Source: Stegostoma tigrinum (lineage: Eukaryota). From it: 64,000 nt of DNA. Below, one piece after another: positions 1 to 64,000 of the stretch; position 1 is the stretch's first letter, and the number at the start of each line of letters is the position of its first letter. The DNA is taken from assembly GCF_030684315.1 (NCBI RefSeq), contig NC_081396.1, forward strand, positions 5,208,001-5,272,000, read 5' to 3'. Both the position numbers and the translations under genes were made by a program. The notes under the pieces are model-generated. The model had not been told where the DNA came from. It worked only from the letters and a program-made list of their open reading frames with translations, and made no database searches.

Positions 1-3000
1 CCTTGATTCTGTGGGCACCACATTTGCTTTACAACGCTTTTTACCCATGTCAAAATTCATTATTCGAAAGAGAATTTAATTTGATCTGCTACAATTGTCT
101 CCAGTTGTCAGTGGTCAGATAGTTGAATTCAGTCCATCTGGCACTTAAAAAGTGAACACAAAATACAGTGAAGTCTAATACATGTGTTACTGTCCTCTGC
201 TGCAGAACCTGCTATGGCTCAAATGAATGTGACACAGTAAAATTAACACTTGCTTTTGATATAAAGCAGTGAATATGCACAGGTACCTCATGCCAACAGA
301 AAGAGTGAAATATGAAGCTGTCCAAATATTACCCATTTGTTCCCTTATCTTTCAAGAGTTAAAATACAGAATGATTGTAGAATGATCCATGAAGTGACAT
401 TTATTGCTTTCCAACCTGCTTCCCCATTCTCAGCTAAGGTCTTGCCGAAATCATCTAATTTTAAATTTACTGGTGTTTTGTCAGACAGGTGTGAAAAAAA
501 ATCACAGAGAGAGAGAGAGAGAGAGAGAGAGAACGGCCCACAGTAGAAGTGATTGCTCTCAAGACAATGCAATCTTTGCTCCCATGTGACAGCAAACTTC
601 AGTGGAGGGCAGGAGGCAAGTAATCTGGTGGTATGAATCGCACGAGCCACCAAGTAGGATTACCCTTCTGTTATTTTCAGTCGATTAACTTAGCTCCCAG
701 AATGTCACTGCAACAGGCTTCAGGTTGTTGTGTTCGTGCCACATACCGTCAACTGGTTGACGCATTATAATTTAAGTGGGAAAGTTAAAGATAATCATCC
801 AACCTTTAGCCCTTAAATGACAAATCTTCCCTGCATCATGTAAATGCGAGATGATTACGATTTTTCACCGAGCAATTTCCCTGTTGACATCCACGGGCAG
901 TTTAATCACTGGCATCCCACAATCTGTATGCTGGAGGTTATCTTTGACAAAAGATTAAAGTGAATTATGCACGTGAATGCAAAGTCGTCTCGGCCAAAGC
1001 AAAGGTTGCGCTGATACCACAAATGTTTTCAAACCACTTACGACTGACTAGTCCGGAATGTGTAGGTATACTTCCTACCATCGTCAATCGTGCAGGCCTA
1101 ACTTAAATTCTATATCATCCATGACAAACCTATCCAACTATTTATTACCCATTTACTTCCCTCCAGTCTCTGGCAACTTGAACATAATAGGCACCATTGA
1201 CAGATTGAAGTTGAACATTCTTTCAAAGCTTCTTCACCAGCTCCTTCCAAACACAACAGTTTTGAAGGGAAATGGCAGGAATAGCATGGGAGAAGCAGAA
1301 CATGAATGTGTTTTCTGCAAGGCCACAATCAGTCTCGACATGAACACCAATCACCTTTCCTTCGTCACCACTGGCTCTAACTTCTGTAATTCAGCAATAA
1401 TGGGCTCTCGTTCTATCTACATCACACGAATTTTAATGCTTGAATGGGAAAGGACATAACTATTTTGTGGAGACCTGCAATAAGTTCGAAATAATTGTTG
1501 ACTTTCCAAATATGCTTAAATCCCCAGAGTGAAGAAATTCAATTTCCCCATACACTGTTTGACCGTCTGCTTCCTGTTCTTCTATACACCATTCTTCTGA
1601 AGAGATGATTCCTGTCTTCTATCGAAAAAATGCACACATTCTTCCTTTGATTCCTATTATTCTTGCCTCACACTTTAATGAATCACTGCAGTCCATGGTG
1701 TAGCTATATTGAAAATGATGTTAGGAGATGAGGTTGCAGAACTTTAACTCACCACGACCGAAGAAATGATTTTCATAACTCGAAGTCATGAAGGTAAAGG
1801 AGAACATGCACAAAACATTGCCTTGCGTTGGCTTCTCTCCACCATCTAGGCAGAACGTTGTGAGTTGAAAGGTACTGATGAAAAGACATCCCTGAGTTTT
1901 GACTAGACATGTTGTAGTTGGCAAAGTTTGTTGTTTTGTGGTATGGAGTGGCTCGGTGCGAGGTCTTAAATGTGATCGATCATGCACCCTTCGAGTACAG
2001 CTTTAACGTGAATGGTTTTGCGATTTTAAGGCGGAGTTCAATGTGTATTCAAACAGATATGTGGACAAAAATCCATCGTGTGCCTCACCTTTGGCGTTCT
2101 GCTAAAGGACAGGCTTCGGGATATTTAGATTCAATGTAGATTTCCCAAAATGCTGTACAATTATACATTATGCAGAATAAGGTCGTCAGAAAAAGAATGG
2201 TAGGGAATGGTGTCGAATTTGAATGGGTCTGCCATGCCCAAGCAGAAGTCTTCACTGTGCTCTCACCCTTCTATGCTAACCTTGAAAGAATAGTTCTTGC
2301 ATCTTTATATAAATTGGCAAAGAGTTTTGTGTTAATCAAAGGCAGTTGCTTTCATTAGAATGCAAGTATTCCAATCGATTTTGTGGTTTTCTTTCTGGGC
2401 ACTGGATACATCTGCTGAAGGCAGTGTCAGGCTTCATATACGTCACATTTTCATGGTATCTCACTGTAGTGTTCTTTGGATATTGAGGCACAGATTCCAT
2501 GTGATTGTTAAGCTAAGTAGGCTCTGAATATTGATGCCAAAAGATGAAAAACAGCCCCCTACAGGATAAACATGACAATCGAGTGTCTGACTGAAAGCAA
2601 TGGAAACATAAATAATGGTTTTCAAGACAATAGGACATAAACCCCATCACCATCTAACATAGGAGTTGCATTAGATAATCACTTCCAATGTGCTCTTGAG
2701 CTTCCATCTCTGCACGCTATGAGTGGAAATGCCAGTTTTGACAACATACAGAGCGGTTTTCTAAACTACGTCACAGTTCCACTGTTAGTACGGTGCCACG
2801 ATTCCACACAACATCATTTCAGTGGATTGTCGTTATCATTTTCTGGAATCTGCTGTGCGCAAACTAGCTGCCTGTTTTCCAACATGAAGACAGTGAGTAC
2901 ATATCAAAATCTTCTGTGGCTGTAAAGTGTCTTATGGTAGCTTGATAACACAAAAGGCTTAATGGAAATTAAAGTTTTCACTTCTTAATTTTCTATCGGA

Positions 3001-6000
3001 GAGACAGGGAGAGCGGGGGTGGGGGGAAATATCGGGAGGGGGAGAGAGAGAGAGAGACAGAGAGACAGAGACAGAGACAGAGAGAGACAGATGAAAAATC
3101 GAAGCCTAAATATGGGATTAAAAGTATTATTCTGAATGGAGGTTTACCCATCATGTCAGAAAAAAAGAACTGCAAATGTTGAAGACCTCAAACAAAAGAA
3201 GGCATACATTGACAGAGAATCTCAGCAGCCACAATCTATGAACAGAAAGCAGAATTATCTTTTCAATCTCAGTGAACCATCTTCAGAAAAATACTCCCAT
3301 CTGCCCTTTGAAATGGACCAACTCATTCGTCACTGGTAGATATATCACAAACACCTGCTCAAAGGGAGATGAAATGCCGTAATAAATGTTGACATTGTCA
3401 GTGGTGCTGACACACCATGAATGTTTTAATAAATCTCTGCTTCAGCTTCATCTTGATCAACATATCTCACTCTGGGCGCGACAGTGTGAAAGGGGGTGTT
3501 AGGATTCGAAATGGGGCACAGGAGATTACAATAGAATACAAAGCACCCATTATCTGTCCAATAGAGAAGGTGGATAAACAAAGATCGTCCTCCTTTGACC
3601 AATGTGACTTACAAGTGATGTAAGAGTATTGTATAAAGTTCTGATGGATTTTGTGCAGCAATGAGGAACAGGGTCCTTCCATTGGCAGGAAAAATAATCC
3701 TCAACACGAAGTCCACGATGGAATACAATCAGGAAGAAATTGTGAGGGAAGACAAAAATATCTTTCTTTCTCAAAATATCAATTACAAAGAACAAACAAG
3801 CGTAAGAACAGACTCTGTGGCCCTTAAAACCTGTGTTGACTCATTCTCCCCTAACACCCTAAAATTATCTCCACTTATGGGATTCGTAACACTCTATCCC
3901 TTTTCTATTCATGTATTCGTTCAGGTGCCTCTTGAATCTTGCTATTGTGTCTGCTTTACTACCTCCTCTGATAGCGCATTCCAGTCACTCCTTACTCTCT
4001 GTGTGGGAAAAGCTTGGCTCTCACAAATTGAACCTGTGTCCCATAGTAATTGAACCCTCTACCCTGGGAAAATAAAACCTCATACGTTTCACTCTATACA
4101 TGCCATTTACAATCATACATGGCGTGATATGGAATTCTCTGATAGAAAATGTGGTAGAAACAGAATCGAAGGCACGGAACACAAAGCTATTGGATTAGAA
4201 ACTGATTGAATAAAAACATTGCTATGCTTCAGGGGAAATAATTGGACAATGAGAATGTCTGGATCTTTCAAAGAGCTTCTCAGACAACACTGAAGATTCT
4301 TCGTTTGTTACACAGGAATTCCATTCTGTGCGGAAACTGCAGTCGACTACAATCTAACGCAAATTCTGCTGAAATAGACCATAGCCAGTTTTTCCTGAGA
4401 ACAGAATTGGGTTATGTCACTATGTTGGGGGGAATCGGGCGAATCCACAGATGTACAATGCCCTATCACTCAGCAGAAGAACAGTAGTGCTTAAAGCAGA
4501 CACTTTTGACAATGTGCGTAGTTCTTGATTTATTTTCATTACACATGTACTCAAGTACAGGAGAACTGTGCAAAGTGCATCATGTCGACAAATAAGTCGC
4601 CATATTAGCGAAAACTAGCAAGGTGCAGAATCTAAAGAGCAAATTAAATTTAAAGAGAAATAACAACGGGAAAAATTATACATTGCAATAATTATGGTAC
4701 AACGTAAGGCATAAAAAAACTAAGGTTGAAAATTACACATTCTCGATATTCTTATATTTAATTTGAAATTAAAGAAAAACACAAACTGAAAACTCAAACA
4801 TTAAATTCCTTCTTAAAAGCTTTCCTACAGTGTGAACACTTGTTGAAGAATTAGCTCGAGACTGGAACTCTGTACTGAGGTCACGCCGGGCTGAGAGACA
4901 GCTATTCCGGGTCAAAACATCGTCACGCTGGGCGGAAAGACCGCCATGCTGATCAGGGAAGTTACCGCACCAGGCTGGGAGGACGTCTTGCCCAGTCTGC
5001 GCTGAGACTGAGGCTGGGAGTCCGAGTCTGGGAAATGAAGGAAGAGAGAAGTGGAGAAAGAAAACACAAAAGAGAAGGAAAAAGGGAGAAAAATTGAAAA
5101 GGAAATGCATGGACCGGATGAGCTAGTGATGGTAAGGCATCCTACTTATCCTCCATCTTGGATTTCAGATGAGTACAGATTGTCAATTCTTTTTGATTTT
5201 CCTCCACAGTCACTGCCACTTCTCCAGCGATCATCTCTGGGAGAAATTCAAGAATCAATCAATATCATTACAGATCGCACCAGGCTCCTGTTGTCGAATA
5301 GCTACCTTGTGTTTTGGAAGTTTGACCGGCTTGCAAGACCGCTGCTGCTCACGAATAAGAGCTGATATCTTCCTGGGTCAAATCTAGTTTAAAGGTAGAA
5401 AGTATCATTTGGAACATTTCATTTTCCAAAGTTTGTCAAATAAATCCCATACAGATGTATGAAATTGTATGTAGGTGAGATTAACTAAAAGGGCGAATTC
5501 ATACACAGTATCCCTGTCAGTGGCAGTCTCAGTACACCTGTCCAGATTGATGTGTGACCAATACTATCTTTTGTCAGTAAGTTGATCAAGTCTCTCATAT
5601 GAGTAGTTCGGCCTGGAAACATCAATGCTTGGAACTTCAAAATGACGAGTCAAATTAAACCAATCAGGAATGGTGAATAACTCCTATCAGCACGAACACC
5701 CACCTTCCTGCCACCCACGCCCCCTATGGAGATATAGTAGCATATGAAGGAGAGTTCGAAACTGATGTGGATACGTAAAAAGAAATTAACTCCTGTCATT
5801 AACTTTTTTAAGTTTTGTATGTTTTTGAATACATAAAGCAGGGGAATATTTTAACGACACTGGTGCTGAAAGGGTTGTTGAAGTTCATAAAACCTGATTA
5901 TTTTTTCGAAGTGATGTTTACAGTTTTTTTTCATTCAAACAGTTGAGGTTTTAATTCCAGATGGGCTACACCAGGGAATATTTGAAAATTGGGATTCAGC

Positions 6001-6819
6001 CTGTCACAATTTGCTGACTGGATTGTGAAATAGTAAAAAATTGTAATTTACAAAAACCATATGCAGGCGGACAAGCATATCAGCAGTTCATGGGTAGCTG
6101 AACAGCATGCTGGTGTGACTGTATGACCAGAAGCGTTCGAAACTCCAAAGATGATTGATCACCATTTCACTCCTTCTGTAGTTAAAACACATATAAACAC
6201 TGAAGAAAGGCAGTTCTTTTTTCCTTATTAGTTTCCATAAGTTGTATTTACAACAGGTAACAAGGAGAGTTTACACATTGTGAAACAATTGCTCCATGCC
6301 TCCTGCATGGTAAAGTACCTGGTGAATCAATATTGAAGCACTGCAAGTCCTGACAAGCAAAACGATCAACTCCAAGAATACTGTCGATGAGGCAATGAAC
6401 TACTTTTGCCATAACTCTTCGTTTCCCCAACATTTAATGTCACCCTTCTTTTGTCCTCCCCAGTCTGTTTGCGTGTGAGATGAGTTTTGTAAGGGATTTT
6501 TCCTAAATACAGACACCTGACTATACGCACTGTTAGTCTGATCAAAAATACATTTAAGGTAGCATTTTGCATATTTCGATAACTATTTGAAACTTGATCA
6601 TTCCAGGAACAATGAATCTTGATTTCCAATGTGTTACCTCAATGCGATGTGACACATGTTAATTCATGCTCTGATTAATGGAGTCGCTGGTGATTTTGCA
6701 TCTATTTCCTGTACAGCTGCTCAGAGAAGTGGTCGCCAATCCTGGACAAATATGCTTAGTGAAATAAAGATAAATAACGAATTTAATGTTGCCAGCACAG
6801 GCATATCCAAGACGTAGAC

Positions 6820-7631
6820 AAAAATGCTCCTAACAGTTGTAACTAGACAGTTCAAAGACAATAGTTGCATTACACAGAATCAGTATAGACTGCTGAAAGA
6901 AAAATCATGCTCGACAAATGCACTGGAGCTTTATTACAATGTAACGATTAATATAGTTAATGGGGAACCAGTGAATGCAGTGTTTGTGGATTTCCAGAAG
7001 ATTTTGATAAGATATCACTCGGGAGATAAACAAACAGAATTGTAACGTACGGGATTGACTACATAGTGGAGGGTATTTAGAATTGGTATGAAGACAGATA
7101 AGAAATAGAGTGAGAGTACATGGGCTTTGTTCAGGTTGACAATATGACTACAGGGTCTCTCAAAGAGAAGGGTTTGACCCCAGCAATTCAAAATCTGTCT
7201 GCAGTAGTTGGATGTGGAGTCCAAATTCAGCTTTTACTTTTGACAACCGACACAAATTAGGTGGAAATGTCAGGTGCCAACTGGATTCAAAGTTATTTCA
7301 CGAGCATTTGTATACATTGCATGAGTGAGCAAGAACAAGTAAATACAAGATAATTTGAACAATGCAAATTTAAGCACGTTTTAAGAAAACATAATGCGTA
7401 GTATTTCTCAAATGTGAACCATCAGGAAATAATTCTGTGTAAAGAGGTGTGAGTGTTCTTTTCTGTGAAACACTGAAAGCTAACACGCAGAGGCAACAAT
7501 AGATGAACCAAATTGTTTTGCGTGTGAGACGATTTACACTCAGCAGTGAGGAAACTTGCTACAATTGTGTAGAGCCTTTTTGAAACCACATATGGAACAT
7601 TGTGTACAGTTCCAATACATTTATCGGGGGA
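6820..7631 (+). mobile_element. Old degraded CR1 ORF2 fragment, 5' part of the copy interrupted by the young LINE
   Basis: Decayed RT motifs (KSCSTNALE, VNAVFVDFQK, KPHMEHCVQF). It ends ...GGGGGAA and resumes at 13481 with GGATGTGATTGCA (the K-D-V-I-A of CR1 YRKDV). Confidence 0.8.
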
Positions 7632-7659
7632 ATAGAACATAGAACATAGAACATAGAAC
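7632..7659 (-). repeat. CR1 3'-terminal microsatellite (GTTCTAT)x4
   Basis: + strand ATAGAAC x4 directly after the 3' UTR; CR1 elements end in short tandem repeats. Confidence 0.9.
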
Positions 7660-7727
7660 AGTACAGCACAGAACAGGCCCTTCAGCCCACAATGTTGTGC
7701 CGACCATTGATCCTCATGGATGCACCC

Positions 7728-10700
7728 TCAAATTTCTGTGACCATATGCATGTCCAGCAGTCTCTTAAATGACCCCAATGACCTTGCTTCCACAACTGCT
7801 GCTGGCAACGCATTCCATGCTCTCACAACTCTCTGCGTAAAGAACCTGCCTCTGACATCCCCTCTATACTTTCCACCAACCAGCTTAAAACTATGACCCC
7901 TCGTGCTAGCCATTTCTGCCCTGGGAAATAGTCTCTGGCTATCGACTCTATCAATGCCTCTCATTATCTTGTATACCTCAATTAGGTCCCCTCTCCTCCT
8001 CCTTTTCTCCAATGAAAAGAGACCGAGCTCAGTCAACCTCTCTTCATAAGATAAGCCCTCCAGTCCAGGCAGCATCCTGGTAAACCTCCTCTGAACCCTC
8101 TCCAAAGCATCCACATCTTTCCTATAATAGGGCGCCCAGAACTGGACGCAGTATTCCAAGTGCGGTCTAACCAAAGTTTTATAGAGCTGCAACAAGATCT
8201 CACGACTCTTAAACTCAATCCCCCTGTTAATGAAAGCCAAAACACCATATGCTTTCTTAACAACCCTGTCCACTTGGGTGGCCATTTTAAGGGATCTATG
8301 TATCTGCACACCAAGATCCCTCTGTTCCTCCACGCTGCCAAGAATCCTATCCTTAATCCTGTACTCAGCTTTCAAATTCGACCTTCCAAAATGCATCACC
8401 TCGCATTTATCCAGGTTGAACTCCATCTGCCACCTCTCAGCCCATCTCTGCATCCTGTCAATGTCCCGCTGCAGCCTACAACAGCCCTCTACACTGTCAA
8501 CGACACCTCCGACCTTTGTGTCGTCTGCAAACTTGCTGACCCATCCTTCAATTCCCTCGTCCAAGTCATTAATAAAAATTACAAACAGTAGAGGCCCAAG
8601 GACAGAGCCCTGTGGAACCCCACTCACCACTGACTTCCAGGCAGAATATTTTCCTTCTACTACCACACGCTGTCTTCTGTTGGCCAGCCAATTCTGTATC
8701 CAAGCAGCTAAGTTCCCCTGTATCCCATTCCTCCTGACCTTCTGAATGAGCCTTCCATGGGGAACCTTATCAAATGCCTTACTGAAGTCCATATACACCA
8801 CATCCACAGCTCGACCCTCATCAACCTTACTAGTCACATCCTCAAAAAACTCGATAAGGTTTGTAAGGCATGACCTACCCCTCACAAAGCCGTGTTGACT
8901 GTATTTGATCAAGCCATGCTCTTCCAGATGGTCATAAATCTTATCCCTCAGAATCCTTTCTAACACCTTGCAGACGACAGACGTGAGACTTACCGGTCTA
9001 TAATTGCCGGGGATTTCCCTATTTCCTTTCTTGAAGAGAGGAATTACATTTGCCTCTCTCCAGTCCTCAGGTACGACTCCAGTGGAGAGCGAGGATGCAA
9101 AGATCTTCGCAAGTGGCGAAGCAATTGCATTTCTCGCTTCCCAAAGCAGCCGAGGACAAATCTGATCCGGGCCTGGCGACTTGTCAATCTTAATGTTTGA
9201 CAAAATTTTCAGTACATCAGCTTCCTCTATCTCTATCCATTCCAGCATGCACACCTGCTCTTCAAAGGTTTCATTCACTACACAGTTCGATTCTTTCGTA
9301 AAGACAGAAGCAAAAAACTCATTTAGGGCTTCCCCTACCTCCTCAGGCTCCACACACAAGTTCCCTATGCTATCCCTGATCGGCCCTACTCTTTCTTTGA
9401 CCATTCTCTTATTCCTCACGTAAGTGTAAAATGCCTTTGTGTTTTCCCGGATTCCTTCTGCCAAGCCTTTCTCGTGCCCCCTCCTGGCTCTCCTCAGACC
9501 ATTTTTGAGCTCCTTCCTTGCCTGCATGTAATCCTCTCTAGCTGAACTTGACCCTAGCTTCCTCCACCTTATGTAAGCTACCTTCTTCCTTTTCACTAGA
9601 AGCTCCACCGCTCTCGTCATCCAAGGTTCCTTTATCTTACCCCTTCTTGCCTGTCTCAGAGGGACATATTTACTCATCACTCCCAACAACTGTTCCTTAA
9701 ACCATCTCCACATGTCTATAGTTCCCTTACCATGGAACAACTGCTCCCAGTCCATGCTTCCTAACTCGTGTCTAATCGCATCATAGTTTCCTCTTCCCCA
9801 ATTAAATATCCTCCCATTCTGCCTAATCCTCTCCTTCTCCATAGCTATGTAGAATGAGAGAGTGTTATGGTCACTATCACCAAAATGCTCTCCCACCACA
9901 AGATCTGATACCTGCCCCGGCTCGTTTCCGAGCACCAAGTCTAGAATGGCCTCTCCCCTCGTCGGCCTGTCAACGTACTGCGTTAGGAAACCCTCCTGAA
10001 CACACCTTACAAAAACAGCTCCATTCAAATCTTCTGCTCGAAGGAGGTTCCAATCAATATTAGGAAAGTTAAAGTCACCCATTACAACAACCCTACTGCG
10101 TCCACACTTTTCCAAAATCTGTCGACCTATGCTTTCTACAATCTCCCTGCTGCTATTGGGGGGCCTGTAGTAAACCCCTAACGAGGTGACTACTCCCTTG
10201 CTGTTCCTAATTTCCACCCATACTGACTCAGCAGGCAGATCTTCCTCGACAATGGAAGCTTCTGTAGCTGTGATACTCTCTCTGATTAGTAGTGCTACAC
10301 CCCCTCCTCTTTTTCCCCCCTCCCTATTCTTTTTAAATGTTCTAAACCCTGGAACATCCAGCAACCATTCCTGCCCATGAGAAACCCATGTCTCTGTTAT
10401 GGCCACAACATCATAGCACCAGGTACTGATCCATGCTCTAAGTTCATCACTTTTATTCCTGATACTCCTTGCATTAAAGCAAACACACTTTAACCGATCC
10501 CTTGGTTCCTTCCCAGGAAAATCCTTCCCACTAGCTGGTCTACCTCTTGCTACTGCCTCACCTGCATCAACGCTCACCTCTGGTATACAGCTCAGGTTCC
10601 CACCCCCCTGCCATACTAGTTTAAACCCTCTCGAACTACTCGAGCAAACCTTCCACCCAGGACATTGGTCCCCTTCCAGTTCAGATGCAACCCGTCCTTC

Positions 10701-10736
10701 TTGTACAGGTCCCACCTTCCCCAGAAGGCATCCCAA
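7728..10736 (-). CDS. CR1 ORF2: APE-like endonuclease + reverse transcriptase. No AUG before the endonuclease; probably entered at ~10619 by a -1 frameshift
   Basis: EN motifs FNARS, ITETW, GGGVAL, YRPP, GDFN, LDLV, SDH. RT motifs NYRPVSLTS, QHGF, DFSKAFD, GVPQGSVLGP, FADD. CR1-type C-terminus (RPHLEYCVQFW, RVVRAWNALP). The track start at 10736 is TTG; the first ATG is at 10082 (residue 219). Confidence 0.96.
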   Translation of the reverse strand: MGCLLGKVGPVQEGRVASELEGDQCPGWKVCSSSSRGFKLVWQGGGNLSCIPEVSVDAGEAVARGRPASGKDFPGKEPRDRLKCVCFNARSIRNKSDELRAWISTWCYDVVAITETWVSHGQEWLLDVPGFRTFKKNREGGKRGGGVALLIRESITATEASIVEEDLPAESVWVEIRNSKGVVTSLGVYYRPPNSSREIVESIGRQILEKCGRSRVVVMGDFNFPNIDWNLLRAEDLNGAVFVRCVQEGFLTQYVDRPTRGEAILDLVLGNEPGQVSDLVVGEHFGDSDHNTLSFYIAMEKERIRQNGRIFNWGRGNYDAIRHELGSMDWEQLFHGKGTIDMWRWFKEQLLGVMSKYVPLRQARRGKIKEPWMTRAVELLVKRKKVAYIRWRKLGSSSAREDYMQARKELKNGLRRARRGHEKGLAEGIRENTKAFYTYVRNKRMVKERVGPIRDSIGNLCVEPEEVGEALNEFFASVFTKESNCVVNETFEEQVCMLEWIEIEEADVLKILSNIKIDKSPGPDQICPRLLWEARNAIASPLAKIFASSLSTGVVPEDWREANVIPLFKKGNREIPGNYRPVSLTSVVCKVLERILRDKIYDHLEEHGLIKYSQHGFVRGRSCLTNLIEFFEDVTSKVDEGRAVDVVYMDFSKAFDKVPHGRLIQKVRRNGIQGNLAAWIQNWLANRRQRVVVEGKYSAWKSVVSGVPQGSVLGPLLFVIFINDLDEGIEGWVSKFADDTKVGGVVDSVEGCCRLQRDIDRMQRWAERWQMEFNLDKCEVMHFGRSNLKAEYRIKDRILGSVEEQRDLGVQIHRSLKMATQVDRVVKKAYGVLAFINRGIEFKSREILLQLYKTLVRPHLEYCVQFWAPYYRKDVDALERVQRRFTRMLPGLEGLSYEERLTELGLFSLEKRRRRGDLIEVYKIMRGIDRVDSQRLFPRAEMASTRGHSFKLVGGKYRGDVRGRFFTQRVVRAWNALPAAVVEARSLGSFKRLLDMHMVTEI

Positions 10737-11551
10737 TTATCAACATATCTGAAGCCCTCCCTCCTACACCAGCTGCGTAGCCACGTGTTCAGCTGCGCCC
10801 GCTCCCTGTTCCTCACCTCGCTATCTCGTGGCACCGGTAGTAAACCAGAGAACACTACTCTGTTCGTCCTGCTCTGCAGCTTCCATCCTAACTCCCTGAA
10901 ATCACTTTTTATATCCTCAAACCTATTTCTGGCTATATCATTTGTGCCAATATGTAACACGATTTCTGGCTGTTCACCCTCCCCTTTCAGAACTTTATAC
11001 ACCCGATCGGAGACGTCCCGGACCCTGGCACCAGGGAGGCAACATACCTTCCGGGAATCCCGATCTTGCCCACAAAATCTCCTGTCGATTCCCCTAACTA
11101 TCGAGTCCCCTACCACGAGTACTTTTCTATTCTGCCCCCTTCCCTTCTTTGCCACAGTGTCAGGCTCAGTGCGAGAGAACTGACTACTATGGCTTTCCTC
11201 TGGTAGGTCAACCCCCCCAGCAGTATCCAAAACGGTATACTTATTGCTGAGGGGAATGCCCACAGGGGATCTCTGCACTGTCTGTCTGTCCCCTTTCCTC
11301 CCCCTAACTGTAACCCATCTATCCTCGTCCTGAGCCTTAGGAGTGACCAACTCCCGATAACTCCTCTCAATTACCCCCTCAGCCTCCCGAATGATCCGTA
11401 GTTCATCCAGCTCCAGCTCCATTTCCCTAACACGGTTTTCAAGGAGCTGTAGCTGGGTGCACTTCCCGCAGATGTAGCCAGCGGAGACGTGTGCCACATC
11501 TCCCAACTGCCACATTTTGCAGGAGGAGCAAGCAACTGCCCTAGCATCCAT
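10616..11551 (-). CDS. CR1 ORF1 (311 aa): CxxC...CxxC zinc-binding N-terminus, coiled coil, SGNH/GDSL esterase domain
   Basis: ATG at 11551 (MDARAVACSSC...YICGKC), heptad segment LQLLENRVREMELELDEL, SGNH blocks GDS / PGAR / GTND / DGLH, TAG at 10616-10618. It is the first sense-strand AUG of the element. Confidence 0.92.
   Translation of the reverse strand: MDARAVACSSCKMWQLGDVAHVSAGYICGKCTQLQLLENRVREMELELDELRIIREAEGVIERSYRELVTPKAQDEDRWVTVRGRKGDRQTVQRSPVGIPLSNKYTVLDTAGGVDLPEESHSSQFSRTEPDTVAKKGRGQNRKVLVVGDSIVRGIDRRFCGQDRDSRKVCCLPGARVRDVSDRVYKVLKGEGEQPEIVLHIGTNDIARNRFEDIKSDFRELGWKLQSRTNRVVFSGLLPVPRDSEVRNRERAQLNTWLRSWCRREGFRYVDNWDAFWGRWDLYKKDGLHLNWKGTNVLGGRFARVVREGLN
10619..10628 (-). promoter_or_regulatory. 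Putative -1 programmed ribosomal frameshift site (G_GGU_UUA_AAC) at the ORF1/ORF2 junction
   Basis: ORF1 frame reads GAG GGT TTA AAC TAG. The -1 frame reads TTT AAA CTA GTA TGG CAG, which is ORF2 (FKLVWQ). Confidence 0.7.
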
Positions 11552-11752
11552 ACCCCACTTATCTGAACACCCACTCAATACTAAAGCAGAAAGCTCACTT
11601 CAAGTAATAATAACAAATTAATAACAAACTTATGTTCAATAGAGAAAGTTTAGAATGAACCTTACCTTATTAACTAGGTTAGAGGAGGAGGGCGGGTGGG
11701 AGACACTACAGTTGTAGAGTCTCGGGTTAAGCCGCCTTGCTGATATATATGG

Positions 11753-13482
11753 TCACTGCTTTCCTTCCCGGCTGCCCCTCTGGTCCTCGTCACTTCCTCT
11801 GATGCTCCCGCTCCTTCTCTGAAAGAGGAAAAAAAAACACCGCTGCCCGCTACCGGTAAGTAATTTTAAAAATAAACTGCTTTACCTTAGCTGCAGTCTT
11901 CCGGGTCCGTCTTGCCTCCGCTGCTGCTCGCACTCAAAAAGGCCGTTGGCGTCGAAGGGTGAGTATTTATACTCACTGCTTTCCTTCCCGGCTGCCCCTC
12001 TGGTCCTCGTCACTTCCTCTGATGCTCCCGCTCCTTCTCTGAAAGAGGAAAAAAAAACACCGCTGCCCGCTACCGGTAAGTAATTTTAAAAATAAACTGC
12101 TTTACCTTAGCTGCAGTCTTCCGGGTCCGTCTTGCCTCCGCTGCTGCTCGCACTCAAAAAGGCCGTTGGCGTCGAAGGGTGAGTATTTATACTCACTGCT
12201 TTCCTTCCCGGCTGCCCCTCTGGTCCTCGTCACTTCCTCTGATGCTCCCGCTCCTTCTCTGAAAGAGGAAAAAAAAACACCGCTGCCCGCTACCGGTAAG
12301 TAATTTTAAAAATAAACTGCTTTACCTTAGCTGCAGTCTTCCGGGTCCGTCTTGCCTCCGCTGCTGCTCGCACTCAAAAAGGCCGTTGGCGTCGAAGGGT
12401 GAGTATTTATACTCACTGCTTTCCTTCCCGGCTGCCCCTCTGGTCCTCGTCACTTCCTCTGATGCTCCCGCTCCTTCTCTGAAAGAGGAAAAAAAAACAC
12501 CGCTGCCCGCTACCGGTAAGTAATTTTAAAAATAAACTGCTTTACCTTAGCTGCAGTCTTCCGGGTCCGTCTTGCCTCCGCTGCTGCTCGCACTCAAAAA
12601 GGCCGTTGGCGTCGAAGGGTGAGTATTTATACTCACTGCTTTCCTTCCCGGCTGCCCCTCTGGTCCTCGTCACTTCCTCTGATGCTCCCGCTCCTTCTCT
12701 GAAAGAGAAAAAAAAAACACCGCTGCCCGCTACCGGTAAGTAATTTTAAAAATAAACTGCTTTACCTTAGCTGCAGTCTTCCGGGTCCGTCTTGCCTCCG
12801 CTGCTGCTCGCACTCAAAAAGGCCGTTGGCGTCGAAGGGTGAGTATTTATACTCACTGCTTTCCTTCCCGGCTGCCCCTCTGGTCCTCGTCACTTCCTCT
12901 GATGCTCCCGCTCCTTCTCTGAAAGAGGAAAAAAAAACACCGCTGCCCGCTACCGGTAAGTAATTTTAAAAATAAACTGCTTTACCTTAGCTGCAGTCTT
13001 CCGGGTCCGTCTTGCCTCCGCTGCTGCTCGCACTCAAAAAGGCCGTTGGCGTCGAAGGGTGAGTATTTATACTCACTGCTTTCCTTCCCGGCTGCCCCTC
13101 TGGTCCTCGTCACTTCCTCTGATGCTCCCGCTCCTTCTCTGAAAGAGGAAAAAAAAACACCGCTGCCCGCTACCGGTAAGTAATTTTAAAAATAAACTGC
13201 TTTACCTTAGCTGCAGTCTTCCGGGTCCGTCTTGCCTCCGCTGCTGCTCGCACTCAAAAAGGCCGTTGGCGTCGAAGGGTGAGTATTTATACTCACTGCT
13301 TTCCTTCCCGGCTGCCCCTCTGGTCCTCGTCACTTCCTCTGATGCTCCCGCTCCTTCTCTGAAAGAGAAAAAAAAAACACCGCTGCCCGCTACCGGTAAG
13401 TAATTTTAAAAATAAACTGCTTTACCTTAGCTGCAGTCTTCCGGGTCCGTCTTGCCTCCGCTGCTGCTCGCACTCAAAAAGG
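11753..13482 (-). repeat. Tandem array of 220-bp monomers (~7.9 copies) forming the LINE 5' UTR
   Basis: TTCCTTCCCG recurs at 11761, 11981, 12201, 12421, 12641, 12861, 13081 and 13301. The only difference seen between copies is G>A at 12708 and 13368. Confidence 0.98.
13256..13291 (-). promoter_or_regulatory. Putative core promoter of each monomer: TATAAATA followed 30 nt later by CCTTTTT (TCT/TOP-like initiator); outermost complete copy shown
   Basis: The minus strand reads GTGAG-TATAAATA-CTCACCCTTCGACGCCAACGG-CCTTTTTG. TATA starts at 11971+220n (7 copies). AGAGGAAGTGACG (ETS plus half-CRE) lies upstream and CCGGAAG downstream. Confidence 0.6.
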
Positions 13483-13860
13483 ATGTGATTGCACACGAAA
13501 GATTGCTAGAGTGATTTCTCACATGATAGTGTTATTAGATAAGTATAGACTCGTGAGTCAAGACCAGGATTGTCTAGAAATTAGACGATTGCAAAGTGCC
13601 CTTCTTAAGATAGCTGAAGTCAAACAGGCGTCGACAGGATAGGTGTAGGAAGGATTTTTCCCTTGCTTGAAAATTGCGAAGTAGGAAATCCGTACCAGAA
13701 AAAGTGTGCGATGAAGTTTGGTTGAGCTGCAGGGAAATTTCGTCAGTCAGTGGAAATCTCCATATCGCATGGTTTTGGAGGCTGAATCATGCCGATGAGT
13801 ACAACAGAAGTCAACAGATAGAAGTAGAAACGATTGGAGAACCTCAACAGTTCGGGTAGA
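13481..13860 (+). mobile_element. Old degraded CR1, 3' part continuing after the young insertion
   Basis: GGATGTGATTGCACACGAAAG continues the CR1 C-terminal frame; decayed 3' region follows. Confidence 0.7.
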
Positions 13861-14534
13861 ATTTGCAAAGTTACGAATGTAGTTAGCATTTCATCTTCAA
13901 CATGACAACAGGATCATCATCAGGATAGTCAAACTCTAAGCATTAATTCCGATTTTCTTAATTTAATGTGCCAGATGTTCTGGGTTACTCCAGAGTCCTC
14001 TGTTTTTATTTCAAACTTCCAGCATTTGAGAAATTTATAAATGTATATTAATTGAAGGCATTCACCGTTCTGGGGACAGCACGTAGAAGTGACATGCAGC
14101 AGTCGAGGAGCAGTAGTGTAGCTAAACACCAAAGCAATTTTACTCGGTAGTGTGGTCTAGTTTTGCTCTTATTGTTCTACATTTCTGTTCCAAAATATGA
14201 ACATGTGCCTGACATCACTTCGTCAATATTATCATCTGATACACCGCCTTTCACTTTCAATGGTCTGACATGAAAGAGATTCAACTTTAGTTCCGTGATC
14301 ATCTTTGTGTTTCAAAGGAAAAAAAGCGAAAATGCAATAATTAGGCATTTGTGTATCCATGACCGCAAATTACGTCAGCCAGCAGCTCTCAAGCATTAAG
14401 TTGTTGAAAAGCAAATAATTTAACACAGTAAATCTAACCAGTGCTATACTGTAGGCGTATGAATTCAAAAGGGAAAATCATCGAAATGGCATCCCTTGAT
14501 TTGTGTTCTGGACATTACATGTGGTGCTCTGTGA

Positions 14535-14870
14535 CAAGTTCTTCTGGGCAAAGGGCAGAATAATACTAAAGAGGTGCTGCTTGCTGAGACAGAAAACCCA
14601 TAGCTCAGTGTTCTGGGAACACTTTACCTACAGTCATAATTTTGCAAACATGTGTCGATGGTTTCCCTCGTGTAGCCAGTGTCAAATGCAAACAAATACC
14701 ATCAGCAACAGAGGACAGCTGAGCACTGTTATGGACCAATGAAAGATGAACCACGCTGAGCACCGTCAAGTCCACCTTTATGCAGTTACAACCCTCTCCA
14801 ACTGAATGCATATATCTGCCTGCTTTGTACAGTGACTGGAATATCTGCAGCATAATTCCAAATTGTCTAG
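14535..14870 (-). pseudogene. Possible highly decayed TCR V-like relic
   Basis: Colinear fragments across frames: QSRQIYAF, FHWSITVLSCPLLLMV (FR2-like), NTELWV...YYSALCP (FR3/YYC-like). No RSS recognised. Confidence 0.25.
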
Positions 14871-14899
14871 GCAGCAGTTTTGAAATTGATGCAAAAATT

Positions 14900-17700
14900 C
14901 TGTACCATAAGGTATGGAAGCAGAATTGGCCCATCGACTCCGCTCCATTATTCGATTATGGTTGATAAGTTTATCCATCCTATTGTCCTGTCATTTCCAG
15001 GTAACCTTTGATCCTCTGCCTAATGATGGACCTATCTATCTCTGCCATTAAAAAAAACAACTAAGGTAGTTTGCCTTGACAGTGTTCTACAAAAAAATAG
15101 TTCCATACATTCACCAGCCACTCTGGCTGAACATATCTTTCCTCATGTCAATTCTAAAAGGTTGACTTTTCACTCTGAGGCTGTGCCCTCGGGTCCTAAT
15201 CTTTCCTACTGTTGAAAAACCCTGTTCACTTCAACCCTGTCCAGGCCTCTCAGTAAGCTTAAGGAAACTCCCGTCCCATTCTTTCAAATGCCATCAAATC
15301 TAGACCCAGAATCCTCAAACATTCATCAATGTGGCAAGCCTTCCATATGCGGGACGTTTGTCATTATCCTCCTCTGGCTTCTTTCCAGCGCTAACATATA
15401 CTTACTGAAGTACACGACTCAAAGCTACCCACAATAGTTCAAGTGCGGTCAGACCGGGGCCTGAGAGAGAATCTGCAGTACATCCTTCTTTCTGCAACAA
15501 GCCCTCTTGAAATGAAATGCTAACTTTGAATTGGCCTTTTGAACTGGTGATTGAAATTGCATGTTAAGATGAGGAGAATTCCAACCGAGGACACCGAAGC
15601 CTCTATCTCTTTCACATTTCCAAGGCTTTTCCTTGTTTGGAACGCAGTGCACACCTCTGTTCTTTTTACCAAAGAGCAGAACCTCGCACTTTCCCACATT
15701 ACATTCCATCTACAAAATCTTTGCCCACTTACAGACCCTGCACAAATCCTTCTGCAACTTTCCCAGATGCCAAACACTACTTGTTTCACCAGCTGTCATT
15801 GAATCGCCGAAAATCTTCACAATAATACCGTTGGTTCCTTTGACCAGATTGTTCATAAAAAACGTGAATAGTTGCGTTCCAAAGACTAACCTCCGCAGAA
15901 CTTTAGTCGTCACCGACTGCCATTCTGAAAATGACCCCTTTATTTCAACTCTCCGTTCTGCCTCAGGCAGCTATTCTACCTGTGCCAGTACCCTGCCCAA
16001 ACGGTTGTGTTTTTATTTTAAATTTGATTAGCAACTCCTGTTCAGCTCCTTGCCAAATCGCTTCTGGAAATCCAAACAGGTCATGTCCAGTGGCTCTCCT
16101 TTGTCGAGCTTTCTCATTATCTCCTCAAAGAATTCTAACAGATCTGTCAGGAATGACCTTCACTTTGATAAAATCCCACTGACCCAGCCCTATTTTACCA
16201 TGCATTTCCAAGAACTCCATGATCCTTAATACTGAAATCTTTCAAACGATTAATGTCAGGTTAATGGGCCTATTATTTGTCGTCTTCTGACTCCTTCTAT
16301 TCTTCAAGTAAAGTGTTACATTAGCCATGTTCCAGTCGTTTCGGACTCTTCATGACTTCAGTTATTCCTGAAAGATCACCAGCAATGCCTCCACACTGTC
16401 CTCAGCTGTCATTTTCGGATGCCTCAGGTGCACTCCATTCTGGCTGGATGATTCATCCTTATTCAGATCTTTCAGCATCTCCAGCACCTTCTACTTCGTG
16501 ATGACAAGTCACTCTCGTCCGCATTCCACCCCCTCCCCCCCACCCCACACTGAGTATCTTGAGGTTCTCTTATAGCAATGCCGTCTTCCCCATTAGGATC
16601 AATGCAAAGTACTTACTCAATTTGTTCCACACTTCTATTTCTCCAGGCTCATTTTCAACTCATCAATTATCCATTGTTGATCTCAATTAACTTTTAATGT
16701 ATCTTAAAAAAACTGACATGCTTCTTCCATATTAATTACCAGCTTGCCTTCATATGTTATCTTCTCCTTCTTTATTGCTTTTTTAATTGTCCTCTGTTGT
16801 TTCTTTGTTTTAAAAATATGTCTTCACAGTCCTCTGACTTCCCACTAATCGTAAATACATTCCATGCTTTTTCTTTTGCTTTAATGCAGTCCCTAACTTT
16901 CCTTGTAAGCCATGATTGTCTCATCCTCCACTTAGTATGGCTCCCCTTCCTACGGATAATTTTCTGCTGTACCTCTGGAATTAGTCCCAGAAACAACAGC
17001 CATTGCTGTCCTATTCTCTTCCCTGCGAGACACTACTTCCAACAAGTCCTAACCGGTTCCTTCTTCATGTCTTTTTAGTTATGTTCAATCAATTCTAAGA
17101 CAGCTACATCTACTTCAAGCTACTCCCTCCCAAACTGCAAGGTGAATGCTATCATAACATGGCCAGTTACCCCTAAGTGTTTCTTCAACTGAAATGTCCT
17201 ACTCTCATCTGCCTCATTACACATCGCCAAATCGAGAATTGCCTGTTCACTAGTAGGCTATACAGCAAGCTGATCTAAAAACAACATCCTGTAGATATTC
17301 TACGGATTAGTTTTCTCGAGATTGACAACCATCACAATTTTCCCAGTTTACCTGCGTACTGAAACCCTCCATGACGATTTTAATTGTGTCGTTCTTATGT
17401 GCCTTTTCCATTTTCTGATTTATTTCTGCTCCCTAGAAAGCCTGTCCATACATTTCATGTGGGCCTTTCTTTGTTTGCTGTCTCTCCAATCTACTCACAT
17501 ATATTCTCCGCTTTCAAAAACTATATCTCTTCTTGTTCTTGGTTTAAGTTCACTTCTTATGATGAAGACAATCATGTTCCTCAGGCCATATCTTTTTCCT
17601 TTGAAAATGCCACGTATCTTTGTATCTTCCATTCCAACCCTCATTCCCTTGCAGCCACATGCCTGCGATGTCCACATGTTGACACTTAACAACTAGTCAA
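14900..17700 (-). mobile_element. Degraded CR1-type LINE (EN-RT remnant)
   Basis: Fragments VFGTQLFTFFMNNL, IVKIFGDS, WAKILXMECNVGKCEVLLFG, WLTRKVRDCIKAKEKA, with many stops. Confidence 0.85.
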
Positions 17701-19200
17701 TTGCCAAAGGCAGGTATGCCCCCATTCTTTCCAATTCTGGATGAAAGTCATGTCACTTTAAGGGCGTTTTCCTCAATCTCCCATGAACTCCCTGTTCATA
17801 CATAGCCAGCAATTTTGAATTTAGTCTTCATGGTTGTAGATTATTAACTCATACATCAAAAGTTGTGGAACACTTTGTTTCTTATCTTTAACAGAAAGTA
17901 CTATGATCAGGCCATTCACTCAACATAAGAGGAGCTCAAAGACTAAATCCAATTGAGGAAACCATCCGACATTTGATTGTGTATTGAAGGAAGTAGGTTA
18001 AAATTAATTTCTGTGCGTTTAGAATCAATCTATTTCAATCCTGGATGTGACCAACTTCAATAATAACACCACGGTCAAATTTAAACTCGCTGATGTCTCA
18101 GTAACGGGCGTGACTGGCACTTTATCCACAGTGGGACCAGGTGATTGGTCTTAGTGAAGTCTAAACAAGCTCAGCTGTCAAAAAAATTAAATGCGTATCT
18201 TAGGCTGCTGTGACAATCAGGACATTTAAAAACTCTATTGATATTGTAGTCCAATTTGTGTGTGCAAATTCAAGAAAATTGAAAAAAAAACCTCCTTCCC
18301 ACACTCACAGTAGGTGATTAGTTTATCTCTAGCATGAATTCACTGATATATTAAGAAGTGGGGAGAAGGCACATACTCACTAACTCTCTTGCTGTCAAAG
18401 TATTGTCAAACTATCAGGAACACATACACTTGCTCTCTCTCTCTCTCTCTCTCTCTTTCTCACAGAGAATTTTTCACTATGAATTTATTCTCAGAAAATA
18501 TCTTACACAGTCACACAGGAGAACACCCAATCTCTCTGCCTCACACTCACACATTCTCTTCTCAGCCACAGTCATTCTGTAAAATTTATGCTCATTCCAG
18601 CTGTCACTTACACATGCAATTTGTCATAATCACACTTTCAAACTTTTATGCTGATAAATTATTTGAGACACTTCTAACTCTGACAGAATCACAATATTCC
18701 ACGCACAACTGCTCCAAACTGCTGCTCCTACTCACTGGAAGAACAAGCTGCACATTACTGCTTTCGAGACAAGCACCAAATGGAGCAAAATATTCAGAAG
18801 CGACACGACAATAGTTTATTTTTGAAGAAGGTTTTTCTGACCTTAAATAAACTGCTTAAGAGATAGCTGGGGTATTTTCATTGTTATTTTCAAAGGAGAG
18901 TTGGGTGGTTGTGAAAAAATGAACATGTGCAAGACTCCTGGGAGAATGGGGAAGTTGGATCAACCAAATCGCCCATTTCAGAGTCAACAGAGTTCCTGGA
19001 GACTGAACGGCTTCTGACTGTGACTGTCACGTTCCATTGTTCTGGGGGATAGTCGCAATATTTGTAGCAGCAGTCAATCTTTCTGTCTATTGCATCTCTG
19101 GTTTTGTATCAGAAGAATCAGAAGCTGAAACAAGGACAAACTTGCAACACAAATGAAACACTGGAAACATCTTGATATCAGATAAAACTGCATCACTGTG

Positions 19201-19460
19201 TGGCGTCAGACATTAAATTACCAATGAAATTTGCAGTATCTCTGCCTTTCTGCCATTGTTTGCATCTAGAATGTGTATCTATGTGCACTTCTGTGTGTGC
19301 ATTTCCATGTCAGTACCGGTGCACACAGGTATTTTTGTCTGTAAAGAAGATAATTGTTTTGAGGACTCAATGAATCAGAAATGGTGAAAGCTACACTTTC
19401 TCCTTGTTCTTCTTCAGTTTCAAGTGATAAAAACTGCTCTCTGCTCCTTGCTCGACGGTA
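19201..19460 (-). pseudogene. Decayed TCR alpha/delta V-like segment with perfect heptamer
   Basis: EQFLSLETEEEQGESVAFTISDSLSPQNNYLLYRQKYLCAP (FR1-FR2-like), then LDANNGRKAEILQISLV-I*CLTP, followed directly by CACAGTG (19194-19200). Nonamer not recognisable. Confidence 0.45.
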
Positions 19461-20959
19461 CCTCATAATCATAGAGTGAAAATAATCAGCGATTTCGTCC
19501 GAGAAATAGCACCATGCAAACTGACAGCAGTATCAACTCAAACACATGGCCCCTGTGAAAGGCTCATGGAGTGACAAGAAACTGCTTAATTACAAGGTTT
19601 CGATTTTCTGTACGTCCCAGGTGTCTTTTTCAGTACAGGTGAAAAATTCGGGTGAAGAAAAAAGTGATTTTGGTGAGGCAAAACTGTTCGCAATCACTTT
19701 CATTTCTGGAACATGGTAAGTCACAATCCCAGGATTAGTTGGGTGCATCAGTGTTGTCAAATGTTACCCAAAAGATTCTCTGCCAGTTTCCTGACGTGTA
19801 TCAATGAGTGTTTGTGTGAATGTCTGTGTGCATGATTGCTATGTAAACCCTGATTCTTAAACAACAGCCCACTGCTTCCTTTAGAACAACGTAAAATGAC
19901 AGGACGGAAAGCACAGTCTCATTGGATTAGAATCATTCATTCTGTTTCTCTGATACTATTTCCGTTCAGAAGCCTAAACTTTACCACCAATTTGTGGACT
20001 GTGTAATGCATAAAAGTAAGCAATAAAACTGCATATTATTAAAGTAAGACACAAAAACTTCCTCCAGGTTCATGGGGCCTTCTTCTTGGTTATGTTGAAG
20101 GAAAGGACCGTGAGACGGAAAATTTGGGAAAAAAGATTACAGTCATGAGACTGGAAAAGAAGTAAGAGGAATGGACGGGGCGGGGGGGGCGATGAATTGA
20201 GTCAAAAATGACAGCCCAGAATGCTGGGGAGTTTAAATAATGACAATGAAAGCAGATGGTTGTCTGGCATCTCATCTACTAGTAACGTGAGCTTTCACAG
20301 ACGGAGAATTAACATCATATAAGTCGAAGACGGGGACAATAACACACAGCATGCTAATTAGGAACTGATGCAGCATGACAATGTTCATGGCGATGAAAAG
20401 CTTTCTTTCAAATGAAGTGTTCTAAAACCTCGCAGGAACTAATGCTACATCAACAGTGTTTACAACGATGAAAGACCGTTTAGATGCATTCATTGTTGGA
20501 TTGGGTTCAGATGAAAATCTCAACTCGCTGTGCACCAATGATTTCACACTGGAGAGAGACTATACATCTAGATTAAATGTGGGAAAGGATTCACTCAGAA
20601 ATCCCACCTCATGGCTATACGCAGAGTCAGTAGTGAGTGCATGAATCATTTCAGAATCTGTAACTTTCTGTTATTTGCATGCAGGTGATAAACTGTTATA
20701 ATATCCAGGCCATCTTTAGGTTATAATGCTGTGGGTAAAGATACACATTTGTTTTTTTGCATTGAGCATATGGTCTGCTGAACCAATTTAATATCGTGAA
20801 CAATTCCTGTTGAATATAAAACAGAAAACTAGAAGTCGATGTATGTAATACAGTAAAAAAAAAGAAATTTCCATACAGACTGAGTGAAACTAATCAGCAC
20901 AAATGCTGTGGAGGGTGATTTTCTGCTGTTTTCCTGAAGGATTTTAGATTCGGATTTCA

Positions 20960-21585
20960 TGTTGAGAATTCTTTGTCTCTGGCATGCTTGTCTTCATTGT
21001 TCAGTTCGTTGAGTCGAAGAATTGGGAAGTCATGTTGAGGTTGTGTAGTACATTCTCGAGACTTCTTCTGGAATACTGCGTCTATTTCTGGTGGCCCTAT
21101 TTTACGAAGGATATTATTAAGCTGGAGAGTATCCGGAGCAGGTTCAACAGGATGTAGCCGCATATGGAAGAGTTGAATTAAAAAGAAGGGCTGGATAGGC
21201 TGGAATTATTTTCGCCAGAGCTGAGGACGTCCAGAGGCGACCTCATCGATTTTTTTAAAATAATGTGAGTTCTACATAGAGTTAATTGTAGTCGACCTTT
21301 CCTTACGAGGGATATTTTAAGACTGGCACATTTTAAATGCGAGAAGAGAAGGTTGTAACAAAAGAAATGAATGGCATTCTTTTTAACACATAACTTCCCA
21401 AGGAAGCAGTAGATGCTACTACAATTGCAACGTTCAAAAGATATTTGGATAGAGACATGAATAGGAAAGGCTTTCAGGGATATGGGCGAGGGGCAAGCGA
21501 AAGGAAATAGTTTAGTATGTGATTCTGTTCGGCATGAACTTGTTGGACCAGAAGGTCTTTTTTCAGTGCTGTATGATTCTATCAC
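20960..21585 (+). mobile_element. 5'-truncated degraded CR1 3' end
   Basis: LLLEYCVYFWWPYF, RGDLI and the typical tail ...GGACCAGAAGGTCTTTTTTCAGTGCTGTATGATTCTAT. Confidence 0.85.
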
Positions 21586-21755
21586 TCGAAGTGTGTGAGT
21601 GTGAGAGAGAGACAGAGAGAGAGAGAGAAAGAGAGGGAGGGATGGAGAAATAGACAGTGATAGAGAGAGGGAGAAATAGAGAGGGAGGGGAACAGATTGT
21701 GAGAACACAAAATGAAACACAAATAACGTGGGAGCGGATTATTCTGTTGTTTTCA

Positions 21756-23947
21756 TCATTTAATGCAACTGTAGAAGAACGTGTAAGGAGATATCAGCAG
21801 CTTCTTCGGTTCTTCCTGGAACTTATTCTGGGTTACTGCATAGATGAATACATTATTGCAAGAACTGAGTAACTAGAGCAGGTTGGTCGCCTCTTGCAGA
21901 ATGAATTGTGGATCATTGAAATCCAGTCCGCCAAAGTAGCCCTCCCCAGTAAACTGCACGAAGAGGAATCTCCCAACATAGGTGGCCCAAAGGAGGAGGA
22001 AGATGAGGGAAATTGTTAAGAGCAGTATAATGGACTTCTTGCGGTTGGCCAACTCAGCATCTTTGGAATTCTCAGTGCCCAGCAGTCTCTTCCAAGCTTC
22101 GCTGGCTTCTAGAATGGACCTAACAGTCAGGATGTTGAACAGGAGAATAATGAAGAAAGGGAGAAAGGGGGTTAACGTGTGGTCTAGCCATTGGTAGCTC
22201 TTCCAGACTGGCGAGATGTAATAGCTGGACTTTAAGTCACAGAACCAGGGCTTCCACTCTAGAATGTATAAGAGTTGGTGGACAAAGAAGAAAGGGACAT
22301 TCTTGACACAGCTCAGTAGACAGACTATTCCTATCACGAGTGATGCAGTTTTTTTCCGTGCAGTAGCTGGTCTTCAGACTCTGGAAACAAATAGCCACAA
22401 AACGGTCGATGGTGAAGGCCGCAGTCAGCCAAACCGAGCCATCCCGACTGATATACACAAACACAATGCCAATTCTGCACCTGGGTGTGGTGGATAGGAG
22501 GCTGTACCTAAAGTAAATGCTGCCAATCCGATTGATAATGACAGCAACGATGATGATGAAGAAATCCGTGACTGCAATTGCCAGTAAGTAGTAGGTGATA
22601 CCACGAGACAGCCCACACCTTCCTCGGGAAAGGATCAGTATTGCCACCAAATTAGCTGTGCGATACAAAAAGAGAGAAACAGTTGAAACATCAGGTGCTT
22701 CCAATCCAATCTTTTGTTGAAACTTTCATGAATGCTCTCTTATGCATAAAGCAAAACACATTTGTTCGTCATTCATACCAGGGTTAATTATTTGTCATGA
22801 AAAGAGTAATTCCAATTTTACCCTGCTAATAACTCCTTTGACCGGCCAGTCAGTCAACTGTGTTGCTGGCTTTCCAGCTTCACCACAGTGAAACATTTGC
22901 TGCTCCATGCCATTTATTACACCAAGTCCATCTATCAAAGTCTATTGTCGCTGAATACATTGTCTTTACGCCAAGTAACATCTTCGCACAATAGCAACTG
23001 ACTCCATCGACAAGTCACTCAGTCAGACCATGTAGTTGGCTTTCCCACTTAACCTCAATGGAAACATTTGCTGCTCCATGACATTTATTACATCAAGTCC
23101 TTCCATCAACATCTATTCTTGCTGAATACATTGTCTTGATGCCACGCAACACCTTCATACAATAACCTAATCTTTCAAACTTCCAAGTTCCAAATACTAT
23201 CGCGACACCCATCTCTACAGCAATCCAAAACCAACTAATATGGCAGAACACCTACTTTCTGACCTTCTGCATCTCCCTCAATTTTTTCCTCCAACAGTGT
23301 CCATGCCCAAACCTCTTTAATTCATTCCCTCAGCAGAACTCTCTCTTTTACCCTCTAGCACCGTCTTTATAACTGCAAATTTTGATAAAACTAATGATAA
23401 TATTTCTTCTTATTTAAAAGTTAACATGAAACCGAATGAACTGCTGAATAAGCAAGGAAAACTCTGCATTCACGAATCGAAACTAAAAATTACTGTTGCA
23501 CTAATCAGCGACAGCCGCATCTGGCTAATTGTTAAATCTATAATTATGCAAAATTTAAGCCTAAATTATCTATCAGCAAATGACATATGCTCAATATGAA
23601 TAATCTTGGAACTTCATTCACTTATTTCAAGAGTTTCCACAATAAATATCCATTCCATCATCACAATCACAATAGGTATCGCCAGTGGAATTAGCTAGTG
23701 CATTCAGCACCAGACATAACATGCTAGAATATTAGATAATGCATAAAATAAAGAACCCAACTGAAATCCCTGTCACTCAGAAAGTTAAATAAATTTGGCC
23801 GAATCTGAAAGAGAGGAAACAAGAATTCAGGACATTAAATATCGATGTATATTGCATTCTTAGGATCTATTACTGACCCGGAACACCAATTGCAGCAAGA
23901 AGAGGATAGCAAATACCAAAGACGGGACCATTCGCTGGCCCGTGCAT
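21756..23947 (-). pseudogene. GPR139-like class A GPCR pseudogene (exon 1 23878-23947; exon 2 21756-22655)
   Basis: Exon 1 encodes MHGPANGPVFGICYPLLAAIGVP with a phase-1 GTCAGT donor. Acceptor CACAG at 22656. Exon 2 has NLVAILILSRGRCGLS, TIDRF and NVFIYA. Lesions: one extra base in an A7 run (22349-22355) and an in-frame TAG at 21873-21875. Confidence 0.92.
22847..23165. repeat. Diverged two-copy tandem duplication (~171-bp period) in a GPCR intron
   Basis: GAAACATTTGCTGCTCCATG at 22890 and 23061, with colinear similarity on both sides. Confidence 0.9.
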
Positions 23948-24726
23948 CGTCCTTCATAAATGAAAGGAAGCACATAAGCTGCGCACCCCAGCCCTGTGAA
24001 GCACTCACACCATCCCGCATTTATTCTGAGTGAGAGTCTCCAGAGGGGCAATCATGTCAGAAAATGTAACTTTTTTTTTGCTTTTAGATGAATAAACCAC
24101 GTGATTTAGGCTTTGTGCAATTGGCCAAGAGGATATTCTCATTTGGGGGTGTTCTGCTGTGTGCAGATGTCGTGGTTTAACACTCCCAATTAGCAATGCT
24201 CTTTTTCTCAATCAAGGGACAACAGTGATGGACGATAATGAACACAGGTTCAATATTTCATCCAAATCAGCTTATTCACGTCTTCTCAATGTCCTCAGCT
24301 TTTTCATGCTCTGACAGTGTCAATTTAAAATTGGAAACGTATATGCTTAATTGGGAAGCCTTTTAGGCTTGAATGTTTAGTGACACATCACGTTTTAATG
24401 CATTTAAAGCTGAACTATTTGAAATCATTGTTAGGTAACACAGTCAAATATCTCAGGAGAAGAAATCCACGTCCAAATTCTGGGTCATTTAGATTCGGAA
24501 GAACACATCACTTAACTTGGTGAACTTGAAATGGAGGAAAGGGCTTCCAAATGCTTGAAAAAAGGCTTAGATTTCTTGAAAGATCAACAGTCGACAAGGG
24601 GCCCTCTGCAATATTGTGAGGGATATATTCAGCTACGTCAATACTGGATCATGGCTTAGAAATGCAAGGCCAAGTGCAGTATCAATGGGGACGGAGGCAA
24701 AACTCTGTACTACATGAAATGTCTTG

Positions 24727-24960
24727 GAGTCATGAAGTAATGCAGTACAGAAACAGGCCCCTTAATCCAACTAGTCCAAGACGAGGATTTTCCAAAAATA
24801 AACTGGTCCTATATACCTGTGTATTGCCCACTTCCCTTCAATTTTTTTGCTATTTCTGGAATTATTGAAGTGTCTTATAAATGTAGCTACTGTATCTGCA
24901 TTAATCACTTCCTCTGGCAGTTCTTCCCACCCACGAAAGAATGCCTGTGTAAAAACATTG
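24727..24960 (-). mobile_element. Short CR1 3' fragment
   Basis: WEELPEEVINADTVATF followed by a CR1-type 3' tail. Confidence 0.75.
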
Positions 24961-25049
24961 CGCATACCAGCCAAGACTACTGACTTCAATGATCATGCAG
25001 TGCATTATGAGCCTCATCATGGCCCACATAATCTCCAGTTTCTTAACCT

Positions 25050-25995
25050 GCTTCAATTCCCTGCAGTTTGCCTACTAGCATAATAGGTCCACAGAGGGTG
25101 CTGTATCGCTAGCACTGCACTCATCCCTGGAACACCTGGACAACAAAGACAACTATGTCAGACTCCTTCTCAGGGACTCCAATCCCTCCAGACTGATCTT
25201 AAAACTGTGTGACCTCAGTCTCCGCTCCGCCCTCTGCAACTGGGTGCATAGCTGACTGATGCATGACCTGCAATCAGTGAGGATAGGTAACTAGACATCC
25301 TCCACAAAAGTTGAAGACCCAAACAATTCATCCTCAGATGGACACTGTACTTTCTCGACACCTACGGCTGTAGTTGCCAAATTCCAAATGAATGCCATTC
25401 ACAAGCTCACTGACGACACCACCATAGTGTGATGGATATGTAACAATGATGATTCAAAATATAGAAGGGAGATAGCGGGTTTAGTAGCGTGGTGCAGTGA
25501 AAACAATGTCTCTCAACGTTCGCAAAACTAAAGAACTGTTCATTGGCTTCAGAAAGAAAGGTGGAGAACACACCCCACCAACATCAATGGAATTGAGTTT
25601 CAGAGAGTGAAAAGCATCAAATTGGTCGGAGAGACAATAACCGACGACCTGTCCTGGACTTCCCACGTATATGCAACAGCCAAAAAGGAACAATAACTCC
25701 TCTTCTTCCTCATTAGGCTCAGGAAATTTGGAATGTGCACAAGATCCCTCACCAACTTCTACAGATGCACCATTGAATACATATCATCCTGGTACCTAAT
25801 AGCCTGGAAATGCAACTACTCTGCCCAGGCCTGTAAGAAACCACAGAATTGGGTGCACATAGCCCAAACAATCATGAAAACTAACCTTCCATCCATGGAC
25901 TCTCTTTACATGTCTCACTGCTGCAGAAACACTTACAACATAATCAAAGACATATCACACTCTGATAATGAACTTCTACAACCTCTTCCATGAGG
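25050..25995 (+). mobile_element. Degraded Rex1/Babar-type LINE RT fragment
   Basis: [62 protein letters not shown]: Rex1-type RT motifs. Confidence 0.85.
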
Positions 25996-26584
25996 TTGTG
26001 CTATGTTTGCTTTGTGTTCCCCTACTGCAAGTCCTCATCTTCAAATGCCTTTTGAAATTAGTTAAAAATTGAAAAGAGCCAAAGAAAGAGGACTCGTAAT
26101 CAGACATGGGCAAGAGGGGTTTGTATCAGGAGAAAGCGATCAAGAAACTGTTGGCTTGTTATATAAGAAAACTCGTTAACAAATGCCTCTTAAAGACATG
26201 AACGTCTACATGGACTGAAACGATACGAGACTGTGCATGCTGAGACACGGGTGAGAGTGAGAGTTGAAATCTGGGAGTGGAGCCAAGACAGTTCCTTTAT
26301 CTCCCAGTATAGACAAACGGACTTGGTCTTTCAAACTCCACCAACTTGAAGGACGATACAAACAAATGCGCCTTCATCTACAAGGTCATCTCCAAGATGT
26401 AAAAATTTATGAAGGACTGGATATAGAGAAATTTCCTCCAATTAAACATGAAGATGACAGAAACATTATCCTCAGCTCCCACCACAAAGTGAATACCCTC
26501 TCCACTGACTGCATCTGTTTTTTTTCCCCCTGGACCTCGCTGAGACTGGGCAAATTTGGTCAAAATCTTATATATAATCAAAAT

Positions 26585-27860
26585 GCTCTTGTTGCTGGAA
26601 ATCTGAAACAAATGCAGAAAATAGTGGAGTAGCTCAACAGAAACAAAAGCAGAAATCGCTGGAAATGCTCAGCAGGTCCGCAGCAATCTGTGGGCAGAAA
26701 ACAGAATTAACATTTCAGCTCGCATGGTTCTTCCTCAGAACTGATGGTAGCTAGGAAAATGTCAGTTTACATTCAGAAGATTGGCTGGGGGATAGGTAGC
26801 ATGTAAACGAAAGATGAGGCGAGAGCCCAAAGAGAGAGACAAGCAGTTGAGCAGAGAAAGGAACGGATAAAGATCCAACCAGGAAGGTGAATGTCTAGTA
26901 ATGGTGTCTGTTGGTGTCTAACAATGGGTTGTGTTTTTATTTAGCAGACAGTGTAATAACAAGGCCAGGTGCATGGGATCTAGGTAAACATATGGGAAAG
27001 CTTGAGTCCTACAGTTGCCAAAGTCGATGTTCAGTCAAAAAGGTTGCAGACTCCCAAACGGAAATTGGAGTGCTGATCTTTCATACTGTGCTGAGCTTCG
27101 CTGGAGCATTGCAGCAAGCCTGAGAGAATGATGTCGACCAGGAAGCACAGTAGTGAAATGAAATTGCAGGCAACCGGAAGCTCAGGGTCTCTTTTGCGGA
27201 CAGAACAGGGTGTTCTGCAAAGTGGCTGGCCAATCTATGTTTCACTTTCCCCAATGTAGAGGAGACCACAGTATGAGCTGTGACTGCAACAGACTAGATA
27301 GTGTGCAGGTAAAGCGCTATTTCACCGTTAAGGTGAATTTGTGCCCTTGGATACAAAAGTGGGAGGAAGTAAACAACAGGTGCTGTATCTTCTGTGGTTG
27401 CAGGAGAATGTGTCCCGTGGATTTATGGGAGAGGAAATCTGTCTGAAATGGAATTGTCCCTGCAGAAGGCTGACAAGAGAGGGGAATCTGATTGGCGTCT
27501 GGTGGTGGCATCCCGCTGAAAGTGGCAGAAATGACGGTTCATGCTCCTCCTGATATGATCGCTGGTGGAATGATAGGTAAAGACAAGGAACTGTATCACT
27601 GTTGCATGATGGAAGAGAAGTTTTAGGGCTGAAATGTGGACGATAGTCCAGACCTGACAGAGGGCTGTCTCAAAAACGGTGCTGGTGAATTCTTGGTTGA
27701 GGATGAAGGAGAACATTTTGAGGCTCCCTTATCAAAGCTGGCATCTTCGCAATAGATGCAACGGAGACAGATGAGCTGGGAGAATGGAGCAGAGAAACTC
27801 AGCGGGTCTGACAAAATCTCCACACAGAAAAATAAAGTTGACGCTTGAAGACAGTATGAC
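26585..27860 (-). mobile_element. Degraded Penelope-like element (GIY-YIG region and terminal repeats)
   Basis: Minus-strand GKVKHRLASHFAEH resembles the Penelope YIGETKRRL..RFAEH motif. Terminal GCTGGAAATGCTCAGCAGGTC repeats, with a hammerhead-like CTGAGGA...GAAA at 26713-26738. Confidence 0.75.
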
Positions 27861-30800
27861 AGACTGAGGAGATTGATACGAGTATGAAATATGGAAAAGA
27901 ACGCGGACAACATTATGTTACCAATTTGATAAATGAAACATAACAACAGAGCTATTGGTAAATAATAACAAATTTGGGAATTCTCCATGAGCAAAGAATA
28001 CTACTGATCTTGCTCTTAATTCATGAGAAGATGAGATGCAGATGCAGTAAGGAATTAGGATCGTATGTGTTGATTTCCTAGATTTCAATTGGATTTGAGT
28101 CCAACAGTCAAGTTACTGTAAACGCATTGAAATTTTGAGACTGACACGTCTTCAATAACTGAAACTACAATAATTGCTTTCTTATTCATATCAGCAAAAA
28201 ATATATATAAATTGGTCTGAGAGCTTGGGCAGCGATGCTTCACTGACCTGATTGTTAGAGTAGTACAATTGTCCTTCGAGGAGAAATTGAGGATTCTGAG
28301 ATTCTAATCTCTACAGTTTAGGAGAATGTGGGAAGACCTCAATCAATCATAAAATACAGTTCCTGGTTTGAATTACAGCAGTGTACGTGCAACAATCAGA
28401 AAGAGACGTTGCAGATACTATTTGTTTAAATGCGTGTTAAAGTTTGTTTTTCAAGTAAATCAGGTATCTTTCCCAAAATATTGTCATCGTTCTATATCAT
28501 CTTTAATTTTGTCCTCAGTTGCCAGACTGGGTGAAGTCTCTGGGTGTGTCATGCAATTTTACTGATCAGCTGCTTGACCAAAGTCCCGCTCAGCAATCAA
28601 TAATCACCAGCAGAGTTCGTTTCAATTGGAGGATGGCATGGTGCAGAGAACAAGAGAGCCAATTCGTGGGTGTGGGAGAGTGGGCGAAGTTGTTTCTGGA
28701 TTCTTCCAGTGTCACAGCTCCACATTCTTTGCTCATCCCGTATCACCCAACAGAAATACAGACCGAGAGCCCAGCTCATTACCGTTAAAGCGATCACTCA
28801 GAGCATATCTCTACCATCAGACTCATCCTATTCCTGTGCATTTGGCGAATGTGGCAGAGAATTACATGTCCATTTTACAGAGCTGGTTTAGAAATACCAA
28901 GTGGTTTCGATTACAGAGGGTGAATAGACGTTAGGAACGAATAATCACTCTTGAAGGACGCTGACACGATTCAGGATCCTCTCCTGGCAACTGGAATCGG
29001 GAATTTCATCCAACCATTTTGTTTTCAAACATTGCCTTCCCCTGGGGAGTTATACACAGATTTGTAACACAGTGTAAAGTTTGGGAAAGACGTAGTGAAA
29101 GGAGCCAATTGTTTTTGTGCCGCATGAATCTCTCTCTGCTCCACAAACAATGATATATTACCACATGGAGTCATGTAACTCTGTACTCCTTTCCATACCA
29201 CGTCATTTCCTTAATCCACCACTCCATGTATGAGTCGTTCTATTCTGTTCTAATATATCTTCGTATGAGTGCATTTGTCCTAATATCTCCTCTGTTCTTT
29301 TTGTGAACTTCAATATTGATAGCTCACGGCGTCATGCACAAGAATGACTTTCCGCATTCATTTCACTTAATCTGTGCATCATTTAAAATATTTCTATTAC
29401 GCTACTTCCTGATTCCATGTTTACCATAGGGAAAAAATCCAACCTGCTCAATCTCTTTACAAAGATTTTGCTAAGATATTTTCAGCCAGAGAATACTTCC
29501 CCGTCGATCTTGTACGAATTTAAAAATTAGAAATGTAGACCAACATTCCAATCTGGTCAGCTTTTTAGTTTAATGGTGGCTGATATTCTCAGGGTTGATG
29601 GAATATCCACACTTGACTGGATGAGTAAGGCTCCAGTCAGATTCAAGAAACTCGATAAAATCCAGGAAATAGCTGGCACTTTGATATGCACTGCATCCAG
29701 AAATTACAGATATTCAGTAGCTGCAGTATGTATCATGTACACAATGCACTGCAGGAGCATAAAATTTCAAGTACGAGTGAACTTCTCTTAGTGATCTTTA
29801 TTATTGTAGGAAGAAACGCAATATATTTGAATGATAGATATGGCTCTGTCTTAGAGAGTTTCCAATCCTTCTTATTATTTTGCCATTGTCTGTCACTTTA
29901 ATATATTGTTATGGCTGTGTCTCCGTTAGTACTTTCTACAGTTCTCAATGTTATCTTACTCGCTATATCTTCTTCGTTATTACATTTTCTTAATGGTGCT
30001 AATGTTAATGCCAGTGTTAGCATAATGATAAGCTCACACTAATTTCATACTCCATCAAACTTATCATGGATAGGACTGCGCTTTTCCTCTTGCAGTTTCA
30101 CAAGGCCATGATTGTCAGGGTCCCCATGATAAACAGGCTGAACACACAATTCATGCATGCACAAGATACCATGAATGGTTACGTGACAATTGACCATATT
30201 GAGAAAAAACGACCGAATCAGTCATTGACTCTGTTTCTGTCATATTTTATGTCATTCCACAGATGTTGCTCCAATTGTCTATCTATTTGCTTCAATGAGA
30301 CTAGAAGATGCAAAAGCTAGTACAATGATAGCTGTGTCATTTTTTTATATGTAACTTCACTTTGTCATTTCAGGCATTTTTTTTGCTGATGTTACCCTAT
30401 ACCCTGACTCTGTTCACAATAAGCCACGCCACACATCTGCTTCTATTAAACTAGGTCATATCTTATTTATTGTTTTCCTCGTCCGTATCAATGGGACGAT
30501 GCAATCACATGTTGTTTACTGGTTTGGACCGTGTCTTGGTTGATAATGCACCTTGAGGTGTCCTAATTGTTACTGAAATTTTATAAGCCACTTTTAATTT
30601 TGCACTAGGTCGGTCTCTGTGAGCACTGAAAATGGCTTTATCACAATTGTTGCTGCATTAGAATACAGAACTTCTGTATTACATTAACCAAGACTGTGTT
30701 GCCGACACACTTGACACTACATTTTTAAGCCAATGTCGAGTCAATCATTAACTTGACGTTTCTCTTGTTAAATTAATCATTAGCATTGGTCAACTTTTCT

Positions 30801-31232
30801 TGCGCCAGAAGCTTTGAACAGGAACTTCAGCACGTGAACGCCTCTCCTGAACTTGTAATTGATCTGCTCAAATGAAGGATTTTCAGATTCAACGTGAGCA
30901 AAATTTCCATTTGATGATCCCCACCTCATGGTCCTTCCATGTTTGCTGACTTTTTTTTATTTTTTCCTCATTGCTGTGAATTTATGAGAATGGTTAAGCA
31001 GTGTTACAGCATTAGTCACTTAAACACGTATGTATGAATGCAAGAGATGAAGTAAATCGATGCTTAAAATAAAGACTCAACTGGGAAATAGCAGAAAGAA
31101 ACTTTTGAGAAATGAACTCAGCTCAATGTCCACTCGATAAAAACTCAATATCATGTTTTGTGCAGTTGGACAGGCCAAAGAAATTACAACGAGCCTGTCC
31201 CAAAAGTGAATACAATCATTCACCTTATTGTA

Positions 31233-31287
31233 AACATAGAACAGTACAGCAGAGAACAGGCCCTTCAGCCCACAATGTTGTGCCGAC
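31233..31287 (-). mobile_element. 55-bp 3'-terminal fragment of the young CR1 family
   Basis: Matches ~7650-7704 except for one substitution (GCAGAG vs GCACAG). Confidence 0.85.
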
Positions 31288-31459
31288 TAAGCATGAAGCA
31301 ATGAGCTAACCTCCTTATTCAGCGAAATGTAAGCAAGGTGCACGTTGTGAAATAACTGATCCGCTCAAGACTATCACTCCAAATAAATAATGGAACATCT
31401 GAATGTGTCGCAGAGCAAATTTCCACAGCTATATGAACTGCTGCAACCTCTGAGCGACG

Positions 31460-31529
31460 ATGCACGAGCCAGTCATCGCCAGCTTCTTTGAAATTTCCTG
31501 TTCAATTCTTCTTGCTATTGGTACCCCTG
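31460..31529 (+). pseudogene. Exon 1 of a + strand GPR139-like GPCR gene (candidate partner of the decayed exon 2 at 45892)
   Basis: ATG CAC GAG CCA...ATT GGT ACC CCT G|GTAATT encodes MHEPVIASFFEISCSILLAIGTP. Same 70-nt length and phase-1 donor as the other two first exons, and the same GACGATGCACG start context as the 23947 exon. Confidence 0.8.
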
Positions 31530-32785
31530 GTAATTCACTGATTCTCGAAAGAATCCATTCCATAATTGTGTATTTCCAGAAATTTATTTCATTCCTGTTA
31601 AGGGTTCAGCAGAATTATCCAATATGCAGCTCTTGATTTTAACGTACTGTCTCCAGCGAGCATAATATGTTATGGGATACTATCTGTACTGTGGAAAATT
31701 CGTCGTGTATAACTTAGAATTTCATTATGCTGATGGTCAATGTGTTCTTGAATCTTGAACGTTTTCTACGTACAGAAAAAATGTTCTACTCGACGCTGAA
31801 CTACCACGGGTCATGAATGAATATACATGAGCATTAAACAGAAATATTGTCACAGATTAGGTTTCATTTCTATTCGGTATAATGCAATCTGCTTTCTAGC
31901 CCGTTGTTGGTTTAAAATTTTATCATATTGCAGTAAAATACGTTTCAAAATGGGTGTTTAGCATTATTTGGACATGTTATATTTTGTGGCAGTGGCTTAT
32001 GAGATATTTTGAAACATGAACAGATATTCAATGATATCACGATTCTACAGTGCATGTCATGGAAAGATGTGATAGAGTATAGAGTTTCCGACAGCCAACG
32101 TCATTGTTAATGTGATCTTAGGAATTAATTAGTGTTTAGTCTAAAAGTGGAGTTGCAAGATTTTTATGCTGTTGCGAATGTGCTTCTCTGCTGTGAGGTT
32201 TGGCATATTTTCTTTACAATTATTAAAAGTTGCAGTTGCATTTCACCCGAGCCACCTGGCTTCACGTAGAAAATACCAGAACAAAATTAGTAAACAAATT
32301 TATTCTCAAGACATATGATATACTGCCAAAATGTTTGGTCATAAGTTGCATTGAAAGAAGGTAGCAGAGGCAAAGCAGCACAAATGATAATTCCGGCGAG
32401 TTTTAAGAGTGGCTTTTCGAGTTAGACATATCAGTTTGAGGGCAATGCAGGAGAGAGAATCATAGTTACATGAGGATTCAGACAGTTGTCTGGTGCAATG
32501 GGGACTAATGGGGCGAGAAGTCTGAGCTTCTGAAAATTCGAAGGGTGTGATTGTAAAGGATGAGACATCACTAGCGAATAGCCAACGTTGGTCAATGTTT
32601 ATGGGTTGAAGGATGGCCAGGTTTTATATGAATGTTTCCATGGGCATCACATTATTTCATTTGTCCTGAGTCTGGCAAGTAGCTCATCCTCAACCGAATC
32701 AGCTGCATCTATTTCTGGGGAAATGGCCCGTCTGCCACTCCAGCGTGCACTCTCAACATCTTTCTAGCCTATGCCATTTTTTTTG

Positions 32786-32880
32786 CTAAAGAAGGGTCCC
32801 GACCAGAAACGTCAAACTTTCCTGCTCCTCTGATGCTGCTTGGCCTGCTGTGTTCATACAGCTTCATCCAGATATCTCAG
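32786..32880 (+). mobile_element. Penelope-like terminal repeat fragment with a degenerate minimal hammerhead motif
   Basis: CTAAAGA-AGGGTCCCGACCA-GAAACGTC followed by TTTCCTGCTCCTCTGATGCTGCTTGGCCTGCTGTGTTC. Confidence 0.65.
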
Positions 32881-34374
32881 TTACTGTGGTGGACTGGATT
32901 TCAGTGATCTACTGTAACACTTCCAAGAAACGATCAACAAATTTCAGTTACTTGATTCTTGCAACAACATCTTCATTTATGCAAGACCTCTGAACTTGTT
33001 TTGACAGATAAATAAGAAAGTTCTGATGTGCCCCTTCATCAACCTCACCGACTTCTTCAAGTAGGGAGCGATGACAAATCATTCTTTATATTGTTTCTTT
33101 CCCCCTGGAGAACCTCAATATGCACTGATCCTATATAAACTTGATTCAGAAACAAATATCATCAGCAAAAGGTTATCAGACTCTTCTTCACCTCTGCCAG
33201 CTTATGGTAATCGGTCCTGAAAGAATGTGGAACTATGGAAACGCCTTTATTTCTTGATGAGAGGTGAACTCGTTACACCACACCTCAGACACTTCTTACT
33301 GCTGCCACTCCCCACGGGTCTTCTTGAGGTGGATTTCTCAATTTCTTTCTGACTCCTCAGATATAAGTTCTTCCCTCCTTTTTCCAATCCCTTCATTCTT
33401 TACTCTCTCACGTCTTCCAAGTCTTGCTTCATAATTCTATGCTTCTCTCTCTTCCTTTTTCTCTTGGAATGATCATTTTTGTCTATTCTAATCTCCACTT
33501 TACGACGGCCTACAATGTACAATATTCTGAAGAAGACGCACAATCCACTCCACTGTTTGAACTGTGTCCTCAGTAATTACATGTGCATTGATATTTCACT
33601 CTGTGTGTTTTACATACCACTTTCCTGATGATAAATCTCGAAATATTTAAGCTGCTAACAACATCAACAGCTTCTTCGACAGTTTCTGCATCAGAATTCC
33701 TTTTAAAACATACCTTTATTAAAACAAACAATAATATATTGTTAAACAAAAACAAATGGCTGGAGAAACTCAACAAGCCTTGCAGCATCTGTGGAGTAAA
33801 AAATAGCTGAGTTAATATTTCGAGTCTAGTGACCCTTCTTGAGCACTCTTAATAAACTTATTGTTATTTATGTTTTTTTTTTCACTTGATATGCGCCCGA
33901 AGTTTCAACTTCTTTTTGAAGGAGACAAAAATAATATTTTGTCTCTGAGTTTAGTTTTGTTTCAGTTCATTTATGCATTTGATGGCCACCGGTTGTCATT
34001 TTGCTCTTTTACCCAAGTGAATGTTTCTAAAACCCAAAGTATACTATTAGTTTATGCATTTGGTTATTTTTCTTTCTTTTGTTCATATTGAAAAACTAGG
34101 TTTTCAGTCACTTGTAAGTTTCATTTTCAATTTGTTTCACCTTGGTGAGGAAAGAATTCAGGAGAAGAATTACTCCTTTCAGAATGGAGCTAGATTGAAA
34201 CGGAATTTGAAAAGAAATTGAACTGCATTTCCTCCCTCGTTACCTGTTAGAATTGCTCCCCACACAAACCAGGTGCTCAGTAACCACACTGTTGCGGTCC
34301 GCTGTCGTGCAGGGGAGTCACACATTTGAAGATACCTATTACAAAACATCACCCACTATAGCCAATAATAATGC

Positions 34375-34460
34375 AGTGTTCAGCTGGAGGAGCACAGCCA
34401 GGCATCAGCATCAGAGGGGCAGGAAAGGTGACGTTTCGGATTGGGACCATTCTTCAGAAA
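34375..34460 (-). mobile_element. Penelope-like terminal repeat fragment with a minimal hammerhead core
   Basis: Minus strand CTGAAGA (34457-34451) ... GAAACGTC (34437-34430). Confidence 0.65.
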
Positions 34461-34767
34461 ATGGTGTAAATTTAGTCTCTGATACTCCGACAATACTGTA
34501 ATGTGTCAGTGAATATATTGCGAACGCTTGAGCAGGAGACTTAGCTCTGGTTCAATTGACATGCAGTGAGCTGGTCTTGGTCATTAAACCAGCCCACCGA
34601 GCATTTTCATGCATTGACTTCCATGCATGGTAAGAAATTCCTCGGATTCCACTGCGTCTTCCTTTGAAGACTACTTTGTTTCCTCTGCTCCACTTCTTCA
34701 ATTTGCGAAATTTGATCTTTTTGCTAAGTTAATTTGTATCCCAAAATTACCCATACTGGCCAAAATA

Positions 34768-35095
34768 TGAGGGGATGGCCTTGTCGTGGGATCAATGGAC
34801 TGTTAGTCAACAGGGCTGGACAACATTTTTGGATTATGAGATCAAATCCTGCCATTATGGAGTGTAATTCTGCAAAAAAAACGAAGGAGTGGATTTACGA
34901 ATTAGTGGTGGCCATGAATAAGTTGGCAGGAAAAACCGATATAGTTCACGAAAGTACAGTAGGGATGGGATCTCTTCCTCACCTGATCTTGCCAAGCTTG
35001 CATGTGACACAAAGATCCACAGACAATTGGTTCTCACTCAACTTGAAGGATGGTCAAAAATGCTAGTGATTCACAGAATCACATGTGTAAATGGC
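34768..35095 (+). mobile_element. Degraded tRNA-derived SINE
   Basis: Decayed B-box-like GAGATCAAATCC and a body resembling a common elasmobranch SINE (from recall; needs RepeatMasker confirmation). Confidence 0.55.
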
Positions 35096-35769
35096 AAAAA
35101 AAGTTATTTCTCTGTATGGTCATAGAAACGTCTATGTCTGCCGGTTCATGTCAGCACCCTGCAGTTCAATGCAGGAATCTAAGGTTAAAGGTGCCTTCTG
35201 TGACTGATTTTCTTTAAATTATGATCTCTCAAATCGAAGTGATATGAATGTATTGACACAGACAGAATGTAACAGAAAGATGGAATGAAAGTGAAAACCA
35301 GATAAATATAGATAGGCACGATTGGAGGGGGACAAGATAGCATTGTGTAATACACAGATAAACCAACAGAACAGACAGCTAAATGTAAGATGGTTGGCAC
35401 CGATGCAGATAACCACGAGGAAACAGTAACACAATCACGCCAGGAGGAACACACACACAAACAGGCGTTATGTGGAATTCTAAGTGGACAGACACAGTTC
35501 TATGTCATTGCATTGATTATTCAAGAATTTATTTGGCATTTTTGTGATAGCTTAACACTGGCATCCTCGCTGAGCATGAATTTATGTCTGTGTGTTCATA
35601 CATTTACTCCAATTTGTCTGAGGACTTTGCTGGTAGACTGGAGGACAGGTGATGGGGTGCCATTACTTAATAAGGAAAGAAGTGCGGGCGGGGGGAGGGT
35701 GGTAAAAGGAAACTGCAGGGCATGCACTCCGACCTCTGCAGTGGGGAAACTGTCAGAAGCATTTCTGAG

Positions 35770-36900
35770 GGATGATTGAAAATTTCGAGTCAGTGACCAG
35801 GAGCATCAATGACGACAATGCAATTAACATACATGACTTGTACTTCAGGAAGCCGTTTGAAGAGCTCCTGTACGGGAGACTGATAGAATAGGTCAGAGAC
35901 ATGGAATTTGGGAAATTTGGCTGGGTGGATCTGAAATTGGATGAGGGAAAGAAAACAAAGGCTACTTGTCTGATGGCTATTTGTGACTGTGAAACTGCTT
36001 TCAATGGGCTTCCACATGGGTCAGCATTGGGAAGCTTCTTTTTTGTGACTTTCATAAATGATTTAATCACGAATGTTAGGAAAGTTGATCAGTAAGTTCG
36101 TGGATGACATGAACACTTTTGGTGTCACATATAGTGAGGAACATAATCTTAGATTGCAAGAGGAGCTAGACAGGATTTTCAGATCCGCTGATCAGGGACA
36201 AAGTGAATTCAGTCAAGATAAGTGTGACGTAATGCACATGAGCAGAATAAACATGGCATTGAATTATGGGATATTGAGAAACACTGAAGTGCACAGGGAA
36301 CTTGGTGTGCATGTCCACCGACCCATTAGTTTGGTGGGGAAGGTAAGAAAACAATTGCGATACTTGTTTTTATTAGTCCAATTACAGAGGTTTAGAGCAG
36401 GAAAGTCATGGTGGAACTGCATAAAATGACAGTTTGTCCGCAGTTAGAGTATTGTGACTAGTTCTGGAATCCCCAGTAAAGAAGGAGTGGTATTGCACTG
36501 GAAACGGGACAAAGGAGGTTTAACAGGATGTTGAGTGATCTGGATATTTTAGCTGTGGAAAGAATGTGAACAGATGTAGATTGTTTCCCTTGCAGCAGAA
36601 CAACCAGAGGGGTGACGACTGACGTGAACAAAAGTATGTGGAGAGATAGAACAGGCAGGAATCAATGCAGACAGAATAGAAAGGAATGATTGCAGATAGA
36701 ATGGACAGCAATAGCTGTTTCCTGTTGCTGGACGATTCAACAACTGCTGTATAAGTTTAAGGTAAAGGGAAGGACGTTCATACGATATGCAAAAAGGTTT
36801 TATTCACCCAGAGTGTTGCCAGAATGTGTAAATCACTGTCTTTGAGGTTGCTAGAGACAAGAGATGAGAATTTCGTAGACATGCATTTATGATGCCATGT
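35770..36900 (+). mobile_element. Degraded CR1 RT/3' fragment
   Basis: GLPHGSALGSFFFVTFINDL, ISKFVDDM, RLQEELDR, KCDVMH. Confidence 0.88.
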
Positions 36901-37022
36901 CTTACGATGCAATTGGCCAAATGTTGGAACGAGAGATGAGAATATTTAAATGTTAGTTCCTGGCATACTTTCATTTTCCACTCCTCTAGAAGACTGCGAC
37001 TGAAAGATTTCACGTTTCAACG

Positions 37023-37187
37023 NNNNNNNNNNNNNNNNNNNNNNNNNNNNNNNNNNNNNNNNNNNNNNNNNNNNNNNNNNNNNNNNNNNNNNNNNNNNNN
37101 NNNNNNNNNNNNNNNNNNNNNNNNNNNNNNNNNNNNNNNNNNNNNNNNNNNNNNNNNNNNNNNNNNNNNNNNNNNNNNNNNNNNNNN
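37023..37187. other. Assembly gap (N run)
   Basis: Run of N. Confidence 1.
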
Positions 37188-37744
37188 TTGTATTCCTGTT
37201 TTCCTGTCCATATTCGTTTTGCATCTCGATCTGTATGTTTCCATATGTGTATATTTCCCTGTGTGTTGTTGTTCTGTTTGTCGAAGTGTCTGGTTAGATA
37301 CAAGTTCAGAATTAGAAATGTTCATCTGGAGTTTCTTTTCATTGATTTAAATTCTTTTTCAGGAAAAAAAGTGGCAGCTACAGTGGGAGATAAATTGTCT
37401 GATGGATCGTAATGAATAAATGAGGACCACAGTGCCATTTCTGATTTCTTTGTCTGAAGATGCATACAACAGTTCCAACCTCAGAATGTGTACATTCGTA
37501 GCTGCACTGGTGCAGGTTGAAATTCCCAGAAATTACCAACCAACAGTACCATTTAAACTGACAGTAGCATCACGAACGATTGCTACACAGCACAATAGAT
37601 CGGTTTTTGAAGCGAAAAATTTTTACAACAAAATACTCATCTAAAATCACCAATGAAAGTTGCAATTTCAGTAGTTACATCTCCTGGTTTGTGATTACAG
37701 TGGATCGTTTAGTTACTCACTGGCGTCCATGGATGCCAGTTGCA

Positions 37745-38255
37745 GTTTGCTTACCTGTATGTCCCATGTAGTGTTTTGTGCCGTCTCGGCATTTTATCTG
37801 CAGACAACATTGGTCCTGTCCACGATATACATTAGCTGTTTAACCTTGTTTAGTTGATGCCTTAGTGAGGCTGCGGGTTTCCGGGTTGTCATGGTTGCTA
37901 ACACTCTGAGTAGTCTGGCAGCAGGTTCTGAGGTGTTTTGTTTCTTAATGTGTGGAATGTTGGTTATCGTTTTGAGTTTTGATGTGTCCTGGTTGTGTTG
38001 TCTGTTGGTGAGGCCTTTGTGGCTGAAACTGCCGGCGTACACGAACAATTAGAACTGACCCCGACCAGGCACAACTAAAACCAGACTGTGTAAATTCGAA
38101 CAAGCACAAGACAAAAGTGCTTCACAGGAGACTCCACAAAATTGACTATGTCACCTGGTGAGGGGACGAAATGTCTGCCACCAAATCTCCACACTCAGTG
38201 AACAGACCAACATCTACAACCAGAACCCAAGCTACAAATGTTTACTCAAACCATG
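37745..38255. mobile_element. Penelope-like element fragment: minus-strand coding remnant abutting an inverted + strand terminal repeat
   Basis: Minus-strand IPHIKKQNTSEPAARLLR...KPAASLRHQL...RTNVVCR resembles the Penelope linker/GIY-YIG start. The + strand TTGACTA-TGTCACC...GGGGAC-GAAATGTC is a decayed hammerhead-like terminus. Confidence 0.7.
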
Positions 38256-38832
38256 AGTTGCAGCTCGTGCTAAGAATATTGTTTTCGATATTTTCATTAA
38301 AAAGATGATTATTTTTGGATGTCCAACAAAGCCCATTCCCGATTTCAAATTTGAAACTTTCACTCAATCAATATTTCAGAGAGTTATTGCAGAAATAATA
38401 CTTAATTCAGACAGAAGTATGAGCTTGCGGTCTCTGGTGCTTGATCTGAGGAATTCTGTCTCATCTACGGACAAAGAAGTGAGACTTTTCACTTCTTGCC
38501 ACTACTTATATACGATTCCTGTTAATTCAAAGCAAGCATTCCTGACTTAACGCACCAAACAGCAGGTCCTACATTTAAAAAAAAAAGTTTCAGGACCTCC
38601 AGTGAAATGAAAATTCGTTAGAAATGAATAAAAGTCTCCAACTGGAGGGATAAGAATTATAAATACTGGAATAGTTTGTTTTGGGCAAAGTCGGAAGCAT
38701 TTTTAAAAATATATCTGTTTATCTCACATTAAGAATCTGCTCTGTGCCACATTCTCTGGAGCTGAATTTTCTTTTTCAGCTCTTCTGCATGATTAGACCG
38801 TCTTGTGAGCTCTAACTGACATGCTCAGTGAG

Positions 38833-38870
38833 CCTTTATGGCGGCTGCGCCACAACTTTGCATCATTGTG
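38833..38870 (-). promoter_or_regulatory. Recombination signal sequence (23-type; 22-bp spacer)
   Basis: CACAATG, 22 bp, then CCATAAAGG (weak nonamer), directly 3' of YFCSIK. Confidence 0.8.
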
Positions 38871-39347
38871 GGCTTTATAGAACAGAAATACATGGCAGAG
38901 TCCGACAACATGGCCTTGCTGACTGCTAACTCAGTAATCTTCGTGGCTTTATTATATGTGAAAGAGACTCTGTCACAGATTTGGATCTGGATTTTTGGTT
39001 TCACTTCCTACTATCACCATGTAAACAATGTACTGTGGGGGCTGCCCCGGTAGCTGATTGTACCACTGAACATAAGGAATGGTATCGCTTGTCTTCAAGT
39101 TGCAGGTAAGTGTGACATTGCTGCCTTCTTCAACCGTCATTTCTGAATCAGGCTGTTCCACTTTGTCTTGTTGGCTTCTTTCTAACAAAAAAGAAACAAA
39201 ATTCAAAATTGTCATTCCCTAACTGCTTCAAGAATCATAACATTTTGTTGCAAATATCTATTTCAGGGGAGATGGAACGTCACTAGGAAGGAAACATTTA
39301 CTGAAAAGAGTGATAATTATGAGGAGTGGTGTGAGAAGATTCCTCAT
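38871..39347 (-). pseudogene. T-cell receptor alpha/delta-type V segment (leader 39302-39347; V exon 38871-39181), frameshifted
   Basis: CACC-ATG leader MRNLLTPLLIIITLF and a GT..AG phase-1 intron. The V exon reads KVEQPDSEMTVEEGSNVTLTC...VQWYNQLPGQPPQYIV, then after a 1-nt frameshift at ~38980, ICDRVSFTYNKATKITELAVSKAMLSDSAMYFCSIK. An RSS follows. Confidence 0.92.
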
Positions 39348-42300
39348 GGTGCACTCTGTGTTTGTAATCAATCAGTCTGGAAATAAAAAGCGTCTGTCCG
39401 AGATCCCTGTTAAGAGCTGTTCCACTCAATTCCGAACAGTGATGGCAACTGTGATCTCTCAAACATCAAAACGGGAAGAAAAGTGTGTCAGAGCCACAGC
39501 AACAAATTGAATCTGAGAGAGCAACAAACTTAGACTCCGCTCAGAGTGAATACATTCTGCTGTGCGAGAACAGAAAAACTGCGACTACCATCAGCTGCAT
39601 CCGGATCCGATGGAGGTTGAGATCTCTGTAACCCCATTGCCCGCTCAGAAACAGAATCACTGAGGAACAAATCGAGGGGGAGGTAATAAAAGGTCGCGGA
39701 TTTTATAATACAGACTGCAATTTTCGGCCCACTGCGACTGTGCCTGCTCTTTGATACATCCATGCAATTAATTTCAGAGCTGGAGCTGTTTCCACATTCG
39801 GTAGCTCTGCACATGTTATTTCTTTCAAAGTGGCTTTACAATACCATTCTGAAATTTAGCACTATTTCTACCTCCACTTACATCGGAAATTCTAGATTGT
39901 AATAATGTTCAATGATTAAAATAAAGCATTCTTTCCTTGTCAATTCTGTTGATCTTGTTCCTGAGGTCCCCAACCTCCATGCACCTGAAAAGAATTAGCT
40001 ATGTTCAATGCCATCAAACCAAGTTTTAGGACTCAGCAGTTCAGTAAACCATTTGTTAAGCTTGCTTTGACAAAAGGAGAATAATATTGTGCCGCCTCAC
40101 TGTACATGATTCACGTGTCTTATCATCTTTTGTTTCTGCAAATCAATAAATTCCTGTCCCTCACATGCTGCCTGATCTCTGGGCTGAATTTCGAAATCCA
40201 TATCTGCCGTCCGTCCTCCACTCCCAATTTTCTCCCTGTTTCCGTACCCTCTATCTATTCTCTGTTACCCAAATCCTGCCTGTTGGTTGCGATTCGAATC
40301 GAAGAGACTGATTCAAAATTTTGGATCTGCAGAGACTCTTTGTCATTCAAAATAATTTACAAGGCTGACCAAAACATTCCCTGGTGCTGTCTTAGTGGTG
40401 AATTTGCTCTTTCAACACCATCAAATTGCTTCGATTGCTAGTCAGGAAATGGGGATTTGGTCTTGTTGTAGAAAATCTTAAAATTTCCGATGTAAGTGGA
40501 GGTAGAAATAGTGCTAAATTTCAGAATGGTATTGTAAAGCCACTTAGAAAGAAATAAAATGTGCAAAGCTACCGAATGTGGAAACAGCTCCAGCTGTGAA
40601 ATTAATTGCATGAATTCCTGGCTTAAAACGCAACAAAGACAGAGGCAGAGCAGCACTACCAAATTCAGTAATAGTTTCTCATCATATGTGAAGGTATCAC
40701 ATCGGGCCAGAGGAAGATGGCAAGAATGAGTTAAAGAAATTAACTGTAATCATCTGGGAAGAATCGTATCAGAAACATAGGTCTTCTGTTTTATTTTCTT
40801 TTCATTTTTTTTCAATGAAACTCCATGCTAAGTTATGAGTTTCTTTTTGCAATGGAGATTAGAATCATCTCGAGACCCGCAAAGAAAATCAGAGATATCC
40901 TCCCAGAGTGAGAATGGTCTGTACAGTGACAGACCCTCAGAGAGGAAGGATATTCCCTATCGGTCTGAGATTCTTTTTCTCTTTGCGGCCTCCAATTTCT
41001 GGGTCCCTGGGAATGAAATGAAACGAGAAAACGGGCTCAATTTTATACCGTAAACTCTGGGCGATTGGTGAACTTCATGAGAGTCAGTGATGGAAACTAA
41101 GATAGGACATAAGATGCAGTCGAGGTGACATCAATTTCATTGAGTCCTAAACACACTACCTTAACTTCTCGATCACTGTCCTGACAAGGAAACATGTGCA
41201 AACGGTTTTCATATCAGCTGCACTGCAAAGTATTTCACAGTTGTGTCTCTGCGGACTTTATGAAAAAAAACAACACGTTCACCACTTTGAAAGACATTGG
41301 TACTCCTTGTTCTTCTGATCAGAAAGATCCAGACAAATGCCTGTGTTCATTGGAACAGCACTTACTCACTACAAGACACAAAGATGAACGTGAAATGGAG
41401 CCCAATATTTCAACTGCACTTCAAAGAGACAGAAACTGAAACCCTACACGCGATCATAGCAGCACTCAAGTGCCCTCTAATGGTCAGTTATCGCCACTAC
41501 AATGGGACATTGAGTAGGTGTTCAGGGCACTCGATCCTGATTTTCCCTCATCAGGTCCTGGGATAAGATGAGTCTCAAAGTGAATTTTCCACGCAATCCC
41601 GACAGACGTCCGTTCATTTCGAACCGTACATGTCTGCATTTAAGACTTCATTATCCACCAAGTATCCACATACCTGTGGGCTGGAGAATTCAAAAGAGAC
41701 ACAGGCGTTTCACATATGAAAAGGATATCCATAATTGTTAACACCAATATTCTGCACATGTTTGAATCAGACATCCACTTGCAGGCCAACTTGTTAATGA
41801 GGGTTTAAATCATTCCCACATGCATATTTTCTGAAGGAGGCAGTACTTCTCACACAAAATTATGGAAAAGCTTCCAATCGCTTTTTACCCGCACCTCCTC
41901 CTGAAGGTTGGCATTCAGTGTTATCAGCATGTGCTCCTAGATTTTATGCCGACCCGCTCTCTGTCGTCATTCTAAAATCAGATTCGCTTCAACACCCAAC
42001 ATAAAGACAATTACCAACCTGATGGATGAAAAACAGCGCACAAATCATTCACTGATGTAATTCCAATGGAACTCATTTGCAGATTCACAACATCAACTTT
42101 TGAAACAAATGAAGGAACATTGCTGGCATAAGTTTCGAGAAGTTGGCATGACATTTACTTGTGACTCATTCATTCGATTGTACAAACAAGTTTAGAGTTT
42201 CAGTGAGCGGGTTACAATCTAACTTTTCTGCTTTTTCTGTTCTCCTTAAATGTGAGTTGACATAGGGAGAACCATTGCTGGGTTTGTTTGAATTCAAACA

Positions 42301-43451
42301 CTTCATAGATTTCTCAGTGGCAGATCTATGTGCATGGAGCAGCTAGGTTATCGACAGTTTTCCTGTGGGCTTCCATCAAAGTAAAAATATATCAACACTT
42401 CTATGGTTACCCATTGACGAAGCGCTTCATTTTGAGAATATCTTCTTGAACCCATTGAGAACCCAGAACTCTGCTGCAAAGACTGCAGATGGGGTGAAAA
42501 GACTGACAGATTTCTCCCTTGAATATCTCATATCACCAAACTTTTAGAACGCCAATTGCACCACAGAGACAAAAAAAAACAAAGTTGTTTTTTGGCACGG
42601 CAGTCCAGTGCAAGCTCTCAGTTCATCCAACCTTCAAATTTAAAATAACGAGGTGTGGAATCTTGGCCTCTGCAATGACTATCTGATTATACTTGTTTAT
42701 TTCCATTTCAACTGCCATTTTAATTGTCTTCATTGAAATGTTTTGTGTGTTTTCATACATGTATTTCAGTTTTGACTGTTCATTATTCTTATTCCATCTG
42801 GTTTCATCTGTTGTTTTACACTCAAGTTTGCAAGTTCTGCCTCATCCGATCATGTACTGCCGATTATTTCCCAAAAGAGCGACTTTGCTGCTATTCTTTG
42901 ATTTAGCCAATGTTCCCAAATATGACCCCGCATCTTCAAATTTTAGAACCCTCACTACTTCCCTAAGCTTGCTGGGACACAGATCTCAGCAGAGATTGTA
43001 TATCGCCTATCAGAACAGGATAATTACCCTTACCCTAGTGCTGGCTCCATCGCCCACGGAAAGAAACCCATATATACTGCAGCAATATTGAGGCATCCAT
43101 TCATTTCTCTTGTCTGTTACCCCATCCTCACCTGCTTTCCATTTGATACCTGTTCTTCATTCTGTCTATCTATCATTGAGTAGGTGCCCCAAACAGTGGC
43201 AAAATTAATCAACACAAACTCACACCCTCTGTCTTTCTGCTGCAAAATATGCTGTCAGTTCCATTCAATGTATTGAACCTTACCCTCATTACGATTCCTG
43301 TTGCTCACGCCACTTGAATGGATTCCCGTCACTATCAGTTATTGGTGCACTTTTGATGTGACTTTCCACATTACCTCAATCCTCACTCAGTTACACTGGT
43401 CTAAGTCGTGTCGAGTAACTCGGGTGCATGACCATTTACTTGCCTGAATTG

Positions 43452-43722
43452 CAATGGAATAACAGAATCCTTGCAGTAAGAAAAGGTCATTCGAGTCGAC
43501 GTTGGCCTACCAAAGACCATTCCAATCCGGCTTATGTCACTACCCTCTCCTTAACCCATGGCCAATCCACCTCATCTGCACAACTTTGGCCTCTGTGTAA
43601 ATCAACGAGCAGATGGGGAGAATATGCAGATTTCATGCAACCAGTCATTTGACTGGAATTAAACCCAGTCCTTGGCACTGAAATGCAGCAATGATAACCG
43701 GTGAGCCAATGAGCCACACTTC
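43452..43722 (-). mobile_element. Degraded HE1-like (V-SINE) tRNA-derived SINE
   Basis: Minus-strand GTGGCTCA (A box), GGGTTTAATTCC (B box), GCATATTCTCCCC, GGTGGATTGGCCATG and a CR1-like tail. Confidence 0.7.
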
Positions 43723-44339
43723 GGCTTTGCTGTTTTGAAATCACGCAGCCACGTCTCTGACAAAATGTTAAATAGCACAGTCGATCACAACTGACAATAT
43801 CTTACAGTAAATTTCTCCTAACTGTAGCCCTGAAGGGAGTGTTTTTTTTCAAAATAGTTAATATCCCTACATCCCTGTCACTGTTCATATTATATTTAGC
43901 TCTTCTTCAGCTCTTAGCACACCAAAGCAGATAATTTTGGAAGTGATAATAATTATTCCATCGAAGTATCTTATTTCGAAGCCACATTTCTGTTGTTACT
44001 CTGCCTGCATTAGAACAGTTTGTTGACCCTTCCTGCACTTATTTTCTGTAGATGCTGCATTACCCAGAAATTTGGATGGCCACAATCTTCGATACTGTCT
44101 TACATTTGCTGACCATTATTTCATGTGTATCAGATGTACACCTGTTAAAATGTTTCGTTGATGCAAATAATATGGATACTTTCACAAATAAACAAAGTAC
44201 GTGAACTAACCAGACACTTAAAAAGAAATAATTGAAGAAGTAAAGAAGACGATTTGAGAGATAACATCATTTACGATTGATGGAGCCAGGAAGTTAAGTT
44301 TGTGGAGAGGAAGGAACTACAAAATCCACCATCAAAAGC

Positions 44340-44584
44340 TTTACCACAGATATATGGCATTAACTTGCTTTGCCAATGTTACAGACTGAAGGTGTGAAAC
44401 TGACTTGTTTGATCAATGTTGACTCCAGCTGTTGTCCTTGCTGTGACATAATATTTCCTCCAGACACTCTGATTCGGAATAAAAGAGAAGAAATCTGCAA
44501 GTTTCATACAGCTAAGGTCTTCATTTTCCGCCAATTCTGTTATTTCTGAAGGAAAATGCATGAGTATATCAGACTCCAGACTCA
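44340..44584 (-). pseudogene. Possible decayed Ig-superfamily V exon
   Basis: Phase-1 acceptor TTTCAG then SLESDILMHFPSEITELAENEDLSC...VWRK...VNIDQTSQFHTFSL*...NAIY/CGK. No RSS seen. Confidence 0.3.
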
Positions 44585-45891
44585 CTGAAATGTGATTGAT
44601 GTTGATTTATCCCATAAATATCGGAGAAACCTTTCCAGCTCAAATGAAGTGACAGATGGACAGGAAATGCTGTCCTTTTGAATGACGCACAAACATATGA
44701 AATCTTTTATTTAAGTCATTTCACTGCTTTTTGGTTAATAAACGTGCATCAAATGCTCTTACATAACATTTAGGAGATATTGTTTGCTGTTTAAGCCTGT
44801 AAATTTATTCAACTACGATCAAACAGATTGATGGGCTGTGACACGCAATATAAAATACAACACAAACGCTTATCATTTATATTTCTGCACATAATGTTCG
44901 ATTTTAATGCAACAGATTCCCATACAGTGTCTCCCTCTTATCCAATTTGGAAATATTAATTTACCAAGTCTCTTTGTCTGGCACATGTCTTTTACAACAT
45001 CTTCTAATATGCATGTTGCAAGATTTTTTTAAAAATTACAGGGTGAATTTCATTGCCTTTACCTTTCTGCCAAGATTCTGGATTCTTTAGGCTGTTTATT
45101 AAGTTTTATGCAGCGACTGTTTACTCTCTAAGGTCATAGTGACCTGTTCCACGATTGTTTCTGTCCTCTTGCTACGTCATATATCTCTTGCTACTGTTGC
45201 AAGGTTATCTTGTTTCAACATTTCTTTTGTTTTGCTGACTGAGAAAACATTCTTTCAGGAAAGTTTATGACAACCAGCCTCTGCTCCCAAGTCTAACTGC
45301 ATACAGAAATTCAATTAAATTCCCCAATATCTAATTTACATACACTTCAACTTTTGTACTGACGTATGTCGGTATGCTTACACATAATTATTTAAAATGC
45401 TTCATCTCATGTGGGTCAAACTTTTTCCTTCTAATTCTTATAAAACTGGATATTTCATAACAGATGGTTTTCATTCGAACTGTATTATCAGAGTCTTACT
45501 GTCTGCATTCTGATTCCATCTTACTGAGACTCAGAAGAATTTTGTGATCTGCATTGAAGCCATGATTTGGGGTCTATGAAGTGCCACAGCAGCTAAAACT
45601 TCTTTCCATCGTCTGTGTCAAGTTAAAAAAAAACACATCCTAATAGCCATGTTGTCATTTTGCAGCAGTTTATTGGAATGACTGAGTGATAATAGAGCAG
45701 GTGTTGCTTTGCTGACCGCTTGCAGCCGTATCTGTATTGGGAAATATTCAATTCTACATTGGATGTGATTAATTAACTTTGGAGGTGGCAAGTAGGCACA
45801 TCAGGATAGTTTCAGTAACAGTTTGGATCAGGTTATGAGCGGTGGCTCGAGACTGCTTTGTAAAATGTCTTTACGTTTTGATCCCTCACAG

Positions 45892-46715
45892 CCAACTTGA
45901 TGGCGATTGCAATCCTATGTCGAGGACAGAGTGGGCTTTCACCGTGTATCACCGACTACCCATTGGCAATAAAAGTGTCAGTTTTCCTTGTTACCATCTT
46001 TGCCATCATCCTGAACAGAATCACCACCTTTACTTTATATACGTTCTGTATCCTACCACCCTGGGAGAAGATTCAACAATGTCCTCGATCACCTTCCTCA
46101 GGGCTGTTCAGTTTGGCTGGCAGTGGTCTATACCAGATCAGATATTGCACTGAGAAAACTGCATTGCTGGTCAAATGAATGGTCCGTTCTTTGATCCACA
46201 TTAAGAACATCTCTTTATGTTTTATCAACCAGTCACTGTGTGCGGTGAATGGGGTACATTTGTTCGCAACATCAAATCAAATTTTTATTCCTTGCATTCT
46301 TGCCATGCCTTCGACAGTCCATATGACATCTTAACACCATTTCTGTCGGTCGTCTTCATTTTTATGCTCAATACCCTTAACGTGAGACACCTTCTGGTGG
46401 CTCGACGAGCCCACAAGAGTCTCTGGGACATCAAAATTGGTAGTGACCCAGAACTGGCTCACCACCAGAAGTCCACTGCTCTTCAGCTCTTCATTTCGCA
46501 ATCTCTCTCAGCTTCCGCTCCGTTTGGGTAACGCAAGGTGAATGTTACCTCTATATCCAGGTTGCACGTAAAGATTACTTCACTGGCCTGGATAAAAATG
46601 GCATCCAATATATCTTTTAAGCCATGGGTAACAGGCTCTATTTACGCAGTTCAGAAAGGAGCTACAGAAAGTGTTGGTCTTTCCTATCATTCGGGCCATT
46701 GCTTGTATTAACTAG
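45892..46715 (+). pseudogene. Decayed GPR139-like GPCR exon 2 (opposite orientation to the other two copies)
   Basis: CACAG acceptor then ANLMAIAILCRGQSGLSPCITDY...ILNRI, YCTEKTA, ILTPFLSVVFIFMLNTLNVRHLLVARRAH...DPELAHHQKS. The TM3/DRF region is missing and there are multiple frameshifts. Confidence 0.9.
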
Positions 46716-48923
46716 TGAGGAATATGAATCACATGTCGTGGCATCATTTAATGATTGGTATTCTCCTCCTCTTTTTCGATGGAATCAGACATCATACATT
46801 CACCCAGCCCGACTTGAGACATTTTGGCCCATTGAGCAGGGTCAACATTTCACTGTTGTGAATATTGAAGGAATGCTGAGCTACCAAATGTGCTGTCTTC
46901 CTGGATGATATCTAAACCACTGAGTCTACCCACTCTCACAGTTGGACTGTATAATATTTTACATTTGGCATTCCAAAAAGGCCCAGAAATTTCGCCTGTG
47001 ACTTGCTTGGTCAACATTTGCTCGTCATATATTAGCACTGAAACGAGTTTGCTGCTAAGTTCTCCCGATTTTTTATTGGAATTTTGCTTTGTTTACATTT
47101 GATTTTTGACTTCCAATATTTCAAAGAATTTGAAAAAAATTAATTATTTGGAACAAAAAGGGGACGTGAGGTCATGAAAAATGCTGCATCGATTCATTTT
47201 CTTACTTTTTTGCTTCTTTCTATCATTTCTCTCTTTCTTTCTATGTAAATTATATTTTAACGTCAGGATTCTGGACAATGTGGAGAGAGTCGGGCACGTG
47301 CCCAATTAGTGAACATCACCAAAGGCCATGGTCTCAGTTCTTGGGCCTCTCGCCTCTGATCCTGTGATGGATTATCTTTGTTCAAGTCAATCAAATTGGT
47401 GAGTTCTTGTCAACAGTCCTGCTGACTGTGGCAGAGGTATCCTGGAGCTGAGAACATCGAAATCTAAGGAACACAGGCAGTTTAGTCTGTTCCCAGTATG
47501 ATAACAAACATGGAGAACATTCTCACAATTTTCATTAGCACATTGTATGCAGCGAAGCATCAAGCGCAACACATCTCCTGGACTTTCCAGCTATCGGCTG
47601 GAAAACCAGAAACTGACAGTTCTGTAAATTGTGGTCAATAAATTGTGTTGCAGAGCTTTCCAGTACAATTCAGTCTTCAGCCATTGATCATAAACGTCTG
47701 CACAAATACTACTGAATGCTTTGCTTGACTGATATTCCACAAAACAATTCTAGTTATAATTGCTATAGATTGCAAGATTATTCGTCTAAGTCCACTGAAT
47801 TGCCCCAAATAGTTAGACAATATCTGCTTACTTACTCGAATCAGAACGACTTCATATAAATACTGATGGAATTCTGATTTTGAAAAATAATTGAACGCTT
47901 CTTAATTTCTAACCAATACGATCTTAACCAAAATTAGGTAACATCATGAATCACTGATGATAGTTTTTTTCTTGTTTTTGTAATTCACCTCAATGCTGTT
48001 CTATCAATATTAATCTCATCGAAGAGCAAAAGTATCAAGCAAAGGAAGACACTGAGATAATCTTCCTTGGCAACTTCTTTACGATTCATCGTACAATGTC
48101 ACAGAAAATACAGGAATGTCAGCAAATAAATCTGCTTCCATAATCGTAATGCTGTAAATTCCAAACATATTGATTAAGAACAGAGTACATCTCCCCCGTA
48201 ATGTCCCAGGAAATATTACGTGTGAAACAGCTACAGGATTAATTTACTTCTACAGGGCAGTACTAAAGACTTCCAGACAAATGCAACTCTGGAAAACATA
48301 CAGAGGAACTCTAGTTTAGCCAAGACTGATAAAGTGTAAAATTGAGAAAAATGTAACTTGTGGTTATATCAAAGAGACACACTGTCACGCAACAGGGGAA
48401 CAGGCCCTCCGGCCATCTTGCCTATATTTCTCTAAATCTTTCCTACCTAAGTACCTTCCTAAATATCAGAATAGAAATACTTTGAATTACACATGCAATG
48501 TGCTGCCTTAGTGAGCATGATCGTAGAAGCATCAATGTAGCCAATGTCTAAGGGCAGAGCTGAGCCAAAAACTACAGGCTGAAAACAGAAACACTGCTCT
48601 GTGAGGACGGTGAATAAAAATGAATAAACAATCTGCGGAAGAATATTTTGCTCTACATCTACAAACAACTCGCTAACTATTAATATCCTTGTAATAAACT
48701 AAATCACTGTGTCACTGTTTCCAGAATCTCAAATCTGGGTAATAGTCCACCACTATCTGAATGACACCATGATAACAAGGCAATGATACATCGGCAAAGA
48801 CACTGGTCATAGGACAACACATAATATTGATCCATTGTTGAAATTATTTCTTGTAATTACTCATTGATCTCCAGAAGGCGGTGGCCTGCCTTCTTGATTC
48901 ATTTCACTAAATTTCATACAAAA

Positions 48924-49221
48924 NNNNNNNNNNNNNNNNNNNNNNNNNNNNNNNNNNNNNNNNNNNNNNNNNNNNNNNNNNNNNNNNNNNNNNNNNNNNN
49001 NNNNNNNNNNNNNNNNNNNNNNNNNNNNNNNNNNNNNNNNNNNNNNNNNNNNNNNNNNNNNNNNNNNNNNNNNNNNNNNNNNNNNNNNNNNNNNNNNNNN
49101 NNNNNNNNNNNNNNNNNNNNNNNNNNNNNNNNNNNNNNNNNNNNNNNNNNNNNNNNNNNNNNNNNNNNNNNNNNNNNNNNNNNNNNNNNNNNNNNNNNNN
49201 NNNNNNNNNNNNNNNNNNNNN
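48924..49221. other. Assembly gap (N run)
   Basis: Run of N. Confidence 1.
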
Positions 49222-49426
49222 GTTTCATGCCCATCATTTATTTTTCATGTTGCACACACAGAAAATCTGATTAAATATGATCCTATCAACTTCATCGTTG
49301 ATAGAATTTTGCAAATTAATCCATCTGGAAGTTTGTGTTGAAAAGTAAGTTTTCTCAAATTACTCTTTCTTGTAAAATCCTTGTTTTGGCGAAAGTTTAC
49401 TGCACATGGAGACACAGTTCAATGTA

Positions 49427-49465
49427 AGATGTTGTAGAACCAGATCCATTGTTTGTCTCACAGTA
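49427..49465 (-). promoter_or_regulatory. Defective 23-RSS
   Basis: TACTGTG, 23 bp, then ACAACATCT. The essential first C of the heptamer is lost. Confidence 0.75.
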
Positions 49466-49932
49466 CCTGCATCGCACAGTCATATACTCCAGCATCCTCG
49501 ACCTCATTGAGATCAAACAAAATCGTTTTAGCCTTCTTTTCTCTGTTCGATGAAAGAGTACCGCGTCCAATTGCCAAATCACGTTGGCACATGTAGCCGA
49601 TAAATGGCAGAGGCCCTGTTAGTATTTTTCTGTACCAAATCACATTAGCATCAGAACGAAACGAGAACCAAGTGTCCAATTCAACTGGATTCCCTTCCAA
49701 AGATAGCACTTGACCAGCCTGTGAGCTTTGACTCTCATACTGAACTGCAGTAACGAAAGAAACATTCCTCAAACGTAACAAACTATAAAGGGATTGATAA
49801 AACCAGGTGCCTGATTAGAAAACTAAATTTACACAATATCAAAAATATCAGAGTTGCGAGTGGGAACAGATCATTGTAGGTCTTCCTTTTCATGATGATG
49901 AAGATGGATAGGAGGATCAATCAGGATCTCGT
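49466..49932 (-). pseudogene. TCR alpha/delta-type V pseudogene (dead leader 49887-49932; V exon 49466-49744)
   Basis: Open V frame QYESQSSQAGQVLSLEGNPVELDTW...VIWYRK...EVEDAGVYDCAMQ, lacking the first Cys. The 46-nt leader has ACG in place of ATG, an internal TGA, and GG in place of the GT donor. Confidence 0.85.
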
Positions 49933-49993
49933 TTTCAGACGAGGAATTGCTGTGAAGGCAACAACTCTCGACGACGGTGATTTGGTTGAACTT

Positions 49994-50207
49994 NNNNNNN
50001 NNNNNNNNNNNNNNNNNNNNNNNNNNNNNNNNNNNNNNNNNNNNNNNNNNNNNNNNNNNNNNNNNNNNNNNNNNNNNNNNNNNNNNNNNNNNNNNNNNNN
50101 NNNNNNNNNNNNNNNNNNNNNNNNNNNNNNNNNNNNNNNNNNNNNNNNNNNNNNNNNNNNNNNNNNNNNNNNNNNNNNNNNNNNNNNNNNNNNNNNNNNN
50201 NNNNNNN
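49994..50207. other. Assembly gap (N run)
   Basis: Run of N. Confidence 1.
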
Positions 50208-50574
50208 ATGTAGTCCTGACCAGGTGAGGACAATAGTTACTCTCCCTATAGAACATCAGATTAATGCATTATTTGAATGGGATTCATTGGCATGCATATG
50301 ACGGACGAGAAGATGTCTGTTTCATGGAGAGGTGTACTCATTCGGAAGAGGCAGAGTTCAGTGCAAAGATTTAGAGACAAAAGGACACTGAGAATGTCAG
50401 AGAAGAAACATGAACGATCAGAGGAAGTTAATGCCTACAAATCCCGTTGCTTTGTTCGCAGATGTCATCTGCTTTGACAGAGAATTGAGAAAATGCCTTC
50501 AGCCTGTCAGTAAGTGAAACCTGATCCTGGTTACACATTAACATCAGATTAGGCGGGGCAAAACATAAACCTGA

Positions 50575-51094
50575 TACCATTTGCTTTCTGTGTTCCTCGC
50601 CAGTCAGAACAGACTGTCAGGTAGGTGAGCTTTTTCCATAAATAGTGAGTGTGTTTTCCAGGAGGTGCTTTTAGTCCCTGATAAATGAATCATTTTGTAT
50701 TTTTGATTTAGTGTTGCAAAATTCATCTGCATTTATGCTCTGGAAAGGAGAACATATAAATCAGCTTGATGCTTCTTGGTAGCTTCTGCCAGGGGAACCC
50801 AAATCTGGTATATTTAGTATCCCAGGGAAATTCTGAGAGATATACTGAAGATACGGAAAGGATGGTTATAAGCCTTCAGAATTGCAAGACAGATTCGTTT
50901 TTAACTTACATAAATGAAATATCATGGTAATTTTTAGTATCTATATATTCTTAGAGCAAAAGCAGCATGTCTGCTTGTGCCCTGAAATTCTCACACTGAT
51001 GCTGAAATACAACAGATCGAGTACAAACAGCAAGCTTGTGAATTCTGGGACTGTACATGAGAAGAACTGAAGCAACATCTTTGTGCCCACAGTG
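50575..51094 (+). pseudogene. Decayed TCR V-like segment in inverted (+) orientation
   Basis: Leader-like YHLLSVFLASQNRLS G|GTAGGT (donor 50621) and acceptor at 50711. Then LQNSS/IYALERRTYKSA*CFLVASARGTQIWYI*YPREILRDIL (Cys-Trp spacing 12), LKYNRSSTNSKLV and EATSLC, followed by CACAGTG at 51088-51094. Confidence 0.4.
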
Positions 51095-52479
51095 CCAGTG
51101 GGTCATGTCAAATGTGGAATAAATGGAATCAATAATGTCCTGCGTTGGTCATGTAGTCATAATCAAACAGAGGCAAAGCTGTTACGAATACTGGGATTGT
51201 GTTAAACAGAATAAGGAGGAGCATTCTGTGAGGAGATTGATTGATTTTTTTGCACCTTCTGTGTTTTGCAAAATCAAATGCTTTTTATCATATTTTGACG
51301 TGTGTTATGAATGAATTAGATATATGGGGCAAAAACCATCATCAGACAAAGTTATCCAAACATTGAAGGCTTAATTTATTTGAAAAAAATTCGTACAGGA
51401 TAAAGAAGTGGGTGTGGGAGATGGAGCGTAAATAGCATTGTGGAAATGTGAGACACATCCAGGGTTATGATTTCTGAAGCCACTTCCCATACTGATTATG
51501 GTAGTCAAAGAACATGGGTGGTAAAGCAGGTCCAAACCACTTGGGCTTATTCTGCCACATCGTTTTCTAATCCATCTGAAGTATTTGCAATCCGTTTGAA
51601 AGTTGAAAGCCTCCTCCTCACAATCAGCTGAGGCATGTTGCAAAATTGGATAGCGTGGATGTGGGTGGGGAGGCAGGAAGTTAGAATTTCGTCTTTCTAA
51701 TGTGCTGTAGAGGAAAGCATTGTGCGATCGTCTTAAAAGGTCATATGCTTTTTTTTGCTTAGAAATATTACATGGATATCCGTGAGAAACAGTTTGAAAG
51801 TTTGCAAGTAGACAGAGAACATCCGTATTGAAGCATTTGCATTGAAAAGCTGTATAGGTGACAGGCCAACAAGCAGGTTTTACCAAGACAGCAGGCTTTT
51901 GAATTTGGCCAGCTAGTTTGACCCAGCTACTTAGGAAACACAAATCTATTAACTTTAATTCTAATGGTTTTGATGATATCGGAGCAACGATATTGCAGAA
52001 ATATTTAAATGTCATCAACGGTGAAAATGAAGTGGGCAGTTGAACAAAGCCTGAAAGAGACCTGCCAGCTGCGAAATCTAACAGCCTTCGGCTCTCAAGA
52101 GGGAGACGCTGGCTCTCCCAGCCTCCTCAGTGTCTTACATCTCAGTAACAACGTACCAATGGCACAACAAGGTTGGGCGGTGAAGGCACAGAACATCCTG
52201 GAAGACAGAATGAACACAGCAGGCTAAATAGCATCTTAGGAGCACAAAAGCTGACGTTTCAGGCCTAGACACTGCTGTGTTCGTCCAGCTCCACACTTTA
52301 TTATCTCAGATTCTCCAGCATCTGCAGTTTCCATTATCTCTGCACCACGTTTGACACTCGTTTTACAGGTTCCAGGGCGAAGTGATCCTCCTTGGGTGTT
52401 TCAATTTGAATTCTCGGGGGTTTGGGGTGGATGGGTGGGGATGTCATCCTCTGCTTTATCACAGGGACACTGCTGGACT

Positions 52480-53970
52480 GAATTCCAACGAATGAAGACA
52501 ATCATGTGATAGATGGGTCCGTGTGAGACAATTACAGGAACAGATCTCACAACTCTCCAAGTTTTGTAGCCATAATGGAAATGCTAAGGATAGTACAGGA
52601 GTTAAGTTTTCAAATTGGAGTAAAGAGATGTTCAATACAATTTGACAGGATCTGTCAAACACAGACTGGGAGCAGAAAACTGCACATAGGTCTACATTTG
52701 GAAAGTGAAAGATATTTTAAAGTAGTGCAAGGAGAATTCCGGTGTGGCAAGTTGCTCAACAAGTGAAGTTTAAAGCCAGCAAGACCAGAAGACCATGGAT
52801 ACGAGGGGATGCAATAGTCAGTTATAGGGAACGAATGAAATATCTGTCAGTTACTTTGCATGAAAACAAATTGTGCGTGCGTGTGTGTGTGGGGGTTGGT
52901 GGGGGGTGGGGTTAGCAGGAAGTGGGGTGTAGGTGGTTATTTAAAAATTAAAGAAATTAGGACATCAAATGAGAGATAGGATCAGGAAGATAAGAAGATG
53001 GGATAAGAAGATGCCAAGGCATCTCACAATTACATAAGAGTCAGAGGAATTCCATGGAAATAGAGAGGCTTTTTTAGAGGCAATTGGGAGAACCTGTGCG
53101 TGGAGCCAGTGGGCATGGGTGAGGACTTAAGTAACTGCTTCTCACCTGTATTTTCCGAGGGGAAAGATACTGTCGCTGGGGATTTCAGCTGGGGTTGTGA
53201 GTTTCTGGAAAATCGCTTATGTGGTCCCTTTGTTCAAGAAGGAAGCAGGAATAGACAGAAAATTACAGGCCAGTGCATCTGACATCAGTGGTCGGAATGT
53301 ATCAAAAAAAAGAAAATCTGAGACAGGGTGGTGAAGAAGGGAAACAGTATGCTTATCTTCATTAGTTGGGGATAGAATATAGCAGCAAAGAAGTCTTGTT
53401 ATAACTGTATAATACATTGGTTAGGCCACAGATGCAATACTGTTTGTCGTTCTCGGACACAGTATGGGAAGGATATGATTACATTGTAGAAGATTCAGGG
53501 GCGACTCACCAAAAATAAGTCTGGGATGACAAGTTTCATTGAAATTTGCTTTCATTTGATCGATGGGACTTTTGCAGGAAAGGGAACGGGATCTGATTTA
53601 AGGATAGAAAATTATCAGATGCAGAGACAGATAGGCTAGAGAGATTTTTATTTTTCGCAAGGTAGTTGCATTTAAGACAAAAATTCATAATTTTAAGGTG
53701 AGGAATAGATACTATTGAAGCGATCTGAGACAAAAGAATATCACGTCTGGAGTGGACAAATTATGAAAACTGCTGCTGAGATATTTTGTGAAGGTAGGTA
53801 TTCCCGTAACATGACAGCAGCATTTGTATGAACACACTAAATGACAGGCCATATTTGACTATGCACTAGTTGCCGGCAAATGGGATTGGTGCAAGTTAGT
53901 CTTTCTTGGTTGGCACAGACATGACAGGCCAAAGGATCTGTTTCTTTGCTGTAAGACTCTGTGACTCTAC
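52480..53970 (+). mobile_element. Degraded, internally deleted CR1 LINE
   Basis: GNLCVEPVGMGEDL..FSPVF, LVRPQMQYC and a CR1 3' tail at ~53920-53970. Confidence 0.8.
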
Positions 53971-55802
53971 TGCGCGTTTGTTAGCGAGAACCTGCCCAGA
54001 TTGAACTTTGGGATAGGGTTTCTCTATTCTCTGTTGCTGGGCATTTTGAATAAATGAACAGTGAATTGATAAAAATTGTGATGGTACACTCTTCTTCCCT
54101 CTCACTGCAAACCTCGAATTTGAAGTTTATGTATTATCACATCTATGCTCACACACATGAAGGAGGGCAGGTCCCAGGAAATAGAACATGAACAACATTT
54201 TAAACTGGAAGCACAGCAGAGAACATAAACATGGTGTTTAGTTGCAAAATTAGTGTATTCTTCATAACTGTTTGCTCAGTTACAGCAAACACCACCTTTA
54301 TATTACGTCAGTTCCACGATCATTTAAAAGAAGAGTAACTTGTATTGCACTGATTCAGAGGTCAGAACACGGAAGTCATTGCTCCCAATCCCCAGGCGAT
54401 AAGAATGGCAGAGAAGTTAGGCCCGCAAATAAAGCTAGTCCGTTATAAAACTCCGGGCTTCAGGGTAACAGCATCAGCTGCAAGTTCAACTTCCACTACA
54501 CACTATCCTGACTTAGAACGATGCGACCATGCATCAGTTTCGCTGGAAATCTAAAATTCTCCTATCTTCCACGGTCCCTGCTAACTGAACTGTGAGATTC
54601 CCCACACCACATAGACTGCAGGGCCACAGAAAGGCAGATCAGGAGCACCTCCTCTGGGAATTTTGGGATGAACAAAAATGTTGACTAAACCAACCATATT
54701 CAGGTCCCATAAAATCATAAATTAAAACAGCAGATGTGAGTTTCAACACAACCCAAATCTATAAATTAGGAAACTCCTTCCTTTGTGACTGCAGCTGTTA
54801 CTCCATTTCGAAACGATGCCATTGAATTGGAGCTAACTCACTCACTATAGCTCACGTTGCACTCTGGGGGCATAGACAATTGAGGTCAGACAAGATGGAA
54901 AAATTTTGAGGGTACAGGTTAGAACTGGGATCTTCCAATATCAAAAGCTCCTCACGTAAAGCGGACACATAGCATTGCTACTCAGAGTCTTTGTTGTATG
55001 GGAGGCATTTCTGGAAGGTAATTATGACTAAGTACATTATAGCGTTTCTCTTATTTACCAAACCTATCTTGAATCTGAATTTGAAATATGCATAAACGTG
55101 AACTTTTTCTTCTTGAATTCTTTTCTTTTTTCGCATCTGTGTCATGGAGATTCTGCCACACAGCTGCTGTCCTCAGATGATCAGGCAGAAGTAGATTCGA
55201 TGCCTTAATCTGTTCCTGAGACTTAATCTGAGGTGATTATTATTTGTTATGGTGTCGACAAAATCCAGACTTACAGCTTGAAATGTTTCTGTAGAACACT
55301 TGACCGTTAATGAACACAAAGCAGATTTTGTAAAACCGCAATCTCTGTCAAGTTCCATGCAATAAACACATTCACAAACTGAACTATACCTGGGTGGAAA
55401 CTGACTGACTCTCCAGTTGTTTACTGAGCTTCAAAAGTCTGGAACAGACAGCTGTTTGTACTCAAATTCTACTGTGAGAATATGTTTTAAATGAGATAGC
55501 AGTTGATGATTTATGTTTACCTTACATTGGATGCTGTCTGAATTCTTACCACACTCGCTCGTATTTCTGTTCATAAGACATTACACTTAGTCTCTTGCAA
55601 TTATGTACGACAATAAATGGCGGTTTTGGTGGCAATATGAAAAATCCTCAACTAAATAACTATGCTGGAGTCCTGATATCATCGATTACCATCCAAATTC
55701 TGTATGTTTGAACTGATTATTCATTGTCTCAGTTCTACATTATTAACATTTCAGAACATTGCTCACAGTTGACACAGGATAGCTAAATTTTCAAACTTCA
55801 AA

Positions 55803-58800
55803 TCATTTAAGAAATCGACGCAATGGATATTTCAGCCCATTCTTTAACTCGACTCTGAATTTGTTCTGGGATCCAGCATAAATAAATGGGTTGATGCAGG
55901 AACACAAAAATAAAAACATAAATCCATTTTCCTCGAGGATAAAAGTCGATTCACTGAAATCTGAACCAGAGAAGTAGGAAACTTTTGCAATTTGGACATA
56001 GAGAATCGTTATAAAAAATAAGAAATACAACAAGAGGAAACTGCCTGATATGGCAAAGAGTAAAACAATGGACTTCCTCCGCTTCTCGATCTCTTGGTCA
56101 TTCTGATTCTCTCCGTGGCTCTGGGCCCTGAGTCTCCTCCTGGCTCTATTGGCCACGAGAATATATCGAACGGTCAAAGCATTTAACAGTAAAATCAGAA
56201 CGAAGGGGAGAAGAGGGTTGAAAATGCAACGAATTAAATCATATGCGATCCATGCAGGTGACAGATAAAATATTAACTTTGGCTTGCAGAACCAGGGTAC
56301 ATTGTTAAATGTGTACAGAGGTTCATATATAAAATACGAAAATGCACTTTTTATAGTGCACAAAGCAGACACGATTCCTGTGACGCATGTTGCTGTCTTC
56401 TTGGTGCAGTATTTTATCTTCAGTTTCTGACATGAAATCACGACAAATCGATCAAAGGTGAAAGTAACAGTTAACCAAGTAGAGCTGTCGACGGCAGTGG
56501 AAGTTAAGACAGTACGGAGACTGCACACCGGAGTGATGGACAGGAAACTGTATGGGAAATAAATCCCAGCAATCCGGTTTAGTATTACAGAGGTGACCAG
56601 GACCAAGATATCTGACACCGCCATGGACACCAGGTAACAAATCATACACCTAGAGAGACCGCATCTTTTTTGAGACAGGATCGCAATCACAGTCAAATTA
56701 GCTGTAAAAGAAAGATGGAGGCAGAGATAAAAACAGGCGAATTACTTTATCAACTTGCATCAAAATTGTCCATTTTACTAGATTCTCTTTGAAGCACATA
56801 ACTTTATGATATTGTATACATTGCACGAAATGTAATGGTAATTGCTTTTTAAAGCAATATCCAGATTAAAAGCATATGTATTTATGGTATAAGTTACAAA
56901 GTATTTTGTTGGGTTTTTAGTAGAGACAAAGAATAATTCTAATTGTGTCAAGTATATAGAAAATAGAGTAAGGGAAGCAGAAAAAAAATACAGCAGCAAA
57001 ACATTACAGAAAATATTGAAGTTGTCAAATATTAAAACGATCATGAACGAGTGAGGACATTTTCAGGAACACGGTCAACAGCTCATTGAGGATCAAATCT
57101 GGTGCCTTATAATAAAATATGGTGCCATTATTCACTGTTGTGAATGTCAGCAATTTATTTTCAAAGATAGATCCTGAAACATACGGAGGTGTGTGACCAG
57201 TATATATTTCTCTCAGTTCTGGAAAGAAACTTGGGCAGCTGTGGAATGATAGCAACATGTTCTTCTGCTTATAGGAAGGATGTTATTAACATGGACAGGA
57301 TTCAGAAGAGATTTATCAAGATGTCGTTGGGAACTGATGCGTTTAATGACAAGGATAGGCTGCATAGGCTAGGACCTTTATTACTGAAGCGTCTGAAGTT
57401 GAGGCGTGACCTTATAGAGATTTATAAAATAATGCCAGTTATTAATAAGGAGAATAGCAAGTGTCTTTTCACTAGGATGGTCAATTTCAAAACCAGAGTA
57501 ATATTTTAACAGTGAAAGCAGAAGAATGTACAAAAGGATATGATGGGCATTTCTTTTACACCATGATTGATTCTTGTGTGGAATGAACTTCCAGAGGAAG
57601 TGATAGGCACAGATACAGTTACAATGTTTAAAAGACGTTGAGATACGTACATGAATAAAAAGTGATTGTACGGAATTGGGGCAAACGCAGGCAGGTGGGA
57701 CTACTTTCGTTTGGCATGATGGTGGGCATGGGCTGGTTGGACCATAGGATCTGTTTCCACATTGTAAGATTCTATGACTCCATCATGAGAGTGAAGACTT
57801 TCGACATTCAGTCCTGACACGCTGGGAATCAATACAGTAAATTGTATCTTCTCTGAATTGTTTCCAAATTATTTATAACATTCCTTAAGAAAGGAAACCA
57901 CTGCTGTGTGCAGTCATTCATATGTAGTCTCACAAAGTCCTTCATAACTGAATCATAACCAGCCTGCATTTGAATTCAATTTTTTTCATAAGAAACAATT
58001 ATGTTTAGCCCACTTTCCAATTTCCTGAATGCATCTGCACACTAGCCAACTTTTACACAGTTTTGTGATATTTGGTTAAGTCTGTTAATATTTTTGGCTT
58101 CTTCAGTACACTATAGAGTGTAGATCCTCTTCTTGGAATATTAATTTCGGCTTAGGATGTATCTGCCCTCTTCTTTCTGTTCTCCAACGTTCCCTTGAAG
58201 GTCTATTGTTACATCGTTATTCAGGTATCCTTTGTTAGAATTGGCCAGTTCAGTGACGAGAAGGACATTCATGTCATGATTCTACTTATTTCAGTTTCAA
58301 AGTGTAGATGTAGACCTATTCTTCTCTGCCCTAAACTGAAGGTAAAATGCAATCACATTACGATCCCTATAAAGCCGACATTATGGTGTCAATAATTAAG
58401 TCAATCTTGCTGAAGAATACACCCTTCTGCCAGCTCCATGACTGAATCTAGAAAAGGCTCAGAATCTATCCAAAAAACATTCGATGAGCTCCCAATCCAA
58501 GCTCTTTTTTTTCTCATTTGACTTTTCGAGTCTCTTGAAGATATGCCCAAAGTTCTCAGATAATCTGTAGATACTGATCAAGATGGCGATAATTCAAGAT
58601 ATTAGAAGCTCCTTGCAGTAGTAAGAAATTCTGCCTCAGCGAATATCAAATTAGAAGCATCAGCAACATTGAATGTGTAAGGGCAGAGTTGAGCTGAAAA
58701 ACCAGAGCTTGAAAACAGAAAATAAAACTGCTCTGTGTTTCGGAGCAAGTGGCAAACAACCATCCTGGAGAACCAAACCTACATGTATTTTATATCAGCT

Positions 58801-60229
58801 AACATCTTCTCGACTAATAATGACCTTTCAATAAATTCAATCACTTTTGCAATGATCCCAGACTTTCAAATCTGGGAATTACTCTGGCACTATTTGATTG
58901 ACATTATGGCGACCAGGCAACTATTCACCCGCAGTGACAGTTGTCATAAGACAATACATAATAATGCTTAATTGATTGAAACATTTTTTTCTTAATCATC
59001 CATCCTTAACTGACCTTCAAAAGACGGTGAACTGTATTTTTGAATCACGCACAACATTTTGTTTAGTTTGAATGACAATGCCACTAGTACGGGGATCAAA
59101 ATCCTGGAACATTGCCTGAAGATTTCCTGTGTCAAACTATACCTCACGATTATAAAATGTCAAAAAGGCAGCTCAGCACCACTTTTCTACGGAAAACTAG
59201 AAAATAACAATAAATGTTGTCCCAGTCATTTGTCCCACTCATTGAAAATTAATGATTTAAATGTCCCTCTCTTTAATTCAATGAAGTAGTTTTAAAACAA
59301 CTTCATCAATGTTATCACGTCAGGAGCACAATTAGTTCCTGTTCACACCTTAATAAGAAGACATTAACAGATCATTAGCATTTATTGGAATAACACACTA
59401 CATCTGGAATTTCATGTAACTAACAATGTGATCATTCGCCAATGCCAATAACACACTAGGTGTCCATTTACACTGTGATTCTAGTACTTTATGTGTCCTC
59501 AAAGTGGCAATAACAAAAAAAAATGAGTTTACACCATAATAATTTTGCACCAATTGTCCCTCAAACGCATTGCTAGTAATTACAGGAAAACAGCATTCAA
59601 TCGATGGGGAAAAAATTATCACCCGCCATGACTGCGAATAAAACAAGATAACCATGTTTCTACAGTGAGGTAGTAGGAGTAACTGGAAGAAAATTATTAA
59701 GATAGTGAAATGGCGTCTGTCTCACTGAGGCACACAAGACGTAATGGGTAAATTAGGCATTTTGCAAGAAGAAGCTATGCAGATTTTTATCTAGCTACAT
59801 ATTTCACGTTATCGGTCAATTTTTTTTCCTTATCTGATATACTTTGTGCATTTTTTCACACCATTATACTTCTAAAATCGTTTTACCTCGCTTGTTAAGT
59901 CATTGACTGAGATTTTTTTTCTAAATAAATGCTTTAATTTCTCTCATTTAAATTTTATAATAACAGTTAATCTGCATAGTTTCTTCTTGCAAAATGCCTA
60001 ATTTACCCTTTACGTCTTGTGTGCCTCAGTGAGACAGACGCCATTTCACTATCTTAATAATTTTCTTCCAGTTACTCCTACTACCTCACTGTAGAAAATG
60101 AAGATTTGATGCAGTGCACCTATAGACCACTCAGACAAGACAGAAGACATATACTTCACCCGGCACTCCGATTGCTGCAACAACTGGATAGTAAATGGCA
60201 AATACCAGACCTTTGGGTATTCCGTGCAT
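55803..60229 (-). CDS. Intact GPR139-like class A (rhodopsin-family) GPCR, 322 aa; exon 1 60160-60229, exon 2 55803-56701
   Basis: Exon 1 encodes MHGIPKGLVFAIYYPVVAAIGVP with G|GTGAAG; acceptor TTTTACAG at 56702. The 969-nt spliced ORF has seven hydrophobic segments, GVPAN (TM1), MAVSD (TM2), TM3 Cys, TFDRF, ECL2 WFC and NPFIY. Orthology to GPR139 itself is not established. Confidence 0.93.
57230..57780 (+). mobile_element. 5'-truncated CR1 3' end within the GPCR intron
   Basis: YRKDVINMDRIQKRFIKM, RRDLIEIYKIM, WNELPEEV and a CR1 tail. Confidence 0.9.
59657..60097. repeat. Near-perfect inverted repeat (129-bp arms, 183-bp spacer); MITE-like element or foldback
   Basis: 59657-59785 is the reverse complement of 59969-60097 with 2 mismatches. 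ATG flanks both ends. Confidence 0.97.
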
Positions 60230-62902
60230 TTCTATCACAGGGTCCGGGTGCATTCTGCACTTCACGGTAAAATGATCACATTTGTAGCTGGGGACAAGTC
60301 GACAGGGAGATAATTAGGCATTTGATCTTTTCCATAAATAACATGAGTTGAAACAAAACAGATCAGTGCAGTTGCTGCTCGACTGATTTTGCTGATAAAG
60401 TAGAATGAATTACATGTCATGAGCTAAAACTCAGTTCAAACATGAAATATCCAGAGATTGAAACTGGCCCAGTTGTAATTCTCCAGATAAAAGAAAGACA
60501 GTTGCCTCGATTTTGAGCCAAAAAAGGACTCTTGACCAGTCTGCGAAATACAAATTTCTTGGAAGAAATAATGATCTTCTCCCTCCTCAAAACTGTTGTG
60601 TCTGTTGATCACTAGCTAAGTGCAATGTGATTTTGAGACCATGCAACTCGCAACCCAATTAATTTCGCAAAAATTGTCGACTGGTCCCTCAAAGTACTTA
60701 CATTTGGAATGCAAGAGTTCATTCTTCATTTACACATAATGACATCTTCCCACGTCACTGCTGTTATATCCAAAGCAACAGCCCAATACTGTTATACTCA
60801 TTACGAATATATTTATTTCAACATTTCGACTTGCCCACTTCAGTTAATGCATAAGTTCAATGAAAACTGGGACAATGTTTATGTACAATTTCACGTCAGT
60901 GTAACTTTGCCCAAGATATACCAGGTCGGTTCCAGCAAGGCTCCATGCTGTCTATGCAAAATGACATCAGTTTGGCTTAATCTCAATAAAGTCAAATCCA
61001 AACTTGGTCTTTTTACGTTGGACAACAATTTGGAAAACAACAATGCTTCATCAAATAATTGAAACAGAGTCTTAAACATTGCAGGATCTGACATAAAGCA
61101 TTGTCCTTTCTGGAAAATCTGATGAAAAATCAGAAAATGTCAAAACCAGGAGAAAATTATTGAACAATCTTTCTGGGTAAAAGTTGTGCATTGCTGCTTG
61201 AACATTCTGGAACTCAGAACCCAGTCTATCGTATGCAGCAGTAATATGCAGAGCAGTTTTCTACCATGAATCATCACACAGAAAAAAAAAATTGACACAT
61301 AATTGACTGGAAAACCGCAGGTCATAACAAGAGCTCTCCATATGATATACCTCCCCAGGGTTCCTGCTCTTGCAAAAAATAGACTTTCCAACAATTGTCA
61401 ACAGATAAAAACCCATAATCTGGTTGACACTACCTATGCCACATCTTGCTTACCCACCCATTCTCAATCTATTTCCAGTATACCATTTATTTTGGCATCC
61501 TTTGTGCAGCAGGTTAACTGAGAAAACGCAACCAGCAGTCTCCTTCGGATCAAGATACAATTAAGAAATAAGGTTGTCAATAGCATTATTTTTGTGACAT
61601 GCTCCATCTGGGAGAAGGCAGGCATTGTTCTTTCATGAATAGAGTGTTTCTTCCTAAATTGGAAAATCGTGGTACACTTGTGGAGAGGCACCAACAATGT
61701 ACTCATCACTAGTGGGGGCGGGAGAGGGGGTGGTTTCGAAAGTTCAAGTTGTGGAATTGTCATCTTAAGCTCAGAAAACAAGTTTATCATGTACCTCCAG
61801 AACCTTTTATTTTTTGAATAAGTAAGCACATGAATATAAGTGATAAAAATCTGAATGACAGATCAGCCAACGGTGCTAGTATTTATTTATAGCTCTCCTA
61901 TTTATCAATCATTAACATTCTCAAATCTGTATGCTGCAGTAGAGCTCTCTCTCTCACACACACACATGTCACTCATTGATATCTGTGGAATGAACAACCA
62001 GGGGTCAATTGCCACTTTCCTCGAAGCATCGAATTCAGTCTCGAGCATTTCTGCATAATGTCTGCATATTCAGTCGCACACTCCTTTTGCACAATTACCA
62101 GAATTCTGTCAGGACCCAAAATTCTTGTGGTGTCTATTGCCTTCATCCATTAATTAATGTGATGAGGAGTAAATCAAATCATTTGAGGACACGTATTTGT
62201 GATGCTAAGTTCGCTCCAATAAAGAGCATCGATCAAATGAACTGTACATGAGGCTGTATTGGATGTCCCAAACGAACACTTTGTGTTGATATTCACGAAA
62301 GAGAAGGAATCAGTGCAGGAGGATCTCACGAAAGGCAGTGCCGAATTTCTAAGTCCAGCTGCTGTTAAAAAACAAGAGTTGTTGTGCGACTTAAAAAAGC
62401 TTGAATGTAGACAAGTCGGCAGATCCTGATGGAATCTATATCAGAATATTGAGAGATGGAAGAGAACAAATTGTTGGAGCACTGACAAATATCTTTGTAT
62501 AATATTTGGCCAAAGCTGAGGTTTCAGAGGACCAGATAGCCAATTTTGACCCTTTTTACGAGAAGGGGCAATAGAGATAATCCTATAAATTATAGATCTG
62601 TGAGATTCAAGGCCATTATAGGGAAATCATTGGAAAAGTTGCTCAGGGGCAAGATCTATGCGCATTTCTAAGCAAATGGACTTACCATAGATAGACAGCA
62701 TGATCTTGTCCGCGGGAGGTCATGCTTTACTAACTTCCTTAAGATTCTGGGAAGTGATGAAAATGGTTCATGAAGGCAAACAGAGTTCAATTCATCTACA
62801 CGGACTAATGTAAAGCCTTTGACAGGTTGATTCATGATCGACTGTTACAAAAGGTGAAGTCACATAGTATCAGGCGTGTGTTGACAAGATGGGATGCAGA
62901 AC

Positions 62903-63292
62903 AAAGTGTGAAGCTGGATGAAAACAGCAGGCCAAGCAGCATCTCAGGAGCACAAAAGTTGACATTTCCGGCCCAGACCCTTCATCAGAGAGGGGGACGG
63001 GGAGTGGGCTCTGAAATAAATAGGGAGAGAGGGGGAGGTGGACCGAAGATGGAGAGGAAAGAAGAAAGGTGGAGAGGAGAGTATAGGTGCGGAGCTAGGG
63101 AGGGGATAGGTTAGCTCAGGGTGGACGGACAGGTCAAGGAGGCAGAATGAGTTTAGTAGGTAGGAAATGGAGGAGCGACTTGCTGTGGGAGGAGGGAACA
63201 GGTGAGAGGAAGAAGAGGTTATGGAGGCGGGGACAATCTGGGCTGGTTTTGGGATGCAGTCGGGGAAGGGGAGATTTTGAAGCTTGTGAAGT
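62903..63292 (-). mobile_element. Penelope-like 3' fragment with a 6-bp TSD (CAGAAC) and a hammerhead core
   Basis: CAGAAC at 62897-62902 and 63293-63298 flanks the insert. Minus-strand CTGATGA-AGGGTCTGGGCCG-GAAATGTC at 62961-62988. Confidence 0.8.
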
Positions 63293-63689
63293 CAGAACTG
63301 GCTCAGTCATGAGAGACTGTAGTGATGGAAGGATGTTTGTTAGAACAAATGACTACTACTGGTGTTCCAGACGGATCAGTGCTGGAAGTTTTGTTGTTCG
63401 TGGTCTGCAGACATGATTTGGAGTAAAACGTGGCTAGGATTGGTCGACTTGCTGATATTGAGAAGCATTGTCAGATGGACAACAGGATGTAGATCAGTTG
63501 GAGGCATTGGCTGAAAAATTTCAGATGATGTTTAATCAGGGCATATGTGACGTGGTACACTTTTCAAGTGCAAGTACAGGCAGAAAATATTCAATGAATG
63601 GTAGGACCATGAGGAACATTGATATGCAGGGGGATTTGGGTGTGCTTGTCCACAGATGAGCGAAGGTGGCAGTGTGGGTAGATATGGTA

Positions 63690-63877
63690 GGTAAGCAGGT
63701 TGGGTGGATTGGCAATGCTAAATTTCCCTTAGTCTTCAGGGATATGTCGCCTCCGTGCATTAGCCACGGGAAATACAAGTGTAGGATAGGTGGATAGCTC
63801 TGTGTGAGATGCTGTTTGGAGGGTCAGTGTCGTGTTGGTGGGCTCAATGGCCTGTATCCACACTGTGGGGATTCTAC
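63690..63877 (+). mobile_element. 5'-truncated HE1-like SINE
   Basis: GGTGGATTGGCAATGCTAAATTTCCC...GGCCTGTATCCACACTGTGGGGATTCTA. Confidence 0.7.
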
Positions 63878-64000
63878 AACATGAAAAAAATCCAGACTGA
63901 GTGCGGTTGTTTTCACTGGAACACAGCAGGACAAGGGGCGACCTGGTAACAACTTATATGATTGCGAATGAAAGAGATCAAGGAGAAGATATGAGGCTCT

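What the first reader, a model, noticed from the sequence alone, without database searches (positions are those of the whole stretch)
10560..10640. AUG-less LINE ORF2 joined to ORF1 by a coronavirus-type U_UUA_AAC -1 frameshift site
Seen: ORF2 has no AUG until residue 219 (10082), downstream of the endonuclease motifs FNARS, ITETW and YRPP. ORF1 ends G_GGU_UUA_AAC_UAG, which is two overlapping in-frame X_XXY_YYZ heptamers, and a -1 slip lands exactly in ORF2 (…LN-LVWQGGG). Directly 3' is a possible stem (GUAUGGC-AGG / CCU-GA-GCUGUAU) with a G-rich loop. Established: UUUAAAC is a classic -1 frameshift heptamer, and gag-pol-type frameshifting is the norm in retroviruses and many LTR elements, whereas L1 uses termination/re-initiation. 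Inference: this CR1 makes a ~1274-aa zinc-finger/coiled-coil/esterase-EN-RT fusion protein at a fixed ratio to ORF1p.
Basis: partly seen in the sequence, partly recalled or inferred. Interest (0 to 1): 0.85.

Follow-up and report, generated by a model that had tools for sequence, protein, structure and literature searches.

The report
Virus-style frameshift in CR1 retrotransposons
This shark jumping gene probably makes its copying enzyme by a retrovirus-like ribosome slip at a seven-letter signal that its relatives from sharks to reptiles also keep, which would explain how a very widespread vertebrate retrotransposon reads its second gene.

Summary
Confirmed and extended. The window holds an intact 5.85-kb CR1 LINE on the minus strand, most likely from a carpet shark. 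ORF1 ends G_GGU_UUA_AAC_UAG. ORF2 is in the -1 frame and its first AUG (residue 219) lies inside the endonuclease. The signal is conserved: 84 of 96 judgeable ORF1 homologs end in LN*. Eighteen published CR1-group consensi from 12 vertebrate species read TTTAAAC plus a stop (TAG, TAA or TGA) at the junction, and none of 39 places with other spellings lay at a junction. Distant relatives change the signal: two loci end U_UUU_UUA in the -1 register, 27 of 29 of their relatives end FLx*, and another group ends (Q)GN*, as G_GGA_AAC would give. Programmed -1 frameshifting to a ~1274-aa ORF1-ORF2 fusion is the best explanation (0.83), but it is inferred, not measured. Against: some families carry a linker AUG or a UAAUG stop-start. 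Ten literature searches found no report for CR1. Precedent exists in Dictyostelium TRE5-A, and three early CR1 papers could not be read.

The parts
7632..13482 (-). Full-length, intact CR1 LINE, inserted into an older CR1 reverse-transcriptase fragment that lies on the + strand
   Evidence: both flanks translate as consecutive RT-like text
11753..13482 (-). 5' end: 7.9 tandem copies of a 220-bp monomer, 99% identical, with TATA-like, splice-donor-like and acceptor-like motifs; no AUG anywhere in the 5' UTR
   Evidence: function inferred from motifs only
11686..11723 (-). 5' UTR hairpin (11723-11700) followed by a pyrimidine tract (11706-11686); best in-element partner of the G-run after the slip site; candidate long-range stimulator
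   Evidence: -27.6 kcal/mol; 8 of 150 shuffles as good, so borderline; motif also in 5 of 16 whale-shark CR1 rows
10616..11551 (-). ORF1, 311 aa: CX2C-X16-CX2C zinc-finger-like motif, long helix (29-69), disordered linker, SGNH/GDSL esterase, ending in Leu-Asn-stop
   Evidence: PF13472; 4C1B, E 2e-28, residues 143-307
10622..10628 (-). G_GGU_UUA, in-frame heptamer, seen only in shark and ray junctions; same position as U_UUU_UUA in loci L002 and L003
10619..10625 (-). U_UUA_AAC, in-frame slippery heptamer, conserved across vertebrate CR1; proposed -1 shift site
10616..10618 (-). ORF1 stop UAG directly after the heptamer (UAA or UGA in other families)
10599..10608 (-). G-run (GGGGGGUGGG) starting 10 nt after the heptamer; a GGGG run lies 3-12 nt after the heptamer in 13 of 18 published junctions (1 cut off, 4 without); candidate part of the stimulator, or simply codons for a Gly-x-Gly motif
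   Evidence: counted by eye; two-tier G-quadruplex predicted
10585..10616 (-).
10494..10619 (-). 42-codon linker in the ORF2 frame between slip site and endonuclease; no Met, no stop
9867..10478 (-). APE-type endonuclease domain; first AUG of ORF2 (10082) lies inside it
   Evidence: (PF03372)
8307..9032 (-). Reverse transcriptase domain
   Evidence: PF00078, E 1.5e-34
7632..7727 (-). Short 3' UTR ending in a 7-nt tandem tail (4.1 copies)

Best explanation
The element is transcribed as one bicistronic RNA. Most ribosomes stop at the ORF1 UAG and release the 311-aa ORF1p. A minority slip back one base on U_UUA_AAC (Leu and Asn tRNAs re-pair on UUU and AAA), read on through a flexible linker and make a ~1274-aa zinc-finger/coiled-coil/esterase-endonuclease-RT fusion, the CR1 counterpart of Gag-Pol. 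This keeps RT scarce and attaches it to ORF1p. The same scheme is proposed for most esterase-ORF1 CR1 elements, with the heptamer exchanged between lineages (U_UUA_AAC in vertebrates, U_UUU_UUA and probably G_GGA_AAC elsewhere). Shown: frames, missing AUG, heptamer, conservation. Inferred: the slip, the fusion protein, its amount and purpose. Unresolved: the stimulator; the conserved G-run 10 nt downstream is the best candidate.
For: (1) Geometry and chance 0.0017. (2) 84 of 96 ORF1 homologs with the DGLH anchor end in LN* (24 of 120 lacked the anchor and were set aside), 80 of the 84 at the same distance, from sharks to birds, while neighbouring positions vary. (3) DNA level, PMC13343379 Table S2: 17 of 23 TTTAAACTA places plus one TTTAAACTGA lie at ORF1 ends (18 families, 12 species); 6 of 6 judgeable rows found by an independent upstream anchor carry it; 0 of 31 places with other Leu/Asn spellings and 0 of 8 with another first base lie at a junction. 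Protein constraint alone gives about 0.01 per lineage. (4) Four chimeric gene models read FKL in the ORF2 frame at this spot (P0037, P0079, P0113, P0295), as does P0141. (5) In five consensi the -1 frame has a stop six codons upstream, so no upstream start can reach it (by eye). (6) The 2 of 9 fetched loci that have an esterase ORF1 both end T_TTT_TTA in frame, -1 to ORF2, with 88- and 84-codon open linkers (chance 0.0006, 0.0002) and a hairpin 11 nt on. (7) 27 of 29 relatives of L003 end FLx* with x free; 10 distant proteins end GN*, 9 preceded by Gln (NNG-compatible), whereas only 3 of 111 LN tails are preceded by a residue lacking an NNU codon. (8) LN lies beyond the last predicted helix and beyond the part that aligns to the solved esterase 4C1B. 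(9) No good splice acceptor near the junction; the AUG just after this stop is out of frame.
Against: No experiment, Ribo-seq or peptide data. No convincing stimulator in the window: stem z about 0, pseudoknot candidate only 4+4 pairs, long-range duplex matched by 8 of 150 shuffles, no Rfam match. Three of 18 junctions read UAAUG with the AUG in the ORF2 frame, and duck, ray, tortoise and L003 ORF2 frames carry a Met ahead of the endonuclease. 18 of 38 non-LN distant tails have no slippery-compatible dipeptide within three residues of the stop. The GN group has no DNA context. Consensus junctions were read by eye, only the first 400 nt of each were visible, and many have indels; I traced the -1 frame into the endonuclease in one (ScyCan_CR1-1a). 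Related sequences are not independent counts.
Confidence: 0.83

Rival explanations
1. Termination-reinitiation, as in L1 and SART1: ribosomes stop at UAG and restart nearby at an AUG or near-cognate codon, giving a separate ORF2p.
For: It is the mechanism reported for L1 and SART1 (PMC2881922; PMC3894237), and L1 initiation is described as independent of the AUG (PMC5009743). Three of 18 junctions have an in-frame UAAUG. The window has in-frame CUG (10595) and GUG (10577).
Against: It does not explain fixation of TTTAAAC at synonymous sites or the exchange to other heptamers. 15 of 18 junctions lack UAAUG. In the window the nearest AUG (10614) opens a 15-codon out-of-frame ORF. It may operate alongside frameshifting in some families.
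Confidence: 0.09
2. The motif is kept for another reason (a C-terminal Leu-Asn needed by ORF1p, or an RNA or DNA binding site), and ORF2 starts by internal or non-AUG initiation.
For: Leu at this position is shared by the LN and FLx groups and could pack on the esterase; terminal pLDDT is weak evidence.
Against: The invariant residue moves from the last position (N) to the third-last (F) between groups exactly as the heptamers require; synonymous alternatives were not found; the -1 frame is closed six codons upstream in five families; the ZfL2-1 esterase folds without LN.
Confidence: 0.04
3. The frame is corrected at the RNA level: a spliced mRNA or polymerase slippage on the T/A runs joins ORF1 or a 5' exon to ORF2.
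For: The 5' UTR has many donor-like and acceptor-like sites, so the element probably is spliced.
Against: No AUG in the 5' UTR; the four AG sites with any pyrimidine tract near the junction reach only 50-56%; runs of three bases are short for slippage (general knowledge). Simple motif scan only.
Confidence: 0.04

Closest known systems
CR1 clade LINEs with type IVB ORF1 (zinc finger/leucine zipper + esterase; CR1 subgroup 7 of Metcalfe and Casane 2014, PMC4120745)
   Same: Domain order, APE and RT in ORF2, short 3' UTR with microsatellite tail. The element is an ordinary member.
   Different: No frameshift signal is mentioned in the passages searched of that paper, of the 2026 CR1 survey (PMC13343379) or of the chicken CR1 paper (PMC2734521) (0 hits each).
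Dictyostelium TRE5-A and TRE3-A non-LTR elements
   Same: Stated to need a -1 frameshift for ORF2 (PMC5911963, Fig. 1 legend).
   Different: Amoebal tRNA-gene-targeting elements with an unrelated ORF1. I did not see the primary evidence or their shift site.
Viral -1 frameshift cassettes (IBV coronavirus U_UUA_AAC; retroviral gag-pol)
   Same: Same heptamer class; U_UUA_AAC, G_GGA_AAC and A_AAA_AAC are listed among the most shift-prone (PMC5009743). Structural-protein-polymerase fusion logic.
   Different: No strong pseudoknot or stem 6-9 nt downstream was found here; no protease is encoded, so the fusion would stay uncut (Pfam scan).
Human L1 and silkworm SART1
   Same: Bicistronic LINE RNA with low ORF2 output that depends on ORF1 translation.
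   Different: They reinitiate and make a free ORF2p; SART1 uses UAAUG. This copy has no usable AUG.
Zebrafish ZfL2-1 ORF1 esterase (PDB 4C1B)
   Same: Closest solved structure, E 2e-28.
   Different: The six most similar representatives (DGLHP motif) do not end in a slippery-compatible dipeptide, so the signal is not a property of the esterase itself.

Membership tests
CR1 LINE, esterase-ORF1 type | ORF2 with APE endonuclease and RT closest to CR1 elements | tested here: met
   no RT tree was built, assignment rests on homolog lists and the ORF1 tree
CR1 LINE, esterase-ORF1 type | ORF1 with zinc finger/zipper and SGNH esterase | tested here: met
CR1 LINE, esterase-ORF1 type | 3' microsatellite tail instead of poly(A) | tested here: met
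   7-nt unit x4.1 at 7632-7660
Programmed -1 ribosomal frameshift cassette | In-frame X_XXY_YYZ heptamer before the 0-frame stop, with an open -1 frame | tested here: met
Programmed -1 ribosomal frameshift cassette | Heptamer conserved beyond what the protein requires, or swapped for another heptamer | tested here: met
Programmed -1 ribosomal frameshift cassette | 3' stimulatory structure about 6-9 nt downstream | tested here: inconclusive
   Window stem no better than shuffles and only 2 nt from UUUAAAC; G-run conserved; hairpins in L002 and L003 at z -3.3 and -2.2 in short windows chosen after seeing them, -1.2 to -1.7 in longer ones
Programmed -1 ribosomal frameshift cassette | Measured frameshifting and a fusion protein | not testable with these tools
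   needs reporter, Ribo-seq or mass spectrometry
SART1-type stop-start coupling | UAAUG with the AUG in the ORF2 frame | tested here: not met
   Window reads UAGUAUG with the AUG out of frame; met in 3 of 18 other families

The most novel reading that the evidence does not exclude
Esterase-ORF1 CR1 elements across animals make their reverse transcriptase only as an ORF1-ORF2 fusion by an ancient -1 frameshift whose heptamer has been exchanged between lineages. In sharks the stimulator is not a local hairpin but a duplex between the G-run after the slip site and a conserved pyrimidine tract in the 5' UTR 1.1 kb upstream, starting 6 nt after the heptamer. I put the frameshift itself at about 0.83 and the long-range stimulator at about 0.15.
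Probability: 0.15. Interest if true: 0.92.

Novelty: new variant of a known kind. Interest (0 to 1): 0.82.

Why it matters
How LINEs translate ORF2 is called an open question in a review devoted to it, which lists reinitiation, IRES and 2A but has no mention of frameshifting (PMC3894237). CR1-group elements are the dominant retrotransposons of most vertebrates and cover 22-34% of shark and ray genomes (PMC13343379). If the reading holds, the true CR1 enzyme is an ORF1-ORF2 fusion, which would (a) give the esterase/coiled-coil ORF1p a direct role in carrying RT, (b) mean that CR1 ORF2 annotations starting at the first Met are wrong, (c) tell anyone building a CR1 retrotransposition assay to keep the junction intact, and (d) add a very large, old, cellular family of -1 frameshift sites. 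It is testable with a 100-nt reporter insert.

Tried and rejected
Other junction copies in the window: none; the other CR1 pieces are old ORF2 fragments. ORF1 scan of genome contigs: 92 pattern matches, none confirmed. Of the 9 endonuclease loci, L001 is too short to show ORF1 and L004-L009 have no esterase ORF1; the heptamer in L007 runs into a stop. H-type pseudoknot search: one weak 4+4 candidate. Rfam: two chance matches below cut-off. The test that the residue before LN avoids E/K/Q/M/W is weak alone, since positions -6, -7 and -9 do too; only the contrast with the GN group is used. Search for the 5' UTR tract outside sharks: TCTCCCACCC in 5 whale-shark CR1 rows and 1 L2 row; the reptile-type complements were not seen in CR1 rows among the places shown (18 of 25 for one term); no family showed both tract and junction, so covariation could not be tested. 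The tree is the quick version, 83 rows, midpoint root, used only to show that end types group by clade. The bacterial promoter/terminator scan was uninformative. PMC4255032, PMC6609765 and PMC4700185 passages were irrelevant.

Full report
THE ELEMENT. The finding sits in a complete CR1 LINE on the minus strand, about 13482 to 7632. It begins with 7.9 copies of a 220-bp monomer (99% identical), then ORF1 (11551-10616, 311 aa; GDSL/SGNH esterase; zinc-finger-like motif), then ORF2 (frame open 10736-7728; endonuclease and RT), and ends in a 7-nt tandem tail. Both frames are intact. The closest named protein is 98.5% identical and comes from Stegostoma tigrinum, so the host is probably that shark or a close relative. 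No second copy of the junction lies in the window.

THE OBSERVATION. ORF1 ends GAG GGT TTA AAC TAG, and the ORF2 frame reads GGG TTT AAA CTA GTA TGG, one base back. The first ORF2 Met is residue 219, after three endonuclease motifs, so AUG initiation there would give a broken nuclease (inference from the motif positions). The two overlapping heptamers are the only in-frame ones in ORF1. From the element's codon usage the chance of a heptamer on the last two codons is 0.0017.

CONSERVATION IN PROTEINS. Of the 120 ORF1 homologs listed (of 146 found), 24 lack the C-terminal DGLH anchor and were set aside. Of the other 96, 84 end in Leu-Asn-stop, 80 of them exactly 26 residues from the anchor. Named sources include sharks, rays, coelacanth, a teleost, frogs, turtles, lizards and a bird. 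The 12 exceptions are mostly truncated, frameshifted or extended models, plus one IN and one LI. In the predicted structure the last helix ends at residue 307, and the solved ZfL2-1 esterase aligns only to 307, so LN has no evident structural role. Chimeric gene models from a ray, a tortoise, a shorebird and two unnamed sources read Phe-Lys-Leu in the ORF2 frame at this point; LN* in one frame and FKL in the other fix the DNA as TTTAAACT.

CONSERVATION IN DNA. Supplementary Table 2 of PMC13343379 lists 1,003 vertebrate CR1-group consensi, of which only the first 400 nt were visible. TTTAAACTA occurs at 23 places; by eye 17 are ORF1 ends, and one TTTAAACTGA is another: 18 families from 12 species (halosaur, bowfin, elephant shark, stingray, sawfish, catshark, dogfish, coelacanth, bullfrog, alligator, crocodile, bearded dragon). 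All three stop codons occur. Because that search is circular I ran two controls. An upstream anchor (DGLH codons) gave 17 places, 7 true anchors, 6 with the ORF1 end in view, all 6 with TTTAAAC. Twelve other spellings of Leu-Asn-stop gave 31 places, none at a junction, and other first bases gave 8 places, none at a junction; not every spelling was tried. Protein constraint alone would give T-TTA-AAC with probability about 0.01 per lineage. In five consensi the -1 frame has a stop six codons upstream, which rules out an upstream start as the reason for the conserved FKL. The GGG of the first heptamer appears only in shark and ray rows.

EXCHANGE OF HEPTAMERS. A scan of genome contigs with an endonuclease alignment gave 9 loci, apparently eukaryotic contigs inside prokaryote assemblies. 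Two carry the end of an esterase ORF1 (25-30% identical to ours). Both end Phe-Leu-Val-stop on T_TTT_TTA, in frame, with ORF2 at -1; that this is the HIV-1 gag-pol heptamer is recalled. Their linkers are open for 88 and 84 codons (chance 0.0006 and 0.0002; the window's 42 codons 0.08). L002 has no Met in the linker, L003 has two. Both have a hairpin 11 nt downstream in which two pairs differ on both sides (two sequences, by eye). Of 29 longer relatives of the L003 ORF1, 27 end FLx* with x free. A profile search gave 134 new representatives among its best 150; 88 had the anchor and 77 a tail of 22-45 residues: 39 end LN, 10 GN, 1 KN, against a 4.8% background for such dipeptides. Nine of the 10 GN ends are preceded by Gln, as G_GGA_AAC allows; only 3 of 111 distinct LN tails are preceded by a residue without an NNU codon. 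The GN proteins have no DNA context and share ancestry, so this is a prediction, not a count of independent events. Of the 38 non-LN tails, 18 show no compatible dipeptide near the stop, including most of the ZfL2-1-like group.

RESULTS AGAINST. Three of 18 junctions read UAAUG with the AUG in the ORF2 frame, the SART1 stop-start signal. Duck ORF2 models start at a Met 17 residues before the endonuclease, and many other homologs have a start at varied distances (start letters from gene callers need not be AUG). In the window itself the AUG after the stop is out of frame. No stimulator is established: the pseudoknot candidate is weak, Rfam has nothing, and the best long-range partner of the G-run, a 5' UTR pyrimidine tract also seen in 5 of 16 whale-shark rows, is matched by 8 of 150 shuffles.

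MECHANISM. The most likely reading is tandem -1 slippage on U_UUA_AAC, perhaps helped by the adjacent stop and the G-run, giving a minor ~1274-aa fusion. Frames, missing AUG and conservation are shown; slippage, product and ratio are inferred. Confidence 0.83; reinitiation 0.09; other constraint 0.04; RNA-level correction 0.04.

LITERATURE. Ten full-text searches listed no paper reporting frameshifting in CR1; only the top 40 of 162 and 30 of 3,801 were shown. Seen as passages only: PMC5009743 (first 300,000 of 449,034 characters; no 'CR1'), PMC10275272, PMC4120745, PMC3905857, PMC2734521, PMC2881922, PMC4700185, PMC5911963, PMC1616946, PMC4255032, PMC6609765. PMC3894237: part 1 of 3 plus passages. 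PMC13343379: part 1 of 8, passages, and supplement parts 1 and 44 plus searches. A -1 frameshift is stated for Dictyostelium TRE5-A and TRE3-A and a frameshift within the HeT-A gag gene, so the idea is not new for non-LTR elements. Haas 1997, Kajikawa 1997 and Kapitonov and Jurka 2003 were not held, and Repbase notes and bioRxiv supplements could not be seen; an earlier passing suggestion for CR1 is quite possible.

VERDICT. Real feature, ordinary element, unusual and apparently unreported expression signal conserved across a major LINE lineage. New variant of a known kind; interest 0.82.

Noticed in passing
window 11753-13482 (-): 7.9 near-identical 220-bp 5' monomers, each with TATA-like, donor-like and acceptor-like motifs, recalling the monomer promoters of mouse L1 (recalled). 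A further donor-like site lies at 11665 just before ORF1. Catshark and white shark CR1 rows show similar repeated 5' units.
   Followed up: partly
window 11686-11723 (-): A 5' UTR hairpin plus pyrimidine tract is shared with 5 of 16 whale-shark CR1 families; role unknown.
   Followed up: partly
window 7556-7630 and 13479-13510 (+): The element sits inside an older CR1 RT fragment of opposite orientation, which marks both ends; no clear target-site duplication was seen.
   Followed up: partly
window 55803-56741 (-) and 21873-22725 (-): Intronless rhodopsin-family GPCR frames (Pfam 7tm_1); the second is split over two frames and may be a pseudogene.
   Followed up: no
window 15185-17281, 20981-21301, 35772-36638, 53007-53452, 57270-57653, 62398-63698: Older degraded CR1 ORF2 fragments, 22-48% identical over the longer matches. 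A 55-bp piece of the element's 3' end recurs at 31233-31287 (98%).
   Followed up: no
L001-L009; proteins P0008, P0123: LINE sequences filed under bacterial or archaeal names (for example a shark-type ORF1 named as Pseudomonas aeruginosa), most likely eukaryotic contamination of assemblies.
   Followed up: no
P0268, P0358, P0378, P0382, P0399: A further ORF1 group has Lys-Asn at the usual end position followed by a variable tail of about ten residues, which would fit A_AAA_AAC with a later stop; no DNA seen.
   Followed up: no
PMC13343379 Table S2, AldAff_Crack-2: A row labelled Crack carries an esterase ORF1 end and the TTTAAAC junction, so either the label is off or the signal extends beyond CR1 proper.
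   Followed up: no
window 36940-37412 and 48831-50301: Clusters of overlapping stop-free frames on both strands in AT-rich DNA; not examined.
   Followed up: no

Follow-up and report, generated by a model that had tools for sequence, protein, structure and literature searches.

A short, probable and weakly used intron repeated in the likely 5' promoter units of a CR1-type LINE of Stegostoma tigrinum

Does a retrotransposon that displays the signals of an intron in every one of its 5' repeats actually splice them, and how would such an intron persist in an element copied from RNA? The question is raised by a young, intact LINE on the minus strand of the window (the entire 64,000-nt stretch of DNA that was analyzed), which consists of a monomer array, a tether, ORF1, ORF2 and a microsatellite tail. 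The array (11753..13481), delineated by repeat and pattern searches, comprises eight 220-bp monomers, the last one incomplete; TRF reports a period of 220, 7.9 copies and 99% matches, and the element starts with monomer position +1, at 13481. A non-repeated tether of about 200 nt (11552..11752, minus strand), with a donor-like AAG/GTAAGG near 11665, leads from the array to ORF1. The latter (10616..11551, minus strand; 311 aa) has a Cys-rich N-terminus followed by an SGNH/GDSL esterase (PF13472, E 1.4e-13; PDB 4c1b_A, E 2.2e-28), and the ORF2 frame (7728..10736, minus strand; 1002 aa from stop to stop) specifies an APE endonuclease and a reverse transcriptase (PF03372, PF00078). A domain search found no match to a GIY-YIG endonuclease in the element, the APE domain being present instead. 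The 3' end is formed by a (GTTCTAT)n microsatellite without poly(A) (7632..7660, minus strand), and a short tandem repeat tail in place of poly(A) is a CR1 feature. Together, the esterase ORF1 and the microsatellite tail set the element apart from the L1 clade. The whole fits a CR1-type LINE, a label drawn from the ORF1 and ORF2 domains and the tail. Within the tether, the stretch at 11660-11752 has a degenerate TATA region at its start and a donor-like end and resembles an old monomer. Upstream of the element, at about 14900-16000 of the minus strand, a decayed older CR1-like 3' fragment can be made out by eye.

An earlier note on this DNA had described a textbook 67-nt GT..AG intron in each monomer. 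Such a segment is indeed found in all eight, on the minus strand: at 11885-11819 in the last monomer, where it is delimited by its precise loss in other copies, and at 12105-12039, 12325-12259, 12545-12479, 12765-12699, 12985-12919, 13205-13139 and 13425-13359 in the other seven, always flanked by AAG/GTAAAG and TTTCAG/AG; the eight near-identical introns count as one observation, not eight. GT/AG ends and a pyrimidine tract are present, yet the word textbook goes too far: on splice-site scoring the donor matches only six of nine consensus positions and lacks +5G and +6T. The C/T change at 13368 and 12708 is, as had been stated, the sole difference between monomers; it lies at the edge of a freely length-varying T run. 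Across 96 monomers the T run is variable and intron length ranges from 62 to 69 nt. A TACTTAC motif begins at intron base 24. Its A is 28 nt away from the donor and 38 nt away from the acceptor, and the latter interval contains two AGs (36 and 43). When a donor of at least 6/9 consensus and a pyrimidine-rich YAG 55-110 nt away were sought together, criteria that were fixed after inspection of the sequence, such a pair arose by chance in 6 of 3000 shuffled monomers and in 3 of 547 tiles of the window. The second strong donor that the note had placed at the TATA, GCA/GTGAGT, fared less well, being present in seven of eight units, scoring 6/9 and joined to the acceptor in none of the genomic junctions.

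The bases around the branch-point-like motif may serve more than one purpose. TACTTAC is the reverse complement of a plus-strand donor, CCG/GTAAGT, that is stronger (8/9) than the one used on the sense strand. The ACTTACC at 11855..11861 thus reads as a branch-point-like sequence on the minus strand and as a strong donor on the plus strand, with a plus-strand AATAAA at 11871 downstream of it. Each monomer carries two such antisense donors (8/9 and 7/9) on the plus strand (11855-11876 and repeats), the AATAAA falling about 15 nt after the first, and these bases may possibly serve an antisense transcription unit or some other antisense function. On the minus strand, folding predicts that ACTTACC pairs with the donor (P about 0.9); 12 of 150 shuffles reach the same value and local folding of the donor region is no better than that of shuffles (z -0.76), so that a donor-sequestering hairpin is possibly at work but is a weak lead. 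An Rfam search gave no match at gathering score; a microRNA match in it was rejected as weak (E 0.095).

Are these signals kept where monomers have diverged? In older copies and in relatives, a GT donor and a YAG acceptor recur at the same places, with differing letters. Copies of greater age in the same genome (93-94% body identity) possess two strong donors, along with a T tract that is shorter. The older of these donors has changed from GT to GC in the youngest subfamily (at about 11915 in the window, minus strand, inside the first exon), whose donor in use lacks the +5G of older copies. The same monomer appears in six contig sets, presumed to derive from RNA, of three related organisms, with GTGAGA, GTGACA, GTAAGA, GTAAAA or GTAAAG in place of the donor and an acceptor, displaced by two bases, that in most cases reads CACAG; in one contig the AG is missing there. 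One X2 contig (depth 19.5) looks like a product of splicing at the older donor, apart from two changed letters, and none of the joints listed for the six sets falls at the window's own junction. These contigs may include DNA and are given little weight. Donors of the GTGA type seen in relatives are absent from the element's own genome, where only six private GTTA/GTCA variants, in two arrays, depart from the pattern. The array sample described below (C1-C3) was picked by donor pattern and is thus uninformative on donor conservation.

Intron-less monomers, a search for which the earlier note had proposed as a check, do occur elsewhere in the 3.2 Gb genome. A BLAST search with the last monomer revealed copies whose first unit passes directly from exon to exon, and a pattern search found 36 exact junctions, as against none for the reversed-pattern control. 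Allowing up to three mismatches raises the number to 42, the six added being all in one cluster; unspliced donor matches number 878. Of the 42 junctions, 33 belong to a single amplified cluster (C31) with a common 5' flank, and the C496 and C592 copies also have common flanks. Merging the cluster and the pair leaves nine independent insertions that lack the intron. Written 5' to 3', with S for a spliced and U for an unspliced unit, these read S,U,U (two cases), S (three cases), S,U (C31), U,S,U, 17 nt+S,U,U and 18 nt+S. One further intron-less copy with an imprecise 5' junction (L030) was left out of the count. The eight non-cluster copies, retrieved in their entirety, are full-length and differ in their flanks; ORF1 is open in all eight, the full ORF2 frame is present in six, and short target duplications border seven (three recognized by eye; one flank ambiguous). 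The C31 cluster (375000-455000 and 706000-768000; L138, L140) comprises about 33 copies of a 5' fragment, made of a spliced and an unspliced unit, inside a larger tandem cluster, and the order S,S,U occurs in some of its units, alongside S,U. For comparison, we sampled all arrays behind the first 100 donor matches listed (C1-C3; 63 arrays, 107 donor-bearing units). Scaling to the 878 matches gives roughly 500-550 arrays genome-wide, about 1-2% of them spliced.

How the 67 nt came to be lost can be read from the distribution of the junctions. On a tree of 74 out of 90 rows, built from 900 nt that span tether and ORF1 (the C31 copies and 16 rows with fewer than 800 aligned bases being left out), the eight spliced rows need six changes, at least four of them forced; a single origin for the spliced copies appeared in 0% of bootstraps and was rejected. 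The precise junction is found in 41 of 44 shortened monomers. Four other deletions in the segment occur once each, and two of these share their starting GT with the intron but stop at the inner AGs (36 and 43 nt); they may be cryptic splices or slips. One could suppose that splicing plays no part and that reverse-transcriptase slippage or DNA repair made microhomology deletions across AG..AG. An AG (2 nt) is in fact common to both sides of the junction, and there are deletions whose ends lie in T runs or in the two donor-like motifs (L147, L148). Yet the same junction arose nine times in separate lineages while every other deletion arose once, a 3-nt AAG match five bases further on was used nowhere in the genome, and a genome pattern search for neighboring junctions of equal or longer microhomology, or with shifted acceptors, returned none; we hold this explanation to be highly unlikely. 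The recurrence of one junction in separate lineages, set against single occurrences of the other deletions, argues for genuine splicing followed by retrotransposition, and the 67-nt segment is very probably a genuine spliceosomal intron, the record of which lies in DNA. Genome pattern searches found no spliced junction from the tether donor to the ORF1 start region, none from the older donor to the acceptor and, with an exact pattern, no older-donor-only monomer. One older-donor-only unit among the shortened monomers is a deletion in an older array and was not taken for a splice product. Single-intron and cross-monomer splicing leave the same trace in genomic copies.

The position of the intron gains meaning from the site at which the element is likely to start. 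Among the 63 sampled arrays, 42 begin at monomer +1 to +7. A 56-nt first exon (11886..11941, minus strand) would begin at this putative transcription start, the C of CTTTTT, with the intron opening 56 nt downstream and the TATA of the upstream unit at -30. This TATA belongs to a 97-nt second exon (11942..12038, minus strand), which, judging from the pile-up of 5' ends, is the likely promoter for the next monomer. It also holds GGAAGTGACG (12017-12008, minus strand), a motif that may be ETS/CRE-like. The TATA itself, TATAAATA (11971-11964), sits in an 18-bp palindrome (11959..11976, minus strand) that lies 30 nt upstream of the putative start, is present in seven of the eight units, folds well (z -3.16) and is retained in related organisms. 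In 10 of 18 copies an intact CTTTTT is preceded by a G where the array has a C (p 0.0009-0.005). This G is read as a copied cap, although in two copies it falls within the target duplication; copying of the cap at the 5' end is established for L1. Lengthened T runs at the CTTTTT start, suggestive of 5'-end slippage, were seen at 14 of 82 5' junctions (L005, L008, L077, L084, L113). From the pile-up of insertion ends, the monomer is likely to be a promoter cassette made up of a start, a 56-nt exon, an intron and the promoter for the next unit. Arrays of a single unit, which make up 30 of the 42 that are complete at the start, have no upstream TATA, and arrays must therefore regrow. They reach 11 units. 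Private variants shared between neighboring units suggest that units have been duplicated; so does the S,S,U order found next to S,U in the C31 cluster, in that case at the DNA level. In one array (L081:1797-2535), three normal units are followed downstream by four monomers of 185 bp, from which the TATA and the start region, though not the intron, are missing.

The spliced units tend to lie at the 5' end. Six of nine are placed exactly at the putative start, as compared with 39% of unspliced units, a difference that on this strict count falls short of significance (p=0.09). In two further copies (L134, L136) only 17-18 nt precede the usual start, the sequence beginning at the base of the hairpin predicted for the TATA, a starting point found in none of 21 other unspliced starts; if these are counted as 5'-most, the proportion becomes eight of nine (p=0.003, post hoc). 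The last unit is spliced in none of the five multi-unit events. In one copy it is the middle unit that is spliced (U,S,U), which may reflect splicing of an inner intron or a switch of template; introns one and three of this copy differ from each other, an observation that does not decide for or against a template switch. The cap-binding complex is described as stimulating splicing of the cap-proximal intron (PMC5368414), an effect that would explain the 5' bias.

Taken together, these observations make it probable that the 67-nt segment is a genuine but weakly used intron, placed 56 nt behind the likely start in a repeated CR1 promoter cassette, which most copied RNAs keep and about 1-2% of arrays have lost precisely. 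The 3' half of each monomer would promote transcription from the first base of the next, so that each round would cost a copy at least one working unit and tandem units would be needed. The intron would travel with the element, intact monomers being products of unspliced RNA. What probably limits splicing is the moderate donor, the short spacing and, possibly, the pairing of the donor with ACTTACC, and the cap-proximal unit is probably favored. Loss of the intron from the first unit leaves the TATA, the downstream monomers and the ORFs intact and is likely to carry little cost. The earlier note's proposal that unspliced RNA is the template for retrotransposition thus stands as the usual case, with 878 unspliced donor matches. 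Its suggestion of a division between a spliced, translated mRNA and an unspliced genomic RNA, taken as exclusive, is not supported, since spliced RNA has been retrotransposed with intact ORFs and there is no upstream ATG for splicing to remove. The 5' region holds no ATG upstream of the ORF and the whole element only one sense-strand AATAAA, which would leave U1 sites little to protect from early polyadenylation; neither removal of upstream ORFs nor protection against polyadenylation has an evident target.

What, if anything, the intron does for the element is less clear. In Penelope, a 75-bp intron lies 46 bp downstream of the start, most transcripts are spliced and removal of the intron abolishes reporter protein, according to Schostak et al. 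(2008, PMC2377424). The layout is the same here, and ends resembling splice sites are still found in older copies and in relatives, although the letters next to them change. That the intron aids expression as in Penelope is for us a tentative idea, short of an even chance. A full equivalence, with most transcripts spliced, export or translation helped and the unspliced minority preferentially copied, seems rather unlikely: spliced RNA is a competent template here, splicing removes no upstream ATG, the youngest subfamily has turned the older donor from GT to GC and uses a donor without +5G, and the contigs of relatives list mostly unspliced forms (a weak point, as these are contigs only). Conversely, the splice sites might be accidental, their motifs being kept for promoter or antisense roles at the DNA level and splicing being a leak, whether harmless or harmful, of the kind proposed for the SpIREs of L1. 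These make up about 2% of full-length human L1 copies, as given by Larson et al. (2018, PMC5860796), a figure that the 1-2% rate matches; the same bases hold stronger plus-strand donors and a polyadenylation signal, and donors weaken in the youngest subfamily. Against accident speak the presence in every monomer of a donor, a long pyrimidine tract and a YAG at first-intron distance (6 of 3000 shuffles) and the persistence of the signals across species, with letter changes that stay within consensus. We give this reading a sizable chance, if below one half. It overlaps the weakly used intron that we favor and differs from it only in denying a selected role.

Comparison with known systems places the element close to several and within none. 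As with SpIREs (PMC5860796), splicing within the 5' UTR has left retrotransposed genomic copies, and the L1 donor is likewise mostly unused, structural sequestration having been proposed; the hallmark of a SpIRE, a spliced junction in a copy with insertion hallmarks, is found here. The present case differs in that it concerns a CR1 element with a 67-nt intron per promoter unit, whereas L1 undergoes a cryptic cut of 500-900 nt as described there. Since loss would keep the TATA and the downstream monomers, copies of the S,U,U type need not be dead ends. Penelope (PMC2377424, PMC8557442 and PMC3846280) similarly has a short intron in its promoter region, retained in genomic copies and with sites conserved across species. 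That class, however, is described as having a GIY-YIG endonuclease and pseudo-LTRs, and here intron-less genomic copies exist. Mouse L1 resembles the present array in its tandem units of about 200 bp and a tether before ORF1, with a common 5' end marking the start (PMC6454616 and PMC9022269), the latter trait being seen here in 42 of 63 arrays. Older copies here carry GCCATTTT at the start, one base off the YY1 motif of mouse L1, GCCATCTT, and arrays regrow there too, by mechanisms left open (PMC6454616). The present array departs from mouse L1 in having an intron in every unit and a TATA positioned at -30, within the unit upstream; the string "splic" is absent from the main text of PMC6454616. 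The element works like a SpIRE former, yet it belongs to none of the SpIRE L1, Penelope and mouse L1 families.

Within its own group, a survey of vertebrate CR1 elements (2026, PMC13343379) describes an esterase ORF1 and an APE-plus-RT ORF2 as found here, and notes 5' repeating subunits of 100-500 bp. Those subunits occur in ORF1-less elements, one to five per array, whereas ORF1 is present here; "splic", "promoter" and "monomer" do not appear in that text. PMC2734521 mentions splicing for its reporter only. Searches of the openly accessible literature found no report of a CR1 5' intron. The findings would extend spliced L1 copies and the retained promoter intron of Penelope to CR1, a dominant vertebrate retrotransposon group, in a new layout with one intron per promoter unit. 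Because a genomic copy reveals which of its units are spliced and which are not, they offer a natural marker for the question of array regeneration raised for mouse L1 (PMC6454616). On the practical side, intron-less CR1 units in RNA-seq data need a DNA control, because 42 such junctions reside in the genome.

One could go further and envision that only the cap-proximal intron is spliced, so that an intron-less unit marks the 5' end of the RNA. The three copies with sequence before this mark (one whole unit in one case and, in the others, 17 and 18 nt that stop at the base of the TATA hairpin) would then record a jump of the reverse transcriptase that takes it off the capped end and onto a monomer boundary further inside, adding promoter units, and a conserved Penelope-like aid to expression would have evolved independently in CR1. 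We regard this scheme as quite unlikely; were it true, the intron would be a built-in tag of how LINE promoter arrays regrow.

Elsewhere in the window, at 55803-56741 and 21873-22725 of the minus strand, open frames resemble, by eye, seven-transmembrane receptor genes or fragments thereof.

What the first reader, a model, noticed from the sequence alone, without database searches (positions are those of the whole stretch)
11753..13482. Tandem-monomer promoter: the LINE's 5' end sits ~30 nt downstream of the missing next monomer's TATA box, at a TCT/TOP motif
Seen: each 220-bp monomer (sense strand) contains AGAGGAAGTGACG (ETS plus half-CRE), TATAAATA, then CCTTTTTG 30 nt later. TATA starts fall at 11971+220n, so the next would be at 13511. 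The element ends at 13478-13482 (ambiguous because of AAGG microhomology), about 29-33 nt downstream, at that CCTTTTT. Established: TATA lies at about -30; YC+1TYTYY is the TCT initiator of ribosomal-protein genes, which yields 5'TOP mRNAs; mouse L1 uses monomer arrays. Inference: this is a complete transcript copy that started from an upstream monomer's promoter. Each cycle would cost one monomer, so the array would have to be regenerated, and the RNA may be under TOP-type (mTORC1/LARP1) translational control. I do not know of this architecture being described for CR1.
Basis: partly seen in the sequence, partly recalled or inferred. Interest (0 to 1): 0.85.

Follow-up and report, generated by a model that had tools for sequence, protein, structure and literature searches.

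The report
Shark CR1 LINE with monomer promoter
An intact, young CR1 jumping gene in a shark genome carries eight near-identical 220-base promoter-like units at its front and begins exactly where the TATA box of a missing ninth unit would start transcription, which is the logic known from mouse L1 seen in another LINE clade, though no start site was measured.

Summary
A 220-bp unit repeats 7.86 times at 11753-13482, and the copies differ at one position only. The array is the 5' leader of an intact minus-strand CR1 (esterase ORF1, EN-RT ORF2, (GTTCTAT)4 tail). Each unit has AGAGGAAGTGACG, then TATAAATA, then CCTTTTT 29 nt later. The element ends at that CCTTTTT; the end is ambiguous over 13480-13482 because of a possible 3-bp TCC duplication.

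Evidence that the array is a transcribed promoter/leader:
- The 1,931-nt sense leader has no ATG.
- CpG o/e is 0.92, against 0.4-0.5 elsewhere in the element.
- Contigs of a second species link ~85%-similar tandem units to the CR1 leader.

The phased-start model matches what is established for mouse L1 monomers (PMC6454616). Here it rests on one copy, plus an unchecked note from this scan (s1-881734) making the same claim for another CR1 copy 4.9 Mb away in the same genome. No raw RNA reads were available.

TOP/mTORC1 control is speculation. One related contig appears to read an Inr-like TCATTTG at that site instead. Repeating 5' subunits in CR1-group elements are already mentioned in print (PMC13343379). 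Verdict: a new variant of a known kind, of moderate interest.

The parts
7632..7660 (-). 3' tail of the element, (GTTCTAT)4 on the sense strand, followed by flank TCCCCCGAT
7728..10736 (-). ORF2, open for 1002 codons, with endonuclease and reverse transcriptase domains. It lies in the -1 frame relative to ORF1 and has no ATG until codon 219.
10616..11551 (-). ORF1, 311 aa from ATG 11551, with a CxxC...CxxC N-terminus and a GDSL/SGNH esterase domain. It is 99% identical to a Stegostoma tigrinum protein.
11552..11752 (-). Non-repeated tether of the 5' leader. It holds a TATA-like ATATATAT at 11743-11750 where the units have TATAAATA, and an 85-nt intron-like stretch at 11581-11665 (AAG|GTAAGG ... 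TTTAG|).
11753..13482 (-). Array of 7.86 units of 220 bp with GC 52% and CpG o/e 0.92. The sense strand has no ATG.
13284..13291 (-). 5'-most TATAAATA, one of seven at 11964-11971+220n. It is the centre of the palindrome GTGAGTAT-AA-ATACTCAC.
13476..13482 (-). CCTTTTT at the element's 5' end. The same motif begins each unit at 11942+220n, which are the predicted start sites inside this copy (13262 down to 11942).
13328..13340 (-). AGAGGAAGTGACG (GGAA core plus TGACG), one of eight at 11788-11800+220n, 65-78 nt upstream of the next CCTTTTT. A second CCGGAAG lies at unit position 39.
13360..13426 (-). 67-nt mini-intron-like stretch (AAG|GTAAAG ... T-run CCTCTTTCAG|AG), one of eight at 11820-11886+220n
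13483..13560 (-). Upstream flank, unrelated to the unit. It has no TATA at the -30 position, so the first CCTTTTT of this copy has no promoter of its own.

Best explanation
This is a young, coding-intact CR1-type LINE, probably in the zebra shark, whose promoter is a tandem array of 220-bp units. Each unit carries GGAA/ETS-type sites and a TATA box near its 3' end, so RNA polymerase II starts about 30 nt further on, at the CCTTTTT that opens the next unit. A TATA promoter lies upstream of its start site and would normally be left behind by a LINE. Repeating it makes it internal: a transcript started by unit n still carries units n+1 onward. This copy is a complete cDNA of an RNA that started in this way in a parent with at least one more unit. 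Its own first CCTTTTT therefore has no TATA in front of it. Its progeny would start at 13262 or further in and carry fewer units. Arrays must be regrown by duplication of units, by an unknown mechanism.

Shown: the anatomy, the spacing, the ATG-free and CpG-rich leader, and the linkage of the units to CR1 in a second species. Inferred: the start site, the activity of each unit, and regrowth.
For: - Array and exact spacing. The first T of the TATA box is at unit position 192, and the next unit begins 29 nt later.
- The element ends at 13480-13482 in that phase, and the flank has no TATA.
- Intact ORF1 and ORF2 with the expected domains.
- A 99%-identical ORF1 with four residue differences is on record from Stegostoma tigrinum. 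This suggests a second recent copy, although an allelic or individual variant of the same copy is not excluded.
- No ATG in 1,931 nt of sense leader, against 11 on the other strand. The shuffle probability is 0.013 for a unit and 0.025 for the tether.
- CpG o/e is 0.92 in the array against 0.41-0.53 in the ORFs and flanks, as in L1 promoters (PMC5381506).
- In a second species, contigs bridge the tether into similar units (X10 record 11, X16 record 23) and run 326 nt across more than one period (X10 record 15).
- A LINE copy holds only what was transcribed, so units that persist in copies must lie downstream of a start site.
- Mouse L1 shows the same logic, backed by CAGE (PMC6454616).
- TATA boxes are over-represented at human TCT promoters (10.1101/2025.11.21.689830).
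- Unit variants run T-C-C-T-C-C-C-C, which fits a three-unit block duplication.
Against: - Only one 5' end was examined. The second, in note s1-881734, is an unchecked reading.
- No RNA start data exist. The only raw reads were bisulfite DNA, and the loose-end table was swamped by conversion artefacts.
- The motif matches (ETS, CRE half-site, TATA, TCT) are consensus matches only.
- The 3-bp TCC ambiguity leaves the first base undecided.
- All eight units keep splice-site-like signals. If these were used, they would complicate a simple leader.
- The copy number in the assembly was not checked with long reads.
Confidence: 0.58

Rival explanations
1. The 5' end is an ordinary 5' truncation or end-joining point inside a longer array, and its position 29-31 nt after the TATA phase is coincidence. 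The units may still be a promoter, with starts elsewhere.
For: Only one copy was seen. Most LINE copies are 5'-truncated (PMC6454616). A possible TCC microhomology sits at the junction.
Against: The chance of landing within 3 of 220 positions is about 1-3%. The site is also one of only two initiator-type matches in the unit. An unchecked note reports the same for another copy.
Confidence: 0.15
2. The units act mainly as an enhancer or leader module rather than as separate promoters. Transcription starts at one dominant site, either at the array's upstream end under host read-through or in the tether behind ATATATAT. The array grows and shrinks by unequal exchange at the locus.
For: There are several GGAA cores per unit and a TATA-like box in the tether at the position corresponding to the units' TATA. 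The near-identity of the units fits recent local duplication.
Against: Starts in the tether alone would yield copies without units, yet units are linked to CR1 in two species. The flank shows no promoter or transduced sequence. The leader is ATG-free throughout.
Confidence: 0.15
3. Each unit is a gene-like promoter, first exon and mini-intron module. The main product is a spliced mRNA with a short leader: the 56-nt first exon joined to the acceptor 29 nt before the ORF1 ATG. Only the unspliced fraction is copied back into DNA.
For: Donor AAG|GTAAAG and acceptor T-run CAG| occur in every unit. The tether holds a second intron-like stretch of 85 nt, and its donor sits at the same distance from its TATA-like box (87 nt against 86). 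A sawfish gene model named RPS24 isoform X2 is a CR1 ORF1 over its whole length, which hints that an acceptor upstream of ORF1 can be used.
Against: No spliced joint at these sites appeared among the joints listed (74 were not shown). In the second species the stretch holding the unit's donor is replaced in the single contig of each run that shows it, and the acceptor G is changed in nearly all contigs. All eight genomic units keep the intron.
Confidence: 0.1

Closest known systems
Mouse (and rat) L1 monomer promoters: A, Tf and Gf types
   Same: Tandem units of about 200 bp at the 5' end, a non-repeated tether before ORF1, and CpG-island character. Mouse arrays average 4-6 units and reach up to 17. 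[quoted passage not shown] Upstream sequence is lost per cycle and the regrowth mechanism is unknown (PMC6454616, PMC2894050, PMC5381506).
   Different: The clade differs (CR1 with esterase ORF1 and a microsatellite tail, not L1) and the unit sequence is unrelated. The core promoter here looks TATA-directed with a pyrimidine start, whereas mouse units use YY1 or AP-1-associated starts. The units here are practically identical within the copy. Nothing was measured here.
Repeating 5' subunits of CR1-group elements (Fig. 4 legend of PMC13343379)
   Same: Species-specific subunits of 100-500 bp repeated near the 5' UTR of CR1-group LINEs of vertebrates. Elasmobranchs are very rich in these elements.
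   Different: That paper reports them for ORF1-less elements, with 1-5 subunits, and gives no promoter anatomy or 5'-end phase. This element has ORF1 and nearly 8 units.
Vertebrate TATA plus TCT/TOP core promoters of ribosomal-protein and translation genes
   Same: An exact YC+1TYTYY match about 30 nt after a TATA box, ETS-type sites upstream, and a short non-coding first-exon-like stretch followed by a small intron-like stretch. TATA is enriched at human TCT promoters (10.1101/2025.11.21.689830). TCT/TOP starts are known in fish (PMC6954239).
   Different: No start on C is shown and no translation data exist. The motif is apparently not kept in a related contig of another species (TCATTTG). 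No homology to a host gene could be tested.
Drosophila HeT-A/TART telomeric LINEs (recalled from memory for HeT-A; TART starts are in PMC1636488)
   Same: A promoter that lies upstream of the start is kept in the family by a head-to-tail arrangement, so one unit drives the next.
   Different: There the repeated unit is the whole element at a chromosome end. Here it is a 220-bp unit inside one element.

Membership tests
CR1-group LINE | ORF2 with apurinic-type endonuclease followed by reverse transcriptase | tested here: met
   Pfam Exo_endo_phos 2.2e-18 and RVT_1 1.5e-34 in the 1002-codon ORF
CR1-group LINE | Esterase-type (SGNH/GDSL) ORF1 | tested here: met
   Lipase_GDSL_2 1.5e-13 and OSK 7.5e-08. 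Homologues occur across sharks and rays. PMC13343379 names the esterase as the only ORF1 type found in CR1 and L2.
CR1-group LINE | 3' end made of short repeats rather than poly(A) | tested here: met
   (GTTCTAT)4 at 7632-7660
CR1-group LINE | Placement of the RT inside the canonical CR1 clade rather than L2 or Rex1 | not tested
   No tree was built. Indirect support: PMC13343379 reports that galeomorph sharks lack L2.
Monomer-array LINE promoter (mouse L1 type) | Tandem units at the 5' end joined to ORF1 by a non-repeated tether | tested here: met
   7.86 units of 220 bp plus a 201-nt tether
Monomer-array LINE promoter (mouse L1 type) | CpG-island character of the units | tested here: met
   GC 52% and CpG o/e 0.92, against 0.41-0.53 in the ORFs and flanks
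Monomer-array LINE promoter (mouse L1 type) | A common truncation site of the 5'-most unit across copies, equal to the start site | tested here: inconclusive
   One copy ends in the TATA+29-31 phase. Other copies could not be fetched. Note s1-881734 is unchecked.
Monomer-array LINE promoter (mouse L1 type) | Promoter activity of the units, rising with their number | not testable with these tools
   Needs reporter assays
Monomer-array LINE promoter (mouse L1 type) | Units are part of the family, not a local satellite | tested here: met
   Contigs of a second species bridge the tether into units and span more than one period at about 85% identity (X10 records 11 and 15, X16 record 23)
TATA + TCT/TOP core promoter | TATA box with its first T about 28-33 nt before the start | tested here: met
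   Met as spacing to the element's 5' end and to each CCTTTTT, at 29-31 nt. The start itself is inferred.
TATA + TCT/TOP core promoter | YC+1TYTYY at the start, with transcription beginning on C | tested here: inconclusive
   The sequence match is exact. The first base is undecided because of the TCC ambiguity, and there are no RNA 5' ends.
TATA + TCT/TOP core promoter | Motif kept in related elements | tested here: inconclusive
   A loose-end consensus of 3 contigs of another species (X10, place 11955) reads ACGGTCATTTG on the sense strand where this copy has ACGGCCTTTTTG. Its median length is 11, so the part covering the start site rests on fewer of the three contigs. This is thin evidence that points against conservation.
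TATA + TCT/TOP core promoter | mTORC1/LARP1-dependent translation | not testable with these tools
   Needs polysome or reporter work

The most novel reading that the evidence does not exclude
The unit is a copy or mimic of a ribosomal-protein-gene-type 5' end: ETS sites, a TATA box, a TCT initiator, a short non-coding first exon and a mini-intron. The LINE would then make TOP mRNAs whose translation follows growth signalling. Splicing of the leader would separate a protein-coding RNA with a short leader from the unspliced RNA that is copied back into the genome.
Probability: 0.1. Interest if true: 0.8.

Novelty: new variant of a known kind. Interest (0 to 1): 0.5.

Why it matters
LINEs must carry their promoter inside the transcript. 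How CR1, the dominant retrotransposon of sharks, birds and reptiles, achieves this is poorly known. This copy shows a clean solution: an ordinary upstream TATA promoter made internal by tandem repetition, with the element's end in the predicted phase. If confirmed, this would be an independent origin of the mouse-L1 strategy in a distant clade and a distant host. It would provide a second system for studying how arrays are lost and regrown, and a precise, testable prediction of start sites at 11942+220n. It would also help annotate full-length, potentially active CR1 copies in elasmobranch genomes, a quarter to a third of which is made of such elements (PMC13343379).

Tried and rejected
- **Collecting other copies.**
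  - Two metagenome scans with ORF1 and with an ORF1 alignment gave nothing useful (one search found none; one search found one 35% relative).
  - The genome-contig scan gave a 506-bp fragment only.
  - The viral scans gave nothing.
  - The window holds no second copy, only two short 3'-end fragments.
- **Reads.**
  - The only raw reads were bisulfite DNA.
  - They could be laid at 80% likeness, but the listed loose ends were places where converted sequence stops aligning. No 5'-junction profile and no safe methylation call came out of it. G>A was seen at 165 places, against 194 non-CpG and 48 CpG Gs.
  - No listed run is on record as RNA; the 'RNA?' labels are guesses.
- **Known RNA families.** Rfam gave no credible match (mir-971 at 21.8 bits against a gathering score of 53). 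The unit RNA folds no better than shuffles (z -0.06).
- **Tether as a diverged unit.** The global alignment is not better than shuffles (z 1.2), so only the shared spacing is reported.
- **Host-gene origin of the unit.** No animal genome collection was available, so this was not tested.
- **Satellite unrelated to CR1.** Rejected.
- **Literature.** Searches found no described TATA or TCT monomer promoter in CR1.

Full report
**The sequence**

Tandem Repeats Finder reports one array at 11753-13482 with period 220, 7.9 copies and 99% matches; the repeat finder agrees. The element runs on the minus strand. Phased from its 5' end there are seven units of 220 nt and a last one of 190 nt. They are identical except position 115, which is T in units 1 and 4 and C in the rest.

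Downstream on the same strand lie the remaining parts of the element:
- a 201-nt non-repeated tether;
- ORF1, 311 aa from the ATG at 11551, with a GDSL/SGNH esterase domain;
- ORF2, 1002 open codons with endonuclease and reverse transcriptase domains;
- a (GTTCTAT)4 tail at 7632-7660.

This is the anatomy of a CR1-group LINE with an esterase ORF1. The best database relative of ORF1 is a Stegostoma tigrinum protein at 99% identity with four residue differences. The genome is therefore probably the zebra shark. The family looks young and possibly multi-copy, although an allelic or individual variant of this same copy would give the same result. Earlier notes from this scan place the window in a shark T-cell-receptor region.

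The 44-nt string from GAGTATAAATA to CCTTTTTGAGTG occurs seven times without a mismatch. The first T of each TATAAATA is at 11971+220n, and a ninth would fall at 13511. The array stops at 13482, 29 nt downstream of that position. CCTTTTT is an exact match to YC+1TYTYY; the only other match in the unit lies in a pyrimidine tract at position 115. AGAGGAAGTGACG is present in all eight units, 65-78 nt before the next CCTTTTT.

The flank upstream of 13482 has no TATA. Instead, TCC on the sense strand stands both just before the 5' end and just after the 3' tail. If TCC is a 3-bp target duplication, the element starts at T (13480); if not, it starts at C (13481 or 13482). The distance to the TATA phase is 29-31 nt in either case, but the first base is undecided.

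**Is the array a transcribed promoter and leader of the element?**

Four observations say yes.
1. The whole sense leader from 13482 to 11552 (1,931 nt) has no ATG, while the other strand has 11. Shuffles give no ATG in 1.3% of units and 2.5% of tethers. This is what a scanned leader before ORF1 needs.
2. The array has GC 52% and CpG o/e 0.92, whereas the ORFs, tether and flanks have 0.41-0.53. Mammalian L1 promoters show the same contrast (PMC5381506).
3. A LINE copy contains only what was transcribed, so units that travel with the family must lie downstream of a start site.
4. The units do travel with the family. When contigs of public runs were laid on 11000-12200, a second species gave contigs that bridge the tether into similar units (X10 record 11, 11681-11871; X16 record 23, 11680-11818). 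One contig runs 326 nt through more than one period at about 85% identity (X10 record 15).

**Is the 5' end a start site?**

The spacing is what a TATA-directed start predicts, and a random truncation would land within these three positions about once in 70. [quoted passage not shown] The need to regrow monomers is acknowledged there, with the mechanism unknown (PMC6454616). Promoter strength in mouse rises with monomer number (PMC2894050).

Here, however, it rests on one junction. I could not see that sequence, so it is a lead and not support.

I could not collect further copies:
- the metagenome, prokaryote-genome and viral collections held none;
- the window has no second copy.

The only raw reads were bisulfite DNA, and their listed loose ends were conversion artefacts. 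No run is on record as RNA.

**The TCT/TOP reading**

A TATA box with a TCT start is a real vertebrate promoter type: TATA is over-represented at human TCT promoters (10.1101/2025.11.21.689830), and TCT/TOP starts are known in fish (PMC6954239). So the match is credible as a core promoter. Nothing shows a start on C. One loose-end consensus from the second species (X10, place 11955) reads ACGGTCATTTG on the sense strand where this copy has ACGGCCTTTTTG, which is an ordinary Inr-like CA start at the same place. That is three contigs at most, and fewer over the start site itself, since the median loose length is 11. If true, it supports an initiator at this position but argues against a conserved TOP feature. 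Translation control by mTORC1/LARP1 remains speculation.

**Other features of the unit**

- **Palindrome.** The TATA box is the centre of the palindrome GTGAGTAT-AA-ATACTCAC. The array's 3' boundary lies inside it: after GTGA the tether reads CCATATATAT, a TATA-like box at the same position.
- **Intron-like stretches.** Each unit holds a 67-nt stretch with a good donor, a pyrimidine tract and an acceptor, as note s1-882186 says. The tether holds another of 85 nt, and its donor lies 87 nt from the TATA-like box, against 86 nt in the units.
- **Similarity of tether and unit.** The tether is not otherwise significantly similar to a unit (z 1.2).
- **Conservation of the splice signals.** In the second species the acceptor G is changed in nearly all contigs. 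The stretch with the unit's donor is replaced in the single contig of each run that shows it. No spliced joint was among those listed. I therefore rate a working intron as possible but unsupported.
- **RNA structure.** The unit RNA has no known family and no unusual fold.
- **Regrowth.** The variant pattern T-C-C-T-C-C-C-C fits one three-unit block duplication. The site is the end of a T-run, though, and may simply mutate often.

**What is known**

Besides mouse and rat L1, a 2026 survey of CR1-group elements notes, in a figure legend, repeating subunits of 100-500 bp (1-5 per array) near the 5' UTR of some ORF1-less elements (PMC13343379). My literature searches found no CR1 promoter described as TATA-bearing monomers with a phased 5' end.

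**Verdict**

The promoter-array reading is well supported by anatomy. The exact start is plausible but unmeasured, and the TOP idea is unsupported. This is a new variant of a known kind and of moderate interest.

Noticed in passing
window 11820-11886 +220n, and 11581-11665: Every unit has a 67-nt intron-like stretch, and the tether has an 85-nt one. Donors lie 86 and 87 nt after the TATA or TATA-like box. Joining the first donor to the last acceptor would give an 85-nt leader before the ORF1 ATG.
   Followed up: partly
window 10616-10736: ORF2 is in the -1 frame, overlaps ORF1 by 121 nt and has no ATG until codon 219. An in-phase U UUA AAC heptamer (10619-10625) stands directly before the ORF1 stop, as other notes of this scan report for other copies.
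   Followed up: partly
window 11552-13482, minus strand: There is no ATG in the 1,931-nt sense leader, against 11 on the opposite strand.
   Followed up: yes
window 13368 and 12708 (unit position 115): The only variable site of the array is T in units 1 and 4 and C elsewhere. This fits a 660-bp block duplication, or repeated change at the end of a T-run. Copies in other runs also vary in the length of this run (table 4).
   Followed up: partly
protein P0023: A Pristis pectinata protein named '40S ribosomal protein S24 isoform X2' aligns over its whole length with CR1 ORF1 (58% identity). It is probably a gene model that joins an RPS24 first exon to a CR1 inserted in that gene.
   Followed up: partly
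protein P0005: A protein filed as SGNH/GDSL hydrolase of Pseudomonas aeruginosa is 67% identical to this shark CR1 ORF1 and sits on a 4.2-kb contig. It is probably vertebrate contamination in a bacterial assembly.
   Followed up: no
window 11584-11729 and 11872-11908: In contigs of a second species these stretches of the tether and of the unit are replaced by 12 and 6-9 other letters. Many contigs of the first species diverge at 11677 and 11733. The 5' leader is therefore a mosaic that differs between subfamilies, while ORF1 is shared.
   Followed up: partly
window 39758-40615 and 59657-60097: Two inverted-repeat pairs were found: arms of 137 nt at 96% complementarity with 584 nt between them, and arms of 129 nt at 98% with 183 nt between them. 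They may be small foldback or MITE-like elements.
   Followed up: no
window 31233-31287 and 21069-21154: Short fragments match the 3' end of this CR1 (98% over 55 nt, 74% over 86 nt). They are probably heavily 5'-truncated copies.
   Followed up: no
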